Shown here: piece after piece, positions 1 through 64,000 of the stretch | Numbering within the stretch: the stretch's first letter is position 1 | Layout of the letters: the number at the start of each line of letters is the position of its first letter | NCBI GenBank assembly: GCA_032372955.1 | Contig: GCA_032372955.1_4725.1 | Direction: 5' to 3' (one strand) | Source: Escherichia coli | GTDB lineage: Bacteria > Pseudomonadota > Gammaproteobacteria > Enterobacterales > Enterobacteriaceae | Length of the DNA: 64,000 nt | The notes under the pieces: model-generated | Told to the model about the DNA's origin: nothing | What the model saw: the letters and a program-made list of their open reading frames with translations, nothing else | Database searches by the model: none | Translations under genes and position numbers: made by a program

Positions 1-1048
1 TACCGTCACGGTTACGTGAGTTACCAACGCTTAAGAAACCGATCGAGCGCCACAACGTCGGCACCGCTTGAAGCGACTTACGGACTTCGGCGGTTTCACC
101 GTAACCATCAGCAAAGTTTTTCAGGTAGGTATCCATCAACGAATCATCGAAGATAGGACTATAGATACGTGCCTGATTGGTCATTTCTGGCGCACTGTGG
201 CGGTTCCAGATCGGGATGAAGATGTGTTCTGTCGGGATAAAAAGATCCGGCAGAACGATTTCCCAGTCTGGACGTCCGTGTGTGCTATTGCTAAGAATCC
301 AGTTTTGCAGGAACTCCTTGATATTATCAATGTTGTTACCTGCCGCACCGTAGATAATCACCGTCCAATCGGTATTAATGTATTTCGAATCGTCGGTGTA
401 ATCGTACGCTTTATAGGTTTTCGTCCACAATTGTGTGTCTGGGAATTGGTCGCGCACCTCGTTGATTTCTTCGGTCAGTTTCTCGCTGCTTCGACTGTCA
501 ACCAGTTTCTTCAATGTTGCCAGATCTTCGAAGAAGGTATCTAACTGATCCTTAGGAACAGGGGGAACGACTTCATATTCGTATTTTGGATATTGACTTT
601 GGAATACGCTATCAGACAACCAAATCTTAACAACATCACCCGTGGCGGTTATCTTGAAACTGATCCACGCCGGTAGATAGACTGTACCATCGGTGGTGGG
701 TGTTGGGATGTCGATAGAATCCAGATACGTTGTGAAGTCGTCTTTTAGGTAACTGATAACTTGGTCTCGGTCTTCCTGGATTTCGCCCGATGCGGCTTTT
801 TCCAGCAACCATTGACCAACCTGAAGAATACGGCCTGCGGTGTCGTCATTCAGCGTTTGTGCTTCACCAGCTTCGTTTTCGGCATTCAATACTAATAAGG
901 TCGTACGTGCGTACGCCGTGTTGGAATAGATGCCGATTTCGCGACTGAACGTAGCACTGTGCTGACTGAACTCACCGAATTTCGCCGTGGTTTTTGGGTG
1001 GTTATTAGCGTACCCTTTGTACGTATAAAAACCAAAAATACTAATCAT
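1..1048 (-). CDS. hypothetical protein (3' partial; C-terminus lies beyond window start)
   Basis: ATG at 1048-1046 (minus) with GAGGA SD 6 nt upstream; 349-codon open frame runs off position 1; not in ORF track because no stop in window; supersedes overlapping plus ORF 68..544. Confidence 0.6.
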   Translation of the reverse strand, partial: MISIFGFYTYKGYANNHPKTTAKFGEFSQHSATFSREIGIYSNTAYARTTLLVLNAENEAGEAQTLNDDTAGRILQVGQWLLEKAASGEIQEDRDQVISYLKDDFTTYLDSIDIPTPTTDGTVYLPAWISFKITATGDVVKIWLSDSVFQSQYPKYEYEVVPPVPKDQLDTFFEDLATLKKLVDSRSSEKLTEEINEVRDQFPDTQLWTKTYKAYDYTDDSKYINTDWTVIIYGAAGNNIDNIKEFLQNWILSNSTHGRPDWEIVLPDLFIPTEHIFIPIWNRHSAPEMTNQARIYSPIFDDSLMDTYLKNFADGYGETAEVRKSLQAVPTLWRSIGFLSVGNSRNRDG

Positions 1049-1102
1049 TCGACGTCCTCGGTTAAGTTGTATTGGAAATTTCATACTATCAAGGACACAC
1101 GC

Positions 1103-1654
1103 ATGTTTACTACACTCAAGGCGTTGCCCTGGCTTTTCCCTTTTCTTCGCGAGTTGTTTCGGCGAAGTAAGCGACCGCCCACACGCTATCGTCGAGATGG
1201 AGCTCGACAGTCCTCGATATTCTTGATTACGGGCTTTTTCATCGTATTGGGTATCGTGACGTTATTCGCTGGCGAAAAAATCATTACCTTGATGGCTGAC
1301 GTGAGTAGTTTACGTCAGGAAAATGCAACATTGCGTTATGCGCGAGACACCAACCGAGAACTGATTCGTCAACTTTACACATCGAACGAAGTACGAGGCC
1401 GTTTAATCGACAGTATGGTTGAACAGAACCGGATTCTCCAGGGTGAGGTTGATCGAGCGTTACGAACTTTTGAAAAAGAGAAAGTTGACGAGAGGGAGTT
1501 TCAAGAACGCGTTGAACGTTTTATCGATACCTATTACGTCTGTAATAGTCTGACCTCCGCCAAACAACGCAATCAATGTGTAATTAACGGCGGAAAACTG
1601 CGGTCAATGAAAGTCGATCGCGATCAACCAACGTCAACCGACGGTAATCGGTAA
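1103..1654 (+). CDS. membrane-anchored coiled-coil protein (one N-terminal TM helix, then heptad-rich region)
   Basis: Internal ATG 1103 preceded by AAGGA SD; upstream part of ORF 959..1654 overlaps the minus gene; hydrophobic stretch IFLITGFFIVLGIVTLFAG followed by charged coiled-coil-like sequence. Confidence 0.5.
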   Translation: MFTTLKALPWLFPFLRELFRRSKRPPTRYRRDGARQSSIFLITGFFIVLGIVTLFAGEKIITLMADVSSLRQENATLRYARDTNRELIRQLYTSNEVRGRLIDSMVEQNRILQGEVDRALRTFEKEKVDEREFQERVERFIDTYYVCNSLTSAKQRNQCVINGGKLRSMKVDRDQPTSTDGNR

Positions 1655-1704
1655 TACCGTACAACTTTGGGCTATCATACGGACAATGATTAATGAGGTT
1701 TACA

Positions 1705-3231
1705 ATGGCAGGAAATACTGAGCTCGGTGCCGTTTTCTACTGCGATGGAGGATCCCGTCCAACATCGAGTGGGTATGGTGGCTACGGCGTGCACGGCTAC
1801 ACCTACGATATGGTGAAAGAGATAAAAGGCACCTTGGAACCTTCAAAAAGCGGGAAGCCCAAACCAACGCAATACGGTTATGTTGACCCTAAACTCGACT
1901 TTCCTAAAGACGCTGTGCTGGTCGAACCCAAGGAATACGTGGATGAGTTAGAGGCTTTGGGTTTCAACGTAACGAACAATCAGGCTGAGTTGGATGCCGC
2001 AATACGTGCGATTGAACTTGGAAAAGCAAAGGGGGCAAAACGGATCCAGCTGTTGTCGGACAGCCAATATGTTGTTGTAGGTGCCACCAACCATCTTGCT
2101 AACTGGCGAGAGAACAACTGGGTTAAATCCGACAATAAACCGTTAATGAATGCGGAACGGTGGCGGAAACTCGATAGCGCGATAAGGGATGCGAAGCGCG
2201 ACGCTATCGATATTTCGCTGCGCTACGTTCCTGGACATGAGGGCAATGTTGGTAACGAACGTGCGGATATGCTGGCAACGCGTGGAACATATCTGTCACA
2301 AAACCAGGACTGGGCTGTAAGAACCCAAATACGCCGCGAACTTCCGGCTAAGGGGTATTGGAGCCCTGAACCGGAAATAAGCCCGTTCTTTACGTTCTCA
2401 CGCTGCTACTTTACCACCAACCAGCAGCAAGAGCGTGCGAAAGATGGCCGCTACATCTATTTCGGTGGTAACACCGATAAAGACAACAAGGGACGTCTTG
2501 AGTTAGGGAAAAGGATTAGCGATAGTGCGTACAGTGTTATCTATTTAAGCAAGCCGGATGATGCTGTTGAGATTATGCGTACGCATGCATCTCGGGTATT
2601 AGAGCACGGGACAACGGAGTCAGTGTATATCGCATACACGGATAACCTTCATCATCGTCAATATCATCGCGATATTCTTGAGGGTGAGTGCGATCTTACG
2701 ATGCGTCCGACAGGCCTCGGTAAGAGCGTGCATCTTCCGCTAGGTGGATCGAACACAGCCATTTTAATGGAAGCATGTAATCCGCCTAACCTTGCTTGGC
2801 GTGCGATTGATTCCTTGAACTTCTTAAAGACGTTACTGGATGAATGGCTTGACGCTAACCGCGAATCCACACCGCGTCTGGTCGTAACCGAAATTACCGA
2901 CGTTCTTTTCGAAACAGAAAAGGATAAGAAAGGCAAAACGGTTACCAAAGTGCATAGTGCGATTACGCAGGTTACGAAAAGCTTGAAGGTGGACGTGAAT
3001 TACAGACTGACCCCCGATAAGCAGGGCGTTACGTCTTGTACCATGTCCTTGGGGTTAGACCTGCCTCAACGCCTGAACTTGAGCTATTTAGCATCACCGG
3101 AAACGAAAGCGTACGCGGTAACATATCGCGAGTCTGATGTTGCGTTTCGTTTCGCTGTGATTATTGAGTCGGGGGACGACGTTGGTATATGGGCTAACAT
3201 ATACAGTAACCCACGTTATGTGTTGGAGTAA
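1705..3231 (+). CDS. RNase H (RNase HI-like) domain protein with about 300-aa C-terminal extension
   Basis: N-terminal domain matches the RNase HI catalytic pattern (CDGGS ... NNQAELDA ... LSDSQYVV ... VPGHEGNVGNERADMLA); ATG 1705 has GAGG SD; the ORF-track start 1693 is an alternative. Confidence 0.75.
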   Translation: MAGNTELGAVFYCDGGSRPTSSGYGGYGVHGYTYDMVKEIKGTLEPSKSGKPKPTQYGYVDPKLDFPKDAVLVEPKEYVDELEALGFNVTNNQAELDAAIRAIELGKAKGAKRIQLLSDSQYVVVGATNHLANWRENNWVKSDNKPLMNAERWRKLDSAIRDAKRDAIDISLRYVPGHEGNVGNERADMLATRGTYLSQNQDWAVRTQIRRELPAKGYWSPEPEISPFFTFSRCYFTTNQQQERAKDGRYIYFGGNTDKDNKGRLELGKRISDSAYSVIYLSKPDDAVEIMRTHASRVLEHGTTESVYIAYTDNLHHRQYHRDILEGECDLTMRPTGLGKSVHLPLGGSNTAILMEACNPPNLAWRAIDSLNFLKTLLDEWLDANRESTPRLVVTEITDVLFETEKDKKGKTVTKVHSAITQVTKSLKVDVNYRLTPDKQGVTSCTMSLGLDLPQRLNLSYLASPETKAYAVTYRESDVAFRFAVIIESGDDVGIWANIYSNPRYVLE

Positions 3232-3234
3232 TCA

Positions 3235-3666
3235 ATGGTGATGGTCGAACAGGTAGAACGTGAGAAACAACCGTTGAAACACGCTCTCCTATCGTTCCTC
3301 TTAACCGCAAAAGCTAAACGCATACTTCTCTTCGGAAGTTTGTATGGCACCTTACATCAGCATGATGATAATTACATCATGCTAAAAGGTCTTGCGGATA
3401 TGAATGAGCGATTGGAGATAGCTGAGTCGGTTTCAGCGTTGATGTTTGCTGCGCGACTTGGTATTACTGCATGGAAAGATCTGGATAGTGAGACGTTACT
3501 TAATGAGACGACGAACTACGATGAAGCCGTGCAGTGCATAATGCAACGCGTTCCACCATGGCTTTATTATGATGATAAAGCAACGATTCGTCAGGAGATT
3601 AAAAAGCTTCTGGTAAGAGTCTGCGTTCCTACGACACAACGAGTGGTACATCTATACGGCAAATAA
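3235..3666 (+). CDS. hypothetical protein
   Basis: ATG with GGAG SD; 143 aa; followed by a strong hairpin. Confidence 0.6.
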   Translation: MVMVEQVEREKQPLKHALLSFLLTAKAKRILLFGSLYGTLHQHDDNYIMLKGLADMNERLEIAESVSALMFAARLGITAWKDLDSETLLNETTNYDEAVQCIMQRVPPWLYYDDKATIRQEIKKLLVRVCVPTTQRVVHLYGK

Positions 3667-3673
3667 ACCTTAT

Positions 3674-3709
3674 CCCACCCTACCGCCCTTAACGGGGTAG
3701 TAGGGTGGG
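3674..3709. terminator. nested GC-rich hairpin at a convergent gene junction (likely bidirectional intrinsic terminator)
   Basis: 10-bp outer stem cccaccctac/gtagggtggg enclosing inner ccc-ttaac-ggg; T-rich tract ttattatgttatttttt follows on plus strand. Confidence 0.6.
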
Positions 3710-3717
3710 TTATTATG

Positions 3718-4560
3718 TTATTTTTTCGCGTTCTTTTTAACGGCGTCCCAGGTATCGTTATATGCGATGATCGCCTCAGCCAAAGCGTTCACGAGAAACG
3801 CATACAGTTCAGCCTGCTTGGCTGTTTGGTAGATAGCGTCGCTAATATCGCGAATCATCGCGTTGCTCACCGCACCTTCATTGTAGTCTTGAACCAGGAT
3901 TTCGGTTAAACGGTCAGCCACCTCCATGAAACGTTCGATTGCCTTCTTCACGTCTTTAGGATTAACGTCAAGCGCACGGATACGAGAAGCATCCAGATCT
4001 TTTCCGATCTGACGAATATCGTCTTCGTTCTTATATGCACGGCCTACAGTGGTCTGTGTTACCGTCCCTTGTTTGAACATCGCACGTAACGTCTCTAGAA
4101 CGTTCTCTGGGTCGTTTTTAGGTAGCGTCTGAGCCATACCACTACTGCGACGGAAGTTAACGTCGTTGACGGCTTTAGCGCACGTTACGGTCAACTTATC
4201 CAAATCAGGTAGGATGGTGCCAATTACGCTATCCAGACTCTGGGTTAAAGCAACAACATAATCTGACATCGGCGCATTTAAACCATTCGGAATAAAAGCG
4301 CGATACCCAATGAGATCGCTGTAAGCGTTGTTGCTAAAAATCGGATCGAGGTCATCGAAGACTTTAGGATAAACCGTCACATCACGTTTCTTAAGCCAAT
4401 CGGTAACAAACTTCTTACCGTTGGTAAACATACTACGAAGATTCGTTACCGCGGTAAGTGAAGCGAAGTCTTGCGCAAAGCCTTCCATTGATAAAGCACG
4501 GTGTGAATCCCAAAGGGTCTGCAGTGTAATAGGGTCTTCAGGAATGGTAAATTTATGCAT
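3718..4560 (-). CDS. hypothetical protein
   Basis: ATG with GAGGA SD (minus strand); 280 aa. Confidence 0.7.
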   Translation of the reverse strand: MHKFTIPEDPITLQTLWDSHRALSMEGFAQDFASLTAVTNLRSMFTNGKKFVTDWLKKRDVTVYPKVFDDLDPIFSNNAYSDLIGYRAFIPNGLNAPMSDYVVALTQSLDSVIGTILPDLDKLTVTCAKAVNDVNFRRSSGMAQTLPKNDPENVLETLRAMFKQGTVTQTTVGRAYKNEDDIRQIGKDLDASRIRALDVNPKDVKKAIERFMEVADRLTEILVQDYNEGAVSNAMIRDISDAIYQTAKQAELYAFLVNALAEAIIAYNDTWDAVKKNAKK

Positions 4561-4658
4561 GATTGTCCTCGTGGAAATAGCGGTTGTCAGTCTTAACTAA
4601 AAATAGTTATTCTCTGAACACTAAGAATTAGTCGAAGAATCGAAGGAGTCTTTACCCA

Positions 4659-6149
4659 ATGAATCTTAATAAGTACCTTTCTCCCGGTGAAGAGATGCGT
4701 TTTAATCTCAACATTGGTTGCTTAATGGATATTCCCACATCTGGTGGTCGGTACTATGTCGGTAAACACGGTGAAAGCATTTGTAACGGCGGCATGATGC
4801 TTGTTGAGGGCGCAGGCGCTCGCGGCAACATGAACAAAACCACGTTCATAATGTTTCGCTTGTTACGCGTTATCGATCGTTACGCAAACAGCAATAGTAG
4901 CGTTTACGACACAGAAATGTCGTTAACAACAACACGTATCTTAACGCTTGCGATGAACATGTCTAATATCGCAGGTGTCGATCTTTTCGAAGAAGAACGT
5001 GTGTTTATCACCGATGCTGTTCAGATGAGCGGTAACATTTGGTTTGATGCGATTAAGAAATTCCGTGACGACAAGGTCAAAGATAAATCTCAACGCAAAG
5101 CCGTTCCGTTTATTAATAAACATGGTGAGAACTATACCTGGTGGTTGCCGACCGTCGTACTCATCGACAGTTTCTCTGGGTTACCAATCGATGCCGTTGA
5201 TGCACTGTTCGATAAAGAAACCGCGGGTGGCGCAAAACTGAATGCCGAAGCGATGCGTTCAGCAGCAGCGAAAAGCCAGATTCTATCACAGATGCCAGTA
5301 CTCACAGCGTCGGCGGGTATCTACATTACCATGACCGCCCACCTTGGTGACGGTGTAAACGTTGGTGGTATGCCGGGACAGCAGCCGGTACGAAAACTGA
5401 AAGGGTTTAAGGGCGATGAGAAGTTTAAGAACGTCCCGGAACGCTTCACGTTTTATACGAATAACCTCTGGAAAATCGATAAACTGACGATTCTTCAGAA
5501 CGCCGATAAACGCGTCCTTTATCCGCGCGGGCCTGGTGACAACCTTATCGGGGATACCGATCTGCAGTTGATTCAAGTCTTCAACATGCGCGCTAAAAAC
5601 GGACCCACCGGCTTACCGTTCCCGATTGTGGTTAGTCAGAGCGAAGGGGTTAAACCATCATTAACGGAATACCACTACCTGCGTGATAAAGATTGGATGC
5701 GTGGTTGGGGTATGCATGCGTCAGGTGGTAAATCAGCTGATGGTGCTTCAACGGTATATTTGGATATTTATCCGGATGTTGCGTTGCAGCGTACGACCAT
5801 TCGTTCTCTTTGCGAAGAGGATGAGTATTTACAGCGTGCTCTGGAAATTACGTCGGAGCTGTGTCAGATGCATAATCTCTGGCGTCAAGAGGTTTACGAA
5901 AACCCACAACTGTATTGCACCCCACAGGAACTGTACGACGATCTTAAAGCAAAAGGTTTCGATTGGGATGTATTGTTAAACACGCGTGGTTACTGGACGT
6001 ATTTGGACGATCCTAACCCACTGCCGTTCCTGTCTACAATGGACTTATTGCGTATGCGCACCGGTGAGTACTTTCCGTACTGGATGGATGAAAAGACAAA
6101 ACAACCAAAGAACCCGGTACCCGCATTGAATCGTCCGAGTAAAAAATAA
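4659..6149 (+). CDS. RecA/UvsX-like recombinase candidate
   Basis: Walker B-like VVLIDS followed by a RecA-like segment (AEAMRSAAAKSQILSQMPVLTASAGIYITMTAH) and a glycine-rich loop; AAGGAG SD; Walker A not canonical, so tentative. Confidence 0.4.
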   Translation: MNLNKYLSPGEEMRFNLNIGCLMDIPTSGGRYYVGKHGESICNGGMMLVEGAGARGNMNKTTFIMFRLLRVIDRYANSNSSVYDTEMSLTTTRILTLAMNMSNIAGVDLFEEERVFITDAVQMSGNIWFDAIKKFRDDKVKDKSQRKAVPFINKHGENYTWWLPTVVLIDSFSGLPIDAVDALFDKETAGGAKLNAEAMRSAAAKSQILSQMPVLTASAGIYITMTAHLGDGVNVGGMPGQQPVRKLKGFKGDEKFKNVPERFTFYTNNLWKIDKLTILQNADKRVLYPRGPGDNLIGDTDLQLIQVFNMRAKNGPTGLPFPIVVSQSEGVKPSLTEYHYLRDKDWMRGWGMHASGGKSADGASTVYLDIYPDVALQRTTIRSLCEEDEYLQRALEITSELCQMHNLWRQEVYENPQLYCTPQELYDDLKAKGFDWDVLLNTRGYWTYLDDPNPLPFLSTMDLLRMRTGEYFPYWMDEKTKQPKNPVPALNRPSKK

Positions 6150-6161
6150 AAGGCTAAATAA

Positions 6162-6482
6162 ATGACCGCACCTGCTATCAAGCATGCACATGAACTGATT
6201 GATGTTATCACGCAGACAATTGCGTCACATCAACCAGCGATTGCTGAGCAATTTAAACACGACCTATTGGCTCGTGTTCCTGAGTACATGACATTAGAAC
6301 ATACCCAAGCTGAAATCAACCGCTATTGGCGACTACAGTTTGGTGTATTAGAAGTAAGTACGTTTTCGGTACGTGAGTGCTTACTCGACAACCAACCCAT
6401 TAAAGGATGGATCCATAATTTCCGTGATTACGTTGCACCCTTTATTGCACGCAACGTAAAGTCATTGCGCGGTGGAAGATAA
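6162..6482 (+). CDS. hypothetical protein
   Basis: ATG after short intergenic spacer; 106 aa. Confidence 0.6.
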   Translation: MTAPAIKHAHELIDVITQTIASHQPAIAEQFKHDLLARVPEYMTLEHTQAEINRYWRLQFGVLEVSTFSVRECLLDNQPIKGWIHNFRDYVAPFIARNVKSLRGGR

Positions 6483-6550
6483 GCGAACCCTATCGTGTAG
6501 GGGTATCAGGATCACGCTACTGGGATGATTATCCCTTGTTCGAAAAGCGT

Positions 6551-6877
6551 ATGAACCAGATGTTACACAACCTTCCTCACGACAAAGTTCATCTCATTGC
6601 TGGCGGTGCGCATTCAGGCGCTGATTTGCATGTGCGCCGCTACGCGAAGGATTACGGGTTTAAATACACCACGTTTCCTGCCGATTGGGATGGTCCTTAT
6701 CGTAAAGGTGCTGGATTCAGACGCAATGAGTGGATGGGCGATGTCATTACGCATCTAATTGCGTTCTGGGATTTCAAAAGTCCTGGAACAAAACACATGA
6801 TCGACATCGCCAACCGCGAGGACAAGAACATCATTGTCCAGGTGTTTCGGGTATTTCCGCAACAGACACGACAATAG
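6551..6877 (+). CDS. DUF2493/SLOG-like (DprA-like Rossmann fold) protein
   Basis: Pattern GGAHSGADLHVRRYA ... FPADWDGPYRKGAGFRRNEWM ... IAFWDFKSPGTKHMI resembles the DUF2493 family from memory; ORF-track start 6536 is TTG, first ATG is 6551. Confidence 0.45.
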   Translation: MNQMLHNLPHDKVHLIAGGAHSGADLHVRRYAKDYGFKYTTFPADWDGPYRKGAGFRRNEWMGDVITHLIAFWDFKSPGTKHMIDIANREDKNIIVQVFRVFPQQTRQ

Positions 6878-6886
6878 GAGACGTTT

Positions 6887-7561
6887 ATGTCCAACCGCGC
6901 TGCAGCAGAAAAATTCATTCTTGGGTATATCAAAGACCTGGTGGGTGAATCGAGCCCGACTTACGCTATTTACAAAAAACGTTTTGCTGAAATCGATGAT
7001 GAGACGTTTGATGCGTATATGCGTTTATGTCGGGATAAGAAAGAGATTCTACCCATCTGGGTACCCAACATGAACAAAAACGAGGTGACGATAAAACGGG
7101 CGTTGGAAGTCGGTAAGAAATACGGTTTCCCTTTCTTCCAACGCATTTATCTCACCGACCAGAAAACAGGACAATTGGTGCTTCGTGACCGCCCAACCAG
7201 ATTGTACCTGATTCCAAACCGCCGACAAGCCGAAACGTTGAGTGCTAAAATATCGATTCCGAAAAACAACAACACCAAGGACCAGCTCACCAATCAGCCG
7301 ACGGGTGATAGTAAAGGTTCCACTTGGAGCCAGCCGGAAATGCAGGCGACGTTAGGACGGTCGATGCCGAACGTGAACCGAGAGTTGATGCAGGCTCGTG
7401 GTGGCGACGATAAGAAGTTCAACGCGATGAACCGCATGCTGTTAGAAACAGGTACCGTAAGCTTGGAGCAGCTCCCTGAAGACAGCAAGGCAAAATCGGT
7501 TTCGGCGGTTGGTGTTATCCTCACCGCGATGCATCTCCAGAATAACCTTGATGAGGGCTAA
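6887..7561 (+). CDS. hypothetical protein
   Basis: ATG with AGGAG SD; 224 aa. Confidence 0.7.
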   Translation: MSNRAAAEKFILGYIKDLVGESSPTYAIYKKRFAEIDDETFDAYMRLCRDKKEILPIWVPNMNKNEVTIKRALEVGKKYGFPFFQRIYLTDQKTGQLVLRDRPTRLYLIPNRRQAETLSAKISIPKNNNTKDQLTNQPTGDSKGSTWSQPEMQATLGRSMPNVNRELMQARGGDDKKFNAMNRMLLETGTVSLEQLPEDSKAKSVSAVGVILTAMHLQNNLDEG

Positions 7562-7563
7562 TT

Positions 7564-8271
7564 ATGTTACGTGGTCGGTTATCACGTCGTATCGCAGAAA
7601 TAAAACGATCGTTCTCCCCAGAGAGTGATGATGCGTTCGAGCTTTTATTAGAAGAGCTTGCTTCCGATCGTTACGTGCTTGTTTTAGATGCGGTGATGCG
7701 AAAGGAAGTTATCGCGTACACAAAACGCTGGGTGTATTTGTATTCCCCACCGCAACAATATTCCAAAGGTGCAACAATTCGTGACTGGGTTACGAAATTC
7801 AGTGTGACGTTCATCCATGATTTGTTTATCCCTGAAAACATGATCCGTCTTTGGCGTGAACTCCGTTCTGAGGAAACCCCTTCGTTAATGGGTTTTACGA
7901 TGGACCTCACAACGCATGTTCGCCGTACAGTGTTCTCAACGGACGATGACATCGATATGCTTATCGATCATCTTGCTGGAAGTTTTGCATGGATCCATGA
8001 AAGCAACCATAAACTGGTGGATGGTATCGCCCGGGATTTATTCGCGGTAGACGAACAGTTCTTTACGGAATTACCCACTGTTGATGATATTCGGGATATG
8101 CTTCGTGCGAATACCTGGTTTATTCCGTTGCTCTATTTGCATACCGTCACCGTTGAAGAATTGGAAGAAATCGGTGAATTGGTATTCAAACAAACAAAAG
8201 AGTACGAGAAGAAAATTAAAACGTCTCCCGATATGCAGATGTTAACCGGTGAAGCTGGAGAGCAACGATGA
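7564..8271 (+). CDS. hypothetical protein
   Basis: ATG 7564 three nt after upstream stop; 235 aa. Confidence 0.7.
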   Translation: MLRGRLSRRIAEIKRSFSPESDDAFELLLEELASDRYVLVLDAVMRKEVIAYTKRWVYLYSPPQQYSKGATIRDWVTKFSVTFIHDLFIPENMIRLWRELRSEETPSLMGFTMDLTTHVRRTVFSTDDDIDMLIDHLAGSFAWIHESNHKLVDGIARDLFAVDEQFFTELPTVDDIRDMLRANTWFIPLLYLHTVTVEELEEIGELVFKQTKEYEKKIKTSPDMQMLTGEAGEQR

Positions 8272-9056
8272 CTGGAAATGCGGCGTTAGTGACGGTGTAC
8301 GTAGAACTCGAGGCGCTGCTTGATATCGAAATGGCGGTAGCAACAACGTTGGATCCGGAGGCTATCAGAAAGTGGGGGAAGAAATGGCACTACCGACCCT
8401 ATAACCTGGAGCCGGAGAAGCAGGCGGGTGTTACTTACACTTACGAAGAGTTTAAGGGTGCGTTGGCAAATATCGATGAAACCATTCTCGATAAATGCAT
8501 TCCGACGGAGTTGATGTGGCGATTATGTTACGTGGTCGCGGACTACATGAAAGACCGCTTGACAGGGATTGCTGCACCGGATTTTTCGGTTCATGTGAAT
8601 ACGTACCCGTTTGAATTTGTGGGAGATGCAGCGACGGCGTTAAAAGAAGGCATCCAGCAATATCTCGGCGCGCAAGATAGCGTTGAGATTATTTACCGTC
8701 ATCCGGCCACACTGCATCCATCAGAAATCCGTAAGACGTATAATGCGATGTTCTTTTACGATTTCAAACGCTGGCACCTCCCCAATCAGATGCTGTTAGA
8801 AGACAATCCGATTTGTAACGTATTGGTGGTAGCCAGACGAATCAGCGAAACCATCCCTGATTCCGATCTGGCTTACGACAAACTTTACGAAGCAATCGAA
8901 CTTTCTAACGCACCTGTGATGTTCATGCGGTTCTTTGGTATAAAATGGTTCAGTTATTTTATTCCTCCTCGTGTGACGCCTCCGAAGATTGATGATCTGC
9001 AGCCATCTTCTGAGATACCTCCTCACGAACCGACGCCGTCAGTTGAGCCATTCTAG
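8268..9056 (+). CDS. hypothetical protein (Pro-rich C-terminal tail)
   Basis: ATGA overlap with upstream gene; GGAGAG SD; 3' end overlaps the convergent minus gene by about 98 nt. Confidence 0.6.
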   Translation: MTGNAALVTVYVELEALLDIEMAVATTLDPEAIRKWGKKWHYRPYNLEPEKQAGVTYTYEEFKGALANIDETILDKCIPTELMWRLCYVVADYMKDRLTGIAAPDFSVHVNTYPFEFVGDAATALKEGIQQYLGAQDSVEIIYRHPATLHPSEIRKTYNAMFFYDFKRWHLPNQMLLEDNPICNVLVVARRISETIPDSDLAYDKLYEAIELSNAPVMFMRFFGIKWFSYFIPPRVTPPKIDDLQPSSEIPPHEPTPSVEPF

Positions 9057-9588
9057 CATAGAAAGCATCACTTGTTTCTTCGACACGTCCCTGGATGAGA
9101 ACGCCTGGTGAAAACTCCTTGCTGTCGAACTCTTCCAATGACGCAAAACCAAGTCGACGATCACGTTCTTCAGGCGTGACTGGCTTCACGACTTCGCCTT
9201 CATAAACAGCCCCTGCTGCGAGAGGATGTTGATCCATCTGACCTAAGCGGCGCAGCATGGTTTCGGTTAGGGCCTGTGCTGTTTTCAATGCGCTGTCGTT
9301 CATGGCCTGGTCGGCGCTGATACGTTTCAACGTTAAGTCGACTTTGTCGTTATCACCCAACGATTTCAATAACAGCTTACCTATGCGGTCGACGTTTTCG
9401 ACGTCAACGATGGCTTTATTATCAGCACCGGGGTTATGCTCAAATTCTTTGAATTCGCTATCTAACAGCATTTCAAGGCGTTGAATAAATCGTTGGCGGA
9501 TATTACGGGTTTCGTCAAGACGGACCTCGAATTTATCAGGTGCTTCTTGCGGTTCATCATCTACGGGGGCAACACCATATTCGCTCAT
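8959..9588 (-). CDS. hypothetical acidic protein
   Basis: ATG with GGAG SD (minus); 209 aa; acidic C-terminus. Confidence 0.6.
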   Translation of the reverse strand: MSEYGVAPVDDEPQEAPDKFEVRLDETRNIRQRFIQRLEMLLDSEFKEFEHNPGADNKAIVDVENVDRIGKLLLKSLGDNDKVDLTLKRISADQAMNDSALKTAQALTETMLRRLGQMDQHPLAAGAVYEGEVVKPVTPEERDRRLGFASLEEFDSKEFSPGVLIQGRVEETSDAFYARMAQLTASVREEVSQKMAADHQSSEASHEEE

Positions 9589-9601
9589 TTTACATTCTCC
9601 G

Positions 9602-9632
9602 TATTGAAAAAAATAACAGGACTATATTACCT
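9602..9632 (+). promoter_or_regulatory. candidate phage promoter, copy 1 of conserved 31-bp motif
   Basis: TATTGAAAAAAATAACAGGACTATATTACCT, 90 nt upstream of ATG 9722; near-identical copies at 33274 and 62233. Confidence 0.5.
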
Positions 9633-9721
9633 TCATGATGACAGTCATGAAGGCGACGTATAACGTTACCTTCTTGTGATGGCTTCATTGATGCCTGCAA
9701 GAATGATACATAGGTGATGCC

Positions 9722-10237
9722 ATGTTACATCGCTTTTTCTTGAGGCGTGCGTTCCAACGTTATAAAAGGAAGACGTTTCAAGATGATAGGCAACGGTTAA
9801 ACGAACTCTTGTTGCTTTACAAAACAACGTCCTGGGTTCACAACATCTACGATATACGCGTTGCACGTAAAACGTATTTACCGTTGTGGTATATGGACGC
9901 TGAGTCGTTGATGCTTGACCTTCGCCGTTGGCATCAAGCGTTCGATAACGAAGGCAACATAAACATAATCGCATTAGAGGAGAGAACATATGCAATACTA
10001 GCACCACAAATCACATTCAATCGTTGGCTTGCTGATGCCGATGGTCGTGTTATCCAGTTCGACGTTCTCATGCGTGACGTTATCGAGTATGGACGCATAC
10101 TTGCGACGTGGTTAGACGCGCTGGCGGAACGTGACGATTTGGATGCGGCTTATGGATTACGCAAAACAAGGAAACTAGCGAGAGACTGTTGCGAACTCCT
10201 AACCTTCGCACTCAGTCAGTACACTGGTGTATTATGA
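9722..10237 (+). CDS. hypothetical protein
   Basis: ATG with AGGTGA SD; 171 aa; downstream of promoter motif copy 1. Confidence 0.65.
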   Translation: MLHRFFLRRAFQRYKRKTFQDDRQRLNELLLLYKTTSWVHNIYDIRVARKTYLPLWYMDAESLMLDLRRWHQAFDNEGNINIIALEERTYAILAPQITFNRWLADADGRVIQFDVLMRDVIEYGRILATWLDALAERDDLDAAYGLRKTRKLARDCCELLTFALSQYTGVL

Positions 10238-10746
10238 CAAATAAATATAATGAAGTCTCTTTTCGCGCGCGCATTAATCCGCTTAAGCGTCGTGACGAAA
10301 GCGATGATGAAAATCCTCAAAGCAATCGAGGACGAGCGACTAACTACAATCACGGTAACAATTTCTGGACGCCTACGGGTAGACAGGATTTCCTTACGGA
10401 GTTCCTGTTGCAGATTTATACGGAGAGAGGGATCGGCGCAAATCAGCTCAATTCGTATATTACCCGACACATGCGTGATGTGAAGAAACGACATCCTGAT
10501 AAAACGAATAAAGACATTTCCAGTATTCGGGGAAACGTCATTAAGGAGTTGAATCGGGGATCGATGCCGTTCCGTAACTTCATGAATAAACTACGCTTAA
10601 TCCGTGCAAGGGAAGTCACGTTTACGATTTCCATCACAGATAGCGTAGGTTATACAACCACGCATACGAAACGGTATTTTGACGCAACTATTCCTGTTGA
10701 CGATCCAGATGCTGAATCATTAGGTTCAGAAAACGAAGAAGTTTAA
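10234..10746 (+). CDS. hypothetical protein
   Basis: ATG 10234 in ATGA overlap with upstream stop; ORF-track start 10189 overlaps the previous gene. Confidence 0.6.
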   Translation: MTNKYNEVSFRARINPLKRRDESDDENPQSNRGRATNYNHGNNFWTPTGRQDFLTEFLLQIYTERGIGANQLNSYITRHMRDVKKRHPDKTNKDISSIRGNVIKELNRGSMPFRNFMNKLRLIRAREVTFTISITDSVGYTTTHTKRYFDATIPVDDPDAESLGSENEEV

Positions 10747-10762
10747 CATCGATGTTGATCTT

Positions 10763-10817
10763 AGCCTACCCACCATTGTGTGGGTAGGCTTTATGCCGTA
10801 TTTCTTTTTTCTTTTTC
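10763..10817 (+). terminator. rho-independent terminator
   Basis: 11-bp stem agcctacccac/gtgggtaggct, loop cattgt, then T-rich tract ttatgccgtatttcttttttctttttc. Confidence 0.65.
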
Positions 10818-10828
10818 AGGAGGACGTG

Positions 10829-11896
10829 ATGAGTCTTTACGACAAACTGCCGAGTATAGATACGTCCAAGATCAAAACCATCACCAGCGATTTTTCGACA
10901 GGGCGTGATACGCTCCTTAAAGCGGTTAGCGGTACTGCTGTTTCAGCGGCGGATGCGTTAACCAGTTTTCGTAGCAGTATTACGAACAGTATCAATAGTA
11001 CATTATCGGCGTTAACAGGAAACCTGATTTCCATAAGCGATCTTAATTCTTTCATCGATATCAGCGGAGGCAAAATCTCCCTGAATGAAAACGCGTTGAT
11101 GAATAAGATCAAAGATGTTACTGGCCTGAATATATCGTCAACCGATAACATCCTATCGCAAGTAAAAGACCAGATTTACAGCACCATTAACCAGCAATCC
11201 AATGGTGCGTTAGGGAAGCTTATCGATAAAGATGGAAATGTTAAGCTTCTCGATAGTCTGATGTCTGGCGATGAGTATTATAAACTGTCGACGATTGTTG
11301 ATCGGTATCTCGAGGATCAAGGGAAAACGCGAACCGAATTCAGCTACAACGACTATAAGACGAACCGGACGGTTGTCACATCGTTGATTCGTCAAGCCGC
11401 ATTAGCGGGCAACTATATCGACGTACGTAGTCTGTATGACTCTGGGTCAGCGGAGGATAAAGTGGCGATGGCAACCACTTTAGCGGAATCGTTAAGCAGC
11501 GTTGGCCTTAACGGCGATTTCCGTACAGCTGCCGTTATCACCGAACTCATTACGGCTGAACGTGCCCGTAGCGTTGTCCCTGAACTTATTACGTTACTAT
11601 TTCGTAACTACCGTATCCCATCGTACCTTACCCTTAAAGAATACGACGCTGAAGCCTCGCGTTTAATTGATTTTGCCGACGCGTTTAAACCCGGATGGGG
11701 TAAAACGAACTATCACGGTAAGGATGCAGAACTCCTCACGATGTGGATGGAAACATCCAGTGGGTTTTATTCCCTTTTCTCCCGCAGTAGGAAATACGCA
11801 TCTCTTGCTGTGATGGGTAAGAATTATACAACTACCATCACGATGGCAGGCTTGAAGAAACTTTATCCTGATTTACCGACGGTGACGTTAGGTTAA
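10829..11896 (+). CDS. hypothetical protein
   Basis: ATG 10829 with AGGAGG SD; ORF-track start 10778 lies inside the terminator T-tract. Confidence 0.7.
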   Translation: MSLYDKLPSIDTSKIKTITSDFSTGRDTLLKAVSGTAVSAADALTSFRSSITNSINSTLSALTGNLISISDLNSFIDISGGKISLNENALMNKIKDVTGLNISSTDNILSQVKDQIYSTINQQSNGALGKLIDKDGNVKLLDSLMSGDEYYKLSTIVDRYLEDQGKTRTEFSYNDYKTNRTVVTSLIRQAALAGNYIDVRSLYDSGSAEDKVAMATTLAESLSSVGLNGDFRTAAVITELITAERARSVVPELITLLFRNYRIPSYLTLKEYDAEASRLIDFADAFKPGWGKTNYHGKDAELLTMWMETSSGFYSLFSRSRKYASLAVMGKNYTTTITMAGLKKLYPDLPTVTLG

Positions 11897-11902
11897 CATA
11901 AT

Positions 11903-11934
11903 CCCTCTCCCAACCCGTAAGGGAAGGGAGAGGG
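11903..11934. terminator. nested GC-rich hairpin at a convergent gene junction
   Basis: ccctctccc-aa-ccc-gtaa-ggg-aa-gggagaggg; 9-bp outer stem, 3-bp inner stem, GNRA-type loop. Confidence 0.6.
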
Positions 11935-11951
11935 GGTTTATGCAGTGAATA

Positions 11952-14093
11952 TCAGAACGGTCGTTCTGTGCGTTTCCATAACAGCCCTGATGCTATCCTG
12001 CCAGGCATGGTGTCAGACAACCAGCTAGCAAAATTACCTTTGCTCCAGAAACTATCGATATCAGCCATGGTTTTATGCATGCGACGACTTAAATCAGGAA
12101 TCATGTAAACTTGTTCCGTAAGTGTCAATGCCGATAATACAGCAAGATAGTTGTTGAGCGGAGTATCGTCAGCAAGAAGATCGCTTAAGAAGCCACGAGG
12201 ATCCAATTTTGCGATCGATGCGGCCGTCGTTGTGATCGGCATTGCGACGATGGACGACAGGTCATAAACACTGAAGCTGACGTCGATACCCAACGGTAAT
12301 CGCTCGCGTGTTGATGGCACGTTCCCAACATGACGCGTCACAGTGATGTTATCGATAAGACCCATTTTAATCTGGACTTTACCGGGAATATAACACTCAC
12401 ACATGAATGGCATCCCGTAGGACGATTTACCGGTAGCCTGAGGCAAACCACCTGCGAGGATCGCTAAAAGAGGTACCATGAGGTTCGTAAAGATCGACCA
12501 GCGGTCCCCACTCCAGGAACGCAATTCCATCGTCAGATCGGCACGCGGTAGACTTACTGACGACCCAGAATAGAATTTCGGAATGTCTGCGAAGCCGGAA
12601 CCCATGAAGGCACCAAAAATACCATCCAGACCCATTCCGGAAATAGCACCATTAACGAGATCGGAACCGGCTTTGATGGCTTCGTCCAGTACAGCCCAAC
12701 CTGTATTACCACCGGAGAGGGTGAAACGACGTTCGATGTTCGCTTGCGCGCGGCTGTTCATCGTCTGTGCGATAGAACTTTCTGAAGCACTGTTTGAAAA
12801 CGTTTCGGTTACACTGGTGACAGAATCGACTCGAAAACTGATAAACTGAGCACCGTCAGCCAATTCAGCATCCATCAGATCAAGAAACGTAGCTTCTTCG
12901 GCCGCGTTCGTTTGACCGATTCCTTTGCTCTGTACGTTCGCGCCTCCAGCCGTGGATGCCGCTGTTGAAGCTTGTGTTGTCCCCGACGTTGAATTACCGA
13001 CATTGGCTGTTGTACCCTGACTCTGTGTTGACGTACCGCCGTCGGAGGTAGCCGCTGAGACATTGAAGTTGGCATCGGCATCTTTATTGGTGTACGAGGC
13101 CCTTCCGAATAAAAGGTCGTCCATCGTTTGTTTATTATCACCAGCTGTCGCACTGTAAACAGCAGACTTCTGTGTGTCGGCGAGATACTGCGTTAGCGTA
13201 CGACCGGTTACATCCGATGGAAACGCTCCGCTATCAAGTCGTTTATCAAGATCGTTCCAGAACTCCTCGTAAGACGAGTAATCGTTTTCCATCATGGATT
13301 GAATACGGCGTACCCATGCGTTTTGTATACGCTGACGACGTGTTGCAATCTGGTAGATATCGATCCCACCACCTTTCTTATAAATCCCCGGTAGCGTCTT
13401 AGAGGCGTAGTTGATGAATTCTTCAACGTTCTGACCACCGATTGAATATTGGTGGAGTACGGTACCCCCTTCTTCCACGTATCCTTTATCTTTACCAGCA
13501 CCGGCGATAAGACCCATGTTTATCGCTGTTTGGTTTACCAGCGTCTGGAAAGACGCCCAATACACGTGCATGGTTGGTACTTGATAGTAATATTGACTGG
13601 TAGGCTTACCCAGGAAATATCGACCAATACGTCCAACCATATACAAGTAAGGTAGAGGTGTGAGGTAAGAAAGAACGGTGGTATACGCTTTGGCTGCGTA
13701 ATAAAGAATACCGGGATCGCGACCGGTTTTAACCGTTACGGCGACATCGGCGTCGTAGAAATCGGTAAAGAAGATACTTGCGCCTGTAAAGCGAGGTTTA
13801 CCGAATCGTAAGGTAACGACTTCTTTAAAGCTGTTGATGCTTTCACTATAGCCTCGGCCCATGCCCGTTGATCCCGGCATAACCGCACGTCGCCGTTCTT
13901 TGATGTCGGCAAATTTCGTATATTGCGGTGGTGGGTTAAGCACCCAGTTCCCACCTAAGGTGGTATCATCGACGTTATCGTAGGAATACGGTGTATGTCT
14001 CGCTTTAATCATGTCGGCACTCAGCGTGCTGCTATCGCCTGGTAATAAAAACGCTTGTTTGGTAATTAGGGCGTTTTGAACAAGAATACCCAT
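11952..14093 (-). CDS. hypothetical protein, 713 aa, with central Ser/Thr/Gly-rich linker (possible virion protein)
   Basis: ATG with GAGGA SD (minus); immediately downstream of the giant lysozyme-domain gene on the same strand. Confidence 0.75.
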   Translation of the reverse strand: MGILVQNALITKQAFLLPGDSSTLSADMIKARHTPYSYDNVDDTTLGGNWVLNPPPQYTKFADIKERRRAVMPGSTGMGRGYSESINSFKEVVTLRFGKPRFTGASIFFTDFYDADVAVTVKTGRDPGILYYAAKAYTTVLSYLTPLPYLYMVGRIGRYFLGKPTSQYYYQVPTMHVYWASFQTLVNQTAINMGLIAGAGKDKGYVEEGGTVLHQYSIGGQNVEEFINYASKTLPGIYKKGGGIDIYQIATRRQRIQNAWVRRIQSMMENDYSSYEEFWNDLDKRLDSGAFPSDVTGRTLTQYLADTQKSAVYSATAGDNKQTMDDLLFGRASYTNKDADANFNVSAATSDGGTSTQSQGTTANVGNSTSGTTQASTAASTAGGANVQSKGIGQTNAAEEATFLDLMDAELADGAQFISFRVDSVTSVTETFSNSASESSIAQTMNSRAQANIERRFTLSGGNTGWAVLDEAIKAGSDLVNGAISGMGLDGIFGAFMGSGFADIPKFYSGSSVSLPRADLTMELRSWSGDRWSIFTNLMVPLLAILAGGLPQATGKSSYGMPFMCECYIPGKVQIKMGLIDNITVTRHVGNVPSTRERLPLGIDVSFSVYDLSSIVAMPITTTAASIAKLDPRGFLSDLLADDTPLNNYLAVLSALTLTEQVYMIPDLSRRMHKTMADIDSFWSKGNFASWLSDTMPGRIASGLLWKRTERPF

Positions 14094-14110
14094 GTAACAT
14101 TCCTCAAGAA

Positions 14111-14133
14111 GAGGGCGGGAATCTCCCGCCCTT
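14111..14133 (-). promoter_or_regulatory. intercistronic hairpin between giant gene and downstream gene
   Basis: gagggcggga-atc-tcccgccctt, 9 to 10 bp stem, 3-nt loop; sits between stop at 14143 and next RBS. Confidence 0.35.
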
Positions 14134-14142
14134 AACTAATGA

Positions 14143-17100
14143 CTACTGTGCGTACCTTGTCCGTGTTGGAGAGATTCCTTGCGGACGATTAGGTAGTGAC
14201 ATCGTCTGTTGTTGAGAAGGACCTGCAGAACCCTTACCGATAGAAGAACCCTTAACGGCTTGGATTAATTCCGAAATAAGTTCATTCGTTCTACCGGTGT
14301 TCTTTTCGATGTTCTGCTGTGTGGTCAGCTGCTGTCGGAGAATTTCACCTGCGCTACCGTAGAAGTTCTCACTTGCAACCGATGTTTGTGTCGCAGACTG
14401 CGCAACCTGTGCAGGCGTATTCGGAACCGATATCCCTCGATTTGCACCCGGGTTTGACGGCAAATCGCTAGGTGCTGGAGTTGATGTCGGTTGTCCTGCC
14501 GCGGCTTTTGCTGTTTCGAAACTTCCGGGCGTTGGTGATGCTTCTCCAGGTGCTGGGGCCGTCCCGGCAGCCGCAGACGGTTTAGATTCAGGGATAGTAG
14601 AAGATACCGGGGCTTGCGGATCGTTGCTTACAGCAGGTGTTCCGTTTGCCTCTTGTGCTGCTTCGTTCTTCACCTGTTCGGCGGTGGTCGGTCCTTCAGC
14701 TTGATCGTCTGATGTTGATCCCGATAACTCGTCCATCATTTTCTTCAGGGTGCCATTCTTAGCCGCCTGAATCCAATAAGCAGAACGTTGTTCAACATCA
14801 CGTAATCCGTTAAAACCACCGTTAACCAGATAACGAACTTGGCGCACATCACCCCGTTTTGCGGGATCGCGTAACACGTTACCTCGGTTGAGCCACCATG
14901 CAACACTACCTTCCGCCGCACCTTCCGGCGTTTCCAGGTATGTCGGATCGCTGACAAGATCCTTGTTCAAGGTCTTGGACAGACGAGCGTAGTTAGCTTT
15001 ACCGGTAACCTGAATGAAGCCACGTCCTAAATACTTCGCCCCGTCTCCTTTCTGTGTGTTTCCTAGATCTTTACGATTACCATACACACGTTCGAATACC
15101 GCTTCCGGCCCCATGCTGATCGTCTGTGCGGCATCCTGCACATCACGGAATTTGTAAGGGAAGACCTGTTTAAGACGCTCTGGTGTCTTATAGTTCCCCT
15201 CACGTACGTGAGTGTAGTTCCCCGATTCATGTTCGATGTTCGCAAGGAACATCGCCATTTCCATTGGATCGGTAATGCCGCGTTTTACAGCGGATTTAAC
15301 AAGCGCACGACGTCCAGCTTCAGGACCTGGTCCCATTGCAGGTTTCTGTAAGCCCATGTTAGGCAATCCAGTAAGATCGCCGGTTGACCCTAATCCCGCA
15401 TTGGAAGTAGCCGAAGCAGTAAAGCTGCTTGCACCTACCCTATTCCCATTGGGGTTGTAATTCGCTTCGGCGTTACTCATCCCACCGGTAATGCGTGATT
15501 TCTTCTGCCAGACACCGTCTTTCTTCTCGTACCCAGCCTGCTTCATCATCAGCTCTTGGATCTTCGATAATTTATCGGTATCCTCTTGCGATGCTTCCGC
15601 GTTCTTCTCACGAACCTTCTCTTTATCCGCATATTCTTTTAACAGATCGAGCTGGCTCTTTGTTGAACTGCTGGTGGTGTTAGCTTCAGTACCGGAGAAA
15701 CCACAACTATTCCAGGACCATACAGGCTGCAGTGTACCTTTCTCATCACGGTATTGCGTTGCGACAAGTGCTTCACCGATTTCCCAACGTTGGCTGTCTT
15801 TCAGGTTCTGTACCACGTCGGACAGAAGTCCTTGACCGCCCATGTCGCTAACGTGTTGGTAATAGGTTAAAAAGACGGGCAGGAAACGGTTATTCATCCA
15901 AGCAAACCAGATATCCTGATCCCGCTTGCTGTTAACGTCCCGTCCGAACTTCGTCGCGAATTTCTTGTAGAGCGCGACAAGATCGCCACCGTATTTAACA
16001 CCTTTACCTTCAGCGACAACGCCAGGTTCTACAGCGTCTTCGAGTTCCATCAGCACTTTTATCTGACTTAGCAACGGAACCTTAATACCGTACGCACGAA
16101 CACGGAGACTGGTGAGTTCATCGATGTATCCACCGGCAACCCATTTTCTACCACGACGGTCTACGCTTTCAATAACCGCGGTCGCGTCAAGCTTCTGTCG
16201 TCCTTTAGCGCCAGCGCTGTTGTAACGTTTATCGTTAAAACGTAACGACGCTTTCTGACCGCGTAATGCGTTAGGCGCAACGGATTTACGTTGTGTGTCA
16301 GACATCCGTGACCAATCAGCAATAGCCTCATCATGAGAGTATTGCTTAATCTGATTCTGGTACTCTTTCTTGATGGCTTCGAGTTGTTTCAGCATCAAGG
16401 TTTTGACGTCTTGACCAGCAATATAACGCGTCGCACCAGAAGAACCCAACGGGTTAGCTTCGACGTAATACGGACCATCAGGACTATCGGAAGGCCAGAT
16501 AAACGCTTCCGACCATTTCACTTTGTTCTCACCGTTCGGATATTTATCCATTTCCATGTATTTCTTCTCGTCCGGCATATGCTCTTTCCAGAGTTTGTAC
16601 GCACGAGCGAAAACAGGAATAAAACGATGCAGATACCAGCGTTTCCATTCGTTCATTCGGTCGGAATCTTCCAGGGACAATTCCCAGATTTCGAGAATCT
16701 TTTCAGAATCCGCTTTCGGATCGAATCCGATGGTATCCCCGGTCATGACCACATGGTCGGTGAGGTATGTTTCTGTCGCAAGCAGCTTCTTATTGAAGTC
16801 TTTATCGTCCCCTTTTGCACCGTATGCAATAAGACGGAGCTTCTGCATCGGGTCAGGCTTCTCAGCGAAATGCTGATAGATCTTCCATCCAGCATAAGCA
16901 GCCAACGCACCACCTGCAATAGCAAGCCCAACAGGTGAGATAAGGAATGCACCTAATCCCGATAACCCACCAACAGCGTTCAATGCGGCCCCGCCCGCCA
17001 TTAACGCACCACGTCCTAACCATCCTGCTGCACTTAGTCCTCCCTTGACTAGCGCGCCGGTTCCACTAATGAGACCCTTGCCTAACAACCCGGTTAACGA

Positions 17101-20100
17101 TGCACCGCCGCTTAACACCGCCCCAAGACCGCCTAGAATTTTTCCAAGCGGACTCGCCATGAGTCGTTTACCTAATGCGGTATCGCCGAGCATATCGAAA
17201 AGGCTTCCGAGTAATCCCCGTTTCTTCTCCTTTTCTTCTCCTTTATTGGAATCTTTGCCGGTGTCGTCCTTACCGTTTTCCTTGGCTGCACGCTTACGTT
17301 TCAGGTCTTCCAACGATCCTTCTCGAACACCATCGCCATTCCAATCGCGGTAATCCTTATCGCCACCCGGCATACGCTGGTCAAGAAGCTGGTAAATAGC
17401 ATCGAGGCGATCTACCATGCTCGACGTTGTTCCCACCAGTAATGCGTCAGGTGATTGGAAATTTAATCCCATCCGTCGTAGACCGTTAACGGTTTTACCT
17501 GGAAGGGCTTTAAGGATGTCCTTTGTCTTACGTAGCAGCGTTAACGGTAACGTAAAAGCTTTTACGCCGAAGTTGATGAGCTTTTCTTTTAAACGACGAA
17601 TCGCTTTACCGTATTTATCGACAAGTCCTTTCTGCATGTCGGCAAGCGTAAGTACGACGTTACCTTGTGCATCAACAACATCACCATCGATGTCTTCAAG
17701 ATTTTTGATGACTTGTCCATCAGAGCGACGGAAATACCCGCCAGCTGCTAACACCATGGACAACAGACGAGGCGTTGATTCTCCCTTGACGTAAACGTCG
17801 GGTGTTTTGTCAAGCTGTTTGTAGATCTCGACCGCACCGCGTTTTAACATCCGTGGCAGACTTAATACCGTCGTGATTCCATTAAGACCTTCACGTGCCC
17901 ACGCCTTAAGTCCTGAATTCTCAAAGGCACGACCAGCGCGAGTGACCAACCCTTTCTCGATATCCTCGTTGCTGATTACGATGTTTCCATCCGCATCAAC
18001 GAGTGGGCCTTTGATATCCTTCATCCGTTTTACGGCTTTTCCTGTCGCTTCGTCGAAGTATAACCCCTGACGAAGTTTGGCAGCCAGTATGCGTGGTTGG
18101 GATTCCCCTTTAACGTAAATGTCAAACGGAACCTGATCAACCTTGGATAATGCGCCGAACACAAAACGGTTGAAATTGATAATGCGTCGGCCGGAATTTA
18201 CCAAACTACCCAACGTGCGTTCTGCACCCCAGCGTGCGCCTTTAACACCCAAACGTGCGGTATTTTTAATTCCTTTCCAGAGGAGATTACGGCCACCTTT
18301 AAAGAGGTTGCGTGCACCGAGTTTTTGTTTGGCACGATCGATAAATGAAATGGGTGCTGTACCTTCAGGTACATCTTCACCATCCAGTGAAACGTTATTA
18401 GACCAGTCTTTCTCAGAAATGGCTTTCAGCAACGCAAGCATTTCAGTACGTTGTTCGGATGCTTCAGATAACGCTTCGAGATAAAGCTCTTGCCACGCTC
18501 GATTCTGTTCTTCAAGCGATGTGGTGATAACACCCGTGTCGTTCCACCATTTATCATAGCCGATGTTTTCATCAACGGTTACTGTTCCAACAGCCTTGCG
18601 ATCGATGTTCGGCAGACCCGCATTTTGGACGTCATCAACTGATGGTTTTGCGTCACGATAACCTAGCGCCAGCGCTCTTGTTTCCTGAGCGGTTAATCGC
18701 GTATTAACATCACTACGTTCAGCGTACTCCGGTCGGTCGATGTATCGATCGATTTCAGAGAAATACCGATCGTGATTAACCGAGTAGCTTCCGTCGCTAT
18801 TTCTCGTTACGATACCGATACGTTCCAGATATTGGACGTCACCAGTACGTTTCAGTAGGTTAAGGTTACGCTGGATATCCGGTTGTAACGATTTCAGATT
18901 TCCGTAGCGAAGATCCGCTCGGTTACGTTCCGTGTAATATTGCCCGCGGTTTCCAATGACCTGATGACGTTCGCCCTTATCGTTGACATCATCACGAATA
19001 CCGTAACGGTCACGAAAGTACGTGGAAAGTTCCTTAATAGCGTCGCGGTCAATACTACGATCGAAGTTGCTTTCATCCGTAAAACGAGCCGGGTCGAATG
19101 CGATGTTTGCGTCGCTATCTCGTGCCAGCTGCTTAGCCAGTGCCTTCCTGGCTTTTTCCGATAATTGTTTATCGGGATCGACGACCGAGATAACCTCATT
19201 GAAACGGCTGGCGTAATAACCAAATGAACGTTTGTTAAACAGGGTGTCGTTGACGCTTTGTTCGCGCGTGCGCTGAGCCACGAATTGCCCGCTGATGCCG
19301 TCATAGACCTCGTAGTCGGGATCGCTGTTTCCCGTGCGGATGCCTTCACTGCTTTTCAGAATGCGAGCAAGAAAACCAGGAATAACTTCATTGATGCTGC
19401 GGTAAGTTAAACCGTCGAAAGACGTCTGCTCCGCCAATGTTTCAGCGGTGTCGTTCATCACACGGAAGTTACGTCCGCTGTCCATGTTGAACGCCCAACG
19501 CCCTGCGCCGCGTAACAATTGCTTGTAAAACGGATCGTTAAGATTGAATTCGTTTTTACGAATATCTTCCTGGAGCAGTTTACCGAGATTACGCGTCGTG
19601 TAAGCGGCAGCCTCACCACCTTGATCCACGGCTTTTAACGCGCTAGCGAATTTAGCGTTGGGGTGACGTTTTGCTAAATCGCGTAACGCCATCCTGCCTT
19701 TATTAGCCATCCATGGTGCGACAGTTGAGCCAATGAACTGACCCAACATCTTTCCTTGCATTTCCTTAATATCGCCTTCTGACCCCATCCCATCCATCAT
19801 GGACATCGAGTCACGTGCTTCGTTTAAACCGTATAACGCATCGTTTGCGCCAGACACGACGCCTTTTAAAGCACCTAATGCGTTGGTGGCAAGGTTCTTC
19901 TTAACATCGGCAAAGAAACGGTTCTCGAAAGAACTCATCGCATCTAACGCGTTACCAAAGAAACGTTGGTACGCGCTACGGCGGAATTCTTCCGACATTT
20001 TTGCTTTAGCTGCATCAGGTAAAGCCGTATTCTTCTGGATGTTTTGTAATAAACCGATATAGACTTCGGCTAACTTTTTATGCTGATCAAAACTTGCACG

Positions 20101-20808
20101 TTGAATCGCTAAGGAACGATATTTCAGTTCCAGGCTTTTACGCATGTAGCGCGCGGCGAATTCATTGTTGAAACCAACCATCTTGGCGACGCCTTCTTGC
20201 ATCGCACTCATTTGTTTGTTGGTTACAGCGTACCGTTTGTCAGCGATATCGTCACGGATACTCTCTTTCGCTTGCTGCTCAGCAAACTGATCCGCGTTTT
20301 GGTTTGCTGATTCGCCTAATGCCTCGGCAACCTTGCGGGCGATCTCATCGTCCCCCGCGCTCGCCATGCGTTGACGAAGGGTTTCTTCAGCATGTTTACG
20401 TTCGTCTTCTTCCTTGGCTTCTCGCTCCCACTGCTCGAGAATTTTCTTCGAGAAATCGGGCATGCTCGCGCGGTATTTCTTGGTCAGTTGTGCAGCTAAC
20501 CGTTTTGAGCTTTGGACCTTAGGAAGAACGTCACGAACGGCTTCATTGTATAGTTCCTTCGTGGATCCGACGGCGGAATCGATAAGATCCATACCGTCGC
20601 TGTAGCCCTTAGGCAATGCGTTTCTGGCGATCTCCTTCATTCTTTCGTAGGAAGTAAGATCTTCAGCAGCACCTTTAACCGCGCCTATCGCAAAGCGTGT
20701 TATCGGTTTACGATCGTCTTTGGGTTCGTTAAAATCGAGATCCAGGGAGAAGTCATCATCCCAGTTATCCCAATTATCATCACCCTCAACACGGGTTTTA
20801 TCTACCAT
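14143..20808 (-). CDS. giant protein (2221 aa) with C-terminal GH19 chitinase/lysozyme-like domain and Gly/Ala-rich hydrophobic segment
   Basis: First ATG 20808 has GGAGG SD (ORF-track TTG at 20925 is upstream); GH19-like signature (EHESGNY ... LGNTQKGDGAKYLGRGFIQVTG ... YW) encoded about 14790..15270; glycine-zipper hydrophobic run mid-protein; architecture recalls the phiKZ gp181 virion lysin. Confidence 0.8.
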   Translation of the reverse strand: MVDKTRVEGDDNWDNWDDDFSLDLDFNEPKDDRKPITRFAIGAVKGAAEDLTSYERMKEIARNALPKGYSDGMDLIDSAVGSTKELYNEAVRDVLPKVQSSKRLAAQLTKKYRASMPDFSKKILEQWEREAKEEDERKHAEETLRQRMASAGDDEIARKVAEALGESANQNADQFAEQQAKESIRDDIADKRYAVTNKQMSAMQEGVAKMVGFNNEFAARYMRKSLELKYRSLAIQRASFDQHKKLAEVYIGLLQNIQKNTALPDAAKAKMSEEFRRSAYQRFFGNALDAMSSFENRFFADVKKNLATNALGALKGVVSGANDALYGLNEARDSMSMMDGMGSEGDIKEMQGKMLGQFIGSTVAPWMANKGRMALRDLAKRHPNAKFASALKAVDQGGEAAAYTTRNLGKLLQEDIRKNEFNLNDPFYKQLLRGAGRWAFNMDSGRNFRVMNDTAETLAEQTSFDGLTYRSINEVIPGFLARILKSSEGIRTGNSDPDYEVYDGISGQFVAQRTREQSVNDTLFNKRSFGYYASRFNEVISVVDPDKQLSEKARKALAKQLARDSDANIAFDPARFTDESNFDRSIDRDAIKELSTYFRDRYGIRDDVNDKGERHQVIGNRGQYYTERNRADLRYGNLKSLQPDIQRNLNLLKRTGDVQYLERIGIVTRNSDGSYSVNHDRYFSEIDRYIDRPEYAERSDVNTRLTAQETRALALGYRDAKPSVDDVQNAGLPNIDRKAVGTVTVDENIGYDKWWNDTGVITTSLEEQNRAWQELYLEALSEASEQRTEMLALLKAISEKDWSNNVSLDGEDVPEGTAPISFIDRAKQKLGARNLFKGGRNLLWKGIKNTARLGVKGARWGAERTLGSLVNSGRRIINFNRFVFGALSKVDQVPFDIYVKGESQPRILAAKLRQGLYFDEATGKAVKRMKDIKGPLVDADGNIVISNEDIEKGLVTRAGRAFENSGLKAWAREGLNGITTVLSLPRMLKRGAVEIYKQLDKTPDVYVKGESTPRLLSMVLAAGGYFRRSDGQVIKNLEDIDGDVVDAQGNVVLTLADMQKGLVDKYGKAIRRLKEKLINFGVKAFTLPLTLLRKTKDILKALPGKTVNGLRRMGLNFQSPDALLVGTTSSMVDRLDAIYQLLDQRMPGGDKDYRDWNGDGVREGSLEDLKRKRAAKENGKDDTGKDSNKGEEKEKKRGLLGSLFDMLGDTALGKRLMASPLGKILGGLGAVLSGGASLTGLLGKGLISGTGALVKGGLSAAGWLGRGALMAGGAALNAVGGLSGLGAFLISPVGLAIAGGALAAYAGWKIYQHFAEKPDPMQKLRLIAYGAKGDDKDFNKKLLATETYLTDHVVMTGDTIGFDPKADSEKILEIWELSLEDSDRMNEWKRWYLHRFIPVFARAYKLWKEHMPDEKKYMEMDKYPNGENKVKWSEAFIWPSDSPDGPYYVEANPLGSSGATRYIAGQDVKTLMLKQLEAIKKEYQNQIKQYSHDEAIADWSRMSDTQRKSVAPNALRGQKASLRFNDKRYNSAGAKGRQKLDATAVIESVDRRGRKWVAGGYIDELTSLRVRAYGIKVPLLSQIKVLMELEDAVEPGVVAEGKGVKYGGDLVALYKKFATKFGRDVNSKRDQDIWFAWMNNRFLPVFLTYYQHVSDMGGQGLLSDVVQNLKDSQRWEIGEALVATQYRDEKGTLQPVWSWNSCGFSGTEANTTSSSTKSQLDLLKEYADKEKVREKNAEASQEDTDKLSKIQELMMKQAGYEKKDGVWQKKSRITGGMSNAEANYNPNGNRVGASSFTASATSNAGLGSTGDLTGLPNMGLQKPAMGPGPEAGRRALVKSAVKRGITDPMEMAMFLANIEHESGNYTHVREGNYKTPERLKQVFPYKFRDVQDAAQTISMGPEAVFERVYGNRKDLGNTQKGDGAKYLGRGFIQVTGKANYARLSKTLNKDLVSDPTYLETPEGAAEGSVAWWLNRGNVLRDPAKRGDVRQVRYLVNGGFNGLRDVEQRSAYWIQAAKNGTLKKMMDELSGSTSDDQAEGPTTAEQVKNEAAQEANGTPAVSNDPQAPVSSTIPESKPSAAAGTAPAPGEASPTPGSFETAKAAAGQPTSTPAPSDLPSNPGANRGISVPNTPAQVAQSATQTSVASENFYGSAGEILRQQLTTQQNIEKNTGRTNELISELIQAVKGSSIGKGSAGPSQQQTMSLPNRPQGISPTRTRYAQ

Positions 20809-21053
20809 GTATACCTCCAGTTCGATACGTTCCCATGTTACGTTGGAACGTGATGCACGAAGTTTACCTTCGGCATTGATAATGTTGAAGCGTAACTTCA
20901 CACATCGCCCGCTTGATTTTATCAAGCAGGTACGTAACCTAATAACTTCCTCGCCTCAAGCAAGGAAGCGATGGGTGACGCCATCACCCATTACGTCTCT
21001 CGTGTGTTCAGATGATACCGCCGCAGCCGGTGGTGGTAAAGAGGAGTGTCTCC

Positions 21054-22520
21054 ATGGCTAAAGTCAGAGAGCCGTTTAATATTAGCATTTTGCGCCTCGA
21101 TAAACAGCAGTTACGTTTTCTCCCCAAGATCACGAGCATGAGCATCCGTGACCCAAGCACCGGTAATTTCCACGATGATGGTTTCTATTCTTACACCATC
21201 TTTGGTAGTGCGGGTAGTGAAGATCGAGACCGTCGATTTGCGGTGATCGAATGCAAGGTTGAAATCCTACACCCCGTCATTTACGACCGCCTCATTCGAC
21301 TAAAACACCTCTATGGCGATATCATGTCGGGGAAGGCGTACGCTCGGTGGGATCCTGAACAACGCGACTTCGTTGCGTCTGATGCGTTAACAGGACAAAC
21401 AGGATACGGGTTCTTTGCACAACACGTCGCGGATATCAAGTTCGTTTCAACGGGTTCAGCTCAACGAGAGCTACGAATTAAAGTTGTCGAAGAGAACATG
21501 TTCAAAGCGATGACCCGTCACTTACTGGTATTGCCTGCGGGCTTACGCGAAATAGAAGTAAAAGAAGGCGGGTATGAAAGCGAGCAAGAAATCACGGAGT
21601 TGTATCGTCGTTTCCTTGCAATTTCTAACACCGTCCCTGATGGATTAAAAGATTATTCTGATCCCGTTTACGACGGTCAACGTTGGAGCTTACAGAGAAC
21701 ATTTAACGATATCTACGCTTTGTTGTTGGATATGTTCCAAGGTAAGAAAGGGATCTTCCAAGGTAAGTTCGGTTCACGTCGCGTTTGGAACTCAACCCGT
21801 AACGTTATTTCGGCAATTAACCCCACAACAGAGGTACTAGGGTCGCCCAACCAGCCTTCCTGTACCGCAGTTCAGTTAGGGTTATACCAGATGAGCAAAG
21901 CCGCCCTACCCGTGACGCAACATGCGTTACGTACGGGGATTTTGCAGGAAATATTTGTCCGTGATGTTACAGAAGTTGAACTTATCGATACCGAAACGAT
22001 GGAACGTGAACGTGTCACGCTTGATCCAGACACCATCGATGACTTTACAACATGGGACGGAATAGAACGTTTATTGAACACCTTAAGCGATCCTGGTGTA
22101 CGTAACGAACCCATCATGGTTAATGGGCGTTATCTTTGTCTCGTCTATGTGAACAATGATTCGTTTCGGTTATTCCGTGGTATGAGTGAATTACCCCCGG
22201 AGATGCTGAATAAGCCTGGTGCGGATGTTCACCCCATCACGTACACCGAGCTTATCTATATTGCCGGATATAAGTACTGGAATAACCTGGCTGCGATGGT
22301 AACACGTTATCCGGTATCGGGTATGCAATCCGTTATCCCGTTAACCTGTTACGCGCGTACAACCGTTGCAGCAAAACCGAAAACCGAACTGGATAGTAAC
22401 TGGGAACCAATAACGGATGAACGATTTATCGCATGGGAATACCCCGACTGGTTACCTAATGCCTCGTTCGTAGAAACTACTATTGTTCCTGCGCCATACC
22501 TCGCCGGTTTAGGCGGTGAT
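21054..22520 (+). CDS. multisubunit RNA polymerase beta-prime N-terminal fragment, exon 1
   Basis: ELYRRFLAISN and GKKGIFQGKFGSRRVWNSTRNVISAINP match conserved beta-prime regions; ATG 21054 with GAGGAG SD; proposed 5' splice site after T22520; ORF continues 31 codons into the intron to a stop at 22616. Confidence 0.7.
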
Positions 22521-23002
22521 AAGTCCTTGAAAAATAAAGACTTTTTTCAATGGAAGTTGTCCGGTATTCCCGAAAGGGAGTGCTTGAAAAACCTACGAAT
22601 TGCTGGGAACCCCTAAAGCTCAACGACCCATGAGGTGCCGAAAGGCAGAAACAACAGTTGAGATGCACTACCTCCCACGGAGGCTTAGGCTGAAAGAAAA
22701 GCCGCGTAAGCGGTGCTAAGGTGCGCGATAATGGGCAATCAGCAGCCTGGTTGTTGCGTAGTAATACGGCATTCTTGAAAACAAGAATGTGAAACAACGC
22801 AGGTTCAACGACTAAGGGATTTACCACCCTGTAGAGGACAAGCGTCTTCGAAGTGTAGGTTACCGTAACAGGTGTTGCTGAAGTATTCTTCAGCGAAGCT
22901 GACGGTTTGATATAGTCTCCTCTTGCATGAAAGTGCAAGCAGCCTGTGATGTACGTATCCATGCAGGCGGTCTCAGCGTAGCGACCTGAGGCGAAGACAA
23001 GG
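22521..23002 (+). ncRNA. group I intron 1 (in beta-prime gene), 482 nt, no internal ORF
   Basis: P AATTGCTGGGAA 22598-22609; Q CAATCAGCAGCC 22736-22747; R GTTCAACGACTAAGGG 22803-22818; S GATATAGTC 22909-22917 (GACTA/TAGTC forms P7); GNRA hairpins; exon ends in U, intron ends in G; boundaries inferred, about +/-10 nt. Confidence 0.7.
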
Positions 23003-23182
23003 TTCGACGGTGATACGGTCTCGGTTAACGTTCTTTATTCCATGGAAGCCATTGACGAAATTACCAACTCGCACAAGAAGCGAGCTTTCTGGGTAAGTGG
23101 TAAAAATAAATTCAACATCGATATTGGTTACGATACGGTTGCGTTTCTATTACGCAACTTAACGGGACCTCGTGGAGCCTAA
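23003..23182 (+). CDS. RNA polymerase beta-prime fragment, exon 2 (carries FDGD of catalytic motif)
   Basis: Open frame FDGDTVSVNVLYSMEAIDEI... ending TAA 23180-23182; joined to exon 1 gives ...LGGD|FDGDTVSV, i.e. a DFDGD motif. Confidence 0.55.
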   Translation, partial: FDGDTVSVNVLYSMEAIDEITNSHKKRAFWVSGKNKFNIDIGYDTVAFLLRNLTGPRGA

Positions 23183-23185
23183 CCC

Positions 23186-26100
23186 ATGGCAAAACTTAAA
23201 TACCTTGATTACTACCGACAGTTTGGTGTCAGACGCTACCAAGAGCTACTATCACCAAGATTACGTTTAGTGCAGCTACTGCAGCTGCCGCGTTATGCTG
23301 TCTATCATTACACCGCAACGGATCCTTCATTGATAGGTCCTCCAGAAAACGAATACATGCTGAGCAAAGAAAGTGCTCAACTATGGATTTCGTTTGCTGA
23401 TGATCTCGCAACCAAACAGGGTGCACCCCGACGTGATCAACGATTCCAACTCCCACGAGCGAAATTGGATTATCGTGCATCACATCGTCGTTTTCGTTTG
23501 GTTACCGATCTAAGCGCGGTGGAGAAAAACATCAACGCTCAGATCGTTGCTAACTACGCGCATCTTAACCACATGTACATTTATCGTCCAACGCTCACCC
23601 GTTGGTATGATGAATGGTTCAACGTACGTAAAACAATTTGGTCGAAAGCCAACGAAATCGCACAGCAAAGCGATCGTCAACACTTTTTGTTGTTCCGTAT
23701 ACCGTCAAAATTGCCGAAGATTTCGTTGATGCGTACCACGCAACAGGCACCGACCCGTAACAACCTCATGAATTTCGCCACGCCGGAGGAGCTGTCGTTC
23801 TTTGACTTCTTCCGCTGGTTGGGCGTCGATCGTGAGAACAGCACGATGGCTTCGTTAGACAGGGCCATGCTGGATAAGCTTAACGTCGTATTTACAGACG
23901 GTGTGTACTTCTTTACGCTGAATCTCGGCCTGCTGGAGGAATGGCGTACCGGACTTGTGAAGGAAGGGGAAGAACTCGATAAAACGACGCTTGAAACCTT
24001 CCAACGACGTTGGATGATGGCGGTAACACGTCTGTGGTCGCAGAGTGCGAATGAAGAAGAACAGAAACAAGAAGAGGAACAGGTTCTTCGTCAAGAGCGA
24101 GATATTCTTGCAGCCAGCCCGGATGCGGAGTACGATGATCGTGACGTCGTGCTTCCTAACGGTGAGGATCTGGCTACCGTTCTCGATCCCGATGAGTTAG
24201 AAGCGGAGTTGGTCGGTGGGTCGGATGAAGACGATGATGCTGATGCATGGAACGCCATCGTAGAACGCTCGTTCGAAGATGTCCGTGAAGTACCTGGGGT
24301 AGAAGTACAACCGGATTTCCAACCTGATGAAGATCAGGACATTACCGACGATCTCTTCGAAGTCGTTACCGACGATACCGAAGAAGAAAAGGTTGATGTC
24401 TTTGACGCGGCAACGTTACCAAAAACGCATGGCGAATATATTCAGTCGCTATCGGATGCGGTGTTGGTACGCGCGAGTGATCTGGCGGATGCGGGTCAGT
24501 TAAGCGGTGTCCAGTATAAAGCAGCGATGCGTAACGCCGACGCCATTCACGAAATCGAAGCACCCGACGGTTCTGGATTAACACTTGCTGAGTATGTCGA
24601 AGTTAAACCAAAAGCCGCAAAATTAGCTCCCGCAAAGGTTATGCCGGAAGCGGATGTTATCGTCGACAAGAGCTTATGTAAATCGACGCTCGCGGTGTGG
24701 GATAAACATTACGTCGAACACGTAATGCAAAAGGACATCGCAGCTGCCGTTGTTGCGGTACAGCAGGCGGGTTACCCTGTTACGGGATATAAAGTTGAAG
24801 ATGTTGTTGACGTGATGGGGGACTATCAAGTCATCACGATTAAACTGGCCCCTGTAGGCGGTGTCCCGACCACGTTCCCGGTGATGTTGCCGAAGGTTCG
24901 TAAGGACGGCATTTATGTCGTTAACGGTATCAAGTACCGGATGCGTAAACAACGCGTCGATAAACCTATTAGAAAGGTATCGTCATCTGAAGTCGCATTG
25001 AGTACCGCCTACGGTAAGGTGTTTGTTAAACGTTCAGAGCGCGTCGTTAATAACGCCGGTCGTTGGTTAACACGCCAACTTACGGCGATGTATTACGATA
25101 AGTCCTCGCCCTTAACAACGTTAAAACGCGGTAACGTCTTTGATCCGGCTGTCAAAGTTCCGTATTACTTCGCTGTGCTTGCACGCAACTATACCCAAAT
25201 CCAATTTGCTGATTGGGATATACGTCTCGATATAAAAACATTGCCGGAGTTCATCGGGGAAGATCGGTTCAACGAACAGTTAGCCGAAGGACTCCTGACG
25301 TTCGCGCGTAACACGTTGGGTGAATTCTTAGCAATCGATAAACGCAATCAGCTCTATATCTGTCAGTCGGGACAAACACCAACACCTGTAGGGACGTTCC
25401 CTGATTTCTTCGGCATTAATGCGGCTAAGATGCCGATCGAAGCCGCCGATCTTGAATTCATGGGTGTACGTATTCCGGTCGGTGTTGTTCTAAGTTATCT
25501 GGGTGGGCTTACCCCGTTATTAGAACATCTTAAAGCGAACTATCGTACGGTACCTCGCGGCTCTCGTATGGGGTTAGCACCCGATGAATTCGCAGTGAGC
25601 TTTGACGACGAAAGTCTGATCTTCAGTAAAGACGATCGCATGACGACGTTGTTGCTGGGTGGGTTTAACGAATACCGTAACTACATTGGTTACGCTCGCG
25701 GTGCTTTCGACAATCGAGATATCTATTTTAACGTTGTTGATGGTGCTGGACTTAAGGTTCGCCATTTGCGCGAACTTGAACTCATGGAGCGTCTTTTCAT
25801 CGATCCGGTAAGCCGTACGTTGTTGCAGAACATGGGAGAACCTACCGATTTCGCCATGTTGTTACTGCGTGCTGTTGAACTGCTTCTGGATGATTGGGCA
25901 CCTAACACGAACGATGTGAACTACCAACGTTTTAAAACGTACGATAAGTTCGCTGAATTGGTGTATAAGGACCTGGTTGGCGCTATTCGTCAGAATGAGA
26001 ACAGCAGTCAAGGGAACCGCCAGAAAATCTCAATCAGTCCGGTAAGCGTCTGGAACCAAATTCTCGACGATAGCGCTTCCATCGTGATCGATGAAACCAA

Positions 26101-26392
26101 CCCGATGCTGGATATCAAGCAGGGTGAAGAAGCAACGATGACCGGTATCGGGGGTCGTTCAAAGACATCGCTTCGACGCGCACGTGATCGCGAATACGAC
26201 AAGTCGGACATTGGTGTTGTATCCGAAGGTACGAAGGATAGTGGGGACGTAGGTATTTCTGCTTACCTCGCACCTAACGCAAACATTGTGTCTGTATACG
26301 GTGAAACGAAACCTTACGACGAGAAAACGGATGGTAGCTCGTCAATAATGAGTACATCAGCACTTGCAGTACCTGCTGCTGATAGAGATGAT
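23186..26392 (+). CDS. multisubunit RNA polymerase beta fragment, exon 1
   Basis: ATG with GGAG SD; C-terminal part has beta-like TGIGGRSKTSLRRARDREYD ... VVSEGTKDSGDVGISAYLAPNANI; about 500 aa N-terminal extension; in-frame TAA at 26393 is proposed to be intronic. Confidence 0.75.
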
Positions 26393-26874
26393 TAACGCTT
26401 TTAATAGCAGGGTCCGTCTATGTGGCGACATGTAGATGAGATTCACTGAATTGCGAAGACATCCGTCGCTGTTATCGACCAAAACGGATTCTGAAAAGAA
26501 AGACGGTACGGTATAAAAACAGATAATAGCTTAAGGACAATCCGCAGCCAAGTACCTAAGGATCGCTGTGAAGCGTTCTAAGGTAAAGGTTCAACGACTA
26601 AGGGATTCATCCCCCTGTACCCCTCGAGTGAGGCATTCTCCTTGGATAAGAGAATGGTGCTGGATGCGCTGGGAAGAAGTGAACTCTCGTTGAGGTGCTG
26701 AAGAAGCACCGTTTGAAACGAGATGTGATATAGTCTGCTCTTGCGTGAGAGCGCAAGCGGGAGGTGGTGCGCCTATCATCGCCTCCGGGATAAGACTAAC
26801 GACCTTATCTGAACAATCTAATCTCAGTCTTATTTCGGTAACGGTATGTTAATACTGAATAAGAACTAAATTCG
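26393..26874 (+). ncRNA. group I intron 2 (in beta gene), 482 nt, no internal ORF
   Basis: P GAATTGCGAAGA 26448-26459; Q CAATCCGCAGCC 26538-26549; R GTTCAACGACTAAGGG 26589-26604; S GATATAGTC 26727-26735; 3' hairpin TAAGACTAACGACCTTATCTGAAC; 5' splice site uncertain within 26365-26393. Confidence 0.65.
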
Positions 26875-28014
26875 CCCAAGAGATTGGTATTTATAGGTAT
26901 CCAACACAACCGCATGATTGCTGCTGAAGGTTACGATGTACAGCCGTGGCGTACGGGTGGTGAGACTGTTATCGCGCATCGTGTTGGTAAGCTCTTCGCA
27001 GCAGCTGCCCAAGGCGATGGTGTTGTGAAGAAGGTCACTAAAACTGCGCTGACGATACAGTACGACGACCCAGAGTTAGGGGAAGAGGTTTTCCAGCTCG
27101 GTACGATAATCGGGAAAGGACCAGGTAAGTATTATCCTCACGATCTCATTACCGATTATAAAGTCGGGGATCGCGTTAAGGATCAGGATGTGGTGGTTTT
27201 CCACCGCCTTTATTTTAAACGCGATTGGTGGAACCCAGGTCAGGTTGTTTGGCGCGCAGGTGTTCTGTCTCTTGTCGGTATTCTGGATATTCCAGAGACC
27301 CACGAGGACAGCTCGTATATCTTCGACAATCTTGCTGATCGTCTCGTAACACCATCGATTAAGAGTCGTACGCTTATCGTTGACGCTCATCTCAACATTC
27401 GTGGTCTCGTGAAAATCGGTGATCATGTTGAACCGCGAACGATTCTTGCAACACTGGAAGAACCGATTGCAACCGATCTGAGTGATGAGAGTCAGGAAGC
27501 CGTTGAAGCATTACGTCGTATGAGTCAGTATAACCCACGTGCTGATGTTCATGGTGAAGTTGTACAGATCGATGTACTGTACCGCGCTCAGATTGAAGAC
27601 ATGAGTGAAACCATGGCAGCGCTCGTCGGTGAGGCAGATAAAGCACGAGCTAAACGCGTCAAGGAACTGAAACTCAACGAAGCAACAACGGGGCGTATCA
27701 ATAACAGTAACGTGAGAATAGACGGTAATCCGTTAGGCGAGAACCAGATCGCCATCCGTATTTTCATGCGTTACGACCTTGGTGCGGGGATGGGTGATAA
27801 AGGTACCTTCGCAGCTCAAGCGAAATCCGTTGTCTCTTCCGTGGGTCATGGTGTGAACAAAACCGAAGACGGGCACACCCTTGATGCTATCTTCAGTGGC
27901 ACCAGTATCGCTAACCGTATCATCGGTTCACCGGAAGTGGTTGGGACTGTGAATCTTGGTCTCCTCTACGCAACGGAACGAGCTGTTGATATTTACTTTA
28001 ACGACGCTAAATAA
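26875..28014 (+). CDS. RNA polymerase beta fragment, exon 2
   Basis: Begins PKRLVFIGIQHNRM (fork-loop-like) and contains GDKGTFAAQAKSVV ... EDGHTLDAIFSGTSIANRIIGSPE (beta GDK...GNKG / SRMN-like region); only a TTG with no usable SD in this frame, so independent translation is unlikely. Confidence 0.7.
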   Translation, partial: PKRLVFIGIQHNRMIAAEGYDVQPWRTGGETVIAHRVGKLFAAAAQGDGVVKKVTKTALTIQYDDPELGEEVFQLGTIIGKGPGKYYPHDLITDYKVGDRVKDQDVVVFHRLYFKRDWWNPGQVVWRAGVLSLVGILDIPETHEDSSYIFDNLADRLVTPSIKSRTLIVDAHLNIRGLVKIGDHVEPRTILATLEEPIATDLSDESQEAVEALRRMSQYNPRADVHGEVVQIDVLYRAQIEDMSETMAALVGEADKARAKRVKELKLNEATTGRINNSNVRIDGNPLGENQIAIRIFMRYDLGAGMGDKGTFAAQAKSVVSSVGHGVNKTEDGHTLDAIFSGTSIANRIIGSPEVVGTVNLGLLYATERAVDIYFNDAK

Positions 28015-28050
28015 GAGCAGGGGGCGTCATGCCCCTGCTCATTTATTTCG
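28015..28050 (+). terminator. rho-independent terminator after RNAP beta
   Basis: gagcaggggg-cgtcat-gcccctgctc hairpin (about 10 bp stem with one bulge) followed by atttatttcg. Confidence 0.6.
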
Positions 28051-28115
28051 CTGAACGCAATACCTTCTTGACATGCGTCAAGAATGCGATGCTTTGACAT
28101 TAAAAGGAAAAGTGA

Positions 28116-28349
28116 ATGAACCAAGAACAACTTAACACGGCTCGGGCAGCGAGCTTTGTTGCGCTGACGAACGCGGTAACGTTGGTTGCTGAGGTCGTAC
28201 GTCAAACCGTTGGTAATGATGCCGCCGATCCTGACGTGAACAAAAAGGTTATGCCGTTGGGATTGGAAGATGCGGTTGCTGCGCGCTTAAACAGCCGTCT
28301 GGAAACCAAAGAACCCGTAGGTAGTAATGCGTTGGAGGGAGCGCAGTAA
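28116..28349 (+). CDS. hypothetical small protein
   Basis: ATG with AAGGAAAAG SD; 77 aa. Confidence 0.55.
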   Translation: MNQEQLNTARAASFVALTNAVTLVAEVVRQTVGNDAADPDVNKKVMPLGLEDAVAARLNSRLETKEPVGSNALEGAQ

Positions 28350-29872
28350 TGATCACCAATAAAACCGTCTATGCTGTTGAGCCCATTGTCGAAGGGTTTA
28401 TCAAACGTAATCAAATCGTCGCAGCCATTCCGGGCACGCCGTTAGCCGCGGTTTGTGAAACCATGCATTGGAACCAGCCACCGGAAGACGCGGATGCGTT
28501 GGTGCAGCTTAGTGCCGAACGTATGGTTGTTGCTGAAACACTTGATGAAACCGAAGATGGCGCTGTAGCACCTGCCAGCGAACGCGAGGTTTATATCCAC
28601 GATGAAGTTTTACAGACCGCAGTTCAAGACGTGGTGGAAAAAGTGGTGTATGCCAAAGAGTTGGCGCGTAACACCATCCTGCCGAAATGCCGTGCGCTGT
28701 ACCCGGAACTGGAAAAACGTATCGATTCGATCATCCTGGCACCGAAACTGATCCCGACAGTAAGTCTGAGTTACTACCCTGAGTTTTATAACTCCGAAGA
28801 GTACCAGGCGTTAGTTAGTGATTACGATCTCAATGGCTTGATTTCGATTAATAACGATTTCACCCCAACCGGAAAGCTTGCGTTTATCACCGGCGATAAG
28901 CTGCGTACGTTACTGTATACCGGTAATGAAAACCTGGATCGTTTTGTACAGCAAGCAACGGAAGGGATGAGCGATCAGGCACTGGAAGACATCTACAACT
29001 ATTTCTTCCGTGGTTCCGCTCCTTCTTCGAACAACACCGCTTATCTGATTACGTATCCGGATAGCGATAACGTTGCATTCCACGGTTCCAGCGCTGCGGC
29101 AACTCCTGCATTCCTCTGCTATATGTGGGCCGTTAACCTGCTGGAAGATATCCAGGACGGCAACGACATGATGCTTGAAAACTACCGCGCTAAAATGCAG
29201 CAAGCTCGTGCTGCGGCGATCAACGGGATGGCACGCGTCGGTCGTGATCGTATTCTGCGTATGGAGCGTGGTGAACTGATTCTTTCTGCGCCGTCAGCTT
29301 CTCAGATTCAACGTGCTGAAGACGCGTCAACGATGACGATTTTCGTTAACGCGGATGTCTACATGGGTTATCTGCAAGAAGGTGGTTCACCGGAAGCGTT
29401 AACCGCAGCCGTCCTGTTAGAACGCGAACTCATCAGTAAAGATGAACTGTTGGCTAACGGTGCAGGCTTCATGCAGCATTATCGTAACTACATCAACATG
29501 AAAGCCAGCCAGCAAGCCGCAAACCGCTTACGTGCATACGCGTTGGCATTGCAGGGCGTATTTGCTGACCTTATTACGGCGGACCTCGATGAAGATACCC
29601 GTAAGAAGGTTATGGAAATCGTACGTGGTGAAGTTGCTATCCTTACCGATACCGATGTAGCTAACTTCCAGCAGTATTTCCGTACACTGTACGTGAAAAC
29701 GATGCATCATGAAGACGCTCAAGGCGTTAACCGTCTCATCGATGAGATCGATTTGATTATGCGTGAACGTCCTGAACTCACGGTATTCGAAGCAGCAACC
29801 ATCGCAACGATGCATCTGACCACCGATTACGTGGCCCAGCAGCTTTACGTTATCCAGATTAGCGAGGTGTAA
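28349..29872 (+). CDS. hypothetical protein, 507 aa, strongly codon-biased (likely abundant)
   Basis: TAATG overlap with upstream gene; GGAGGGA SD; strong preference for CTG/CCG/CGT/GGT codons. Confidence 0.75.
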   Translation: MITNKTVYAVEPIVEGFIKRNQIVAAIPGTPLAAVCETMHWNQPPEDADALVQLSAERMVVAETLDETEDGAVAPASEREVYIHDEVLQTAVQDVVEKVVYAKELARNTILPKCRALYPELEKRIDSIILAPKLIPTVSLSYYPEFYNSEEYQALVSDYDLNGLISINNDFTPTGKLAFITGDKLRTLLYTGNENLDRFVQQATEGMSDQALEDIYNYFFRGSAPSSNNTAYLITYPDSDNVAFHGSSAAATPAFLCYMWAVNLLEDIQDGNDMMLENYRAKMQQARAAAINGMARVGRDRILRMERGELILSAPSASQIQRAEDASTMTIFVNADVYMGYLQEGGSPEALTAAVLLERELISKDELLANGAGFMQHYRNYINMKASQQAANRLRAYALALQGVFADLITADLDEDTRKKVMEIVRGEVAILTDTDVANFQQYFRTLYVKTMHHEDAQGVNRLIDEIDLIMRERPELTVFEAATIATMHLTTDYVAQQLYVIQISEV

Positions 29873-30583
29873 ATGGCGCTTGTCCGCAACGGTGCTGCGG
29901 TGCTTGCGGACTGGGACATACAAGAAGATAAATCTGTTGTTACTCGTGGCGGGTGTTCGATTCTGACGCCCGTCCGTTACGAGGGATTGGGTTTATCTAT
30001 CATCGGGAGTGAGAACCGGGTTTGTGCGTGCTGCCCGATTATTCTTCCTGATGGACAGTATGGTGTCAGCCACGCATTGACCCAGCTCCATATCGACCCA
30101 TCTGACATCCGTGAGATTACCATGGATGGTCAGCCGTTTTATGAATTTGTGTTTCTTCCCGGCGACACGGTGTTGGTGTCAACCGATGTCGTGATGCGAA
30201 ACTCTTTCCCGTGGCTGATGTATAACGAGATCTATACGCTCGGTAAAGTGCCATGGTGGTATACCGAAAAAGAAAAATATCAATTGCTGTACACGTCAGC
30301 GAAATTGGCGGGCGTTAAATTGAATGCGGATAGCAGCATCTATTCTGTTCTGGCGTCTATCACCACACGTGACCCCAACGATCGTCGTCGGGCGTGGCGT
30401 CTGCTTTCGGATGAAGAACGCAGCACCTTAAAAGCCATCGACATCGGATTACGAAACATTATCGATAGTGGTACAAACACCATCACCAACTTAATGGGTG
30501 GTTACGTGAATAACGCAATCGATAGTAGTTTGGTTTATCCTGCGGATACGATCAGCGAAACAGAAGCGATTCTGAGGGGGTGA
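29873..30583 (+). CDS. hypothetical protein
   Basis: ATG directly after upstream stop; GAGGTG SD; 236 aa. Confidence 0.7.
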   Translation: MALVRNGAAVLADWDIQEDKSVVTRGGCSILTPVRYEGLGLSIIGSENRVCACCPIILPDGQYGVSHALTQLHIDPSDIREITMDGQPFYEFVFLPGDTVLVSTDVVMRNSFPWLMYNEIYTLGKVPWWYTEKEKYQLLYTSAKLAGVKLNADSSIYSVLASITTRDPNDRRRAWRLLSDEERSTLKAIDIGLRNIIDSGTNTITNLMGGYVNNAIDSSLVYPADTISETEAILRG

Positions 30584-30584
30584 T

Positions 30585-31316
30585 ATGTTATCGTCTATCG
30601 AGACTATTGTCCCAAGAGCGATTATGGAACGTTGTGCGTGGGTGCCGAGTAAAACGCTTCCTTTCGGTTTATTGCATATTAGCACCGATACCGAACTGAA
30701 AACGATGATGCCGCGTATCCCTCAACGTACCTTGCGTATGGAAGACGGGTCGTTTCCAAGGATCTGTGTATCCAGCAGTTTGATGGGTTGTATATACGGT
30801 TACAGTACCGCAATCAAGCAGTACTATTCTGGTGGTCACTTAGCCCATTGGTTAGGCGGGTACGTTATTTATCGTGTTCCGTTTGATATCGCCTTACGTC
30901 CGCATCGTACGTTGTTATCCGATGTTGATATTAGCGACGAACATTGGTTATTTCACGATCCACGCTATCCAAACGGGTATCAAACCGAGCGTATCGGAGA
31001 ATGTTTTATCGCGGCTGTTCCCAAAGGGAAGATTACAGATAGCGATGGGAAGGAAAACTCCGTTACGACAGAATGCCCGGTGTTTTATATCCATGCGGAG
31101 GTTGATAACGTTCCGCTATGGTTGCGTCAAGGTGAGTTTCTGGTGGTAAAGAAAGGTTATTACCGGATGCAAATTAACCATTACGATCATCGCTTAGGTG
31201 TGATGGATTTCTCTAATGTGTCTGTTTCACGGATAACGTTAGAGAAATACCTAGCTGCCAAAGACGACGCGTTGGTACTATTGGGACATCAGTGCGCTGG
31301 ATCGTATGAATGGTGA
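30585..31316 (+). CDS. hypothetical protein
   Basis: ATG with GAGGGGG SD; 243 aa. Confidence 0.7.
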   Translation: MLSSIETIVPRAIMERCAWVPSKTLPFGLLHISTDTELKTMMPRIPQRTLRMEDGSFPRICVSSSLMGCIYGYSTAIKQYYSGGHLAHWLGGYVIYRVPFDIALRPHRTLLSDVDISDEHWLFHDPRYPNGYQTERIGECFIAAVPKGKITDSDGKENSVTTECPVFYIHAEVDNVPLWLRQGEFLVVKKGYYRMQINHYDHRLGVMDFSNVSVSRITLEKYLAAKDDALVLLGHQCAGSYEW

Positions 31317-31396
31317 TATAACGCTTACGCGTCACCTTCTTGACGTAAAAGCGGGAATGTAACGCTTTTTTTCATTCAGTTGCTTATAAAGGGGTT

Positions 31397-32206
31397 ATGA
31401 TGCAACCACCAATTAGTAATCTTGTTTGCACCAGTTATCTTGGTGTGAATAAGAAAGGTATTATCCGTCCTAATGCTGACGGTGCCTACACCTGTGTTAT
31501 AGGCGGATTTAACTGTTTTAACAATACCGAAGAATATTACGAACTTGAGCGTTCGAAACCGCTGTTCCTGGAAAACAGTTTATTGCAAACAAACGCACGC
31601 AATCGTTCGTTGAAAGGGGAATACGGTCACCCTAAACCAGAGATCGGTCAGGATGCAACCAGCTTTTTGCAGCGAGCATTACGAATCGAAGAAACGAAGG
31701 TAAGCCATTGTTTTTCTAAGATTTGGTTAGAAGAAGCTGGACGTGATCGTCGCGGTCGTCCTGTCGTGATGGTGATGGGGGATGTTATTCCTTGCGGACC
31801 GTACGGTGATCCATTACGTAAAGATTTTGAAACGCCGCTGGTGAACGTGTGTTTTTCTGTTCGCGCGTTAACCGATCCTCAGATCTGGCAACGTGAGCGC
31901 CGTCGTGTTATGACCCGCGTCATGACTTACGATTACGTTAACTTGCCGGGGATCGAGTTTGCAACCAAATACGACTCTCCGACGATGGAAGGGTTCCAGA
32001 AAGACGTAGAACAGGAAGCCAAAGCAATCATGGATGCGTATGATCTCCCGATTACAGCACCAATGGTTGATGAGCTTGTTGTTCGTTCAGGTGGTCAACA
32101 CGCGCTGGCCATGTTGTCTGGCGACAGTCCGGTTGTCTTCCTGGATCAGTTACGTAACCACCTACGTTGTGACGTCGTTAAAGCGGGCAGCTTTAATCAT
32201 TGGTAA
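31397..32206 (+). CDS. hypothetical protein
   Basis: ATG with AAAGGGG SD; 269 aa. Confidence 0.7.
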   Translation: MMQPPISNLVCTSYLGVNKKGIIRPNADGAYTCVIGGFNCFNNTEEYYELERSKPLFLENSLLQTNARNRSLKGEYGHPKPEIGQDATSFLQRALRIEETKVSHCFSKIWLEEAGRDRRGRPVVMVMGDVIPCGPYGDPLRKDFETPLVNVCFSVRALTDPQIWQRERRRVMTRVMTYDYVNLPGIEFATKYDSPTMEGFQKDVEQEAKAIMDAYDLPITAPMVDELVVRSGGQHALAMLSGDSPVVFLDQLRNHLRCDVVKAGSFNHW

Positions 32207-32359
32207 AAAAGATGTTACGTTATATTGTGTACGGAAGTAATCGTTACCGTATTTAGGTGGTTTAGCTCAACTTACATCCTTTTTGTTATCTTTGATGCCT
32301 GCTACCAGGGCCGTTATGGACACCGCGTCACATAACGTCCTTTCGTCGTGATGGACGAA

Positions 32360-32395
32360 CCTCCTTACCCATGTGGGTAAGGAGGTACTTTTTAT
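32360..32395 (+). terminator. rho-independent terminator
   Basis: 11-bp stem cctccttaccc/gggtaaggagg, loop atgt, then tactttttatg. Confidence 0.55.
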
Positions 32396-32489
32396 GCCGT
32401 CATTTTGATGTAAGATCTTACCAGAACTCATTATTCTACGGATACATACGCCGTATATGAACTTTATTGTTAAGTAGGAATTTAAAAAG

Positions 32490-33290
32490 ATGCAAGAAGA
32501 ACGCGATATGCCTAAATCACCAGATGTTATTATGCAAGCCTCTGAGAAAGCCACCAAGCTTGCTGTGAGTGTGTATGGCCCATGCCATCAAGAACTGTCT
32601 TATGTCGATCTGCTTCATGCGGCTGAGCGCGCATTAGCGTGGACGTTGTATATTCACAAACACGCTTACCAGGCTTCTTTTAATGCGGTTAAAGAAGCTG
32701 TTTCACCAATGCTGATTGACCTTGCAGGACGTAAAGCAATCGGGACAATATCCGCCGAAGAAGAACGTTCGACCCTTCATGAAATCCTGGGGGTGGCTGA
32801 CGCATACGGTATTTCACTTGCGGTTATGGAACCGCAGCAGATTACTTTCGATGTATTGAACGATCGTGCATCTATCGTAAGACAACAAATTGGCCGTGCG
32901 ATGGAACATCCGTCACTACCTGCTGTTTTGACGTATTTTAACACCGTATATTGGGGTTATACGTTACACCCAGAAATCGCCGCACCAGGTTCTGTTATTC
33001 CGTGCGTCGATCTGCTGATTCGTCTGTTGTGTAATACGACAATGGAGCCGCTGCGTTCATCGCACGTTCTGTTGACGGATGAAGAATTGGATGAGCTTCG
33101 CGCTATCTCTCCGACCGCACGCAGCATGGTGCAGTTATACCGCTACTTACAGAAAGCGGACGAACAAGACTTCATGTGGGAAGATCCGTCTGAAGGTGAC
33201 AGTGATGGGGAAGAAGATATCAAACAGACCCGCAATTACAAGGTGATTCGCTTCGCACGGAACGTTGCGGTATTATTGGAAAAAAGTTGA
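32490..33290 (+). CDS. hypothetical protein
   Basis: ATG 32490; 266 aa; 3' end overlaps promoter motif copy 2. Confidence 0.7.
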   Translation: MQEERDMPKSPDVIMQASEKATKLAVSVYGPCHQELSYVDLLHAAERALAWTLYIHKHAYQASFNAVKEAVSPMLIDLAGRKAIGTISAEEERSTLHEILGVADAYGISLAVMEPQQITFDVLNDRASIVRQQIGRAMEHPSLPAVLTYFNTVYWGYTLHPEIAAPGSVIPCVDLLIRLLCNTTMEPLRSSHVLLTDEELDELRAISPTARSMVQLYRYLQKADEQDFMWEDPSEGDSDGEEDIKQTRNYKVIRFARNVAVLLEKS

Positions 33291-33304
33291 GGTCTATATT
33301 ACCT
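33274..33304 (+). promoter_or_regulatory. candidate phage promoter, copy 2 of conserved 31-bp motif
   Basis: TATTGGAAAAAAGTTGAGGTCTATATTACCT, 122 nt upstream of ATG 33426. Confidence 0.5.
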
Positions 33305-33425
33305 AACTGATAGAACGCAAGGAGTTTAAGAAGTAAACCTTAACCGACTTGTGTTTTCCCTATGAAGAAAGAATCTTCTGATTTTATCCTTTTGATCGAT
33401 CGAAAAAACTAATTGGAGTATTAAC

Positions 33426-33905
33426 ATGTCTGAAGCTGTAGAAACCACCGTAGCGACTGAAACCACTTCTAACGTACGTCCGGAAGTTCAGGCTCTTTCT
33501 GATAAAATCGCCGCTGGTATTAAACTGGACGAATCTGGTAGCCAGAAGCTAGGCAGTGATTTCCTGGGTACTCTGGTAACACCGGAAGAAAAAGAAATCC
33601 TGGAAAAAGCACAGAAACTGACCACGGATATCGGTCTGGCTCACGGTCTGGCGGTTGGCCGCGTTGGCGCGCAGTTCATGGCGGATAACAAACAGGTTGA
33701 CGTTGTTTCTGTAACCCTGCCGCTGGGCAAAGACGTTGTGTCTGCAACGGTTCAACGTAGCGCTGAAGTTGGTTTCGGCTCTAACGAGAAGAAACAGGTT
33801 TACGGACGCCTGACCACCGCGTATAAGAAATCTTTCCCAACAACTCAGGTTAAGCATATTCGCGACAACATCAGTGCGTATGCAGCTGAGCTGCTGAAAG
33901 ACTGA
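33426..33905 (+). CDS. small, highly expressed hypothetical protein (159 aa)
   Basis: ATG with GGAG SD; very strong codon bias; own promoter motif upstream and terminator downstream. Confidence 0.75.
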   Translation: MSEAVETTVATETTSNVRPEVQALSDKIAAGIKLDESGSQKLGSDFLGTLVTPEEKEILEKAQKLTTDIGLAHGLAVGRVGAQFMADNKQVDVVSVTLPLGKDVVSATVQRSAEVGFGSNEKKQVYGRLTTAYKKSFPTTQVKHIRDNISAYAAELLKD

Positions 33906-33933
33906 TTGTAACCTAACACGTCTCTCTGTATGA

Positions 33934-33990
33934 CCCCACCGTAGCCCTGTATGGGGTTGCGGTGGCGGTTATGTCAAGGTTTTATTTTTA
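33934..33990 (+). terminator. rho-independent terminator (nested hairpin plus U-tract)
   Basis: ccccaccg-ta-g-ccc-tgtat-ggg-g-ttg-cggtggcgg followed by ttatgtcaaggttttattttta. Confidence 0.55.
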
Positions 33991-34008
33991 TCCTTTGGGG
34001 TTAGCGCT

Positions 34009-34422
34009 GTGTTTTTATACACCCTTCAATTAGCCAAACATCGTTGGCTTTCAGACACACGAGCGTTCCTACTGGACACGACGGTGAAAACAGGTAACCC
34101 GCTCTTCGCACCTTCATGGGAACTTGTTACAGGAATCAAATCAAAAACGTTAACCGAGGATGAATATACCGCAGGCTACTACACGCTTATGCGCAAAAGC
34201 TTTGTTGATCATACACCGGAATGGTTGGCTTTATTCTCCCATCCGGTTGTGGTGTTAGGGTGTTATTGTCCTGCAGGAAATTTCTGTCACCGTCATTTGC
34301 TTACCGATATCCTTGAAAAGATCGCCATTCAAGAACGATTTCATTTTGTTAGGGGAGGTGAGATAACCAGTAAGGAACAGCTCGATTCATTAATCGAGTT
34401 TTGGAATAAGGAGTTTGAGTAA
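34009..34422 (+). CDS. hypothetical protein with Cys/His cluster (start uncertain)
   Basis: ORF-track start is GTG 34009 with no clear SD; contains GCYCPAGNFCHRH. Confidence 0.4.
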   Translation: MFLYTLQLAKHRWLSDTRAFLLDTTVKTGNPLFAPSWELVTGIKSKTLTEDEYTAGYYTLMRKSFVDHTPEWLALFSHPVVVLGCYCPAGNFCHRHLLTDILEKIAIQERFHFVRGGEITSKEQLDSLIEFWNKEFE

Positions 34423-34961
34423 TGAGTGTTTTTCTTATCGGTGCAGCAAAACCTAACAACAACGAACTATTGGGTATTGCGGAAGAGTTGGATGAACATG
34501 GCATGATCGTTTACTCTATCGACAAAGCGCTCAAAAGACTGGAACGGTGGCGTAATCTCGTTACGGATACACTGGATCGACGTAGCATGGTCTACGGATA
34601 TATGTTAGAACAATACGATGTCGCCGATAGAGCATCCACCACGCGTTCTGGCGCATTGTTTAAGACAACAATAGGAAGTTACCAGTTCGGTGGATTAGAA
34701 TTGCTGGAAGCGTTATATAAGCTCTCAGAGGGCATTCATCACGATGATCTCGATGACCTTCGGGAATATGTGAATGAAAGACTCCCATTCGTGATTCCAG
34801 ACGCGCAACTGATGTTATTAACACAACGTGAGGAGGAACATCTTTACAAACTTGCTTGTACGACAATGCGTCATATTCGTCGTTATCGTAATCCTGAATT
34901 CATTGAATCCCAAGAATATCCTGATGTTATTTTCATTCGTGAAGCTAAGAACACACAGTAA
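34422..34961 (+). CDS. hypothetical protein
   Basis: ATG with AAGGAG SD; 179 aa. Confidence 0.65.
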   Translation: MSVFLIGAAKPNNNELLGIAEELDEHGMIVYSIDKALKRLERWRNLVTDTLDRRSMVYGYMLEQYDVADRASTTRSGALFKTTIGSYQFGGLELLEALYKLSEGIHHDDLDDLREYVNERLPFVIPDAQLMLLTQREEEHLYKLACTTMRHIRRYRNPEFIESQEYPDVIFIREAKNTQ

Positions 34962-34973
34962 ATAAACCATAAA

Positions 34974-35010
34974 CCTTCCTTCCCCGGCCTTGACGGCTAG
35001 GGAAGGAAGG
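34974..35010. terminator. nested GC-rich hairpin at a convergent gene junction
   Basis: ccttccttccc-cg-gcc-ttgac-ggc-tag-gggaaggaagg; T-rich sequence on both flanks. Confidence 0.55.
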
Positions 35011-35035
35011 GAGGTTAATATGCTTTTTTTTTACG

Positions 35036-35926
35036 TTACACGCGAGGTGTTACGTTTTGATAAGTATTCGGTACCTCAAAGGTATCGTTGTTATCAAAGT
35101 CGAAGGTATAGCCAACCTTCTGCGCTGCCACAGCAGGATCGATGTCGCTCAGGTAAGCCGGACGGAAATCCGGGTTCACTTTAAGCAGGTTCATCTTATC
35201 CAGCAGACGTTGTGCGAAAGCACGTACGCCGTAGTTGGTCTGTGTTAACGCGGTGAACTGAATGCTCAATTCTACCACGTTTGGCGCATCGTTCTTGTTA
35301 CGACGTGATGTCCAGTCACCGGTACCGTGAGGCATCATGTTCGTGCACAGCCAGGCGTTAACCACTTTCTTGTGTTGACGGTCCGGCTCAACGAACAGCA
35401 TTGTTGCGCTACGATAATCCGCCAGCAGGTCGGTTGGACCACCGGTGGATACGATAGACGACAACATCGGATATTTGGCATCCGGATCCATCAACAGATA
35501 CGTGATCCATTGTTCCAGGAAGTAGCTAACGGAACGACCTTCTTTCTCATAGATCCCGAAAGTCGGGTTAGAGCGAGGACGTTTAACGTCAGAGACTTCT
35601 TCCTGGATTTCACCGGAACCAGAAACCGGGACGCTAACGAATTCAACTTCCAATCCGCGTTGCAGACCGGTAATCGAATGCGCAACCTCTTCTACCAACG
35701 CCTTCAGATAACCAATCTGTACATCCGGGTTAGGTAGATAGTTGAAACCACGTGGTGCCTCCAGCAGGAGACAGAACATTTGGTTCGGAATGTAGTTGGC
35801 GTTAGCAACGTACGTACCGATATTGCTGATGTACCCGTTTTGGGCACCCGCACGAATATCGACCATAGCCGCGTTGCTAAGAGCACCAACACCCTGTTCA
35901 CCGAGTAGGGTATTATCAGGACGCAT
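35036..35926 (-). CDS. putative tail tube protein
   Basis: 296 aa, 15 nt downstream of the putative sheath gene on the same strand; GAGGAG SD; call is by size and synteny only. Confidence 0.5.
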   Translation of the reverse strand: MRPDNTLLGEQGVGALSNAAMVDIRAGAQNGYISNIGTYVANANYIPNQMFCLLLEAPRGFNYLPNPDVQIGYLKALVEEVAHSITGLQRGLEVEFVSVPVSGSGEIQEEVSDVKRPRSNPTFGIYEKEGRSVSYFLEQWITYLLMDPDAKYPMLSSIVSTGGPTDLLADYRSATMLFVEPDRQHKKVVNAWLCTNMMPHGTGDWTSRRNKNDAPNVVELSIQFTALTQTNYGVRAFAQRLLDKMNLLKVNPDFRPAYLSDIDPAVAAQKVGYTFDFDNNDTFEVPNTYQNVTPRV

Positions 35927-35941
35927 TATGGACTCCTCTCA

Positions 35942-38014
35942 TTACGCCGCTTCTGCTGCTTCGGTGTTACGACGCAGCCCGGTGATGGTAAACGTACCCA
36001 CGGTCATGCCTGGATCGCCGATCAGGCTGATATCGCCGTGATAGCTGAAGCCGTTGTAACCGTCTTCTTTATCCAGGTAGAAACGTCCCTTAACAGTCAC
36101 ATGGTCGTTGTAACGGCCTGTGGTGTATTCCAGGAAGCGTTCGCCCATCAGTTTCAGGAACAGCGTTTCATCCATTCCTGTAGTACCGGTGGTTTCTGCC
36201 CAGAGACGATAGCAGACACGAGTCAGATCGCAACCGATGATCACGTTGATCAACGAACGCCATACCGAACGGTCGTTATTGTAGATCGTGCCCCAAGCCG
36301 GGAAGAAGTTGGAATTACGGTTGTAGGTCTGAACATAGTTCAAGCCGTTTTCCCAATCACGATCACGGACCGTTGCGTTACGATACGTCTTGTTGATTTT
36401 ACGCATCGTTGTGACAACGTTACCAGGGTTGTTATCGATGCGGGTACCGCGGATAACACCATCCGAAGCACCCATGTAAGTTGCCAGTTTATTAGCAACT
36501 TCCAGCGTCAACGGAACTTTACCCAGGCTTGGCGCTTCGATGCTTTCACCGTATTGCATGAATACAGCGGCACGGCAAGCTGGGGTGTTGTAAAGCACGC
36601 TTTCTGGATGCAGACGATAGTAGTTACGCAGCATCGCACCCATGGAGCTTTCTTCATCGACATTCAGTTCCACACCCTTCCAGGTATGGGTTGACGCAAT
36701 GATCATGACATCCGGACGCAGAGACAAGACGTTTGCCATCGCCTTCTTCGTGTCGACTTTGTAACCAATGTCATACACGATGGAGAACGGATAGAAAGCC
36801 ATGTCTTCCAGATCTTCGCCCATTCTGCCGAACGATTCGAACTGCTGTTTCGCTAACGCATCGAAGGTATCCCAGTCGACGTCACCGTCGCTACCATCAA
36901 TTGCGTAGAAGGTGCTGGTACCATCAAAGATGACGCCGCCCTGATCCGCATCGAGAACTTCGATGGTTTGATAAGGGATGCCGTTGTAATCGACACCAGT
37001 GAAGATGTTCATCTGACCTTCGACGAATTCAACGTCGGTTAACAGATCGTTGTTAACTTTGCTTTCAGATTCGTACAGTTTCTTGACGACTTCATCGATG
37101 TTCTTCTGATAAAGATGCATCTGATCCATTGGAGCAAAGATCGGGGTATTACCCGTCTCATTATACTCGTAGGCATCAACGACCACTTTACCGAAGGACA
37201 GATCGGTTTCGTCATCAGGCTGGATAACACCTTCCTGCAACGCGAAGGTTTCTTGTTCCATGCCACTGATCGTACGAATGACCGTCGGCGCAGTACGTGA
37301 AGACTTGCGTTCCACGAACTGAATGCGGTACAGGAAAGCACCGATACGTTCGATGATATCGGTACGGGTAGGGTTGCTGCTCAGCGCGGTCGGTGCTTCC
37401 AGACGTAAGCCGATGTTGTCCCCTTCAGCACCACGCCAGCTCACCATTCCATCCAGAATAGGATAGTAGTTACTCTGGGTACCATCAGCTGCGGTCAGTT
37501 GTCCGATAACCACTTCATCTTTACCGAAAGCATTAGGTGCTACGGCATCTTTGTCGTGGTTAACAATCCAACGCATTTTCACCCCGTCAACGGTTTTATC
37601 GCCGTCAGGGATTTTGTTGCCGTCGGTGTCCTTCATAAAGGACCCGTCAGCGTTACGCTGGTAAACGACCAGTTTATCGGCGACCACTTCAACACCGATA
37701 CGGATGCGCGCTGCCGTTGCATCCGGCGCAACCAAACGTTTTGTGAAGATCGCGCTACCTGTAGAAGCCGCCTGGCGAGCAATCAGTGTTGCCGGAGAAG
37801 CGTACTTACTGCGGTAGTTCAGCATATCTTCACCGTAGACTGTAGACAGGGCGTCCCCCGTTAACAGCAAGGTGTCCTCTTTACCACGACCACCCTGAAT
37901 GAAAACATACGGGAGGTGAATGGGCGTGATCTCTGGGGCTGTAACCGGATCCGTGGTAAGACCCTCTTTAAAGCCCGTAAAAATCGCGCGAGGCGTGCTA
38001 TTCTTAAGCCTCAT
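35942..38014 (-). CDS. putative contractile tail sheath protein
   Basis: 690 aa, strongly codon-biased, AAGGAG SD; sheath-then-tube arrangement as in phiKZ-like phages (from memory); identity not confirmed. Confidence 0.55.
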   Translation of the reverse strand: MRLKNSTPRAIFTGFKEGLTTDPVTAPEITPIHLPYVFIQGGRGKEDTLLLTGDALSTVYGEDMLNYRSKYASPATLIARQAASTGSAIFTKRLVAPDATAARIRIGVEVVADKLVVYQRNADGSFMKDTDGNKIPDGDKTVDGVKMRWIVNHDKDAVAPNAFGKDEVVIGQLTAADGTQSNYYPILDGMVSWRGAEGDNIGLRLEAPTALSSNPTRTDIIERIGAFLYRIQFVERKSSRTAPTVIRTISGMEQETFALQEGVIQPDDETDLSFGKVVVDAYEYNETGNTPIFAPMDQMHLYQKNIDEVVKKLYESESKVNNDLLTDVEFVEGQMNIFTGVDYNGIPYQTIEVLDADQGGVIFDGTSTFYAIDGSDGDVDWDTFDALAKQQFESFGRMGEDLEDMAFYPFSIVYDIGYKVDTKKAMANVLSLRPDVMIIASTHTWKGVELNVDEESSMGAMLRNYYRLHPESVLYNTPACRAAVFMQYGESIEAPSLGKVPLTLEVANKLATYMGASDGVIRGTRIDNNPGNVVTTMRKINKTYRNATVRDRDWENGLNYVQTYNRNSNFFPAWGTIYNNDRSVWRSLINVIIGCDLTRVCYRLWAETTGTTGMDETLFLKLMGERFLEYTTGRYNDHVTVKGRFYLDKEDGYNGFSYHGDISLIGDPGMTVGTFTITGLRRNTEAAEAA

Positions 38015-38157
38015 GGAACTCTCCTTAATTTAAGGAAATTGTATGACATAATTGCACACGTGACACAATGTCATAGGCATAACGTAAAATATTACAATTA
38101 TGCGTAAATCTGTGTGCTTAACCCGTTTTCTTATATGCCGTAATAAAGGAATTACAT

Positions 38158-39105
38158 ATGTTCATCTCTCCTTACGACACAACTGTTGGAACAAAACTAA
38201 AAGGCATTGACCGTATCCGAACCGCTATCGAAGTTGCTTACGTCGGCGGATTGTTAAGTGCACCCGGTGAAGAAAGTGGCGTAAACACTCCCGTTCTCGA
38301 AGTCATCGGCAACAAAAATACGTTGGACGATATCCCTTCTTTCGGCCATCCGTTGGTCATTAAAACAGTGATGGACGGACAGCGCGTTGTTATTGACCAA
38401 CGCGCTTACGCACGCACCCCAACAGATACTTCACGCCCAGGATCGCGTACTACCGTTGTTAACGAACGTGAATATAACTTTCTTCAATCACGTGCGTATC
38501 TTCAGGTAGGATGGGAATCCTTGGGCACACGTCCTTTTGAACGTCTTGGCCCTATCCCGATGCGTGTCTTTTGTGATTGGATTAGCGGACAAATCACACA
38601 GCGTTTAGGGTTGGACCTTCAACAACGTCGCGATGTTGCCATCATAACAGCATGGTATTATCTTTGCTTGTTTAAAGATAGCCTTACAAATAATGAAAGA
38701 CTAACTATGGTGCGCACCATCCAGACAACGCTTCGTTACGATTTTGCGAGCATCGGTATCGTAACCGAAAACCTGGGTTATATCCCTAACATGGCAGCTT
38801 TCGTAACAGCATTAAAAGAAAGTAATATTAGTCCCCGTTTGAACACGTTAACCCAGGCGTTGTTGTTTGAAATCACCGCTTACAGCTGGGTTGGGGGTTA
38901 TAGTAAAGAAGTTGCTGGAATTGCTTTAGAGCATCCGCCAACATTTATTCTTTTATGCTCTGCTGCTGACCACGATCGTGGTTACCGTGATACCGTGTTG
39001 GCTCGTCTCATGGCCGATCAGCGTCGTTTGGCGCGCGATGTCAATGATTTCCAAGCCAACATGAAATACCTCCTGGAGGCATGCCGTGGTGTTGAACGCT
39101 TCTAA
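38158..39105 (+). CDS. hypothetical protein
   Basis: ATG with AAGGA SD; 315 aa. Confidence 0.7.
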   Translation: MFISPYDTTVGTKLKGIDRIRTAIEVAYVGGLLSAPGEESGVNTPVLEVIGNKNTLDDIPSFGHPLVIKTVMDGQRVVIDQRAYARTPTDTSRPGSRTTVVNEREYNFLQSRAYLQVGWESLGTRPFERLGPIPMRVFCDWISGQITQRLGLDLQQRRDVAIITAWYYLCLFKDSLTNNERLTMVRTIQTTLRYDFASIGIVTENLGYIPNMAAFVTALKESNISPRLNTLTQALLFEITAYSWVGGYSKEVAGIALEHPPTFILLCSAADHDRGYRDTVLARLMADQRRLARDVNDFQANMKYLLEACRGVERF

Positions 39106-41680
39106 TCCTACAGCGCAATACTTGATAAATCATGCTGCGCTGAATGTGAACTGCCGTCCATTAATGGACAACCAGCATCGTATCAAGATGCGTCGTATTA
39201 CCGGAAAGACCGGCGCAGTAAAAAACTTTACGGCTTGGCATCGTACATTCAATCTTCCTGACGATACGAATACGTTCCATGTGTTTGTTATTGGACGACA
39301 TATGGGAGAGGATTTTAATGTTGGGGCTGGGCGGTTATGGTGGCGAGAACTCAGCAAGTTCTGTGAAGTGAAGGGATCGTATTACAATATCTATACCGAG
39401 GACGGTAAAGAATTCCCGTTGACATTAACGTGGACGGGTAATCTGGAAAACGAAACGATGCTGGTCTGTGTGCTAGACCAACCGAATATCGCTGACCTTG
39501 GCGTTGGTGATTATTACTGGCGCACTTATCTCAACGCTGACTTCGCAGAAGGCTATCCGTCATACACGAAACCGGCGGGGCGTGAAGTGCATGTCCTTGG
39601 GGGGATCGTAACCAGCTCGACACAGGTTCTACAGTGGCAGCGTCAGCTATACGCCTGGCGTAAAAAGATCCAGGAAACCGGTATCGGCTGGACGCACTGC
39701 AGTATCAACGGTGAAGCGGTTGAAGACATTCCGCCGACAAGTTTTAAGATCGGTGATAGCATTCAGGTCGTCTATGACGGTACCGTTGTTCATCGGTACA
39801 GCTTCCGTGTAGAAGATCTTAAAACGTACAACAGCGATCTGGACAAAAAAGTCAAGTATCTTATTCATCCACCGAAAGATGAAGTGGATACCAAGATCAG
39901 GTATCGTGATGACATTGATATCTACGTGAAAGGGCCTAACGGAAAAGGGCGTTATTACCATACCAACCAGGAAAATAGTATCCGCATGCTCACGCATCGT
40001 GATTACGGAATTCCTGTTGATTATGTCAGCTACTTCGTTGAACGGGTTGATGGAGCAGAATCGCTTCGTGATTTAACCCTGGAAGTGGTTGTCCGTGATA
40101 GCGGTTTGAAAACGCAGTTAACCTTCGAACATAACCGCATCCACGAATTGTATAAACTTCCAGACGACGTTATCGTCGGTGCGATGTTGGAACAGAACGC
40201 CAATATACCTGAGTTCTTTGCACGTACGCTTGAAGCCAGTGATTATACGCGCATCATGCGTAATAAGGAAAGCAATATCACGATCGACATGGTGACCTCC
40301 GCTTACGGGTATAATGCGATGGCAAAACTGGTTGCAGATAGTCCACAACGCGTTACCGACGATATGGGCACACCTACCGCTGAAGTACCATGGGGTTTGC
40401 GTGCAAATGCGACGTTCTTCGAGTACGACAGTGACGGTCTATTATTGGGTATCACGCAACATCCGGCAGGCCGACATTTTTATCCGCAATATGAAACCAC
40501 GTCCTATGTTGAGGGTCGATCGGGTGTTGGTGGGAGAACGCTTGATTACGTGATGGGTGTTGCCGACGTCCCAATCCGTGAGTGGGCGAGTTACCGCTGT
40601 TATAGCGTAAACCTTCGTAACGGACAACCTGTTGCGAACACATGGAAGGATGTTACCGACGATGCTTCTGTGGTAACGGAAGAGAACGGGGTAATAAAAT
40701 GGTCGTTGGATGGAAGAAAGCAAACCGGTTTAGTATTGTTCGACACCTACTTCTTAGCGTATAAGACCACAATACAACATCGTAACCACACCGTATGGTT
40801 GGATGTTACGACGGGTATTGATGTTGAATATCCGCTGCCTTTCGAACCCGGTCAAATCGAAGTATGGTTAGGTGACGAGCGAGCAACCAAAAGCTACAGC
40901 TTGGTACGCGATATCGATTATATCGTAAAATGGCCAACGATCGTAATCAACGCGAAACGGTATTTCAGTGAAGGGAACACACACACGGTTACCGTGAGAT
41001 GCACCGGTTTTCCGCGTACGGACTTAACCGGTGAAACCGTTTACGATACCGGTTGGACGATGCATAATCAGCTTTCTTACGACGATGTGTTTAATGTTCG
41101 TGACGATCACGTTGTTCGTATTGTGGTTGGTGGACGTATTTACGATCGTAGCGAAGTGGTTACCGCGGAGGACACGCAATACCCTGCCGACATCAAAGTT
41201 AACGATGGGGTACCTTATGCGATTTATCACGTTATTGCCCCTATCCGCGGTCTCGTGAACACAGACACGTATTATCTACGCGACAAAAGTCTTGAAACCG
41301 ATAAACGCGTTGAAGACTATATGTCCTTGTATTTCCCTCGTGTGAAGTATGATACGCCAGTAACGATCGAAAACAAATACCAGCTTATCAGCCCAACGTT
41401 GATGGCGGTAACGTACGATCTTATCAATGGTGTTATCGATCCCGATCCTGACATGCAGGACGTTAAACTGATGGATTTCATGGAGCCGTATAAATGGTTC
41501 TATGACTACGATCCTGCGTTACGTAATTACGATTGGCGGATGGTCTCTATTCATCCACACGACAGTTGGACGCCGCTTGAAGTTACGGTTAAACAACTGC
41601 GGTTCTTAGAACGCGTCAGTCGTGAGTTCTTGAAAGATCGCGTGGACTTCACGAAGTTTTACACAATCAAAGGTGAGTGA
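39086..41680 (+). CDS. hypothetical protein, 864 aa (possible structural)
   Basis: GTG start 39086 with GGAGG SD 6 nt upstream; 20-nt overlap with upstream gene. Confidence 0.65.
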   Translation: MVLNASNPTAQYLINHAALNVNCRPLMDNQHRIKMRRITGKTGAVKNFTAWHRTFNLPDDTNTFHVFVIGRHMGEDFNVGAGRLWWRELSKFCEVKGSYYNIYTEDGKEFPLTLTWTGNLENETMLVCVLDQPNIADLGVGDYYWRTYLNADFAEGYPSYTKPAGREVHVLGGIVTSSTQVLQWQRQLYAWRKKIQETGIGWTHCSINGEAVEDIPPTSFKIGDSIQVVYDGTVVHRYSFRVEDLKTYNSDLDKKVKYLIHPPKDEVDTKIRYRDDIDIYVKGPNGKGRYYHTNQENSIRMLTHRDYGIPVDYVSYFVERVDGAESLRDLTLEVVVRDSGLKTQLTFEHNRIHELYKLPDDVIVGAMLEQNANIPEFFARTLEASDYTRIMRNKESNITIDMVTSAYGYNAMAKLVADSPQRVTDDMGTPTAEVPWGLRANATFFEYDSDGLLLGITQHPAGRHFYPQYETTSYVEGRSGVGGRTLDYVMGVADVPIREWASYRCYSVNLRNGQPVANTWKDVTDDASVVTEENGVIKWSLDGRKQTGLVLFDTYFLAYKTTIQHRNHTVWLDVTTGIDVEYPLPFEPGQIEVWLGDERATKSYSLVRDIDYIVKWPTIVINAKRYFSEGNTHTVTVRCTGFPRTDLTGETVYDTGWTMHNQLSYDDVFNVRDDHVVRIVVGGRIYDRSEVVTAEDTQYPADIKVNDGVPYAIYHVIAPIRGLVNTDTYYLRDKSLETDKRVEDYMSLYFPRVKYDTPVTIENKYQLISPTLMAVTYDLINGVIDPDPDMQDVKLMDFMEPYKWFYDYDPALRNYDWRMVSIHPHDSWTPLEVTVKQLRFLERVSREFLKDRVDFTKFYTIKGE

Positions 41681-41682
41681 TA

Positions 41683-43416
41683 ATGGGAAGAGAGATTACC
41701 AATCCGGTGCTTTATGCACAACAGCATCCGGATAAACTCGCTATTCAGGATCTCGACAGACGCTATACCACCTATGCGTATAAAGAGATCTATAATGGCG
41801 TTGAAGAAGACTGGAAACTTTACGTTCCCAACGTGGATGATAAAGTTGAAGACTGGGATACGAATGCGGTGTACCGTGTTATCGCCGTAGACGATCGCAC
41901 AAAACTAAGTACCCTTAAACTTATCGGTCAGCTGTCTGCTCCGTTCGATGGCCAGGGCGACGGGACGACAACCTTTGAAGGTATCGATCCGACGTGGTCG
42001 TACGACACATGGCGTGTATTGATTAATACGAACACGATCCCAGCTACGATGAATATCGATCGTCGTTTCCATCTGCACGGCTCGGATATTCGACGTATCG
42101 CAGTGTTCCGCGGTTCTGATATTAGCGCCAAAGGCGAAATCATCAGTGCGATGTATGATAACAGCGGGAATAAGATCAGTGACTTTATTCCGTGTCAGCT
42201 TATCGCTTACAAAGATGGAACGAATAAAGCCATCTGGGCACCCCGTGAAGGCTACTGCATTAAACCCGTCGAAGATTTTGAGCAGGTGATGGTGGTGGGT
42301 TATGGTGACGGTCCGCAGCCGTTATCCATGAAGCGCATGATCGTTCGTATCACTGACTACGTGCGCACTCCAGACCAGGGTATTAAATATATTCTGGAAG
42401 ACGGGGTACGACTGAAATCAACATGGCTGAGCAGCAGCGATACCAAACTGCTTGAGTTACCGATCAACGTCAACCTGGACTCCGTTGACCTTCAGGCTGA
42501 AGTCACCTACAGTGATGGTTCCATTAAACATTGGCCGGTTACTGGTAACAAGGTTGTGTTGGATGGCCTTAACGTCTTCACGTCCCAGGTTATCAACAGC
42601 AAACACCCGCTGGCGTTACACTACTACCTGGATGACGATGAGGACACGTCCTACGCGTTACCTGGCGCAGTGAAACATATTAGTGTCCCTTATACCGTTG
42701 TTTCTAAAGAAGCGAAAGGGGCATACAGTGTTAAACTGTTCTGCTATCCGCAATGGGTATCTGATGCGGTGGGATACGAGCTGGTATTCTGGTTGTACAA
42801 CGTTGACCGTGAGCGATACTACAACGTAACCGATAAAGTACAATTGGCGCTGAACAGTCCTGAGTTTAATCCGAAGAAATACGGACAACCTCAGGAATTT
42901 GCGTACAACATCTGGTTAGATGAAGTCGATCCTACTGTTTACAAACGCGTACGTCATACGCAGACTATTCGAATGACGTTACTGCAAGCAGGTTCGGCAA
43001 CATCCGGTGATTACTGGACAGTAACGTTCAGTTCGCAAACAACGCCGACGACAACGGACGTGTACGGTCGTAATACGAAAGCGTTGTTTACTTACGATGT
43101 TGCTGGTAACGCGTATGTTGATTTGACGAACAAACACTCAGATCTGGGTGAATGGTTGAAGCAGCTTTACTACCCGATACATCCGCTCTATCTTGAGAAA
43201 ACGGAATCGAAAGCACCAGAACCGACCCACTTTGAAATCATGGTTGGTCCTAACGTGCAGAAACGTTTCGAAATCTCGCAATGGAATAGGAACAATAACG
43301 TCCCAGGTGGTACGGGACAGGATAACGCTAACCTGTATATCCGCTGGATTAAAGTACAGAATGGCGTCGACCTACATCTCGGTATCACAGCAGTCGTTAT
43401 TAGTAAAGTCGCATAA
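41683..43416 (+). CDS. hypothetical protein, 578 aa
   Basis: ATG 41683 with AGGTGA SD, just after upstream TGA. Confidence 0.7.
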   Translation: MGREITNPVLYAQQHPDKLAIQDLDRRYTTYAYKEIYNGVEEDWKLYVPNVDDKVEDWDTNAVYRVIAVDDRTKLSTLKLIGQLSAPFDGQGDGTTTFEGIDPTWSYDTWRVLINTNTIPATMNIDRRFHLHGSDIRRIAVFRGSDISAKGEIISAMYDNSGNKISDFIPCQLIAYKDGTNKAIWAPREGYCIKPVEDFEQVMVVGYGDGPQPLSMKRMIVRITDYVRTPDQGIKYILEDGVRLKSTWLSSSDTKLLELPINVNLDSVDLQAEVTYSDGSIKHWPVTGNKVVLDGLNVFTSQVINSKHPLALHYYLDDDEDTSYALPGAVKHISVPYTVVSKEAKGAYSVKLFCYPQWVSDAVGYELVFWLYNVDRERYYNVTDKVQLALNSPEFNPKKYGQPQEFAYNIWLDEVDPTVYKRVRHTQTIRMTLLQAGSATSGDYWTVTFSSQTTPTTTDVYGRNTKALFTYDVAGNAYVDLTNKHSDLGEWLKQLYYPIHPLYLEKTESKAPEPTHFEIMVGPNVQKRFEISQWNRNNNVPGGTGQDNANLYIRWIKVQNGVDLHLGITAVVISKVA

Positions 43417-43430
43417 GGTAATACAACGAT

Positions 43431-43451
43431 GGAGGGTGCCGAGCACCCTCC
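43431..43451 (+). promoter_or_regulatory. intercistronic stem-loop immediately upstream of terminase RBS
   Basis: ggagggtg-ccgag-caccctcc, 8-bp stem, no U-tract, directly followed by GGAGG SD. Confidence 0.3.
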
Positions 43452-43466
43452 ATCGGAGGAGTTTAT

Positions 43467-45698
43467 ATGTCGATTGTCGATCCGAAGAAAATCATCCTGT
43501 TTGAGGAAGATTGGGATTATTTTCCTCAGGCTGTCCCACACTGGGAAACAACAAACACAAGTTGGCGTGATTTAGCGATCTTGTATCGCCGTGAATTCGG
43601 TGTCCGAAACTCTGCGTTTTTCATGGCGTTATTAAACCCAAGATTAATCGGTGTTGATCCCCACGCACCGAATTTGACGTCAGAACAGATTCAGATGATC
43701 AGTGCGGAATGCTATCTTAATCCATGGTACTTCTTCCGTGAAGTGATGCGTGTTCCGGCTAAAGCGGGTGATAACAAAATCTCATTCCGTGCTAACCGCG
43801 GTAACATTCCGATGCTCTGGGGGATATTTACCCGAACGAACTGGTATCAGATACAGATACGTCAGACGGGTAAATCCATGACCATGTTAGGGTTGTTCTG
43901 TTATCTAACCTATGTTCGTAGTCGAAACACCGAGGTTATTCAGTTAACAAAAGACGGTGATGCCCGCACGAAAACGGTAGAAGACGTGCGTAGTATACGC
44001 GATCTGCTGCCTGCATATCTCTGGACGCTGGATAGTCGCGATTCATCGAACAAAGAGAACGTGACCTACACGCGTTTCAAGAACAAGCTATCGGTAAAGA
44101 TTCCACGTTCGGATAAGAAACAAGCAACAAACATCGGTCGTGGTCTAACAACCCCGCTATTCCATAGCGACGAAACCGCGTTTACGAAATACATCGAAAT
44201 CATTGTTCCTGCTGGTATCGGTGCGATGGGTGCGGCACGCGATGAAGCATTAAGCAACGGTGACCTGACGAGTATCATCTACACGACAACGGCAGGTGAA
44301 TTGGATAAACGCGAAGGCAAATGGGCTTATGAAGTTTTCATGCGTTCCGCGCCGTTCTCTGAAAGTTTCTTTGACTGCCGTAACGAAAAGCATCTGCACC
44401 AGACGGTATTGAACAACGTACCGTGCGAGCTCAGCAAAGCGACCGTCAGGATCGGGGCACAATGGAACCATGCTCAGCTGGGCTTCAGTGACGAATGGTT
44501 AGCAAAAACCATGAACGAAACGGAAGGTGATAAACTTCAGAAAGACCGCGACTACATGAACATTTGGACCAACGGTTCAGCAGAAAGCCCGTTAACCGCC
44601 GAGATGGTTGAGATGATCATGGCAGGACAACGTGAAATCGACCATATCGAGATCTCACCTGAAGGCTACTGCATTAACTGGTATATACCCCGAGGTAAAA
44701 TCGAGACATACATGCAGAACAACAAGGTGGTTGCTGGTTTAGATACCAGTGACGCGATAGGTCGTGATGCTATCGGTTTGGTGATGGTGGATGTGGAAAC
44801 AGCAGAAGTTGTTGCGACAGGACGTTTTAATAAACTGAGCCTGCTTTCTTTTGCTCGTTGGATGGCCAACTTCATGATGCGTTTTAAGAACGTCACGTTG
44901 ATTCCTGAACGTAAAAGCAGTGCAATCATGCTGTTAGACGCAATTGAAGAGTTCTTGCGGCAAGCAGGCATCGACGTGTTCAAACGTGTATACAACACGA
45001 TTGTGGACAGACATGCTGATAACCCAGCGATGTTCGAAGACCTGAAATTACCATTAAGCATGCGTGATGAAAGTTGGTACGCTCAACGTAAACGGCACTT
45101 GGGTTTCACAACGGATGCACGCAAACGTATGGAGTTGTATTCCGACATCTTGATGGAAGGTATTGTAGAAACCCGCGGGCAGTTACGCGATAAGATGCTG
45201 TGTTCAGAGATTCTTGGGTTGGTTATTAAAGATGGGCGTGTTGACCACCAGGACGGAATGCACGACGACATGACGTTCGCATGGATGTTAGCGATGTGGT
45301 TCATCAAGCGCGCTAAGAAACAGATTCATTACGGTATCGATCCACTTAAAGTCATGAGTCGTTTACCGGCATCTGTGACGGGTGAAATCGATCCGTATGA
45401 AGCTTATCTTAACCAACAGCAAGCGAAGCTACGTCAACGCGTTGCTGAAATCTATGAGTTGCTTAAGACCGAAACCAACGGCCTTATCTTGGATCGATTG
45501 GAGGCAGAGCTTCTTACCTATAAAGGAAAAATACGCGGGGAGGATTCAGCGTCTGTCTCTATCGACGCGATGATTACGAAAGCGAGGGAGGAACGAGCGA
45601 ATACGTATCGTCAAATAAGTCGCTCTTCGAACGAACGGAATATTTCTCGTAATGCGTGGATGACGATGGGTCAATACCGACCAGGGGGTTTTTTCTAA
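43467..45698 (+). CDS. terL: terminase large subunit
   Basis: P-loop-like IQIRQTGKSM, Walker B-like PLFHSDETAF, and nuclease-domain acidic motifs (VAGLDTSDAIGRDAIG ... HQDGMHDDMTFAWMLAMWF); 743 aa. Confidence 0.7.
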   Translation: MSIVDPKKIILFEEDWDYFPQAVPHWETTNTSWRDLAILYRREFGVRNSAFFMALLNPRLIGVDPHAPNLTSEQIQMISAECYLNPWYFFREVMRVPAKAGDNKISFRANRGNIPMLWGIFTRTNWYQIQIRQTGKSMTMLGLFCYLTYVRSRNTEVIQLTKDGDARTKTVEDVRSIRDLLPAYLWTLDSRDSSNKENVTYTRFKNKLSVKIPRSDKKQATNIGRGLTTPLFHSDETAFTKYIEIIVPAGIGAMGAARDEALSNGDLTSIIYTTTAGELDKREGKWAYEVFMRSAPFSESFFDCRNEKHLHQTVLNNVPCELSKATVRIGAQWNHAQLGFSDEWLAKTMNETEGDKLQKDRDYMNIWTNGSAESPLTAEMVEMIMAGQREIDHIEISPEGYCINWYIPRGKIETYMQNNKVVAGLDTSDAIGRDAIGLVMVDVETAEVVATGRFNKLSLLSFARWMANFMMRFKNVTLIPERKSSAIMLLDAIEEFLRQAGIDVFKRVYNTIVDRHADNPAMFEDLKLPLSMRDESWYAQRKRHLGFTTDARKRMELYSDILMEGIVETRGQLRDKMLCSEILGLVIKDGRVDHQDGMHDDMTFAWMLAMWFIKRAKKQIHYGIDPLKVMSRLPASVTGEIDPYEAYLNQQQAKLRQRVAEIYELLKTETNGLILDRLEAELLTYKGKIRGEDSASVSIDAMITKAREERANTYRQISRSSNERNISRNAWMTMGQYRPGGFF

Positions 45699-45783
45699 GA
45701 GTAGTCCGCAGACTCCCCGTTAATACCGGCGGGGAGACTATAACGTATTATAATACTAACGACGTATAACGTTGAGGTACGCC

Positions 45784-46092
45784 ATGGGCGATTCATTTGA
45801 TCATGACACACTTGAGCAATTACGTATTTTAATCAAACTTGTCGGGCAGCTGGAAACCGACGATAACTTAACAGATAACGCGCATTTTATTTTAAGCGAT
45901 AAGAACATCCTTGTCGAACGCATTCAAAATAAATGCCAACGTCTTCTGTTGTATGTAGAAGATCCTGATTGTTTAAGCGCTAGAACAAAACATCTATTCG
46001 ATGCGGGTATTCGTGTTTGCGCTCAATCGGAGGATCTTTTCTGTTGGCAAAGAGGTGTATTGTTTACGGCAAAAGGTCGCATTGAATTTTAA
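45784..46092 (+). CDS. hypothetical protein
   Basis: ATG 45784 with GAGG SD; ORF-track start 45772 is TTG. Confidence 0.55.
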   Translation: MGDSFDHDTLEQLRILIKLVGQLETDDNLTDNAHFILSDKNILVERIQNKCQRLLLYVEDPDCLSARTKHLFDAGIRVCAQSEDLFCWQRGVLFTAKGRIEF

Positions 46093-46104
46093 GGCAAACA
46101 TAGT

Positions 46105-46133
46105 CCTCCTCTGGGTTCCATTCCCAGAGGAGG
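46105..46133. terminator. GC-rich hairpin at a convergent gene junction
   Basis: Perfect 11-bp stem cctcctctggg/cccagaggagg with loop ttccatt. Confidence 0.5.
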
Positions 46134-46285
46134 CTATGAGGCCTGAGCATTTTTGGTCTGTCGAGCACTGTGAGAGAACGACAGTTAACCAGGAGAGGAC
46201 AAACGACTTAAAGGGATGGTACTCCTGGGTGAAGCCCTATGCTTCAAATAATAACCAACGTCAGTAAAGTTTTACCGTTACGTTG

Positions 46286-47530
46286 TTAACGCGACATCGC
46301 ACGTCGAACGTAATAGTTACGGCTAAACACACGAAGCAGGATATACAGAAAGACACCAGTGCGTGTCGCTGCAGCCTCAGCGTCGTTTCTCGCGTTGGTT
46401 GCTTTCTTAATGACTTCAGAGCCGAGTTTACGCAGTTCTAACAGTTTCGGGTTGCTGGTGCGGTTAGACGTGTACACGTTACGCATGTAGAATAAGAACG
46501 TAAGATCGCGCATATCGACCTTATTCAAGATGATATACTCGATAGCATGCTCCATTACAAGCCGCAACATCTGAGAGACCTGCTTTCCGTCCTTTGTCGG
46601 CCGTTCTACGTTAGCGCTGATATAGCTTAACGCTCGCTCAAGGGATAAAAGATTGGTAGTATGATGCACGTCGAGTATGACGACCATGAGCTCACGTTTA
46701 ACGAAACTTGTTCGGTCATAAGCGATTTCGAACAGATATTGACGATAAGTGGTTTCGTTGCGTTTAATGTCGCGGACAGCGAGGCCGTCGTCTAATTCTA
46801 CAGTTTGAGAGGACGTGCCTATCTTCTTACCCTCTTCATACATCGCATAGTACGTATCGGTGATACGGTTGATAACCTTACGGATTCCGGTATTCACATC
46901 ACGTACAAAACGTTCGGCGACGCTATCAGGTTCCAGGGTTGACCAACGACTGAAATGTGTGCTATTACGCGCGATGATGGCATTACAGCGTTCGTCGATG
47001 TACTCATTCCAGCTATTCATGCGCTTGATGCCTGATTTGAGTGTTAACTCATCGTACGCCTTAATGGCGATAGCCGGATCAGCGTTATAAGGATAACGTC
47101 GTGCTACCAGACCGCAAATGAATTTATAATGGAGGACTTGCATTGCTGCAAGCATCCCGGCTTCACGAACCTTTTCTTTTTTGATTTGTTTGCTGTGGAA
47201 GATCGCATAAAGCAACCAACAGCAACTTAGGTTAAAGGCGTTTGAGGCAACACGGTTGGTCTGCGTATTGTAAAAGGGCAGTTTACTCAAATCGCGTCGT
47301 AAGCTTTCTTCATCCATCATCAAGACGTCGGAAAACCACATATCGTTATGTCTTGTTGTGAATCGGATTTTCTGTACACCTAACAGAACCCCACCGAAAA
47401 AACGCATATGTTCTTGGTCTTGCGTACGGAAGCGTGTCGCGTAACGGATAACCTGATTAACAAAATACTCGTCGATGTCAATGCCTTCCGCATGCGCATT
47501 AAACACCTGTAAAATAGAAGACATGAGCAT
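46286..47530 (-). CDS. hypothetical protein
   Basis: 414 aa; ATG with GAGGGAG nearby (minus strand). Confidence 0.7.
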   Translation of the reverse strand: MLMSSILQVFNAHAEGIDIDEYFVNQVIRYATRFRTQDQEHMRFFGGVLLGVQKIRFTTRHNDMWFSDVLMMDEESLRRDLSKLPFYNTQTNRVASNAFNLSCCWLLYAIFHSKQIKKEKVREAGMLAAMQVLHYKFICGLVARRYPYNADPAIAIKAYDELTLKSGIKRMNSWNEYIDERCNAIIARNSTHFSRWSTLEPDSVAERFVRDVNTGIRKVINRITDTYYAMYEEGKKIGTSSQTVELDDGLAVRDIKRNETTYRQYLFEIAYDRTSFVKRELMVVILDVHHTTNLLSLERALSYISANVERPTKDGKQVSQMLRLVMEHAIEYIILNKVDMRDLTFLFYMRNVYTSNRTSNPKLLELRKLGSEVIKKATNARNDAEAAATRTGVFLYILLRVFSRNYYVRRAMSR

Positions 47531-47635
47531 GCTCCCTCAGATGGTAAACGTAATAAAGACTGTCATATCATCGCGAAATGGAGATTAAAATAAACCTACA
47601 TTACCTTCCTGATTACACTCGCGGAAGGCAATGCA

Positions 47636-48187
47636 ATGCCGTCCATACCACATAGGTCAGACATGAATATAGGATTAGAGTATATCGAATATGCATTAAC
47701 GTTCAACCTTTTCGAATTACATCGGCCCCTTCAATTGGGGTATTTGGTTAACGCCTCGGCAAACGAGGATAACTTCCAACTTCGGTTCACGCCACCGGGA
47801 TTACCCGACACGATCGTTGTCGAGGGTACCCTCGACAAACTTCGCGTTTATCTTCGTGACCCAGATGACCCTCAGCTTTTTTATCCTGGGTTCGCTTATA
47901 TGGTTAAAAACCATGTATTTCTCTTTACGGATACCGACATTGACGAGTGGTTTACTGAACAGTTTGCTGAATTCGGCTGTGTTACGGATTGGCGACACAA
48001 AGGCATGTCGCCATGCTGGATTCCCATTGAACGGTTTTGGGGTCATCAACATCAGCTTGGCTGTTATACGGTTGTTTTGGAAACCGCTGACTTCTTTGGG
48101 CATCGTGTATTACGCAACGCGAAATATGGTCGCGTCGTGGACCCATCAACGATAATTCATTCAGGTAAATTAAGGATTACAAGATGA
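47636..48187 (+). CDS. hypothetical protein
   Basis: ATG with GGAAGG SD; 183 aa. Confidence 0.65.
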   Translation: MPSIPHRSDMNIGLEYIEYALTFNLFELHRPLQLGYLVNASANEDNFQLRFTPPGLPDTIVVEGTLDKLRVYLRDPDDPQLFYPGFAYMVKNHVFLFTDTDIDEWFTEQFAEFGCVTDWRHKGMSPCWIPIERFWGHQHQLGCYTVVLETADFFGHRVLRNAKYGRVVDPSTIIHSGKLRITR

Positions 48188-48783
48188 GCTTTGTTCCAAC
48201 CTTTTCTAACGGTGTTGCAAGCGCTACACTTGACGACAACAATGTTACCGTGGAAATCCATCGCGGGTATCTTTCGGTGTATGATAACTCAACGGGATCG
48301 GATGCTTGTATATTCCGTTACCGTCTCGATGAAGATCGTTTCCAGATGGGCGCAATCTTCCAGAAGTTCGGTTTGGATTTCGAGACCCGCGTCGTCAGTG
48401 CGTTACAGCACAACCCGCTATGGATGATGTCAGCTGGCTTTACGCGTTGGCTTCACTACGGTGGCGATCCTCAAGCGGGCGTCATTCACTTCTTTCTGGA
48501 TAACGCCACCTACAACAACTGCATGGTTGTAGGTATTTCAATTAAACCAGAACAGTTACACCGACTGCTTTGTGTTGACGCATACATCGATGAAGACACA
48601 TTGCAAGATGATGCTGATCTCCTGCAGATGCTTATCAACGGAGATCCGTTAGACTTACGTCAACAAGCACCAACCGAACAAGTATGTTACACACCGACCT
48701 TTGCACCCGACCGAGTCCTGCACGGGCTTGGTGCGCTTTATGCGATGTTGATGGAGGTTTATGTCCCGTGCTTCAAAAATTAA
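48184..48783 (+). CDS. hypothetical protein
   Basis: ATGA overlap with upstream gene; AAGGA SD; 199 aa. Confidence 0.65.
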   Translation: MSFVPTFSNGVASATLDDNNVTVEIHRGYLSVYDNSTGSDACIFRYRLDEDRFQMGAIFQKFGLDFETRVVSALQHNPLWMMSAGFTRWLHYGGDPQAGVIHFFLDNATYNNCMVVGISIKPEQLHRLLCVDAYIDEDTLQDDADLLQMLINGDPLDLRQQAPTEQVCYTPTFAPDRVLHGLGALYAMLMEVYVPCFKN

Positions 48784-49121
48784 TGATTCCCAGCGTAAAT
48801 GCGGTCATTGATGATGAAACAAAAACCGTTCATGAAATCGTTGTTTCAGGAAACCATTACTACACCGTAAGCTGGTATCCACCAGATAACCGCATCTTTT
48901 TCAAACCGCATATCGAAATCCGTCGAGGAGATCATGAAGGATTGCTCTTGGGGTATATCCGACTCGACGGAGATAATACCCCACCCTGTTTTGAAAATGT
49001 GAACTTACACGATCCGCAACAATGGATAAAGATCATCGCTCAATCACGTTTATACAAGACGATGATAAAGAAGGAAGATGTATTCGAATCGTTAAAGGTT
49101 CATGCAGAAATAGGCTGTTAA
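48783..49121 (+). CDS. hypothetical protein
   Basis: Internal ATG 48783 in TAATG overlap; upstream part of ORF 48684..49121 overlaps the previous gene. Confidence 0.5.
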   Translation: MIPSVNAVIDDETKTVHEIVVSGNHYYTVSWYPPDNRIFFKPHIEIRRGDHEGLLLGYIRLDGDNTPPCFENVNLHDPQQWIKIIAQSRLYKTMIKKEDVFESLKVHAEIGC

Positions 49122-49147
49122 CATAAAAGAGATAAACAGATACTACG

Positions 49148-49185
49148 CCGTCTCGAGTTGTCTCGAGACGGTAAGTTTATACTGT
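49148..49185 (+). terminator. rho-independent terminator
   Basis: Perfect 10-bp stem ccgtctcgag/ctcgagacgg, loop ttgt, then T-rich gtaagtttatactgtttt. Confidence 0.6.
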
Positions 49186-49426
49186 TTTGCTTATTCATTT
49201 GAGCAATACTGAATGCTTACTCTCTCCCTTAAAAAGGAGAGGGCCGGTAGGCCAGTATTACTTGGGAGAATGGGGAGGCGGGGAGCATTATATCTGTTTA
49301 CTATCTTTAGATAGGACATAGCTTAATAGAGATAAGAACACGTTATTAACAATACGTAAAACATAACCTCTTTTAAACTTAATATGTCAATTAAACAACA
49401 TATCAAACATACTAAGGATTTCTATC

Positions 49427-50464
49427 ATGGATCAATTACCAGGATTAGATAACATCACTTATTCAGCTTCTCTTGTTCTTAATCGTCACGTCATCGCTGT
49501 CACGAGTGGTATAGTACCACGGGAGTTGATAACGCAATCCCCTTGTTCGTTACTATTGCGTGTACAGCATACCAGCGTTCCTGTACACAAGCCCTTTGTT
49601 TACCCAGAGCGTGAAGACAAATGGTTAAAGATGGTGGAGGGCCCACTGCACTGGACAACGCTAGCAGATGAAGAAGGACTAAGTGACCAAGAGAAAGATG
49701 ACGTGTTCCTCAGCGTACGTAATCTGGCTGCTTTCGTCGTCGCTAGTCGTATGGATACCCATGAGGAACGCGTAGCCGAAATCGATAGCAAGTTACGTTA
49801 CCTACTCGCTAATCCGGCTCGTGAGCCATACGCTAAAGAAGAAGTCGACGGTGTTCTGTTTGAATATTACCAATTCGAAGTTAGTAATAATGACTTAGGA
49901 TCGACAATGGTGCCCACGGCACGTTTAGGCCAGGTATCAGATTTAATCCGTAATGATTGGCTTTATCGTACGCATCCTGTTTTCTTTGCGAAAGGCGATC
50001 AGCCGTTAATTACCGCAGCATTCATTGCAGGATACAATAAAGAAACCGATAAAGGTGAGATTTATCTCGCGGTTTATCGCGGCCATATCCCTATCAGTAC
50101 GGGCGGTAAGCTACAATTTTGGGGTATCGATTTCACTATCTTGGATTGCGGGTTACTGCTACGCGACAAACGTGCGTTAACGCTTCTGGATTATAACTTC
50201 CAGGATCTTACCGTAATGGATCTGAAGCAGGCTATTCCTATCATGGAGTATCCTACCAAAACCGGCGTTAAGAATTTCATCGCTGCTGCAGAGGAAAGCC
50301 CGTTAGGGACATGGCATGTTAGCCTGCAATACAACGGGACAGAATGGTATCGTGATAAACATGCTCCGGAAGTTGATCCTGCGTTAAAAGAGCGTTTATT
50401 ACGCGAGCTTGAACGATTCGTTGCAATGGAGAAAATGAACAATGACGTTAACAACGAACAATGA
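49427..50464 (+). CDS. hypothetical protein
   Basis: ATG with AAGGA SD after a 300-bp AT-rich intergenic region; 345 aa. Confidence 0.7.
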   Translation: MDQLPGLDNITYSASLVLNRHVIAVTSGIVPRELITQSPCSLLLRVQHTSVPVHKPFVYPEREDKWLKMVEGPLHWTTLADEEGLSDQEKDDVFLSVRNLAAFVVASRMDTHEERVAEIDSKLRYLLANPAREPYAKEEVDGVLFEYYQFEVSNNDLGSTMVPTARLGQVSDLIRNDWLYRTHPVFFAKGDQPLITAAFIAGYNKETDKGEIYLAVYRGHIPISTGGKLQFWGIDFTILDCGLLLRDKRALTLLDYNFQDLTVMDLKQAIPIMEYPTKTGVKNFIAAAEESPLGTWHVSLQYNGTEWYRDKHAPEVDPALKERLLRELERFVAMEKMNNDVNNEQ

Positions 50465-51266
50465 AGACACCAAAGATGCATTCGTGAGCGTTGAACTTGC
50501 GGATGTCTCTCTTATTGTCCGTGGCTATAAACCTGAACCTTATAAACAGGCGGCCGGTTTCAGACTCGCTCGGTCAGCAAGCCATTTAATGCCAGATGAG
50601 ATGGCGCTGATTACTGGTAAGATACGTTTGGTTTTTGAACCGGGTAATGACGGAAGAATACCCATTAGCACAACGTGTGTGGTATTCATTGATGACTATC
50701 CGTTGGTGCCTGTTGAATTGTCTACAGAACATCAATGGACCACCTTACCGATCACCCGTGGTTCATGCCAGAACTTTTCGTGTAAGACACCAATACTCCA
50801 AGAGATCTCTTCGTATAGCGACGGTGAACCGATACACACGTACGCACCGAAGTATTTCGACGACATCATTTTGTTCTTGTTGGATACGGATGATGTTGAG
50901 AAATACCTTCCTGAACGTACGACGTTCGTCAGCCCACGTAAACTGGAGATTGTTCGTGGCCGACCGCTGATGTTGGATCCAACCACCGAACGTCAACTCT
51001 TCACGTTACGTAAAGAAACCGATAACGATGGTCGAGAAGTGTGGGAGTTCCGCACGGATTATCTGTTGTTAAGTTTTATATTCCCGCAGGATCCGCATGA
51101 ACCCATTCAGGTTAAGCCGGGTAAATGGGGAGATGATGCATCGGATGAAGAACGCGTATCGATCGCGATGCAGTTGAAGATGATCATTCTTAGCGCGTTG
51201 CCTCGTTACGAGTGTTTACGGGATCGTATTTTCAACTACGTCGATACATCAGAAAGCGATAGTTAA
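50442..51266 (+). CDS. hypothetical protein
   Basis: ATG 50442; 23-nt overlap with upstream gene; 274 aa. Confidence 0.65.
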   Translation: MTLTTNNEDTKDAFVSVELADVSLIVRGYKPEPYKQAAGFRLARSASHLMPDEMALITGKIRLVFEPGNDGRIPISTTCVVFIDDYPLVPVELSTEHQWTTLPITRGSCQNFSCKTPILQEISSYSDGEPIHTYAPKYFDDIILFLLDTDDVEKYLPERTTFVSPRKLEIVRGRPLMLDPTTERQLFTLRKETDNDGREVWEFRTDYLLLSFIFPQDPHEPIQVKPGKWGDDASDEERVSIAMQLKMIILSALPRYECLRDRIFNYVDTSESDS

Positions 51267-51279
51267 TGAATAGGCTACC

Positions 51280-51654
51280 ATGGATAACATCAGCGTTATT
51301 CGTGAGTACCGTGCCGCCATTTATGTCGGCCCAATCGTCGATGTGTTAGACCTCGCTTTACGTTCGCCATTCCCTGACCCCGATGCGCGTCACCTGATGG
51401 TTGAATATGTCATTTTACAGGCCATCTTTGATTGTGGCCTGTTTTATTCTGATCAGTTAGCTTTGGCGTATTACTTCAAGCCGGAGATAACACAACTGTT
51501 GCAGGTGTTGTCGAGGAAGGTGCAGACAGATGTTCGTAAATGTGTTGTAGGTCAATTAGAGCCGAATTTCTGGTATCGATATGAATTCGAATTAGAAAGC
51601 GCTACATTGGAATACAACATGCTCCGGTTGGTGATGATCCGACAAGGAGTTTAA
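51280..51654 (+). CDS. hypothetical protein
   Basis: ATG 51280; 124 aa; weak SD. Confidence 0.55.
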   Translation: MDNISVIREYRAAIYVGPIVDVLDLALRSPFPDPDARHLMVEYVILQAIFDCGLFYSDQLALAYYFKPEITQLLQVLSRKVQTDVRKCVVGQLEPNFWYRYEFELESATLEYNMLRLVMIRQGV

Positions 51655-51665
51655 GGAGGATCTTC

Positions 51666-51965
51666 ATGACGACGAAGAAGAAAGTAATGCCGAAGGCTGC
51701 GCATGGTATCTACGAATTGTGGTTATTGGATAAACACGGCTATAAGGTCTTAACGAAAGAAGAAGGACGTCATGTTAAAGCAGGACTCATGGTACTACAA
51801 GGTGAGTTGTTGCTAGATAATGGCACGTTGTTTCTGAATGGAAGGAAAATTGCTGTAAAACAAGGACGTCGATATGAGATTTGTTATCCGTTGCGTCCAG
51901 GTGCGATGAAGAATGCGCTTTACGCAAGTATGCGTGCTGCGATGAAACGGGAAGGGTTGTTATGA
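51666..51965 (+). CDS. hypothetical protein
   Basis: ATG with strong AAGGAGG SD; 99 aa. Confidence 0.65.
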   Translation: MTTKKKVMPKAAHGIYELWLLDKHGYKVLTKEEGRHVKAGLMVLQGELLLDNGTLFLNGRKIAVKQGRRYEICYPLRPGAMKNALYASMRAAMKREGLL

Positions 51966-52498
51966 TGAGTGAGAAACCGCAAGTAAAGCTATATAAATCC
52001 GGCTATACGACAATAGAATACATTGAAGGGATTCACAAAAAGAAAGGTGCGGCGTATGTGCTGCATTATTCCAAACATCACGATACGCTATTTGCTTTTA
52101 CCGTAGTAAATATGCGAAATGTGAGTAGTAATGATATCGAACGTTGGTTAAATATCCATCCGACCGATGATCGTGTTCAATTTATCGTTACGCCATGTGT
52201 TGCGTTTTCTGGTAACGCCTATCGTTTTATGGATAGCGAAGACGGCGAATTATTTCTACGTTTGTATATCACCGACATTGCGAAGACAAGATCGACACCA
52301 TCATTGATCGTTGATGAGACAAAGACGCAATACGGTATTCAGTTCGATTGTTTACCGGACGATCTCATTTTCAGTAATAAGCTATCAACCTCGGCCTGTA
52401 TTATTGCTGCTGAATTTGCGAACGTGCTGAAAGTGTTTAAACGGCAAATACCTCCCTCGAAAACACCGAGGGAGGAAGCTGTTGTTAATCAGAAGTAA
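51962..52498 (+). CDS. hypothetical protein
   Basis: ATG 51962 in ATGA overlap; ORF-track start 51881 overlaps the upstream gene. Confidence 0.6.
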   Translation: MMSEKPQVKLYKSGYTTIEYIEGIHKKKGAAYVLHYSKHHDTLFAFTVVNMRNVSSNDIERWLNIHPTDDRVQFIVTPCVAFSGNAYRFMDSEDGELFLRLYITDIAKTRSTPSLIVDETKTQYGIQFDCLPDDLIFSNKLSTSACIIAAEFANVLKVFKRQIPPSKTPREEAVVNQK

Positions 52499-53331
52499 CC
52501 GGTTTGTAGTCGAATGGCGCGACGTTTAGTTTGTGGATCGTTCCAGGCAGCAACGCCAGCCCACGTTTCGTTCAGGAATTCCTGATATGTGTTTTCAGCA
52601 TCAGCAAAGCGATCGATGTATTCCTTGAATGCACCGACTTCTTGTCCTTGTGCTGTAACACCTCTGTCAAGACGGATAACGGTTCTGTTGTAGATGTCAC
52701 TTTGCGTGGCGTATAAACAGAGTTTGTAGAAATCGTTCCAAACCTCCATGCTGAGGTTGGTAAGTTCCGGATCGTGGGCAAGGAAACAGCGTAGGCTCAG
52801 GGGAAATTGTACAGGCGTGACGTTGTTCACCATGATGGTGTTAGGCGCGATGATATCAACGTTGGCTGTACTAAGAACGTTCATGGGACCGAACGCGTTC
52901 ATCCCTTGCTGTAACGTGTTGCTTGCGGGGTTCCACCCACAAAGCTGACGTTGAAATTGGGTTTGGTTGAAAGCGCCCCATTGCCCGTTATAGTTTATTC
53001 CGTAGTTGTTCACGCTCCCTGAAATAATGGATAATGCGGACGTGATGTAACGTCCCTGCGTGGCTTCCAACGGAATGTGGAAAACATAACAGTTAATGGT
53101 GACTTCTTCGATAGTGACACCGGCATCATCAAGGGGGATAACGGTTTGTAGTCCCCCGTAGATATCGATGTCGCCGATAACCCGTTTACGGATTACCCAA
53201 TCGGTAATGATGTCTTCTACGGAACGAGGATAGCGATTACGCCAGTCGTAGCGATCGATATAGCAATACTGTAGGATATCTGCCGGTATTGTACGACAGA
53301 TACGATCTACACTGTAGTCAATAGCACCCAT
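52489..53331 (-). CDS. hypothetical protein
   Basis: ATG with AGGGGTGA SD (minus); 280 aa; 10-nt convergent overlap with 51962..52498. Confidence 0.65.
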   Translation of the reverse strand: MGAIDYSVDRICRTIPADILQYCYIDRYDWRNRYPRSVEDIITDWVIRKRVIGDIDIYGGLQTVIPLDDAGVTIEEVTINCYVFHIPLEATQGRYITSALSIISGSVNNYGINYNGQWGAFNQTQFQRQLCGWNPASNTLQQGMNAFGPMNVLSTANVDIIAPNTIMVNNVTPVQFPLSLRCFLAHDPELTNLSMEVWNDFYKLCLYATQSDIYNRTVIRLDRGVTAQGQEVGAFKEYIDRFADAENTYQEFLNETWAGVAAWNDPQTKRRAIRLQTGYF

Positions 53332-53395
53332 GGGTCACCCCTTTAGCAAAGAAAGATTCATTGTGCGTTAAATACATATTAAGTTAGGAGTTCAC

Positions 53396-54376
53396 ATGCA
53401 AGAGAACCAAGTACATATTTGGGCTGTCGGTGGTTGTGGTGGCGAAATCGGCTCAGCATTTGAAGGCGAAGTCGCGAAAGGATTACACAGCATGACGTAT
53501 GTTGATACCAGCCGCGCTAACCTACGCGATAGCACACTGGGCGACGATCATATTTACATCTTTAAAGATGCAGCCGGTCGTGAGTTAGACGGTTCTGGTA
53601 AGAAGCGTGACGAGAACGCTGAACTGATCTGTTCGCAAATCCCAGGTATTCTCAATAAGCATACACCAGGTAAATTTAATATCGTGGTCTTTAGTTTGAG
53701 CGGTGGTTCAGGTTCTGTTGCCGGTCCTGCGTTGGTTGCTAACCTGCTGGAACGCGGTGAACGTGTGGTGTGTTGCATCGTTGCCTCGTTCGATGATGAG
53801 CGTCAGACGATCAACGCCGATCGCACCTTCAAAGGACTGATGGCGGCTGCAGAAGGGTTGAAGCGTCCAGTGATTGTTAGCTATCACATGAATGGCGAAA
53901 ATGGGAAATCAGAGCAGGATGTCAACCTGGATGTGCAGGTTGTTATCAGCCAGCTTTGCGTTCTGTTTTCTGGCGAGAACCGTCGTCTTGACAGCGCTGA
54001 CCTGGAAAACTTCTTAAACCATCCACGTGTTACCGGTTTGGAACCAACGATCACCGAACTGAATACGTTCATGGGATACGATTGGACGAAAGAGAACGAT
54101 AGCCCGATTGCTTTCTGTACGCTTTATCCGAAAGACGCGACAAAAGTCATGGGCGTTAGCGCTATTTACAGCTGCGATGGTTTTGTGCCTGAAAGCAGCC
54201 CAATTCGTGAAGCGACGTCGTTTGTTTTAAGTACCGATCGTTTAGGGGGTATTATCAAACAGATCGCGGACGAAGCGAAACGTTACATCGAACATCGTAA
54301 CGCGCGTCAACAGGCACCGAAAGTTGGTGACGAAACTGTAGCAGAAGCGAAGAATAGCGGTTTCTTGCTTTTCTAA
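53396..54376 (+). CDS. phuZ: PhuZ-like phage tubulin/FtsZ-family protein
   Basis: N-terminal VGGCGGEIG (T1-loop-like) and SLSGGSGSVAG (tubulin GGGTGSG signature-like); 326 aa, close to known PhuZ length; AGGAG SD. Confidence 0.7.
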   Translation: MQENQVHIWAVGGCGGEIGSAFEGEVAKGLHSMTYVDTSRANLRDSTLGDDHIYIFKDAAGRELDGSGKKRDENAELICSQIPGILNKHTPGKFNIVVFSLSGGSGSVAGPALVANLLERGERVVCCIVASFDDERQTINADRTFKGLMAAAEGLKRPVIVSYHMNGENGKSEQDVNLDVQVVISQLCVLFSGENRRLDSADLENFLNHPRVTGLEPTITELNTFMGYDWTKENDSPIAFCTLYPKDATKVMGVSAIYSCDGFVPESSPIREATSFVLSTDRLGGIIKQIADEAKRYIEHRNARQQAPKVGDETVAEAKNSGFLLF

Positions 54377-54413
54377 CACCGAACCAAAAAGTTCAAGTGA
54401 TTGGAGATGCGCT

Positions 54414-54614
54414 ATGTCGCTGTTTATCTGCGAACGTTGCGGTCATGTTGATAGTACCGAACTCGCTTACGAGAATCGACAAAGTGCTGGTCAGTTCCTG
54501 TGTACGAAATGCCAAGGCCGTCAATGGCATGGCTATTTTCCATATCAGCTGTATGACCCAGCAAAACACGCACATATCGTCAACCATCCTTCATTGAAAT
54601 TGGATGGTTATTAA
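54414..54614 (+). CDS. small zinc-ribbon-like protein
   Basis: 66 aa with CERCGH ... CTKCQG (two CxxC pairs); GGAG SD. Confidence 0.55.
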   Translation: MSLFICERCGHVDSTELAYENRQSAGQFLCTKCQGRQWHGYFPYQLYDPAKHAHIVNHPSLKLDGY

Positions 54615-54623
54615 GTTCTATCG

Positions 54624-54650
54624 AGCCTGTCCTTCGGGGCAGGCTTTTAT
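54624..54650 (+). terminator. rho-independent terminator with UUCG tetraloop
   Basis: agcctgtcc-ttcg-gggcaggct (9 bp, one G-U) followed by tttat. Confidence 0.65.
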
Positions 54651-54667
54651 GCCGCGTAGGAGAAAGC

Positions 54668-54988
54668 ATGGGAAAGTGGTGGGAGAAAATAAGAAAGCGG
54701 TTTAACGATTGGAATCAGGAACGGCAAGATCGTAAGGATATTGAAGTTATGCGTGGTTACCCAGCGTATACCAACACGTACCTTACGCTCTACTACAATC
54801 GCTCAAAGAAAGAATGGACATTTGAATGGGATGATTTGTTCGCTAACCCCAGACCTGCACATTGGCCATTCCACGACTGTGTTATGGTTGTCCCTCCAGA
54901 TACCAGAGCAACGGAGGATGAAATAAAGCGTGCTTGGGACGTCTTAGACGAAAGAGGTATCGGTGGTATTCGAAGAGGGAGAAAATGA
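54668..54988 (+). CDS. hypothetical protein
   Basis: ATG with AGGAG SD; 106 aa. Confidence 0.6.
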   Translation: MGKWWEKIRKRFNDWNQERQDRKDIEVMRGYPAYTNTYLTLYYNRSKKEWTFEWDDLFANPRPAHWPFHDCVMVVPPDTRATEDEIKRAWDVLDERGIGGIRRGRK

Positions 54989-55079
54989 CGTCAGAAACTC
55001 TCCTGCTTCGTTTTACGCCGTATATTTTAACTATTCCCAGATATCGTGTGTATAAACAATGGGGACTTAGGAAAAGAGT

Positions 55080-56057
55080 ATGACCAAGAGATTAGCCAGG
55101 ATCGATTTGTACACATTAGCATCGTGGGTTTCATTACCGCTTATCGATTGTCTGAGTTTGCATCATCAACGCCAGCTTTCTCCGAAGGAAAAAATGCAAT
55201 TAACCGAGTTGTTGGTGGATTTCGATCTTAATCAGAGAATGACCTGGACTCGACATGATCCTCGATATCGTCATGAATCGTTCGCAGATATTCTCGGCCC
55301 GATTTGGTACCAACCTGAATTTCGAGAAGACTTCGATGTTGTCCAGGGTATGGTAACCGAATATTTGTCTTATCATCACAATAAGCTGTTTGGTAAGAAC
55401 TGGTCGGATAACCGTATTTACGGAATAGAACGTGTGTGCGATTATGCCTATATTGTTGATCTTGGCCGCGTTCCTAAACGTCAAACAAAACCAACGCCGT
55501 TAAAAGCATTTGAGTTCCAAGAAACAGAGTATTGCGTCGATCGTAAATCAGCAACCGAACACGTTGTCCGCGTACGTAATAGTAATCCTCGAGTGATGGC
55601 GATGCCGTCAATTAACATTACGATCAATATCTGCCCGTCTGGCGCGATTGTTGAACGTCCCCAGGAGCTAACAGATGAACAATTTGAATGGCTTGGGCAA
55701 TTGGAAGAACTTCGATTGGCTCACGCAAAACGAAAAGCGGAACAACTCGCCAATGAACCCGTTTATATTAAACAAGGCCTTGCCCTTAAGGAGCGATTTA
55801 AACAACGCCGCTCCGTCTTCGGTCCGGTGCAACCCGTACTATATGAGTTTGGGGTTCCCGAGTACCGGATGGATGCTGAGTCGGTGGCAACCGCTTTCTT
55901 GGATAACGGTGAAATACATCGACAAGGTGCACGTTCTTCGGGTCCTTTTAGACCGGTTCGAGTCCAGCGTCCACGCAGACATCGGCATACTAAGTCGAGA
56001 ACAGGAAATGATGACGTGTCACGAGACATGGACCGATCTCATTACCGAACTTATTGA
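55080..56057 (+). CDS. hypothetical protein (3' portion doubtful; possible frameshift into next frame near 55900-55925)
   Basis: ATG with AGGA SD; last 50 codons are rich in rare CGA/AGA codons while the +1 frame looks coding. Confidence 0.45.
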   Translation: MTKRLARIDLYTLASWVSLPLIDCLSLHHQRQLSPKEKMQLTELLVDFDLNQRMTWTRHDPRYRHESFADILGPIWYQPEFREDFDVVQGMVTEYLSYHHNKLFGKNWSDNRIYGIERVCDYAYIVDLGRVPKRQTKPTPLKAFEFQETEYCVDRKSATEHVVRVRNSNPRVMAMPSINITINICPSGAIVERPQELTDEQFEWLGQLEELRLAHAKRKAEQLANEPVYIKQGLALKERFKQRRSVFGPVQPVLYEFGVPEYRMDAESVATAFLDNGEIHRQGARSSGPFRPVRVQRPRRHRHTKSRTGNDDVSRDMDRSHYRTY

Positions 56058-56413
56058 GCGGGCTGGCGATACAGAACGTATTTTCAATGAAGACGATCCG
56101 TCGATGGAAAGGCATGTTGACGCTTACCATGCGGCCGCGTCAGAACTTACGAATCTCACCATGGCGCTGGAGCCTGTCTTCGGTAGTGAGTTTATTCACG
56201 TATGGGAACACATGTTGGAAGGGCCTTACAATTGGGCGTTGGAGAGTTACAATGCGGCCACCTTTGTTGCGATCTTTAGAGCAATTTCAGAGAGACGATT
56301 CTAAGCCGTCGGTTATTCCGCGCCCAAGTCAGGTTTCGATACATATTCGCACACCACAGACAGGGCGTCGGTACATCATCCCATTATTAAACTACAGTGA
56401 ATATCTGTTTTCG

Positions 56414-56737
56414 ATGCTCGATGAGCGATTACCTTATTTCTCACCGAACGGAAATTATGATATTCACACGTTGCTTTACGACACGATTGAACTGTATCTG
56501 TACAAACGGAATATCTCTGGCCGTGATGTCGACATGCAACTTGAGTTCGTTCTGGATGAAGTTTTCATGCATGAAGACTACGGCCATGATGAGAAGTTCG
56601 ATTTTCGTTGTCGTTTATCGGTGATGCGAAGCGAAGTTAACCAAATCCTTCGTACGTGGATTCCACGTGTAGAAGATTGGTGGCATTTCAATTTTACGTT
56701 AGATACGAGTATGACGTTATGGTTGGTGGTGGAATAA
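56414..56737 (+). CDS. hypothetical protein (minimal model; frame is open and coding-like upstream to about 56280)
   Basis: First ATG in frame is 56414 with no clear SD; ORF-track start 56054 overlaps the preceding frame. Confidence 0.4.
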   Translation: MLDERLPYFSPNGNYDIHTLLYDTIELYLYKRNISGRDVDMQLEFVLDEVFMHEDYGHDEKFDFRCRLSVMRSEVNQILRTWIPRVEDWWHFNFTLDTSMTLWLVVE

Positions 56738-57231
56738 TGCAATCAAAGCCGTCGGCATTTGTGCGTTATCGGCAGAAACCTAATTTTCTTAATGGGAAAG
56801 ATGACGGCGTGCGGATATCGGTGTGCTTGGAAACCGTACTGGCGATGTTGTACCAGCATATGGACAAGTATACTTTCTTCGACCGCATTAACGTATCGGC
56901 TTATGACGTGCTTCAGTATACGACGTATGAGTACTGGTCGTTACGTATGCAGCGACCATTTCAATCGTGGTATCCGCCGGTATATGAAATGATAAGCGAA
57001 GAACTGTGTCAGGAACTGGTTAGCGTAGATCATGACGGTGAGTATTATGAAGCCATTTATAGTTATGTTGACGCGATCCAGGAAACCGTTAATCTGATCT
57101 TCCCGTGCTTTGACTACTCGATGACGCAGATGTTAACGGCCAGTGGGTTATTACCGAAGACCGGCGAGAACAACCTCGAGCTAGAAGGAATTCATGGATA
57201 TGTTGCCTTTTTCAACATTGAATGTGGTTGA
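56737..57231 (+). CDS. hypothetical protein
   Basis: ATG 56737 in TAATG overlap; ORF-track start 56656 overlaps the upstream gene. Confidence 0.6.
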   Translation: MQSKPSAFVRYRQKPNFLNGKDDGVRISVCLETVLAMLYQHMDKYTFFDRINVSAYDVLQYTTYEYWSLRMQRPFQSWYPPVYEMISEELCQELVSVDHDGEYYEAIYSYVDAIQETVNLIFPCFDYSMTQMLTASGLLPKTGENNLELEGIHGYVAFFNIECG

Positions 57232-57682
57232 TCGTGGAACAGATACCTATCGTCTGACGGTTACTATCCCTGATTGGTTACAAGCAGAGCTGAGCACCAT
57301 GAATGACCCAGAAGATCCGTTGCGCATAACAACGTTGTTGGTACTGGCGTTACGGTATCTTAATCGTCCCGTCTTGTCACGCGAGGCATTCGAGAATGCG
57401 TATATCCTCGGATACGTTAAACGTGAAGACATGGTGTTGTTTACGAAGATGCAGCTCTGTTTCTTAAATCAGCTATGTCTGTTCAATGTCGGACGTACAA
57501 CTAACGCACATCGTTACGGATGGGAGGTTGTACAAATCTATCCTACCGTTATGGTAGTATCTAGTTTTCGTCGTGCGTTGTGGGACGATCCAGAAAAGAC
57601 TGTGGCGTCGTTAATACATACGCCGAACAAGAGAAACACAGGATGGAAAAATACGCCACTGAGCGCCGTCGCCACGTTATAA
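57194..57682 (+). CDS. hypothetical protein
   Basis: ATG with GAAGGA SD; 162 aa. Confidence 0.6.
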   Translation: MDMLPFSTLNVVDRGTDTYRLTVTIPDWLQAELSTMNDPEDPLRITTLLVLALRYLNRPVLSREAFENAYILGYVKREDMVLFTKMQLCFLNQLCLFNVGRTTNAHRYGWEVVQIYPTVMVVSSFRRALWDDPEKTVASLIHTPNKRNTGWKNTPLSAVATL

Positions 57683-58041
57683 AACGCGATGACTACTATC
57701 TTGAGCAACTGCTCGAACAGGCGGTTAACGACATCTATAGTCAGGCAGAAGACGATTACTGTTTGTCTGGGTGGGGTACCGAAGGAAGGCAGATGCTGAT
57801 GAGGAATCTACTGCAAGAAATTGCGGATGTTGTCTTATCGGATATCGACGATGACTTTATCGATGAATACTGCGAGGAGAGATCGTTATCACGAAACCTT
57901 ATCGTGCGTATTATCGGACGTGTTTATTATCGTGTTGTCCAGGATATGGAATTCACAAAAACGTTTTATCGTGGCGGAACACTATCATCTATCCGGGTCT
58001 GGTCAGCGACGACTTTCGGATACGAATACATTTTTAAATAA
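57643..58041 (+). CDS. hypothetical protein
   Basis: First ATG 57643; ORF-track start 57580 is GTG with larger overlap. Confidence 0.5.
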   Translation: MEKYATERRRHVIKRDDYYLEQLLEQAVNDIYSQAEDDYCLSGWGTEGRQMLMRNLLQEIADVVLSDIDDDFIDEYCEERSLSRNLIVRIIGRVYYRVVQDMEFTKTFYRGGTLSSIRVWSATTFGYEYIFK

Positions 58042-58052
58042 AGGATGCTATT

Positions 58053-58466
58053 ATGCCAGCTTCTGATTTAGAAAAGATTGGCTCTGTTGTGAGTTTTGAT
58101 GTGTACGCCCCAGAACTTGGGGTTAACTTCAACGGAGTAGAAATTAGCGCCGTGTACAATTATCGTACGGCTGTGCGCAACGGCCGTGATGTAGACGCCA
58201 TTCACCAACAGATTTATTCCCGGCTCCCGTCTAGTGTACCGAACGATCCGACGAGATACAATTACGTCGAGGTCATTACAGCCGATGGCGAGTATGTGAT
58301 TCTAGGGATTCCTTGGATTAAGGAGAGTACAATCGTTGTTACCAAGACACTGATCTATAAACCCAGCATCGTTATTGAGGATGCGACCGACGTGACGAAA
58401 ATTAATCAGATTCTTAATCAGGCAGGTTACACTAAGATTGTTGCTAACGACTTGATTAATCAGTAA
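58053..58466 (+). CDS. hypothetical protein
   Basis: ATG with AAGGA SD; 137 aa. Confidence 0.65.
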   Translation: MPASDLEKIGSVVSFDVYAPELGVNFNGVEISAVYNYRTAVRNGRDVDAIHQQIYSRLPSSVPNDPTRYNYVEVITADGEYVILGIPWIKESTIVVTKTLIYKPSIVIEDATDVTKINQILNQAGYTKIVANDLINQ

Positions 58467-58664
58467 ACTTTTACATACAGTACTATATATTTTGAGTGGT
58501 TAGTGCCATCAGTGAAATAAGATAGATTCGTGTTTTTTATTCCTTCTTTGGCGAATCGCCTCTCGTGTTACAACCTCCCTCTGATCTAGCATCATTGTGC
58601 ACGAGAGAAGATCTTGTTTCACGAACATCATCGATATCTTTCTGTCAGTTATTATCCTTTTTAA

Positions 58665-58698
58665 CCGATCTGGCTTCGGCTGGATCGGTTCTTTTTTA
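58665..58698 (+). terminator. rho-independent terminator with UUCG tetraloop
   Basis: ccgatctggc-ttcg-gctggatcgg (10 bp, two G-U) followed by ttctttttta. Confidence 0.7.
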
Positions 58699-58765
58699 TG
58701 CCGTCCTTCTTTTTTAACAGATATACGAGATGATGTAGACAGACTAAATAACTTTTGGAGGATTT

Positions 58766-60919
58766 ATGGAAAATCCGTTCTTTTACGATGAAAACGGATA
58801 TGGTCGTACGTTGGATATGACCAAAGAAGCGGTACAGGATTATACCCTGTTCTTAATGCGCACGCGTGGGATATCTCAGCAGGAAGCGTTGCAGTTTGTT
58901 CTTGAAACGGTTCGTCCTGGTGGAAAATACGGGATGGTTGATCCCGACTGCCTGGTATTAACACAGCGTACCGAAGGAAATCGAGAAAAAGAAGTCATCA
59001 AGTTCAGCCAATACTTCAACGATATTAAAGAAAATAATTTAATTATCACGCCGGTATGGGCTAACTGTTATCCGCGTGAAACACGTTCCAGTGTGTTAAG
59101 CGACTTCGCGGTTGAAAACGGTAAGTTGCGTAAGAAACAAAAGAAACAAATGTCGATAGCACAAGCACACGGACGTAAAGACGAAGCGGAGCTACACGAT
59201 AAACGACAAACCAACACCAAGTTAGACAACAACAGTTTGTCAGGAACCCAGGCGTCCAAGTTCAACCCTTTTTATAATCCGATTGCGCATCCAAGTTTAA
59301 CGACAACATGTCGCTGTGCTTCAGGTTCAGCCAATGCGAACAACGAACGCTTCCTTGCGGGCAATTTCCATTATTACGATTGTGATATCGCAATTGAAAA
59401 CATCGTGAGTATTGTCCGTAACAGCGATCGTAAGGCCATTGAGCAGGTAATGGTAAAATACAAACTGCATTACCCTACGCCGGAAGAGGTTTGGGCTAAC
59501 GTATCGAAATGCTTGCATCGATATACTTTCGACCCAGAGAAAGAGCTGACCATCCGGGAGCTAATTACCGGTTTAACGCCATTAGAACGCGCCTGCTACA
59601 TGTACAGCAATAACCTGTACTCGTTACGTGAGCTTAATCCTGAATTCGTTCGAGATTTTCTTGATTCGTTATGTGAGCTGGCATCCGAACCTGTTGAAAC
59701 GATGGAAGAGGCTAAAGCCATTATTGCTTCCATGGATAACAACACGGTCGCTTGGATCACAGCACAATGTACGGAGTTCTTGAATGGGGAGGCGATTTAC
59801 GTAGCGCTAGAAAAAGGAAATGAACTTGGTTATCGTCTTACCGCAGCAACGACAAAATTAATGCTGCAGCGTATCCAAAGCTACGCTGATTTGATTATGG
59901 CGTTCTGGCGTACCGAGAACCAACCGGCTGGAGTTTATGCTTTCCCGTCGGCAATCCGTGAAGTGGGTGTGTTGTCTGATACCGACTCGACGGTGTTTAC
60001 CTGCCAGGAGTGGGTTCAGTGGCGATTTGGAAATATGGAGATCAATCCAATTTCGACGCGCTTAGCAAACACGCTTATCTATCTGGTTACGCAGATTACG
60101 GTTCATCTGATGGCGATGTGTTCTGGTAATATCGGTGTAGCGAAAGAGCATATGTACGTGATGGAAATGAAGAACGAATATATGTTCTTGATTCTGTCGT
60201 TAACCTCGATGGGTAAAAACTATTACGGTTACATGACCATGCGTGAAGGGGTTCCTATCAATCCACCGAAGCTGGAATTGAAAGGTCCGGTTATGCGTGA
60301 TGCGTCAGCACCAAAAATGATCGTCAAACGTGTTGAACGCATGATGTGCGGTATCATGGATAAGCTGTTACGTAATGAGAAGATCAGCATTCGATTGGTT
60401 CTTGACGATATTATCTCGTTAGAAAACGAAATCGTTGAGTCCATGAAACGCGGTGATCCCGATTTCTTAACACGTGTTAAAGTGAAGCCACATGTTGCGG
60501 TAACGAAACAGTCTTACGATATGTGGGAAGAGGTGTTTGCTCAATCGTACGGCCATTGCCAGGAACCACCCTATATTGGGGTTCGTGTGCCGTTGGCGAC
60601 GAAGAACAAAACGCTTCTTAACGATTGGATTGATTCCTGGGAGGATAAAGGGTTACAACAACGTTTCCGTGATTGGATTGTACGTAACGATAAGAAAACG
60701 ATAAGCAACTTAACGATACCATTACCGGTGATCGAAGCCTCCGGGCTTCCCGATATCTTTATTCAAGGGATGGATATTCGTCGATTGATTTCTACGCTCG
60801 TGCGTTCGTATTACGCGTTAATGGAAAGTTACGGTATTTTCATCTCGAATAAAAACAATACATTGTTAGCCCAAGACATTGCAGCAAGTTATTTACCGAA
60901 GCGAGAAACCACAGAGTAA
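58766..60919 (+). CDS. hypothetical protein, 717 aa
   Basis: ATG with GGAGG SD; contains acidic SDTDS and GKNYYGY motifs of unknown significance. Confidence 0.7.
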   Translation: MENPFFYDENGYGRTLDMTKEAVQDYTLFLMRTRGISQQEALQFVLETVRPGGKYGMVDPDCLVLTQRTEGNREKEVIKFSQYFNDIKENNLIITPVWANCYPRETRSSVLSDFAVENGKLRKKQKKQMSIAQAHGRKDEAELHDKRQTNTKLDNNSLSGTQASKFNPFYNPIAHPSLTTTCRCASGSANANNERFLAGNFHYYDCDIAIENIVSIVRNSDRKAIEQVMVKYKLHYPTPEEVWANVSKCLHRYTFDPEKELTIRELITGLTPLERACYMYSNNLYSLRELNPEFVRDFLDSLCELASEPVETMEEAKAIIASMDNNTVAWITAQCTEFLNGEAIYVALEKGNELGYRLTAATTKLMLQRIQSYADLIMAFWRTENQPAGVYAFPSAIREVGVLSDTDSTVFTCQEWVQWRFGNMEINPISTRLANTLIYLVTQITVHLMAMCSGNIGVAKEHMYVMEMKNEYMFLILSLTSMGKNYYGYMTMREGVPINPPKLELKGPVMRDASAPKMIVKRVERMMCGIMDKLLRNEKISIRLVLDDIISLENEIVESMKRGDPDFLTRVKVKPHVAVTKQSYDMWEEVFAQSYGHCQEPPYIGVRVPLATKNKTLLNDWIDSWEDKGLQQRFRDWIVRNDKKTISNLTIPLPVIEASGLPDIFIQGMDIRRLISTLVRSYYALMESYGIFISNKNNTLLAQDIAASYLPKRETTE

Positions 60920-60934
60920 CATAATCCACCACCC

Positions 60935-60966
60935 CATCCTCCCTTCCCTTACGGGTTGGGAGGATG
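60935..60966. terminator. nested GC-rich hairpin at a convergent gene junction
   Basis: catcctccc-tt-ccc-ttac-ggg-tt-gggaggatg; inner part is the reverse complement of the 11903 hairpin core. Confidence 0.55.
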
Positions 60967-60985
60967 CAAGGGAAGAGGGAGGTGA

Positions 60986-62080
60986 TTATGCACCAGCAGG
61001 AAGAATTTTTAAGAGGTCGGCAACCTGTGCAATAACTTCACGTCTTAAATCGCCAGGTAACGGAGAGGATTCCCAGTTACCTTCTTTTAGACTCCGGTCG
61101 GCAGCACGGTACAGGTCATTATCGATTTGACTGCTGAACCCGACGCTTTCAGATACGTTTTGCAATGTGACGAGTTGTTGCCATAATGACAGACAACCCA
61201 GATCCCTTGCCCATCTCGTTTGTCGAAGATCGACGGTGTAGCCCATTCGGGTTGCTTGGTACTGATCCCCGTATAAACTCGGTATCTGTTTAAGCATGTC
61301 GGTGTAGCTTCGTCTTCTGCGTAATAAATGATGCTGTACAGACAGAACGACTTGACTGAATACGTTATCCAGGTCGTTAACGTAAATTGGTGATTTGAGT
61401 GGATTCTTAGCCGGAGATACCCATAAACAACGATTGCGTATAACAACATCGTTGTGTGAGTATAATGCGTTAACCAACGGAAAACTCGCAAGAAAGCTTG
61501 TAACCGGTTCTTTAACCACCCATTTACCGTCGTCGTTATGACCCATGACCAAAGACCACATTCGATACTGTAGCGCTAATAAAGGTACATCAACCATAAT
61601 GACCGCAAAACCTCGTCCTTCTTCAACCTGCTTTTGGTGAAGAGGAATGTAACGAAGATTTGCGTATGGGTGCGTCACGATTCTAACTGGTGACCAATTA
61701 CGCCAGTTGTCAAGAATGTCACGTGAAATAAGACGACTTTCACCGGTTGCGATAATAGCTTCGTGCAATCCTGGATAGAAAGCACCGTCGAATAACTTAC
61801 CCGCGTATCTTGATGTTGTCAACTTGACACGATTACCCAATTCTGGGGTAAGATCGAGAATCATGTCGTAGTAAGTTTGTACTGAGATGTCGTATCTCAT
61901 AGGGAGCTGTGCAAGCAGCAACGCAAGGATGTGATCGCTCTGAACCGCGAAGGTAAAACCCTGATAGTGGTTCTGGATTGTCTGTAGGTTTCTTTGAACT
62001 TCGCGTATTAGATAGTCTTTCTGAGGGACGGGTTGCACACCCGATGATGTTCGCGGGAGGTTATTTAAAACACGAAACAT
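60986..62080 (-). CDS. hypothetical protein
   Basis: 364 aa; ATG with GGAG SD (minus). Confidence 0.7.
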   Translation of the reverse strand: MFRVLNNLPRTSSGVQPVPQKDYLIREVQRNLQTIQNHYQGFTFAVQSDHILALLLAQLPMRYDISVQTYYDMILDLTPELGNRVKLTTSRYAGKLFDGAFYPGLHEAIIATGESRLISRDILDNWRNWSPVRIVTHPYANLRYIPLHQKQVEEGRGFAVIMVDVPLLALQYRMWSLVMGHNDDGKWVVKEPVTSFLASFPLVNALYSHNDVVIRNRCLWVSPAKNPLKSPIYVNDLDNVFSQVVLSVQHHLLRRRRSYTDMLKQIPSLYGDQYQATRMGYTVDLRQTRWARDLGCLSLWQQLVTLQNVSESVGFSSQIDNDLYRAADRSLKEGNWESSPLPGDLRREVIAQVADLLKILPAGA

Positions 62081-62232
62081 ACGAACTCCGTAAGAAGATG
62101 GTAAACGGATATGACATTACTCTCAATAAGAGAAGTAAAAGTTTACAGACATATCCTGATTATATGTAGAAAGAATGTTGCTTCTCGGCAGCGTTCGCCT
62201 AGGGGTTTATATCGTTCAATGTGGTTACACCA

Positions 62233-62263
62233 ATATTGAAAAAAATTTCAGGGTTATATTACC
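62233..62263 (+). promoter_or_regulatory. candidate phage promoter, copy 3 of conserved 31-bp motif
   Basis: TATTGAAAAAAATTTCAGGGTTATATTACCT, about 70 nt upstream of ATG 62335. Confidence 0.5.
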
Positions 62264-62334
62264 TAGGTGAATGAGCGAGTAGAAGCTGATTCAATGACGT
62301 CATTTAATAAAGTTTAAGAAAAGAGGAATCCCAA

Positions 62335-64000
62335 ATGGGCTTAGACGTACGTAATAACGGTAACGATAATGTAGAAATTCGTGCAGCTGAAACCCGCACC
62401 GCACAACGTGCTGATGAGGCGCTGGAAACCGCTGCAGATTTTGCCGACCGTCCTAAAGTAACTCATACGATGCGTACGATCAACCGTACACTGAGCCGTC
62501 GTATCAGCCGTAATACCGGCTCCGAGCAGGTACTGAATCTCCGTCGTCTGATGGAGAAATATCTGGAAGATACCCAGTTCAAAGACGACTTCATCTTTGT
62601 TGCGGTTGACCCGAACCAGTACAGCGTACCGTATCCGACCCTGGTTGTTATGAGCGGTGCAAAAGTTGGTGACCATAACCACTTCTTCGGTTACGTCCTG
62701 CCGCTGGTTGCTGGTTTGGCTCCGCTGCCGCGTCGTGAAGAACAAGGTCCGCATGGTAACATTCTGGTACCGCGTACCTGGGTTGATAACCTGAACGGTA
62801 CGTTCATCAACGAAGTCATGGCGGCAATGTATTCAGCTATTGGCGGTAAGTCTAACGGTACTGTTCGTATCGCTGGTCTGGCTGTGGTGACCAATGAAAT
62901 CACCGCTGAATCTGCGCATCTGGCAACCACCCTGCTGTCTGCTGCAGATAACGCAATCCAAACCGCGATCGAAATCCGTCTCGGTGATAAACTGGGTCTG
63001 CCGCAGTTCAACCTGGGCATGATGGCAAGCGATCAGCCAATCAGCAGCGTTCAGTACAACACCAGCGGTATGCAGGACAGCGATATTGTTGGTAACCCTG
63101 TGCGTTCTGACATCACTGTAACTATCTCTAACCGCATCCGTCAAGCGATGAGCGATTACGATAGTCAACAGCGTCTGGTCGCCACCACCGGTTACATTGA
63201 CCTGACCTACAGCCCGCAGAACCCGACCTTCAACCAAGGCCCTGTTCTGGTTAACGGTTATCCGGTACCGCCGACTGTACAATACCAGCCGCGTTACGTG
63301 ATGACCAGCGCTTACCCGCTGGAGCTGGATGCGTTCACACCGAACAGCTTCGTGCTGGGTCTGATTGGTACCATCGCTACGCTGAACAGCGGCATGGCAT
63401 GGGCACAGTCTTTAATCAGCAACGCGGCTCGTGGTATTGGTCCGCATAACCCAGGTGCTCTGGCGATGGTACTGGATCCGGAAGTTACCGCACCGCTGGA
63501 TCTGTCTACTCAAACCAACGAGCAGATTTACAAGTTCCTGCAACAGGTACTGTATCCGTCTCTGCTGATTTCTATCGACGTACCGGAAGAAGGCGAATAC
63601 AGCTGGCTGCTGCGTATGATCCCGGCGGCTGAGAAGATCTATACGGGTAATGTTGAAGGTAAAGTTCAGGAAGTCTCTGAAGGCTACAAAGCACTTTACC
63701 GTGCCTTCGATGATACTACCCTGGGTTGCTTCAGCAAGAAATATCAATACGGTCAACCGCTGGTCTACGCTACCGGTAACCGTATCCCGCTGGGTTACTA
63801 CAACCACCAGGATGGTCACCGTCACGATATTCGTGATATGGACGATCTGTACATGATGAACATCACTAACCCTGATACCGTAGAAGCTTGGGAAGACAGC
63901 TTCGACCGTACCGATATGACGATGTCTCAGCGTGTTGTCGCTCGTCACGAAATCATCGATCGTGTTCTGTCTGGTAGCTGGGAACAAACCGGCTGGGCAA
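62335..64000 (+). CDS. abundant protein, 5' partial in window (at least 555 aa): candidate chimallin-like nuclear shell protein, alternatively major capsid protein
   Basis: ATG 62335 with GAGG SD; extreme codon bias (CTG, CCG, CGT, GGT, ACC); own promoter motif; about ten genes from PhuZ, which resembles shell-PhuZ spacing in nucleus-forming phages as recalled; runs off window end. Confidence 0.5.
   Translation, partial: MGLDVRNNGNDNVEIRAAETRTAQRADEALETAADFADRPKVTHTMRTINRTLSRRISRNTGSEQVLNLRRLMEKYLEDTQFKDDFIFVAVDPNQYSVPYPTLVVMSGAKVGDHNHFFGYVLPLVAGLAPLPRREEQGPHGNILVPRTWVDNLNGTFINEVMAAMYSAIGGKSNGTVRIAGLAVVTNEITAESAHLATTLLSAADNAIQTAIEIRLGDKLGLPQFNLGMMASDQPISSVQYNTSGMQDSDIVGNPVRSDITVTISNRIRQAMSDYDSQQRLVATTGYIDLTYSPQNPTFNQGPVLVNGYPVPPTVQYQPRYVMTSAYPLELDAFTPNSFVLGLIGTIATLNSGMAWAQSLISNAARGIGPHNPGALAMVLDPEVTAPLDLSTQTNEQIYKFLQQVLYPSLLISIDVPEEGEYSWLLRMIPAAEKIYTGNVEGKVQEVSEGYKALYRAFDDTTLGCFSKKYQYGQPLVYATGNRIPLGYYNHQDGHRHDIRDMDDLYMMNITNPDTVEAWEDSFDRTDMTMSQRVVARHEIIDRVLSGSWEQTGWA

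Follow-up and report, generated by a model that had tools for sequence, protein, structure and literature searches.

Four plus-strand sites in DNA of a Goslar-like nucleus-forming jumbo phage are very probably phiKZ-type early promoters

Jumbo phages that encode their own RNA polymerases each carry a bioinformatically detectable, AT-rich motif of ~10 nt near position −10 upstream of their early operons (PMC7598289). The best described case is phiKZ, for which differential RNA-seq (dRNA-seq) mapped 32 early promoters with an extended −10 box and, upstream of −19, a stretch rich in T (PMC8244752); across the phiKZ reports the number of such sites is 28–32 (Ceyssens 2014 as cited; Wicke 2021, PMC8244752; Putzeys 2024, PMC10914365). 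Transcription starts 6 nt downstream of the element in both phiKZ and phiR1-37, and the early consensus of AR9 reads AAATATATATTAT-(6N)-G+1 (PMC5312081). For Goslar, the Escherichia coli model for nucleus-forming jumbo phages, the GenBank record annotates terminators and no promoters, and full-text literature searches found no published description of Goslar promoters. In the current work, a phiKZ consensus derived anew from the phiKZ genome and secondary citations was compared with a motif repeated in a 64,000-nt stretch of DNA, hereafter the window.

Judged by nucleotide identity, the window belongs to a Goslar-like chimallivirus, that is, a nucleus-forming jumbo phage. Thus, positions 9000–12000 are 97.3% identical to Escherichia phage vB_EcoM_Goslar (237,307 bp), with the plus strand of the window corresponding to the minus strand of Goslar, and the full Goslar genome (237 kb) was taken to represent the parts of this phage that lie outside the window. 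The same closeness precluded footprinting by comparison of the two, which was rejected: the four motifs described below are 100% identical in Goslar, and with their flanks 98.7–100%. As the motif regions are near-identical in Goslar and in three relatives from IMG/VR, such comparisons have no resolving power. These three genomes, which are 97–99% identical, were the only ones returned by an IMG/VR search with chimallin, and their regions upstream of the chimallin gene (chmA) show differences only at positions at least 219 nt 5′ of the ATG, outside the promoter.

A 31-bp motif occurs three times without gaps on the plus strand, as TATTGAAAAAAATAACAGGACTATATTACCT (9602–9632), TATTGGAAAAAAGTTGAGGTCTATATTACCT (33274–33304) and TATTGAAAAAAATTTCAGGGTTATATTACCT (62234–62264). 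The original prediction, made by reading the window, had listed these copies; its first two starts are exact, whereas the third should read 62234 instead of 62233. A degenerate pattern with up to three mismatches matched three times in the window and not once in 100 dinucleotide-preserving shuffles. From the end of the motif to the next plus-strand start codon the distances are 89, 121 and 70 nt, within the 70 to 125 nt that had been claimed. The copies had also been described as intergenic, which is true of the first and third, both in divergent gaps, but not entirely of the second, whose overlap with the ORF before it includes the stop codon (Table 1). Overall, the motif is present at three of the seven divergent junctions that open a plus-strand unit in the window.

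Table 1. Coordinates of the probable early-type promoters, the genes that follow them and the presumed polymerase genes in the window (starts are predicted)
Feature	Position	Strand	Details
P1, early-type promoter	9602..9638	+	core TATATTACCT at 9623-9632; predicted start G 9637 (Goslar 226681); divergent gap between minus-strand ORF 8959-9588 and plus-strand ORF 9722-10237
171-aa protein	9722..10237	+	first gene after P1 (next plus-strand start codon, 9722); corresponds to Goslar_00236
Presumed cognate vRNAP genes	21012..28014	+	gp180 and gp178 homologs
phiKZ gp180 homolog	ORF 21012-22616	+	BLASTP 38% identity, E=4e-105
phiKZ gp178 homolog	ORFs 23186-26395 and 26884-28014 jointly	+	BLASTP 29% identity, E=1e-144
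P2, early-type promoter	33274..33310	+	core at 33295-33304; predicted start G 33309 (Goslar 201930); overlaps last 17 nt of ORF 32490-33290; 117 nt 5′ of ORF 33426-33905
159-aa protein, no assigned function	33426..33905	+	first gene after P2 (next plus-strand start codon, 33426); most codon-biased ORF of the window
P4, weaker member	47576..47612	+	core TACATTACCT at 47597-47606; predicted start G 47611 (Goslar 187625); divergent gap between minus-strand ORF 46286-47530 and plus-strand ORF 47636-48187
183-aa protein	47636..48187	+	first gene after P4; leads a run of small ORFs without assigned function
P3, early-type promoter of chimallin (chmA)	62234..62270	+	core at 62255-62264; predicted start G 62269 (Goslar 172964); divergent gap after minus-strand ORF 60986-62080
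Chimallin (nuclear shell protein ChmA) gene	62335..64000	+	first gene after P3 (next plus-strand start codon, 62335); runs past the window end

These copies were also recovered by a matrix that was independent of them, built from nine Goslar sites outside the window. The three sites rank first, with 31.5 bits for P3, 24.2 bits for P1 and 23.7 bits for P2, against a shuffle maximum of 13.6 bits. The weaker relative that had been noted at 47587..47606 is found exactly there as AAAATAAACCTACATTACCT. With the nine-site matrix this fourth site (P4) reaches 9.8 bits, a value inside the shuffle range (maximum 13.6), and its upstream half is poor; it is, however, among the four matches in the window to the combined core and start pattern TAYATTACYTNNNTGR, of which 0.02 would be expected. 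In addition, its TACATTACC variant is found in 5 of 13 clear Goslar members, or 6 of 14 when the weak TACATAACC site is counted. By its core and start, the ‘degenerate copy’ at 47597 is thus a weaker member of the motif family.

The family extends across the genome. A scan of Goslar with TATATTACC, allowing one mismatch at most, returned sites beyond the three already known, and the Goslar sites share TAYATTACYT followed by three free bases and then TGA. Upstream of the cores stands TTTCACGGC, with CAGG or GAGG in the three 31-bp copies. The Goslar consensus reads ATTsAAAAA..TTT..N6-7..TAYATTACYT-NNN-TG. A matrix of 13 sites yields 13 matches of 30–53 bits and one of 18.6 bits in Goslar, while nothing else in the genome exceeds 14 bits, a limit shared by 20 shuffled genomes. 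All 14 sites are on the minus strand, the main coding strand of Goslar; every one lies 25–205 nt 5′ of a co-oriented start codon, and 13 have an intergenic core. The genome-wide search that the original prediction had called for, carried out here on Goslar, therefore gives 13–14 copies, each ahead of a gene in the same orientation. A different element, TATATGTAGA (62161–62170), was considered as a second multi-copy promoter class and rejected: it is not a strict repeated motif, because Goslar has only nine loose matches to it and these share no context. As a separate observation, an element resembling TATATGTAGA keeps a conserved position ~95 nt 5′ of the chimallin early promoter, in other phages too.

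The motif family is equivalent to the early promoters of phiKZ, as reciprocal scans reveal. When the Goslar matrix was applied to phiKZ, the best match was the promoter of PHIKZ054, the chimallin gene. Upon iteration in phiKZ the matrix converged on 32 sites, all on the plus strand and all of the form TATATTAC-N6-G/A; the early promoters mapped by dRNA-seq also number 32, so that the two sets agree in number. Conversely, the phiKZ matrix finds six sites in Goslar that score above every shuffle. The chimallin promoter comes first (27.0 bits) and the other two 31-bp copies are included, P2 with 18.9 bits and the identical Goslar copy of P1 with 18.6 bits (shuffle maximum 15.3). By hand count, the chimallin promoters of the window and of phiKZ match at 30 of 39 positions. 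The TATATTAC core, which the original prediction had likened to the phiKZ early class, is borne out in the phiKZ genome itself, where ...TATATTAC-N6-G stands upstream of PHIKZ005, 006, p02, 036 and 054, among others. Taken together with the homologs of virion RNA polymerase (vRNAP) subunits encoded in the window, the reciprocal scans uphold the proposal of a phage-polymerase promoter. We consider it highly probable that this Goslar-like, nucleus-forming jumbo phage uses the four plus-strand sites as early promoters of the phiKZ type.

Many smaller phages drive their early genes from host promoters, and the same could be imagined here, with TTGAAA serving as the −35 element and TATATT as the −10 element of host sigma-70 promoters that are active before any phage enzyme. 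Each of these hexamers does match the sigma-70 consensus at five of six positions. The spacer between sigma-70 hexamers is 16–18 nt, however, and at all three sites it is 13 nt; the TG of an extended −10 is absent, and in a sigma-70 consensus scan none of the three motifs coincided with a plus-strand site. Based on this spacing and the empty scan, the host reading was rejected, and we would grant it next to no probability. Furthermore, ten other members of the family are without TTGAAA. The positions that they keep instead, namely TTTCACGGC, the terminal C of TATATTAC, CYT and a TG at the start site, are foreign to sigma-70 promoters. The same cassette is, moreover, present in the Pseudomonas phage phiKZ, whose infection resists rifampicin (PMC13282480).

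The position of the family with respect to genes is conserved as well. The cassette was found upstream of chmA in eight phages, namely Goslar, phiKZ, PhiPA3, Erwinia RAY, Noxifer, Klebsiella Eowyn, Proteus phage 10 and Salmonella SA002. In the six chmA upstream regions that were fetched, it reads aATTsAAAAA..TTT..N6-7..TATAT(T/C)AC-N5-T-G and lies ~60–160 nt from the chimallin start codon, in phages whose chimallins share no more than 28% identity with that of the window. Two further positions are occupied in Goslar. First, a family member lies directly 5′ of Goslar_00175, the homolog of phiKZ gp68 (E=1e-33). Second, one lies just 3′ of the major capsid gene and ahead of the gp123 homolog (E=5e-57), an arrangement that Goslar and phiKZ share. 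At both positions, gp68 and gp123, phiKZ has early-type sites (57984 and 120657). Across the range from Pseudomonas to E. coli phages, the proteins that would be driven by such orthologous cassettes (chimallin, the gp68 homolog and that encoded after the capsid gene) are 21–28% identical. That the cassette is so nearly the same in phages of different hosts implies strong conservation of the surface with which the virion polymerase recognizes DNA.

In phiKZ, gp68 and gp123 are subunits of a second, non-virion RNA polymerase (nvRNAP), of which gp68 is sigma-like. A motif ahead of their homologs is what would be expected of a cascade in which the injected enzyme transcribes the genes of the second enzyme. 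The same arrangement bears on whether the sites could be middle or late promoters read by the nvRNAP, or be read by both enzymes. In favor of some such dual use, PHIKZ054 in phiKZ has a start with the early motif and another with the middle motif (PMC8244752), and chimallin is needed throughout the growth of the nucleus. Yet the Goslar motif stands directly 5′ of, or two genes ahead of, homologs of nvRNAP subunits, which are needed before the nvRNAP exists. The phiKZ classes in question also look different: the late promoter is only a TATG with the start at its G, and the middle promoter has, near −22 to −24, a weak element that is AT-rich or reads TACT (PMC7598289, PMC8244752). At the present sites the predicted start is not part of a TATG, and conservation reaches far upstream. 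Finally, a scan of the window found no motif before the vRNAP block (21012) or before the head/terminase block (38158). This absence fits a split between early and late genes, and transcription of the sites by the nvRNAP, alone or alongside the vRNAP, is, in our view, very improbable.

Returning to the sites as early promoters, the position of their start can be predicted from conservation. A G is present 14 nt from the beginning of the core in 14 of 14 Goslar sites, and each of the 32 phiKZ sites has G or A at the equivalent place. We therefore predict that transcription starts at this G, 6 nt past TATATTAC (Table 1), which would make the 31-bp motif span −35 to −5. On that numbering, the consensus and the three 31-bp copies have a TTT near −23 and an A-tract near −33 to −27, an upstream tract that is weak at the fourth site in the window. 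The predicted leaders are 85 nt (P1), 117 nt (P2), 25 nt (P4) and 66 nt (P3); that of the phiKZ chimallin gene is predicted to be 66 nt too. Stems that begin between −2 and +1 of the predicted start are found at 8 of the 14 Goslar sites, compared with 11.7% of random positions, and such stems fit a start at the conserved G. In phiKZ, the early-type sites showed no enrichment of stems at the predicted start. In the window, one site only has a strong inverted repeat, at 9630–9653.

One published detail could be read against the predicted start of chmA. A figure legend of the Goslar report, the only Goslar statement found on the chmA start, shows the ‘TSS sequence’ of chmA from 91 nt upstream of the ATG (10.1101/2023.09.20.558163). 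This distance corresponds to 62244 in the window, upstream of the core, and a literal 5′ end there would contradict the predicted start at −66. Since the same ‘91’ is used for the neighboring gene, the figure in the legend may be a choice of display.

Several observations concern the leaders and their possible RNA elements. In six of the eight phages the chimallin leader contains, between +19 and +42, a perfect and lineage-specific palindrome of 12–14 nt (62293–62304 in the present sequence), against ~3% of random 90-nt windows, and a leader palindrome of this kind is present at none of the 13 other Goslar sites. An Rfam scan of the window found no known RNA family in the promoter leaders, and its only hits, located elsewhere, were two group I introns. 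An sRNA conserved among jumbo phages, described in the 201phi2-1 paper, was also considered and rejected, for it sits upstream of the gp182 homolog and not of chmA.

The upstream half of the motif deserves separate discussion. In phiKZ and in Goslar alike, the sites come in two upstream flavors, one with the A-tract, to which the three 31-bp copies and all eight chmA promoters belong, and one of the type AATCCAAC..TTTCACGGC. It could be supposed that the upstream half (ATTGAAAAAAA...CAGG) binds a separate specificity factor, either co-injected or made early, which would recruit or regulate the polymerase, and that the 31-bp motif is then an operator joined to a promoter. The two flavors existing side by side would be in line with this, as would the nature of the enzyme, since the vRNAP has no sigma homolog or known sigma-like subunit and co-injected proteins are suspected of helping it (PMC13282480). 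On the other hand, the flavors share both their spacing and the pattern ATTsAAA-N-TTT-N6-7-core and may reflect a history of duplication, and no candidate factor was identified in this analysis. We regard a separate factor as very improbable; it would in any case refine the explanation by phiKZ-type early promoters rather than replace it.

The enzyme that we infer to read these early promoters is itself encoded in the window, where homologs of phiKZ gp180 and gp178 are presumed to represent the cognate vRNAP (Table 1). The phiKZ annotation lists both proteins as RNA polymerase beta subunits and also as structural head proteins, and mass spectrometry of Goslar virions revealed every one of the five vRNAP subunits (10.64898/2026.04.21.720040). 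As an aside, the two group I introns found with Rfam interrupt virion-polymerase genes, and one of them is missing from Goslar.

Accepting this enzyme, the following mechanism may be proposed. The vRNAP, packaged in the virion, would enter with the DNA, as it does in phiKZ and AR9. It would recognize a cassette of ~40 bp, consisting of ATT(G/C)AAAAA around −33, TTT around −23 and the −10-like TAYATTAC at −14 to −7, and would begin transcription at the conserved G located 6 nt past the TAYATTAC box. Neither the host RNA polymerase nor new protein synthesis should be required. The first wave would then comprise chimallin, the 159-aa protein, which has no assigned function and would be expressed at a very high level, and groups of small proteins likewise without assigned function, and in Goslar it would be joined by the nvRNAP beta-prime gene downstream of chimallin.

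Published work on Goslar infections lends indirect support for chmA. RNA-seq showed normal chmA transcripts under knockdown of ChmA, when the transcriptome is that of early infection (5–20 min), and when formation of the nucleus is blocked, the virion polymerase co-localizes with the vesicle-enclosed genome (10.1101/2023.09.20.558163). In the same report, 175 of 249 genes were detected at 5 min (10.1101/2023.09.20.558163). Set against 13–14 sites, this number means that long read-through or further, unrecognized promoters must be assumed. Early timing is presumed here for genes other than chmA. As for the enzyme, the literature searched gave no account of how the vRNAP recognizes its promoters, nor any report of sequence-specific promoter recognition by purified vRNAP.

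The genes placed first in the putative early units differ in how much can be said about them. The ORF that begins at 62335 encodes chimallin (PDB 7SQT, E=0, 1235.7 bits; Pfam PF25677, E=4e-20). The product of 33426–33905 matches phrog_9746, a family of unknown function, and no Pfam entry, while the products of 9722–10237 and 47636–48187 have no match in Pfam or PHROG. With nothing informative from either collection, functional assignment was dropped for the genes after P1, P2 and P4. The run downstream of P4 corresponds to Goslar_00210 through Goslar_00203. Two of the downstream genes had been singled out as strongly codon-biased, and indeed 33426–33905 and the ORF from 62335 rank at the top of the 50 ORFs in the window, with Fop of 0.77 and 0.735 and Nc of 36.1 and 34.5, respectively; Fop was computed with a list of optimal codons, whereas Nc requires no reference set.

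A broader proposal can be built on these data, which we put forward tentatively and think is unlikely to hold in full: the early promoter would be a near-invariant, family-wide cassette of ~40 bp, complemented by hairpins that begin exactly at +1 in about half of the early transcripts of the Goslar lineage and by the palindrome in the chmA leader acting as a control signal. If this were true, the palindrome, whether an operator or an RNA signal, would time or route the expression of chimallin and represent an undescribed control point of the phage nucleus. Among the roles that can be imagined are the shut-off of early transcription and the recognition of mRNA leaving the early infection vesicle.

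Whatever the fate of that proposal, the map of early promoters has uses of its own. With 13–14 promoters defined by sequence and predicted starts, it offers testable boundaries of transcription units in the E. coli model, and it points to the genes that would be expressed first from the injected genome, including that for the 159-aa unknown protein. The promoter could also serve as a part for early expression in engineered chimalliviruses, a use to which the phiKZ consensus has already been put (PMC12676376).

Compared with known systems, the sites are closest to the early promoters of phiKZ. They have in common the TATATTAC core with a purine, mostly G, 6 nt further on; the T-rich tract upstream of about −19 and the A-rich ATTsAAA block near −33; and the placement of all copies on the main coding strand, 5′ of small unknown genes, chimallin and genes of nvRNAP subunits. 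Several differences are found between the two. In the Goslar lineage the core is lengthened to TAYATTACYT and T-G-A is invariant from −1 to +2; the lineage also tolerates TACATTAC (5 of 13 clear sites), and has TTTCACGGC where phiKZ has TTTAAACAG. Its copies number 13–14 as opposed to 32. Hairpins from +1 are seen at the predicted Goslar promoters and not in phiKZ.

More distant is AR9, a Bacillus jumbo phage, with which the present system shares the extended AT-rich, −10-like box, the 6-nt spacer and the G at the start, as well as an injected multisubunit polymerase that reads early promoters without new protein synthesis (PMC5312081). In AR9, however, the box is TATATTAT and not TATATTAC, there is neither a nucleus nor chimallin, and the DNA contains uracil. 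The early promoters of 201phi2-1 are alike by their description: an AT-rich motif lies ~10 bp before the start, the −10, −20 and −30 regions are conserved, and downstream come hypothetical genes and, in one case, the gene of an nvRNAP subunit, but only 6–8 of them were found by ONT-cappable-seq (PMC11512511). Sigma-70 promoters are similar in being AT-rich, in having two blocks and in their TATAxT-like −10; the 13-nt spacer, the lack of a sigma factor, the conserved C at −7, the CYT and the G at +1 set the present sites apart. Phage N4 also injects a virion-packaged polymerase that reads its early promoters, although this enzyme is single-subunit and recognizes a DNA hairpin, unlike the multisubunit polymerase and the linear sequence signal of the Goslar-like phage. 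The finding is thus correct but expected, because the same signal is known from phiKZ: an established rule now covers a further lineage, and current understanding is not overturned.

The leader of the chimallin (nuclear shell protein) gene chmA carries a perfect palindrome, AATGACGTCATT, shortly after the start predicted from its early-type promoter P3. Perfect palindromes of at least 12 nt were found at +19 to +42 of the chimallin leader in six of the eight chimalliviruses compared, whereas only ~3% of 90-nt windows drawn at random contain one. Such a palindrome is also absent from all of the remaining early-type promoters of Goslar (0/13). Because the symmetry runs through its centre, the sequence suggests a putative chimallin-specific signal, acting either as a dimeric DNA-binding site or in RNA self-pairing.

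A second type of symmetry was found at the predicted starts themselves. Stems of at least 5 bp, with the 5' arm starting between -2 and +1, occur at 8 of the 14 Goslar early-type promoters, against a control rate of 11.7% at random positions, and the Goslar stem profile peaks at offsets 12–14. At site 1 (P1, the first such promoter in the window) the predicted start is spanned by an inverted repeat with perfectly matching 9-bp arms, CCTTCATGA-N6-TCATGAAGG, whose sole difference between the window and Goslar falls in the loop. Such stems may be 5'-terminal stabilising hairpins. This enrichment sets Goslar apart from phiKZ, where stems at the predicted start are not enriched at early-type sites (5/32).

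Sequence features of the window and their counterparts in other phages.
Feature	Window position	Strand	Details
Start-site stem, P1	9630-9653
Start-site stem, P3	62268-62293
chmA leader palindrome	62293-62304		+25 to +36 from predicted start
Leader palindrome, phiKZ			TTCTTGATCAAGAA
Leader palindrome, PhiPA3			TACTTGATCAAGTA
Leader palindrome, RAY and Proteus phage 10			ACATTAGCTAATGT
Leader palindrome, SA002			CAATCGCGATTG
Group I intron 1	22535-22939	+	Rfam RF00028, 64.1 bits
Group I intron 2	26391-26757	+	Rfam RF00028, 52.8 bits
159-aa protein, P2 unit	33426-33905	+	phrog_9746; no Pfam match; function unassigned
Second gene, P2 unit	34009-34422	+	DUF488-N3a domain, Pfam PF22751, E=3.5e-9
chmA-upstream element gtaaaagttTACAgacatatcctgatTATATGTAGA	62140-62172	+	~95 nt upstream of chmA early promoter
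Counterpart, phiKZ			TATGTAG
Counterpart, Proteus phage 10			TATGTAGAG
Counterpart, SA002 and PhiPA3			TATGTGGA
Counterpart, RAY			TATGTAAGAG
Counterpart, Noxifer			TATGTGAAC

Two Goslar sites outside the window deserve mention. The promoter core at Goslar 49732 falls within an annotated 62-aa ORF, Goslar_00047 (Goslar 49584-49772); either this ORF is a spurious call or the promoter is gene-internal. The weak fourteenth site, TACATAACCT at Goslar 151634 (18.6 bits), lies ~100 nt upstream of Goslar_00165, which is annotated with weak similarity to RNA polymerase beta subunit.

Regarding the genes downstream of P2, the ORF encoding the 159-aa protein has the highest codon bias among the window ORFs (Fop 0.77), exceeding both chimallin and the phiKZ gp29 homolog, gp29 being annotated as tail sheath. 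Presumably this protein is made early and in very large amounts.

Both group I introns sit within virion RNA polymerase genes. Intron 1 is without an HNH/NUMOD-type ORF, and intron 2 divides the homolog of the phiKZ polymerase subunit gp178 into 23186-26395 and 26884-28014. The corresponding region of Goslar has a single Rfam match, associated with the HNH/NUMOD-type ORF Goslar_00230, and its gp178 homolog, Goslar_00228, is uninterrupted. The two genomes, ~97% identical, thus differ in intron presence and absence.

Finally, the element gtaaaagttTACAgacatatcctgatTATATGTAGA upstream of the chmA early promoter has positional counterparts upstream of chmA in phiKZ, Proteus phage 10, SA002, PhiPA3, RAY and Noxifer; within Goslar it yields no strict multi-copy motif. 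A second, middle-type start has been reported for phiKZ gp54 (PMC8244752), and the element looks similar to the TATG-type promoter of phiKZ, which belongs to the non-virion RNA polymerase.

Follow-up and report, generated by a model that had tools for sequence, protein, structure and literature searches.

The hairpins that mark convergent gene junctions in the window (the whole 64,000-nucleotide stretch of DNA analyzed here) are best explained as factor-independent terminators for the phage's own multisubunit RNA polymerases, which would work in both directions where two genes converge. We put the probability of this reading at roughly 85%. It is built on direct observation of the anatomy of the elements, their departure from chance, the strand logic of their flanks, and their match to a published terminator motif. 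The class itself has already been described, and the novelty is limited to the compound form of the hairpin, the rapid inversions of its core, and the overlap of its tail with a promoter tetranucleotide.

The genome is that of a Goslar-like nucleus-forming jumbo phage

The entire window is colinear with positions 236317–171233 of Escherichia phage vB_EcoM_Goslar, on the opposite strand, at ~97% identity (96.7–97%). When a 4-kb stretch around 11903 was searched against the phage collection, Goslar was the sole match (96.7% identity), and a search of E. coli genomes with the region returned no match. The Goslar record (Goslarvirus, Chimalliviridae) lists several split RNA polymerase beta-like genes, a nuclear shell protein, and the tubulin PhuZ, and the genes beside the junctions discussed here encode phage structural or unknown proteins and a divergent family B DNA polymerase.

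In IMG/VR, only Goslar and two other genomes are ~97% identical to the window. Strains were compared among the window, Goslar, and IMG/VR contigs 3300045988 and 3300011560, all 96–98% identical, and the complete Goslar record was assembled for genome-wide counts. Beyond the Goslar-like genomes, the next relative of the DNA polymerase in the collections searched is ~36% identical; these collections contain no intermediate relatives for orthologous covariation.

Two further features of the genome were observed. Over the whole window, matches to sigma-70-like promoters fell below the numbers in shuffles (23 vs 27, 14 vs 31, and 19 vs 28), which is consistent with a phage that is independent of the host polymerase. 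The RNA polymerase beta-subunit gene region carries polymorphic group I introns (window 22523–22939 and 26361–26885). Intron 1 (Rfam 22535–22939) is without the 1.57-kb stretch that holds the HNH-type gp206 ORF in Goslar, and the second intron (26391–26757), which Goslar lacks, interrupts the gp207 homologue and leaves it as two ORFs (1069 and 376 aa).

Anatomy of the hairpins

The ORF map contains seven convergent junctions. Two of these are overlapping gene ends, and the five that are intergenic all carry a hairpin (3674, 11903, 34974, 46105, and 60935), exactly as the original prediction had it. Its further statement that four of the five enclose an inner stem-loop is also correct: the elements at 3674, 11903, 34974, and 60935 are nested, and the one at 46105 is a plain 11-bp stem. 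The related element that it placed after gene 33426 (at 33934) is present as well. The features are as follows.

11903–11934, both strands: putative nested bidirectional terminator hairpin; outer stem 11903–11911 / 11926–11934, A·A 2 × 2 loop 11912–13 / 11924–25, CCC 11914–16 / GGG 11921–23, GTAA 11917–20
11897–11902, minus strand: CATAAT, which reads ATTATG on the minus strand; putative tail for the minus-strand gene 11952–14093
11937–11942, plus strand: TTTATG, putative tail serving the plus-strand gene that ends at 11896; matches phiKZ YTTATKYYGT
60920–60990, both strands: putative bidirectional terminator between the DNA polymerase gene (plus) and gene 60986–62080 (minus); CATAAT 60920–25, nested core 60935–60966, extended outer pairing, ATTATG 60985–90
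3674–3717, both strands: nested hairpin 3674–3709 with core CG-CCC-TTAAC(G)-GGG-TA; TTATTATG at 3710–3717
34968–35022, both strands: nested hairpin 34974–35010 with CATAAA before it and core CG-GCC-TTGAC-GGC-TA; tail ends in TATG 35019–35022
46099–46138, both strands: putative non-nested bidirectional terminator; simple 11-bp hairpin 46105–46133 with a 7-nt loop, CATAG before and CTATG after
33929–33973, plus strand: putative unidirectional terminator after gene 33426–33905; long hairpin with G-U pairs, then TTATG 33969–33973
10763–10799, plus strand: putative unidirectional terminator; simple hairpin 10763–10790, then TTATGCCGT
32359–32401, plus strand: putative unidirectional terminator; 12-bp hairpin 32359–32386, TTATGCCGTC at 32392–32401, loop inverted relative to Goslar
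58663–58705, plus strand: putative unidirectional terminator upstream of the DNA polymerase gene; hairpin 58663–58690, TTATGCCGTC from 58696

The element at 11903–11934 reads CCCTCTCCC-AA-CCC-GTAA-GGG-AA-GGGAGAGGG, and that at 60935–60966 reads CATCCTCCC-TT-CCC-TTAC-GGG-TT-GGGAGGATG. The 14-nt core of the latter is the exact reverse complement of the core at 11903, so that the predicted sharing of the inner sequence in opposite orientation holds to the letter. In each nested element, the interior is 14–16 nt long and consists of a 2 × 2 internal loop, a 3-bp stem, and a 4–5 nt loop; the co-directional members, like 46105, have simple loops. The outer stems pair a pyrimidine-rich 5' arm with a purine-rich 3' arm (CCCTCTCCC/GGGAGAGGG, CATCCTCCC/GGGAGGATG, CCTTCCTTCCC/GGGAAGGAAGG, and CCTCCTCTGGG/CCCAGAGGAGG).

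The predicted RNA folds are strong on both strands. The minimum free energy of the 11903 element is −28.4 (plus) and −30.1 (minus) kcal/mol (z = −5.6 and −6.2), and the region 11897–11902 pairs with 11937–11942 in read-through RNA, where the predicted fold extends the helix via CAUAA/UUAUG. The element at 60920–60990 folds at −37.6 and −39.0 kcal/mol, and the one at 46105 at −29.3 and −28.4 kcal/mol. The 34974 element, which sits between a 179-aa gene (plus) and the tail tube gene (minus), folds at −31.3 kcal/mol on each strand. In all five convergent elements, the two strands are within 2 kcal/mol of each other.

The Goslar record already carries the annotation "putative transcriptional terminator" for three window hairpins, namely 3674 (counterpart at Goslar 232609–232644), 28015, and 58663 (counterpart at 176545–176568); the 11903 and 60935 elements are not among them. 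Two other hairpins were seen in the window. At 52451–52475, a 9-bp pyrimidine-arm hairpin lies within the 3' end of the plus-strand gene 51881–52498 and just past the stop of the overlapping minus-strand gene 52489–53331, with the minus-strand tail TATTTGCCGT; this hairpin is probably a terminator that lies within coding DNA. The hairpin at 14112–14132 (AGGGCGGGA-ATC-TCCCGCCCT), between two minus-strand genes, falls outside the family motif because its 5' arm is purine-rich and TTATG stands on neither side.

The hairpins are far from chance

Dinucleotide shuffles of the window were used as the reference. There are 15 perfect stems of at least 9 bp in the window compared with 1.9 ± 1.1 in 60 shuffles (maximum 5), and 15 hairpin flanks followed by TTAT[GT] compared with 1.7 ± 1.2, again in 60 shuffles. 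The nested architecture was counted seven times (four junction elements with the unpaired internal loop, two continuous perfect stems, and one intragenic case) compared with 0.15 per shuffle in 100 shuffles (maximum 2). Fold z-scores range from −3.7 to −6.5 on both strands, and no shuffle was as stable. These results exclude chance as the source of the hairpins.

The same picture was found in the complete Goslar genome. A hairpin with a pyrimidine arm and a purine arm is present at 16 of 16 non-overlapping convergent junctions, and 33 of the 40 perfect stems of at least 9 bp are intergenic, although intergenic DNA makes up 7.6% of the genome. The genome-wide search for the nested pattern that had been proposed returned 20 nested elements, 15 with an AA/AA (or flipped TT/TT) step around CCC-NNNN-GGG and five with a TA/CG step around SCC-NNNNN-GGS. 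A MAFFT alignment of paralogous nested elements misaligned the members with 5-nt loops, and a covariation count would have been circular because the set had been chosen for perfect stems; shuffles and strand-asymmetry tests were used instead.

Within IMG/VR, the exact 18-mer CCAACCCGTAAGGGAAGG occurs only in Goslar, two other Goslar-like contigs, and three unrelated places. An element reading CCCCC-AACCCGTAAGGGAA-GGGGG was observed at 1960–1990 of IMGVR_UViG_3300020577_003345, a 43.5-kb unrelated phage, where it has the A-rich flank AAAAAGAAA and the T-rich flank CTTTTCTTTATT and lies between a plus-strand ORF that ends at 1954 and a 1699-aa minus-strand ORF that ends at 2004. The same inner module thus appears in a classic bidirectional terminator of another virus.

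Flanks, tails, and strand logic

On each strand, the layout is a hairpin, 0–10 nt, and then (T)TATG, with CATAA to the left of the element and TTATG to its right. The tail is present on nine of the ten flanks at the five convergent junctions in the window, the exception being the minus side of 3674, where TTTATTTG stands without TATG. It had been pointed out that 11903 and 60935 both follow TAACATAATCC after the stop codon. Both are indeed preceded by it, and it begins with the TAA stop codon itself; the rest is the reverse complement of the opposite-strand tail ATTATG (ATTATGTTA), and there is no separate signal. After each of the co-directional simple hairpins at 10763, 32359, and 58663, TTATGCCGT(C/A) follows on the transcribed strand only.

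TATG stands within 12 nt downstream of the hairpin on 22 of 30 convergent flanks in Goslar, compared with an intergenic background of 4.4% (p = 5e-24). At co-directional sites, TATG is found on 15 of 29 sense flanks and on 3 of 29 antisense flanks (Fisher p = 0.0014). Over 39 Goslar flanks, the tail has the anchored consensus (T)TATG(C/T)(C/T)G(T), the same as in phiKZ. Conversely, 19 of the 26 intergenic TTATGYYG sites in Goslar directly follow a hairpin of −15 kcal/mol or stronger, a stability reached by 2.5% of random 45-mers.

The fold energies follow the direction of transcription as well. For Goslar co-directional hairpins with TATG, the sense RNA has the more stable fold in 19 cases and the antisense RNA in 3 (mean 2.3 kcal/mol, p = 0.0015), and in the window, the element after gene 33426 folds at −32.8 kcal/mol in the sense and −18.7 kcal/mol in the antisense RNA. 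This asymmetry arises because G-U pairs turn into A-C mismatches on the other strand. The convergent hairpins in Goslar are symmetric, with a mean absolute strand difference of 1.3 kcal/mol. A structure that works as RNA, on one strand at a single gene end and on both where genes meet, would be expected to show this pattern. The earlier proposal of an element that can fold on both strands and so could terminate transcription both ways is, therefore, supported by the symmetric energies, by TTATG on the two strands, and by the match to motifs mapped at RNA 3' ends in phiKZ and 201phi2-1.

Could the palindromes act as DNA instead, as a cruciform or as a replication, recombination, or packaging site? 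The convergent copies are perfect Watson–Crick inverted repeats, and the frequent core inversions described below show that the arms interact as DNA during replication. However, the G-U pairs of the unidirectional members work only in RNA made from the transcribed strand. The elements are located at the 3' ends of genes, and in phiKZ, it is RNA 3' ends that the matching motif marks; we regard a DNA-level signal as extremely unlikely.

Proposed mechanism of termination

We infer that RNA 3' ends form at these sites in this phage, through a hairpin followed by a weak hybrid. The nascent transcript of either strand would fold into a GC-rich hairpin, its 5' arm rich in pyrimidines and its 3' arm in purines. 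In the Goslar-like compound version, this hairpin is predicted to have a 9–11 bp outer stem, a 2 × 2 unpaired step, a 3-bp SCC/GGS stem, and a 4–5 nt loop. The (U)UAUG after it would form a weak RNA–DNA hybrid, at which, by analogy with phiKZ, the polymerase would release the RNA. As a near-perfect palindrome between CATAA and TTATG, the element would encode the same signal on the opposite strand. In read-through or terminated RNA, CAUAA would pair with UUAUG and give a longer helix, which would be expected to shield the 3' end. Because the tail departs from a canonical U-tract, the termination reading draws on the analogy with phiKZ-type polymerases.

The tail has a second possible meaning. 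The late promoters of the phiKZ non-virion polymerase have TATG as their consensus, and transcription starts at its G; at these promoters, the beta-like subunit of the enzyme grips TATG on the non-template strand. Part of the TATG conservation could, therefore, reflect initiation rather than termination. Might each element be a stop–restart module, in which the TATG after the hairpin is a working non-virion polymerase promoter, so that one transcript ends and another begins at the G, with antisense RNAs running into the opposing gene at convergent junctions? In the Goslar annotation, 17–127 nt separate the co-directional TATG from the start codon that comes after it, a plausible length for a 5' UTR, and the conserved CCGT after the G is unneeded for a weak hybrid. 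On the other hand, TATG is necessary but not sufficient in phiKZ, the validated phiKZ promoter P119L, which we inspected, has no upstream hairpin, and TATG is kept on both sides of convergent junctions although no gene lies downstream. Initiation and termination are indistinguishable by sequence alone. We consider the stop–restart arrangement unlikely.

The two-sided TATG at convergent junctions, where no gene lies downstream, cannot be explained by promoters of coding genes; the tetranucleotide there either belongs to the stop signal or gives rise to antisense RNA. A variant of the termination reading joins the two roles: the polymerase might recognize the tail as it does a promoter, the resulting pause would give the hairpin time to form, and at co-directional sites, TATG might then restart transcription. 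We offer this only tentatively, as possible rather than probable. If true, it would shed light on the finding that TATG alone is "necessary but not sufficient" at promoters, and it would account for the conservation of the tail from Pseudomonas to E. coli phages even though a plain U-run would do.

The tail also coincides with annotated gene starts. The start codons of Goslar gp047 (49772), gp111 (117666), and gp183 (166924) are the ATG of a terminator TTATG (compare window 43456–43469), and at starts of this type, the purine-rich 3' arm serves as the Shine–Dalgarno sequence. These are either overlapping signals or mis-annotated starts.

A variable loop and a flipping core

The original prediction also held that the conserved inner loop suggests a specific function, such as a processing site or protein binding. 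This part is unsupported: the tetraloop is the most variable part of the element, and the core is inverted between near-identical genomes. No two of the four Goslar-like genomes have the same tetraloop at the 11903 site (GTAA, GTGA within a flipped core, AACA, and AGCA), whereas the stems and the A·A step are unchanged. The 14–15 nt core at this site is exactly reverse-complemented between Goslar and the window. The core is likewise inverted at 34974 in contig 3300011560 and at 60935 in contig 3300045988, and simple loops flip at 14112, 32359, and 43427; flips were thus found at 6 of 12 comparable window sites across the four genomes. More flips occur elsewhere in the Goslar genome (68, 4149, 48107, and 63715), and within the terminator hairpins of these ~97% identical genomes, flips outnumber point changes. 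Despite the frequent flips between strains, 17 of the 20 nested cores in Goslar share one orientation (on the plus strand of the record); this bias is weaker in the sister genomes.

How could such inversions come about? Chloroplast "minute inversions" are comparable hairpin-loop inversions. In both settings, a segment between short inverted repeats is reverse-complemented and the stems are unchanged, as is also the outcome when replication switches templates between the arms of a hairpin and inverts the loop (PMC8794818). The Goslar-like flips differ from such template-switch inversions in that they exceed point changes, include a 14–15 nt structured core as well as simple loops, and are seen among phage genomes only ~3% apart.

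What is conserved is the geometry, that is, the outer stem, the 2 × 2 internal loop, and the SCC/GGS inner stem. Could the inner stem-loop nevertheless be the recognition site of a processing nuclease or an RNA-binding protein, for example, a factor for mRNA export from the phage nucleus or for mRNA stability? The 2 × 2 loop and the SCC/GGS stem are invariant in ~20 Goslar copies, in contrast to the variable outer stems; one base pair of the inner stem differs on both sides with pairing retained (CCC/GGG vs GCC/GGC); and among the six chimalliviruses sampled, the nested form occurs only in Goslar-like genomes. However, four tetraloop variants occupy a single orthologous site in genomes that are 97% identical, and core inversion means that the RNA of a given strand shows different loop and internal-loop sequences between strains: the same transcript carries AA/GUAA in one strain and UU/UUAC in another. 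With inversions at half of the comparable sites, three of them nested, a strand-specific and sequence-specific reader of the loop is unlikely. The known RNA-binding protein associated with the nucleus, ChmC, has no defined motif and binds close to start codons, and its eCLIP data gave no link to 3' hairpins; the elements match no Rfam family either. Taken together, these observations make a dedicated recognition site rather improbable.

The hairpins also exchange whole sequences. At Goslar 93445–93476, contigs 3300045988 and 3300011560 carry the complete hairpin of another family member, exact in both arms and the loop (CCCTCCTCCAACCCGTAAGGGAAGGAGGAGGG), a swap that looks like gene conversion between terminators. 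This replacement, and the existence of several copies with common flanks and 32 nt of identical sequence, would fit a mobile or selfish palindromic repeat of the REP or MITE kind that spread to intergenic sites and has no dedicated role. Such a repeat is hard to reconcile with the occupancy of all 12 comparable window sites in the four genomes, where no presence/absence polymorphism was found. Moreover, the positions are ancient (every genus checked has a terminator at the junction of the polymerase and the gp52 homologue), the tail is oriented with transcription, and no target-site duplications or terminal repeats were seen beyond the functional flanks. We, therefore, judge a mobile origin of this kind highly improbable.

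Significance

Nucleus-forming jumbo phages transcribe their genes within a protein shell, from which host factors such as Rho are presumably excluded. Transcription there would also be separate from translation, and the phage would have to rely on self-contained stop signals. A terminator at each non-overlapping convergent junction of a Goslar-like phage would extend the findings in phiKZ and 201phi2-1 to a widely used E. coli phage model, and the elements could serve as ready-made bidirectional terminator parts. Two points deserve note, namely that the terminator tail overlaps the late-promoter tetranucleotide and that the compound hairpin keeps its geometry while its core flips; neither changes the classification.

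Comparison with known terminators

Bacterial bidirectional intrinsic terminators consist of a hairpin between convergent genes with an A-tract on one side and a U-tract on the other. The Goslar-like elements resemble them in that both strands use a single palindrome, whose upstream flank is complementary to the tail of the opposite strand. They differ in having the tail (T)TATG(C/T)(C/T)G with no U-run and in the polymerase, which here would be a non-canonical phage enzyme in the phage nucleus. A scan for canonical Rho-independent terminators (loops of 3–8 nt and at least 5 T in 8) did not report 3674, 11903, 34974, or 60935 on either strand; it did report 46105 (minus strand), 32359, 28015, and 58663. 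Rfam 15 holds no relevant family: the only gathering-level matches in the window were the two group I introns, and the best match over 11850–11990 in a permissive search reached 17.5 bits against a threshold of 67.

The closest parallel is phiKZ, in which long-read mapping of primary transcript ends revealed the motif BCCYCCCCHWWDGGGRRGGBYTTATKYYGT in 61 terminators, described as a hairpin followed by TTAT, and six bidirectional regions between convergent genes (Putzeys et al. 2024, PMC10914365). We checked the phiKZ genome directly and found that its convergent junctions read GCATAA-GCCCTCCC-loop-GGGAGGGC-ATTATG, with the two-sided CATAA...TTATG layout seen here. The window elements share with phiKZ the pyrimidine 5' arm and purine 3' arm, the TTAT(G)YYGT tail on the transcribed strand, and the intergenic position at gene 3' ends and convergent junctions. 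The phiKZ hairpins, in contrast, are simple, with 7–10 bp stems and 4–6 nt loops, whereas the convergent Goslar-like ones are nested, and a simple 4-nt HWWD loop closing the stem is absent from four of the five convergent elements in the window. The RNA 3' ends have been mapped in phiKZ, while the putative Goslar-like terminators are known from their sequence; the literature searched contains no transcript-end study of Goslar or Goslar-like phages.

In 201phi2-1, 132 termination sites have been mapped, including 15 bidirectional ones, and in vivo validation was obtained for eight terminators; one motif resembles that of phiKZ, and some composites of motifs A and B elongate the hairpin (PMC11512511). 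The Goslar-like elements thus share with this phage both the family-level motif and the occurrence of longer, composite hairpins, and they differ in the tail, which in 201phi2-1 is more often TTTATT(C/T) than TTATG.

Junctions in two Erwinia phages, Proteus phage 10, and 201phi2-1 have the form (ACGG)CATAA-hairpin-TTATG(CCGT) with unrelated stem sequences, and the junction that corresponds to window 60935, after the DNA polymerase gene, carries a hairpin and TTATG in Erwinia, Proteus, and Pseudomonas chimalliviruses. Shared flanks around unrelated stems indicate that the tail and layout are family-wide and that the stem sequence is lineage-specific. The nested pyrimidine-arm hairpin was absent from the 42–72 kb sampled in each of five other chimalliviruses (42 kb in the case of 201phi2-1). 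Among the six chimalliviruses sampled, the nested form is, therefore, confined to Goslar-like genomes, and the compound hairpin is best described as the putative Goslarvirus variant of a terminator motif common to the family.

What the first reader, a model, noticed from the sequence alone, without database searches (positions are those of the whole stretch)
14143..20808. Giant 2221-aa protein with C-terminal GH19-type lysozyme domain and internal glycine-zipper segment
A single gene occupies 6.7 kb. The region encoded about 14790..15270 matches the GH19 chitinase/lysozyme signature (EHESGNY, GRGFIQVTG), and the middle of the protein has a long Gly/Ala-rich hydrophobic run. The architecture recalls giant virion-associated peptidoglycan hydrolases of jumbo phages, though the catalytic family here is GH19 rather than the lytic transglycosylase I recall for phiKZ gp181. 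It is also a candidate tape-measure or ejection protein.
Basis: partly seen in the sequence, partly recalled or inferred. Interest (0 to 1): 0.55.

Follow-up and report, generated by a model that had tools for sequence, protein, structure and literature searches.

The report
Giant phage tail lysozyme protein
This 6.7-kb gene is the already-annotated giant tail protein of a Goslar-like E. coli jumbo phage, the counterpart of phiKZ gp181: probably a tail tape measure that carries a cell-wall-cutting enzyme and a membrane-inserting segment, so it is real but ordinary.

Summary
A minus-strand gene (ATG 20808, stop 14143) encodes 2221 aa. It has a Gly/Ala/Leu-rich hydrophobic run at aa 1205-1311 and a GH19-type lysozyme domain at aa 1821-2031, with both catalytic glutamates kept.

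The window comes from a close relative of Escherichia phage Goslar, a nucleus-forming jumbo phage. The protein is 98.3% identical to Goslar gp204 (Goslar_00232, annotated "putative chitinase" or "tail fiber protein"). It is a true homologue of phiKZ gp181 over aa 35-1730.

The family is large: 1376 representatives at 50% identity. Members share the N-terminal scaffold and the central hydrophobic segment, but the wall-degrading domain near the C-terminus varies. GH19 is common there, so it is not an exception to phiKZ's SLT.

Published mass spectrometry finds Goslar gp204 in virions at about 3-8 copies. It sits next to the tail-tube initiator gene and is absent from the fully assigned spike and hub. 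phiKZ orf181 is essential and is called the likely tape measure.

Best reading (about 0.68): a tape-measure-like protein in the tail lumen that is expelled on contraction, cuts peptidoglycan and inserts into the inner membrane.

Novelty: already known. Interest is low.

The parts
14143..20808 (-). CDS of the giant protein (2221 aa plus stop). It is the orthologue of Goslar gp204 / Goslar_00232 and a homologue of phiKZ gp181.
   Evidence: ORF list and translation. 96.6% nucleotide and 98.3% amino-acid identity to Goslar. 177 synonymous versus 37 non-synonymous codon differences.
20814..20818 (-). Shine-Dalgarno-like GGAGG, 5 nt upstream of ATG 20808.
   Evidence: Sequence read directly. M1 is invariant across 40 homologues.
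19429..20706 (-). aa 35-460: long helices, including one predicted helix of 143 residues. This is the tape-measure-like part.
   Evidence: AlphaFold2 model m082a2d283ad0 gives 82% helix over aa 1-460, at low to medium confidence. The region lies within the PHROG 3201 match.
18664..19413 (-). aa 466-715: a confidently predicted globular alpha/beta unit. It contains the family-invariant IPGFLxR / RTG motifs. Its function is unknown.
   Evidence: pLDDT 80-94. Invariant P477 and L480, with nearly invariant I476, G478, T492 and G493. No PDB fold match; best Foldseek E is 0.58.
17509..18144 (-). Internal tandem duplication A (aa 889-1000 and 998-1100): two small beta-rich units, each with a 'YVKGES...DxxGNxV' motif.
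   Evidence: BLASTP between the two copies gives 39% identity, E 5e-23. Both copies are conserved in the family consensus. pLDDT is about 85.
16876..17196 (-). aa 1205-1311: Gly/Ala/Leu-rich hydrophobic segment. It ends in a 42-aa stretch with no charged residue (aa 1267-1308), which is the putative membrane-inserting module.
   Evidence: Kyte-Doolittle windows reach 1.9; the aa 1215-1311 core is 27% Gly, and the uncharged run is. A hydrophobic stretch of at least 40 aa is present mid-protein in 103 of 120 family members.
15541..16851 (-). Internal duplication B (aa 1320-1486 and 1564-1756): two helical domains with a conserved R..YG ... W..RF.PV motif. Their function is unknown.
   Evidence: BLASTP between the copies gives 28% identity, E 2e-5. 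Nearly invariant residues recur in both copies across 31 sequences. pLDDT is 80-96. No convincing PDB fold match.
14716..15348 (-). aa 1821-2031: GH19-type lysozyme (peptidoglycan glycosidase) domain, with E1861, E1870 and T1935.
14146..14715 (-). aa 2032-2221: low-complexity P/S/T/A/Q-rich tail that ends in a family-conserved helix and terminal motif.
   Evidence: Composition. The C-terminal consensus is retained in family alignments. A Goslar virion peptide, AAAGQPTSTPAPSDLPSNPGANR, maps here.
14113..14131 (-). Hairpin GGGCGGGA-GAT-TCCCGCCC followed by TCTTCTT, just after the stop codon. It may be a terminator or attenuator ahead of the next gene.
   Evidence: Sequence read directly. The simple terminator scan did not list it.
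11952..14093 (-). Downstream neighbour in the same orientation: the orthologue of Goslar gp203 / phiKZ gp182, the tail-tube initiator protein of the baseplate hub.
   Evidence: Synteny with Goslar and nine other phages. PHROG 3181 matches at E 6e-172. The structural assignment comes from the Goslar cryo-EM preprint.

Best explanation
The gene encodes the giant tail-internal protein of a Goslar-like chimallivirus, orthologous to Goslar gp204 and homologous to phiKZ gp181.

**Proposed mechanism.**
1. A few copies (3 or 6) are built into the tail, starting on the baseplate hub next to the tube-initiator protein encoded by the neighbouring gene.
2. The largely helical N-terminal ~1200 residues lie extended in the tube lumen and act as a tape measure or scaffold.
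3. When the sheath contracts and the spike breaches the outer membrane, the protein is expelled ahead of the DNA.
4. The GH19 lysozyme domain cuts glycan strands locally to open the peptidoglycan.
5. The Gly/Ala-rich hydrophobic segment inserts into the inner membrane and helps form the conduit for DNA and co-injected proteins.

**Shown:** the sequence, the family, the GH19 fold with intact catalytic residues, the hydrophobic segment, the conserved gene order, and virion presence at low copy for the 98%-identical Goslar protein.

**Inferred:** the location in the lumen, the ruler function, the ejection, the membrane insertion, and the bond that is cleaved.
For: **Identity.** The protein is 98.3% identical to Goslar gp204. 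PHROG 3201 matches at E 1.5e-291. tblastn aligns it to phiKZ gp181 over aa 35-1730.

**Family size and variable cargo.** The N-terminal 1200 aa find 1376 representatives at 50% identity with E <= 1e-10, nearly all 2000-2500 aa long. The wall-degrading domain varies among relatives: GH19, SLT, VanY, M23, CHAP and PF18013. That pattern fits a delivered enzymatic cargo on a constant scaffold.

**Hydrophobic segment.** It is present here and in 103 of 120 relatives.

**Gene context.** The gene lies directly upstream of the tube-initiator gene (Goslar gp203) in the same orientation. This order is conserved in the Goslar record and eight of the nine other phages whose flanks were fetched; in LAh10 the adjacent downstream gene differs.

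**Published Goslar data (bioRxiv 10.64898/2026.04.21.720040).**
- gp204 gave 34 peptides at 24.5% coverage, with an estimate of 3.4 / 5.1 / 8.0 copies per virion, and is noted as 'Tail protein'.
- Peptides map to aa 393-406, aa 564-575 and aa 2102-2124.
- All hub, spike and inner-baseplate density was assigned to other proteins. gp204 must therefore lie somewhere unresolved, such as the tube lumen.

**Structure and geometry.** The N-terminal model is 64% helix, and 82% helix over aa 1-460, with single helices up to 143 residues. The Goslar tube has 46 layers at 39.16 A rise, which is 1801 A, or about 1200 residues at 1.5 A per residue. The hydrophobic segment starts at aa 1205.
Against: - No structure shows the protein in the tube lumen. 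Neither the Goslar nor the phiKZ virion study models or mentions it.
- No Pfam or NCBIfam tape-measure family matches.
- The full chain as a helix would be 333 nm, nearly twice the tail length, so at most part of it can act as a ruler.
- The N-terminal 1200 aa are not purely helical. They contain a globular unit and two beta-rich repeats.
- The only two-phage comparison available goes the wrong way. phiKZ has a shorter tube (43 layers against 46), yet its protein is slightly longer and its landmarks lie about 40 residues later.
- The agreement between 1200 residues and the tube length may be coincidence.
- GH19-domain peptides that should fall within the stored part of the peptide table were not found there. 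Presence of that domain itself in virions is therefore supported only indirectly, by a peptide lying C-terminal to it.
- No enzymatic or membrane assay exists for a GH19 member of this family.
Confidence: 0.68

Rival explanations
1. The protein is a component of the needle-like cell-puncturing device at the centre of the baseplate. This is the older view of phiKZ gp181, in which a trimer analogous to T4 gp5 carries the lysozyme on the spike itself.
For: A review lists phiKZ gp181 as 'needle-like cell-puncturing device, putative trimer', citing Briers 2008 and Fokine. The low copy number of about 3-8 is compatible with a trimer. The gene is adjacent to a hub gene.
Against: In the 3.9 A Goslar baseplate map, all density of the hub, spike and inner baseplate was assigned to gp13, gp48, gp203, gp62 and the wedge proteins, with no gp204. 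The predicted structure contains no beta-helical spike or OB-fold. A 107-aa hydrophobic segment and more than 400 residues of long helix are not features of a spike.
Confidence: 0.1
2. The protein is an internal ejection protein stored in the capsid or at the portal. After ejection it forms a trans-envelope channel, like T7 gp16, which also carries a lytic transglycosylase domain. It would not be a tail-lumen tape measure.
For: It combines a large size, a wall-degrading domain and a membrane-active segment at low copy number. Chimalliviruses inject many virion proteins.
Against: The gene sits with baseplate and tail genes, not with the head or inner-body cluster. The Goslar authors label it a tail protein. 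phiKZ gp181 is annotated as tail-associated and is described as the likely tape measure. Contractile-tail phages need a tube-lumen protein, and no other candidate was named in either virion study.
Confidence: 0.12
3. The protein is a tail fiber or receptor-binding protein, as the RefSeq and PHROG labels state.
For: The RefSeq product name for many orthologues and the PHROG 3201 description both read 'tail fiber protein'.
Against: There is no fibrous beta-structure, no receptor-binding or carbohydrate-binding domain and no fiber Pfam family. The lysozyme domain and hydrophobic segment do not fit a fiber. In Goslar the filaments are attributed to DUF7941 proteins. The label looks like a propagated automatic annotation.
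Confidence: 0.02
4. The protein is a lysis-stage endolysin or a genuine chitinase, as the GenBank labels 'putative chitinase' and 'putative endolysin' state.
For: The GH19 fold is shared with phage endolysins and with chitinases.
Confidence: 0.03

Closest known systems
Escherichia phage Goslar gp204 (HOV27_gp204, YP_009820915.1 = Goslar_00232, QBO64023.1)
   Same: 98.3% amino-acid identity over all 2221 residues with no indels. The neighbours are the same, and so are all the domains. This is the same protein in a sister phage.
   Different: There are 37 substitutions. The GenBank CDS starts 31 codons further upstream at a GTG, whereas the RBS and the homologue N-termini favour the ATG used here. 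The flanking vRNAP genes differ in intron and ORF content.
Pseudomonas phage phiKZ gp181 (structural peptidoglycan hydrolase; Briers et al. 2008)
   Same: It is a homologous scaffold over aa 35-1730 (24.5% identity). It has a similar length (2237 aa), a central Gly-rich hydrophobic segment, the duplicated B domains, a lytic domain at about aa 1850-2000, and the same gene order next to gp182. It is essential and is called the likely tape measure.
   Different: Its catalytic domain is SLT (PF01464), a lytic transglycosylase fold and chemistry, not GH19. Muralytic activity has been shown experimentally only for the phiKZ SLT domain, not for any GH19 member.
GH19-type phage endolysins (for example PDB 9eoi, 8p8e KTN6 gp46, 4ok7 SPN1S)
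   Different: Those are free proteins of about 200 aa that act from within at lysis. Here the domain is embedded at aa 1821-2031 of a 2221-aa virion protein and would act from outside at entry.
Tape measure proteins that carry lytic domains and hydrophobic segments (for example T5 Pb2 and the phiIPLA35 TMP)
   Same: These are long, helix-rich, low-copy tail proteins with a muralytic domain towards the C-terminus and a membrane-active region. The reviews read list such cases. The comparison rests on established knowledge, not on a test made here.
   Different: There is no detectable sequence relationship. This protein is much larger than its tail requires, belongs to a contractile tail, and has extra conserved globular modules (the aa 466-715 unit and repeats A and B) of unknown function.

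Membership tests
phiKZ gp181-like giant tail protein family (PHROG 3201) | Homologous N-terminal scaffold of about 1200 aa | tested here: met
   PHROG 3201 matches at E 1.5e-291 over aa 11-1174. tblastn aligns to phiKZ gp181. 1376 representatives at E <= 1e-10.
phiKZ gp181-like giant tail protein family (PHROG 3201) | Conserved gene order: a divergent vRNAP gene upstream and the tube-initiator gene (gp182/gp203) downstream | tested here: met
   This arrangement holds in the window, in the Goslar record and in eight of the nine other phages fetched; in LAh10 the adjacent downstream gene differs.
phiKZ gp181-like giant tail protein family (PHROG 3201) | Central Gly-rich hydrophobic segment followed by duplicated B domains | tested here: met
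   Present at aa 1205-1311. 103 of 120 relatives have such a segment. The B-domain motifs are nearly invariant.
phiKZ gp181-like giant tail protein family (PHROG 3201) | Peptidoglycan-degrading domain near the C-terminus | tested here: met
   A GH19 domain lies at aa 1821-2031. The domain family differs from phiKZ (SLT), but GH19 is shared with RAY, PhiEaH1, RSL2, LAh10, pTD1 and Proteus phage 10.
phiKZ gp181-like giant tail protein family (PHROG 3201) | Component of the virion | not testable with these tools
   Shown by published LC-MS/MS only for the 98.3%-identical Goslar protein: 34 peptides and about 3-8 copies.
Glycoside hydrolase family 19 (lysozyme/chitinase fold) | Match to the curated Pfam model PF00182 at its gathering score | tested here: not met
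   18.1 bits against a cut-off of 25.5, covering only aa 1922-1960. The plant-chitinase-centred model is a poor fit. Orthologues in RAY, RSL2, pTD1 and Proteus phage 10 do pass.
Glycoside hydrolase family 19 (lysozyme/chitinase fold) | Significant sequence similarity to solved GH19 enzymes across the whole domain | tested here: met
   9eoi at E 8.5e-23 over aa 1836-2014; 7r6s, 9ms6, 4ok7 and 8p8e at E 2e-21 to 4e-16.
Glycoside hydrolase family 19 (lysozyme/chitinase fold) | GH19 three-dimensional fold | tested here: met
Glycoside hydrolase family 19 (lysozyme/chitinase fold) | Catalytic acid and base glutamates, plus the Ser/Thr of the GRGxxQ[LV][ST] motif | tested here: met
   E1861 (in the HES motif), E1870 and T1935 are conserved in the family GH19 domains that cover those columns. 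Both glutamates are matched in the printed PDB alignments. Their assignment as the catalytic residues comes from general knowledge of GH19, not from a test here.
Glycoside hydrolase family 19 (lysozyme/chitinase fold) | Hydrolysis of the glycan strand | not testable with these tools
   This needs a zymogram or muropeptide analysis of aa 1821-2031.
Tail tape measure protein (functional class) | Membership of a curated tape-measure sequence family | tested here: not met
   No Pfam or NCBIfam tape-measure model matched.
Tail tape measure protein (functional class) | Long, predominantly helical chain encoded among tail and baseplate genes | tested here: met
   64% helix over aa 1-1200 and 82% over aa 1-460, with helices up to 143 residues, at modest confidence. 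The gene is adjacent to the tube-initiator gene.
Tail tape measure protein (functional class) | Length proportional to tail length | tested here: inconclusive
   The 1204 residues before the hydrophobic segment span 181 nm at 1.5 A per residue, against a 180-nm tube. The whole chain, however, would span 333 nm, and phiKZ (43 layers) has a slightly longer protein than Goslar (46 layers).
Tail tape measure protein (functional class) | Located in the tube lumen at 3 or 6 copies | not testable with these tools
   The copy estimate of 3.4-8.0 is compatible. The position is unresolved in both published virion structures.
Tail fiber protein (RefSeq/PHROG label) | Fibrous beta-rich shaft with a distal receptor-binding domain | tested here: not met
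   The predicted structure consists of helices, small globular units and a lysozyme. There are no fiber domains.

The most novel reading that the evidence does not exclude
[quoted passage not shown] The family-wide hydrophobic segment of about 100 aa and the two conserved B domains that follow it have no known fold relatives. They could be the phage factor that, after ejection, does more than make a pore: it could remodel the inner membrane and seed or anchor the EPI vesicle at the tail tip. Nothing I found excludes this. Equally, nothing supports it beyond the presence of a conserved, unusually long membrane-active module in an ejected-type protein that appears to be shared across this phage group.
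Probability: 0.1. Interest if true: 0.7.

Novelty: already known. Interest (0 to 1): 0.2.

Why it matters
For the genome scan, this gene needs no further attention as a discovery. It is an annotated, proteomically confirmed structural gene of a well-studied phage group, and the GH19-for-SLT difference is ordinary cargo swapping within the family.

Its remaining value is practical and contextual:
- The public product names ('tail fiber protein', 'putative chitinase', 'putative endolysin') are misleading and could be corrected.
- The GH19 module is a candidate virion-derived lysin against Enterobacteria.
- The protein is the largest unmodelled component of chimallivirus tails. Its position, its processing and the role of its membrane-active module in entry are still open experimentally.

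Tried and rejected
- **Pfam and NCBIfam on the full protein.** Only a sub-threshold GH19 hit appeared, with no tape-measure or fiber family. The GH19 call therefore had to rest on PDB and PHROG matches and on the fold.
- **Searching the Goslar cryo-EM preprint.** Terms gp232, tape measure, chitinase and lysozyme returned nothing. The paper uses RefSeq numbering (gp204) and discusses the protein only in Table S4.
- **The phiKZ structural atlas.** It never mentions gp181. The chimallivirus core-genome preprint returned nothing for my terms. Several 'gp181' hits referred to unrelated phages.
- **Fold search of the N-terminal 1200-aa model.** No match better than E 0.58.
- **Self-BLAST of the whole protein.** It did not report the internal repeats. 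Pairwise comparison of the segments did.
- **Full-length MAFFT of 130 giant proteins.** It timed out. I used phmmer domain coordinates instead.
- **Strict glycine-zipper test.** GxxxG is not enriched over shuffles.
- **Ruler proportionality, phiKZ against Goslar.** It does not support a simple length rule.
- **Looking for GH19-domain tryptic peptides in the stored part of Table S4.** None were found, although flanking regions are represented. This is uninformative at 24.5% coverage.
- **Promoter and terminator scan.** Fewer hits than in shuffles, so it was uninformative.

Full report
**1. The observation**

The minus strand carries one ORF open from 20925 to 14143. Starting from ATG 20808 it encodes 2221 aa plus a stop codon.

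The ATG is preceded by GGAGG at 20818-20814. Its methionine is an invariant column in an alignment with 40 homologues. I therefore prefer this start to the GTG 31 codons upstream that the GenBank Goslar record uses.

The middle of the protein holds a hydrophobic Gly/Ala/Leu-rich segment at aa 1205-1311. Its aa 1215-1311 core is 27% Gly and 45% Gly+Ala. It contains the longest run without a charged residue in the protein (42 aa, aa 1267-1308), and Kyte-Doolittle windows reach 1.9. Strict GxxxG motifs are not enriched: 3 observed against 6.8 +/- 1.9 in shuffles. 'Glycine zipper' is thus only a loose label.

**2. What it is**

*Source of the window.* The gene is 96.6% identical in DNA and 98.3% identical in protein to Escherichia phage vB_EcoM_Goslar. 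The Goslar gene is annotated Goslar_00232 'putative chitinase' in GenBank and HOV27_gp204 'tail fiber protein' in RefSeq. Between the two phages there are 177 synonymous and 37 non-synonymous codon differences and no indels. This is the pattern of a protein under purifying selection.

*Family.* PHROG 3201 matches aa 11-1174 at E 1.5e-291, and an endolysin PHROG matches aa 1836-2058. tblastn aligns aa 35-1730 to phiKZ gp181 and to the equivalent giant genes of Erwinia, Ralstonia, Aeromonas, Vibrio, Serratia, Proteus, Klebsiella and Salmonella jumbo phages.

*Gene order.* In every phage I fetched, the gene lies divergent from a virion RNA polymerase gene. In all but Aeromonas phage LAh10 it also lies directly upstream of the gp182/gp203 homologue.

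*Family size.* A sensitive search with the N-terminal 1200 aa finds 1376 cluster representatives at E <= 1e-10, almost all 2000-2500 aa long.

**3. Anatomy**

| Region (aa) | Feature |
|---|---|
| 35-460 | Very long helices, one of 143 residues, at low to medium confidence |
| 466-715 | Confidently predicted globular unit holding the most invariant motifs of the family |
| 889-1100 | Tandem duplication of a small beta-rich unit (39% identity, E 5e-23) |
| ~1155 | Conserved DxNGDGxRxGS loop |
| 1205-1311 | Hydrophobic segment |
| 1320-1486 and 1564-1756 | Second duplicated domain (28% identity, E 2e-5), with motifs nearly invariant across the family |
| 1821-2031 | GH19 domain |
| 2032-2221 | Low-complexity tail ending in a conserved helix |

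A hydrophobic stretch of at least 40 aa occurs mid-protein in 103 of 120 relatives.

**4. The lysozyme domain**

Other evidence settles the assignment:
- phmmer against PDB sequences finds GH19-type endolysins over the whole domain: 9eoi at E 8.5e-23, then 7r6s, 9ms6, 4ok7 and 8p8e.
- The AlphaFold2 model of aa 1312-2060 has pLDDT above 90 across the domain.
- The two glutamates spaced by eight residues (E1861, E1870) and the threonine of GRGFIQVTG (T1935) are conserved in the GH19 domains of the family that cover those columns.

**5. GH19 versus SLT**

Pfam finds SLT at aa 1885-1978 of phiKZ gp181 and in Serratia phage 2050HW. It finds GH19 at the equivalent place in RAY, PhiEaH1, RSL2, LAh10, pTD1 and Proteus phage 10.

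In the wider family the precomputed domains also include VanY, M23, CHAP and PF18013, sometimes two in one protein. The scaffold is constant and the wall-degrading cargo is interchangeable. GH19 is common rather than exceptional.

**6. Evidence on function from the literature**

*Older view.* A review summarises Briers et al. 2008: phiKZ gp181 is a structural peptidoglycan hydrolase, thought at the time to be part of a needle-like puncturing device.

*Goslar structure.* A 2026 cryo-EM preprint on Goslar assigns all hub, spike and inner-baseplate density to gp13, gp48, gp203, gp62 and the wedge proteins. It identifies gp203, this gene's neighbour, as the tube initiator. It does not model gp204.

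Peptides from aa 393-406, aa 564-575 and aa 2102-2124 are in the stored part of the table. GH19-domain peptides I looked for are not.

*phiKZ structure.* The phiKZ structural atlas does not mention gp181.

**7. Mechanism**

The best-supported reading is a tape-measure-like protein in the tail lumen. It is assembled on the hub next to the tube initiator and expelled on contraction. The GH19 domain then opens the peptidoglycan, and the hydrophobic segment enters the inner membrane.

*Support.* Gene context, low copy number, helical N-terminal part, exclusion from the resolved hub and spike, essentiality in phiKZ, and the swappable lytic cargo.

*Suggestive but weak.* The Goslar tube has 46 layers at 39.16 A rise, which is 1801 A or about 1200 residues at 1.5 A per residue. 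The hydrophobic segment begins at aa 1205.

*Against a simple ruler.* The whole chain would span 333 nm. The N-terminal part includes globular units. phiKZ has a shorter tube, yet a slightly longer protein with later landmarks.

Location in the lumen, ejection, membrane insertion and bond specificity are all inferred.

**8. Rivals**

- A spike component is contradicted by the fully assigned Goslar hub and spike.
- A capsid-stored ejection protein like T7 gp16 remains possible, but gene context and the published tail assignments disfavour it.
- 'Tail fiber' and 'chitinase/endolysin' are annotation artefacts, judged by domain content and virion copy number.

**9. Novelty**

The gene, its product, its family, its GH19 domain and its virion association are all already on record. 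The tape-measure idea is also in print for the phiKZ homologue. The finding is correct and well read, but it is not new.

The open questions are experimental: where the protein sits, what the conserved unknown modules do, and whether the membrane-active module has a role in forming the early-infection vesicle of these phages. I rate that last idea at about 10%.

Noticed in passing
window 22535-22939 (+) and 26391-26757 (+): Two group I introns (Rfam RF00028, 64.1 and 52.8 bits) lie in the divergent virion RNA polymerase genes. The second is absent from Goslar. It splits the vRNAP beta gene (PHROG 3148) into ORFs 23186-26395 and 26884-28014.
   Followed up: partly
window 22523-22559, compared with L001 20383-21950: Goslar carries about 1570 bp here, including Goslar_00230 ('weakly similar to phiKZ ORF179'), which the window phage lacks. 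This is a presence/absence difference of an ORF next to the first intron.
   Followed up: no
window 20809-20925 (-): The GenBank and RefSeq Goslar CDS (2252 aa) starts at a GTG 31 codons upstream of the ATG, which has a strong GGAGG. Homologue N-termini align to the ATG (M1 is invariant). The deposited start is probably too long.
   Followed up: partly
window 17305-17346 (-), aa ~1155-1168: A family-conserved 'DxNGDGxRxGS' loop (DWNGDGVREGSLED), resembling a DxDxDG calcium-binding motif, sits about 40 residues before the hydrophobic segment. No EF-hand Pfam hit was found. One structural neighbour of the GH19 domain (8xcl, T6SS effector TseP) is named an EF-hand protein.
   Followed up: no
window 15541-16851 (-), aa 1320-1756: A duplicated helical domain, with motifs R..YG and W..RF.PV, is nearly invariant across the giant-protein family and confidently predicted. 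It has no convincing match to solved structures.
   Followed up: partly
proteins P0006, P0061, P0062, P0067: Family members are deposited under bacterial names (Caballeronia and Paraburkholderia; one is even labelled 'cell pole-organizing protein PopZ') on contigs of 143-492 kb. These are probably jumbo-phage genomes sitting in bacterial assemblies.
   Followed up: no
protein P0001: The 99%-identical cluster has 615 member sequences from assemblies of public sequencing runs. Goslar-like phages, or Goslar itself, therefore turn up in many data sets.
   Followed up: no
window 14113-14131 (-): An 8-bp GC-rich hairpin followed by TCTTCTT lies between the giant gene's stop codon and the tube-initiator gene's ATG. 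The Goslar record does not annotate it and the simple terminator scan missed it.
   Followed up: no

Follow-up and report, generated by a model that had tools for sequence, protein, structure and literature searches.

Escherichia phage Goslar (vB_EcoM_Goslar, NC_048170) is a nucleus-forming jumbo phage of E. coli, and LC-MS/MS of its virions detected the five subunits of a virion-packaged multisubunit RNA polymerase (vRNAP), namely gp205, gp207, gp78, gp196 and gp210. Each virion of phiKZ contains approximately 10 copies of Gp180, a protein that bears the motif DFDGD and co-precipitates with Gp178, Gp80 and Gp149. In PhiPA3, gp211 and gp209 flank an intron that contains gp210 (gp211-[gp210 intron]-gp209; Birkholz et al. 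2024, PMC11620839), a nicking HNH endonuclease shown to be a weapon against phiKZ (PMC11620839).

We analysed a stretch of 64,000 nucleotides deposited as E. coli (assembly GCA_032372955.1, contig GCA_032372955.1_4725.1), hereafter the window. Its DNA is 94-97% identical to that of Goslar, and Logan contig SRR18300793_26 matches it at 100% identity across 9 kb. Positions 21054-28014 very probably represent two core subunit genes of the vRNAP of a Goslar-like chimallivirus, both with group I introns that are spliced out, arranged as follows (a slash in a motif marks the exon junction):

21054..22520, + strand: exon 1 of the vRNAP beta-prime N-terminal subunit, 489 codons ending in ...AGLGGD, orthologue of Goslar gp205 and phiKZ gp180.
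22521..23002, + strand: group I intron 1, 482 nt, no ORF, inside the catalytic DFDGD (GGD/FDGD).
23003..23182, + strand: exon 2 of the beta-prime N-terminal subunit, 59 codons plus stop, FDGDTVSV...GPRGA.
23186..26392, + strand: exon 1 of vRNAP beta, 1069 codons, orthologue of Goslar gp207 and phiKZ gp178, positions 2-1050 of PHROG 3148.
26393..26874, + strand: group I intron 2, 482 nt, no ORF, after an Asp-Asp pair (DRDD/PKR; HDD/ANR in E. coli).
26875..28014, + strand: exon 2 of vRNAP beta, 379 codons plus stop, PKRLVFIG...YFNDAK, positions 1051-1420 of PHROG 3148.
28015..28040, + strand: terminator candidate, a GC-rich hairpin with a T-rich tail right after the beta stop, annotated as a terminator in Goslar and likely that of the two-gene unit.

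The polymerase itself is known chimallivirus biology; what is new is that a small intron devoid of endonuclease sits at an active-site codon of each gene. The + strand ORFs at the locus run from 21012 or 21054 to 22616, from 23186 to 26395 and from 26884 to 28014, and none of them contains DFDGD, which appears only once 22521-23002 is removed (...AGLGGD/FDGDTVSV...). An AGGAG lies 8 nt 5' of the ATG at 21054, and the homology of exon 1 to Goslar and to intron-less alleles extends to 22520. Joining the two exons gives 548 aa, with 100% identity to a naturally uninterrupted allele (P0119), and the product stops 55 residues past DFDGD, in line with the distance of about 60 residues proposed in the initial annotation. 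The D, D, G and D of this motif are invariant in 70 homologues. PHROG 2986 matches the piece end to end (E 3e-179), and a family profile of the piece (A4) retrieved 78 sequences from the PDB, all of them RNAP beta-prime or gamma (best E 1e-15), including the N-terminal beta-prime subunit of the AR9 non-virion RNAP (E 1e-15), whose DYDGD aligns to DFDGD. Given the Mg-binding DFDGD loop seen once intron 1 is removed and this similarity to solved beta-prime chains, the piece is assigned by sequence to beta-prime; the first gene would yield the N-terminal half of that subunit, including the Mg-binding loop.

The two beta exons cover contiguous positions of the PHROG 3148 profile (1050, then 1051), and joining them at 26392/26875 gives 1448 aa, the same length as Goslar gp207. 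All 49 PDB matches of a family profile of beta (A2) are annotated RNA polymerase chains, the best being T. thermophilus beta (E 3e-16), and the blocks NP..GxGGRS, xDD/xxR and GDK...K line up with PDB beta; a single-sequence search of the PDB with beta returned nothing relevant. An AF2 model of residues 499-1448, built on the same region of the intron-less allele P0001 (99% identical) rather than on the spliced window sequence, reached a pLDDT of 90.5, and its top Foldseek matches were bacterial beta (E 8e-28, probability 1.00, TM 0.5-0.56). Exon 1 is laid out in the AF2 models as an N-terminal alpha/beta domain (approx. aa 1-310), an acidic disordered linker (approx. 310-420) and the beta body from about aa 500. 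The homologue search recovered only 2 proteins with full-length beta versus 118 with residues 499-1448, the acidic low-complexity linker probably swamping the word index. No structural counterpart was found for residues 1-499, as anticipated by the initial annotation for about 500 N-terminal residues; the conserved alpha/beta domain of some 300 residues within them could be a module for packaging and ejection or for sigma-free promoter recognition.

The last conserved beta block, GMGDKGTFAAQAKSV, aligns with T. thermophilus beta 822-871 of 1119, and the chain ends about 50 residues past GDK, so that the GEME/clamp C-terminal module is absent from it, as had been claimed. The protein is nonetheless a beta subunit, with the conserved blocks (fork/Rif-region GPGG, HDD-ANR and GDK...K) and the beta fold, and a separate C-terminal module is the known split architecture. 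The second gene would thus yield a 1448-aa beta without GEME module and with a phage-specific N-terminal extension of approximately 500 residues. Altogether, PDB profile matches restricted to beta-prime and beta chains, the beta fold of the model and the end-to-end matches to PHROG 2986 and 3148 bear out the initial reading as a split, divergent RNAP of phiKZ type, and the profile searches and structure prediction it called for both gave RNAP chains. By contrast, the Pfam check proposed at the same time was a false negative: neither the RNA_pol_Rpb1 families with the beta-prime piece nor the RNA_pol_Rpb2 families with beta gave a match, and no RNAP family was hit by the raw ORFs, the spliced beta-prime piece or intron-less beta, even at E <= 5. 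Pfam-based pipelines hence overlook this polymerase entirely.

Other parts of the enzyme, and the neighbouring virion gene, were located as follows:

6887..7561, + strand: vRNAP beta C-terminal piece, 224 aa, Goslar gp196 orthologue, PHROG 3233 ‘RNA polymerase beta subunit’ (E 1e-65).
29873..30583, + strand: fifth vRNAP subunit, 236 aa, Goslar gp210 orthologue, PHROG 2926 (E 4e-56).
14143..20901, - strand: giant virion protein, Goslar gp204, positional equivalent of PhiPA3 gp213, divergent from the RNAP genes.

The expectation that the remaining RNAP parts would be encoded elsewhere therefore holds for the beta-prime C-terminal subunit (Goslar gp78), the only vRNAP piece outside the window, and fails for the two pieces found within it. 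The beta C-terminal identity of 6887-7561 is suggested by its PHROG name, the Goslar literature and a short motif, PEMQATL, which may stand in place of GEMEVWAL; a PDB sequence search with the 224-aa protein returned chance-level matches only and no RNAP. The giant ORF (14143-20925) encodes 2260 aa when read from the first TTG and 2252 aa when read from 20901, the start used in Goslar. It matches PHROG 3201 (E 2e-291) and carries a C-terminal lysozyme/GH19-like domain at aa 1875-2097 (endolysin PHROG 181, weak Pfam GH19 match), as the initial annotation had described for an adjacent divergent gene. Its argument that divergent transcription beside a virion gene indicates the virion-packaged enzyme is weak, but the conclusion was correct: the gp205/gp207 identity of 99-100% and the synteny with phiKZ and PhiPA3 point to the same enzyme. 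Orthology and synteny with subunits found in virions (Goslar gp205/gp207, phiKZ gp180/gp178) thus make packaging a prediction for this phage too, whose vRNAP would enter the cell with the phage DNA and then transcribe early genes. A sigma-70 promoter scan returned 9 sites versus 9.0 in shuffled sequence, and this lack of excess is as expected of a phage using its own polymerases. A tRNA search of the window returned none.

The interruptions, left unnamed in the initial annotation, are two group I introns. Both span positions 1-253 of the Rfam model RF00028 (gathering score 50), intron 1 with 64.1 bits and a full-length match at 22535-22939, and intron 2 with 52.8 bits, 2.8 above the gathering score. 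In P1, GAU/AA of intron 1 pairs with UUGUC and GAU/U of intron 2 with GGUC, placing in each case a U.G pair at the splice site. The 5' splice site follows U and the last base before the 3' splice site is G, the introns ending in ...AAGG and ...UUCG, respectively, and the P7 strands GACUA/UAGUC are kept in both. By our reading, intron 1 has a short P1 of 5 bp, and both introns have a weak P10. The exon junctions are given by intron-less alleles: L006-L010, which lack intron 1, are colinear once exactly 22521-23002 is removed, and the intron 2 site is uninterrupted in Goslar, L006 and L008, the latter two being colinear with the predicted deletions; the family consensus at this junction is DDPKR. 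For intron 2, the 3' splice site was set by protein colinearity and by the rule of a G before it, and might lie one codon off. With model matches, U.G in P1, terminal G and in-frame exon ligation, both elements belong to group I, and they presumably self-splice in vivo, which would restore GGD/FDGD in beta-prime and DRDD/PKR in beta. Neither contains a homing endonuclease ORF (HNH, GIY-YIG or LAGLIDADG), nor any sense-strand ORF save a short read-through from the upstream exon in intron 1; an antisense ORF of 160 aa (22480-22962) has no family match. Inteins were rejected, as the insertions are not in-frame protein, and so was a frameshift or assembly error, as the independent assembly L007 has intron 2.

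Could this cluster be the non-virion polymerase, i.e. the nucleus-resident middle/late enzyme? Both phage polymerases are split beta/beta-prime enzymes, and the best PDB match of beta-prime is indeed the AR9 non-virion enzyme, though only since no virion RNAP structure matched in the PDB copy searched. However, the proteins encoded here are 99-100% identical to vRNAP subunits detected in Goslar particles, their orthology and synteny extend to phiKZ gp180/gp178 and PhiPA3 gp212/gp211-209, and a separate beta-prime-like gene, Goslar gp247, sits past the window end, beside chimallin. We therefore see next to no chance for the non-virion enzyme, and retain the virion-packaged one.

The gaps between the exons admit two other readings. 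True gene fission, with four polypeptides assembling post-translationally, would fit an enzyme family already split into separate subunits and the products of 1069 and 366 aa given by ORF callers, yet exon 2 of beta-prime begins in the middle of DFDGD with neither a start codon nor a ribosome-binding site of its own, the frame of beta exon 2 opens only with a TTG (26884) that lies past the conserved PKR codons, and ribozyme cores recognized by Rfam fill both gaps; we hold fission to be highly improbable. The insertions might instead be dead (degenerate introns or junk) and inactivate the genes, the assembly then being that of a defective phage. The absence of endonuclease genes and the slim excess of intron 2 over the gathering score could be read in this way, whereas full-length ribozyme model matches with conserved P7, U.G at the 5' site and G before the 3' site, as well as exon pairs that are in frame and restore family-invariant motifs, speak against it. 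Moreover, L007 carries intron 2 with stem-preserving changes, the genes encode essential virion components, and among the homologue clusters listed approximately 25% of those of beta and 10% of those of beta-prime are interrupted at the same sites. Dead insertions are thus very unlikely, and functional introns in intact vRNAP genes remain our reading.

The main value of this result is correct annotation. Gene callers give truncated products at this locus (520/534, 1069 and 366/376 residues), and in the Goslar reference the beta-prime exons are unjoined, gp205 runs on into the intron and exon 2 of the catalytic subunit (59 codons) is unannotated.

As to their origin, the introns would be immobile remnants of a homing cycle, of which the HNH endonuclease kept in the Goslar copy of intron 1 would still be part. 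Intron 2 probably arrived, together with flanking exon sequence, by recombination from a more divergent relative: mismatches between the window and Goslar are highest at its site (16 and 11 per 50 nt, for a background of 2-3). A donor search in the phage collection returned only short core blocks, from RNAP introns of Vibrio jumbo phages and from the T4-like td hairpin. Across public assemblies, the sites may be empty or occupied, by an intron with an endonuclease or by introns without one, and the combinations vary. It is conceivable, although we regard it as rather doubtful, that Goslar-like phages are in an active homing cycle at the two vRNAP active-site codons, in which ORF-less introns serve mainly as immunity alleles; if so, they would keep an essential gene safe from endonucleases encoded in the introns of relatives infecting the same cell. 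Taken together, the intron without endonuclease at the PhiPA3 ‘weapon’ site, the one in DFDGD and, in close relatives, natural intron-less and endonuclease-bearing alleles form a ready-made allele series, which could test, in the genetically tractable E. coli system, whether intron occupancy protects jumbo phages in co-infection.

Among known systems, the closest is Goslar, which shares the gene order (giant gp204, gp205, gp207, terminator, gp208-gp210), gp205 and gp207 proteins 99-100% identical to those of the window and a group I intron at the same GGD/FDGD site. It differs in that its intron 1 holds a 490-aa HNH/NUMOD1 endonuclease, gp206, in 1572 nt where the window has 38 unrelated nt, and in that its gp207 is uninterrupted, whereas beta of the window has intron 2. 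The non-virion RNAP of AR9 and phiKZ (PDB 7S00/7S01; 7OGP) likewise has split beta and beta-prime, and in its beta-prime N-terminal subunit, too, the chain stops a few tens of residues past D(F/Y)DGD. It is, however, a paralogous and unpackaged enzyme, and AR9 beta is split elsewhere, its C-terminal chain beginning approximately 30 residues before the HDD motif. The td intron of T4-like phages has a similar kind of ribozyme core, and its terminal hairpin is 97% identical to one of 32 nt located close to the 3' end of intron 2, but the host gene is another one, the window has no I-TevI ORF and the remaining sequence is unrelated.

With PhiPA3 and phiKZ, the window shares the giant lysozyme-domain protein, the beta-prime N-terminal gene and the beta gene, in synteny with PhiPA3 gp213-gp209; its two genes are orthologous to PhiPA3 gp212 and gp211/209, which correspond to phiKZ gp180 and gp178. 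Unlike the window gene, PhiPA3 gp212 is uninterrupted, and its protein is approximately 38% identical to that of the window. In beta, PhiPA3 and the window each have a group I intron at the same codon position, after Asp-Asp (NDD/MKR in PhiPA3, PMC11620839; DRDD/PKR in the window), corresponding to phiKZ gp178 D1072 and E. coli RpoB D675, and exon 2 encodes 379 aa in both. Intron 2 is nevertheless without ORF, and the two intron sequences share core blocks only (72% over 94 nt). Should ORF-less introns prove to act as immunity alleles, those of the window would be the counterpart, for defence, of the ‘weapon’ gp210 in PhiPA3.

The window comes from a Goslar-like nucleus-forming jumbo phage, as its sole megablast match in the phage collection is Escherichia phage vB_EcoM_Goslar (95% identity, 92% query coverage), a Logan contig (run SRR18300793) matches it with 100% identity across 9 kb, and orthologues of the Goslar PhuZ tubulin, DNA polymerase, terminase and tail sheath are also present. 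Judging from colinearity with Goslar gp246, the chimallin (nuclear shell) gene should start within the last ~1.7 kb and run off the window end. The following features were identified:

6887-7561: orthologue of Goslar gp196, 224 aa (PHROG 3233)
14143-20925, minus strand: giant ORF of 2260 aa (ORF scan)
22535-22939: RF00028 match, intron 1 (64.1 bits versus a gathering score of 50)
26391-26757: RF00028 match, intron 2 (52.8 bits versus a gathering score of 50)
29873-30583: orthologue of Goslar gp210
53396-54376: PhuZ tubulin orthologue
58766-60919: DNA polymerase orthologue

Three large plus-strand ORFs lie within 21000-28100 (21012-22616, 23186-26395 and 26884-28014). Pairwise BLAST against Goslar yielded three colinear blocks (94-97% identity) separated by two breaks, the first opposing 38 nt of the window (22521-22558) to 1572 nt in Goslar, and the second 506 nt (26379-26884) to 24 nt. 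Rfam returned exactly two matches over the whole window, both to RF00028 (group I intron) and both covering the full model. The introns (22521-23002 and 26393-26874) are each 482 nt long and share P7, P3' and P9 core blocks that are ~90% identical, with little else in common. In the β′ gene, exon 1 ends ...GGC GGT GAT (22520), the intron ends ...AAGG (23002) and exon 2 starts TTC GAC GGT GAT, so that removal of intron 1 gives AGLGGD|FDGDTVSV. In the β gene, exon 1 ends ...AGA GAT GAT (26392), the intron ends ...TTCG (26874) and exon 2 starts CCC AAG AGA, giving DRDD|PKRLVF. Both transcripts are predicted to be spliced in the window phage, with junction-spanning sequences ...LAGLGGDFDGDTVSVNVLYSMEAIDEITNSHK (β′) and ...DRDDPK (β).

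Several observations support these exact junctions. The spliced β′ piece is 548 aa long from the ATG at 21054, with AGGAG 8 nt upstream, and is 100% identical to P0119, a homologous protein whose gene is uninterrupted on several public contigs; these contigs are colinear with the window after deletion of 22521-23002, and two of the related loci, L006 and L008, also after deletion of 26393-26874. Likewise, the β exons match positions 2-1050 then 1051-1420 of the PHROG 3148 profile, contiguously, the spliced β has the length of the uninterrupted Goslar gp207 (1448 aa), and the consensus at the junction across 80 β homologues is DDPKR. Guide pairing is possible for GAU|AA with UUGUC in intron 1 and GAU|U with GGUC in intron 2, the U before the splice site forming a U.G wobble in both; in the Goslar copy of intron 1, we read the pairing as GAU|C with GGUC, a compensatory change. 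An antisense 160-aa ATG ORF (22480-22962, minus strand) spans all of intron 1 and figures among the genes called on the Logan contig. Pfam gives no match for it, Goslar has no annotated equivalent, and it is most likely spurious.

The initial annotation had described both genes as fragments of a divergent RNA polymerase, a view borne out by profile searches. The β′ protein aligns over the full length of PHROG 2986 (‘RNA polymerase beta subunit’; E 3e-179). As a single sequence it retrieves, among PDB chains, the β′ N-terminal subunit of the AR9 non-virion polymerase (E 4e-4), and a profile of 70 homologues retrieves 78 distinct PDB sequences, all β′ or γ (AR9 1e-15, bacterial chains ~3e-7), with AR9 DYDGD aligned to DFDGD. 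The fragment ends 55 residues past DFDGD, close to the ~60 first estimated. The 99%-identical P0121, also uninterrupted, was submitted as a Salmonella enterica serovar Enteritidis hypothetical protein; its 238-kb contig probably represents an entire Goslar-like phage genome within a Salmonella assembly.

For β, a profile of 80 homologues matched 49 PDB sequences, all annotated as RNA polymerase chains (best match T. thermophilus β, E 3e-16), and the blocks NP...GxGGRS, xDD|xxR and GDK...K align with their bacterial counterparts. An AlphaFold2 model of residues 499-1448, built on the 99%-identical intron-less allele P0001 (mean pLDDT 90.5, pTM 0.86), agrees with this: its top 50 Foldseek PDB matches are all bacterial RNA polymerase entries, consistent with the β chain (best match E 8e-28, probability 1.00, TM ~0.5-0.56). 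The PDB copy searched contains no counterpart of the virion polymerase (vRNAP). Pfam, the check initially proposed, recognised no family in either protein even at E <= 5; being blind to these proteins, it would therefore have wrongly spoken against the polymerase identification. Since the GDK block aligns to T. thermophilus β 822-871 of 1119 and the chain ends ~50 residues further on, the C-terminal module is missing from the β chain, as had been noticed. Similarly, the ~500 N-terminal residues said to lack a bacterial counterpart correspond to residues 1-499, outside the region matching bacterial β. Their model (pLDDT 84) predicts a well-folded α/β domain to ~310, then a disordered acidic stretch (~310-420) and a short helical segment. 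The N-terminal domain and the β body are connected by the strongly acidic low-complexity linker (24050-24450, β about aa 290-420), also predicted to be disordered, which overwhelmed the word-based search for homologues. The extension is conserved across the family in the homologue consensus, and the window documents a conserved, structurally unassigned N-terminal domain on vRNAP β.

That this is the virion-packaged early polymerase had been proposed from divergent transcription of the adjacent giant gene, a weak argument for a right conclusion. With Goslar gp205 and gp207 the window proteins share 99-100% identity; LC-MS/MS of Goslar virions detected these two together with gp78, gp196 and gp210, the five vRNAP subunits. 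Synteny links the locus to PhiPA3 gp213 (the giant protein), gp212 and gp211/210/209, of which the PhiPA3 annotation equates gp212 and gp211/210/209 with phiKZ gp180 and gp178. Each phiKZ virion has ~10 copies of Gp180, which contains DFDGD and was co-precipitated together with Gp178, Gp80 and Gp149. Given this orthology, the locus encodes the virion enzyme. GFP-tagged Goslar gp196 is packaged and injected, and the window phage presumably packages its polymerase as well. The remaining subunits had been expected elsewhere, which holds for the gp78 orthologue only, located outside the window; those of gp196 and gp210 lie within it. From the motif, we read PEMQATL of the gp196 orthologue as possibly standing in place of bacterial β GEMEVWAL.

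The xDD site of β and the G(A/G)D site of β′ are insertion hot spots. Indeed, 29 of 118 β homologue clusters end at xDD or a few codons on, at DDPKRV, at least 11 of the best 120 β′ clusters end right after G(A/G)D, and several phage records are broken at the same residue. Seven interrupted β proteins (P0088, P0090, P0093, P0097, P0100, P0101 and P0111) end 4-5 codons later, after DDPKRV or DDxKR(V/L), and this class suggests a neighbouring, distinct insertion site. Another cluster, P0123, ends ...GGDRPF, which points to a third form of intron 1. Goslar-like close relatives in public assemblies display every combination of intron states:

Both intron sites empty: L006, L008
Intron 2 only: L007
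Intron 1 only, with an HNH endonuclease gene: Goslar (L001)
Introns 1 and 2, both without endonuclease: the window, L004

Signs of homing were found at the intron 2 site. Against a background of 2-3 mismatches to Goslar per 50 nt of spliced β, the last 200 nt before the site show 8, 8, 14 and 16, and the first 50 nt past it 11; divergence is ~30% right around the site (26190-26392, 26875-26925) versus 3-5% in the background. These changes are mostly synonymous, with Gly-to-Pro at the first exon 2 codon, and the flanks resemble a tract co-converted from a more divergent donor on intron arrival. No mismatch peak to Goslar occurs at the intron 1 site, which is occupied in both phages. The last codon of exon 1 is GAT in intron-plus alleles and GAC in empty β′ alleles, whose end could not make the U.G pair.

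The polymerase itself was already known; what had first been noticed about it is confirmed, and the reading given to it is supported. The introns compare as follows with known ones. Intron 1, inside DFDGD, is annotated in Goslar as a misc_RNA only, and carries there gp206, a 490-aa HNH_3/NUMOD1 protein, between the 5' splice site and the guide sequence, where the window holds 38 unrelated bases. The Goslar annotation (L001 8155-11850) leaves the β′ exons unjoined: gp205 reads into the intron (...GGDQGKANKMPVFWQI, then stop), the 59-codon exon 2 bears no annotation and the endonuclease gp206 is labelled ‘hypothetical protein’. As for intron 2, absent from Goslar, the vRNAP β gene of PhiPA3 (gp211/gp209) is interrupted by a group I intron that encodes the nicking HNH endonuclease gp210 and is inserted next to the second Asp ending gp211, equivalent to phiKZ gp178 D1072 and E. 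coli RpoB D675 (Birkholz et al. 2024, PMC11620839). The PhiPA3 junction, NDD|MKR versus DRDD|PKR in the window, places intron 2 at the same codon position as the gp210 intron. Intron 2 lacks an ORF. In the AR9 non-virion polymerase (PDB 7s00_C), the C-terminal β chain starts only ~30 residues before the HDD motif; the AR9 paralogue gene is therefore split near the intron site of the virion paralogue. A 32-nt hairpin of intron 2 (26784-26815, intron nt 392-423) matches, at 97% identity, the hairpin at the end of the td (thymidylate synthase) group I intron in >200 T4-like phage records; it lies directly before the 3' splice site in td, whereas ~60 nt more follow it in the window, and the PhiPA3 intron ends in a similar hairpin. 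What is new in the window is an allele carrying two group I introns that lack an endonuclease, both at active-site codons; one of them occupies the published PhiPA3 site and is missing from the Goslar reference.
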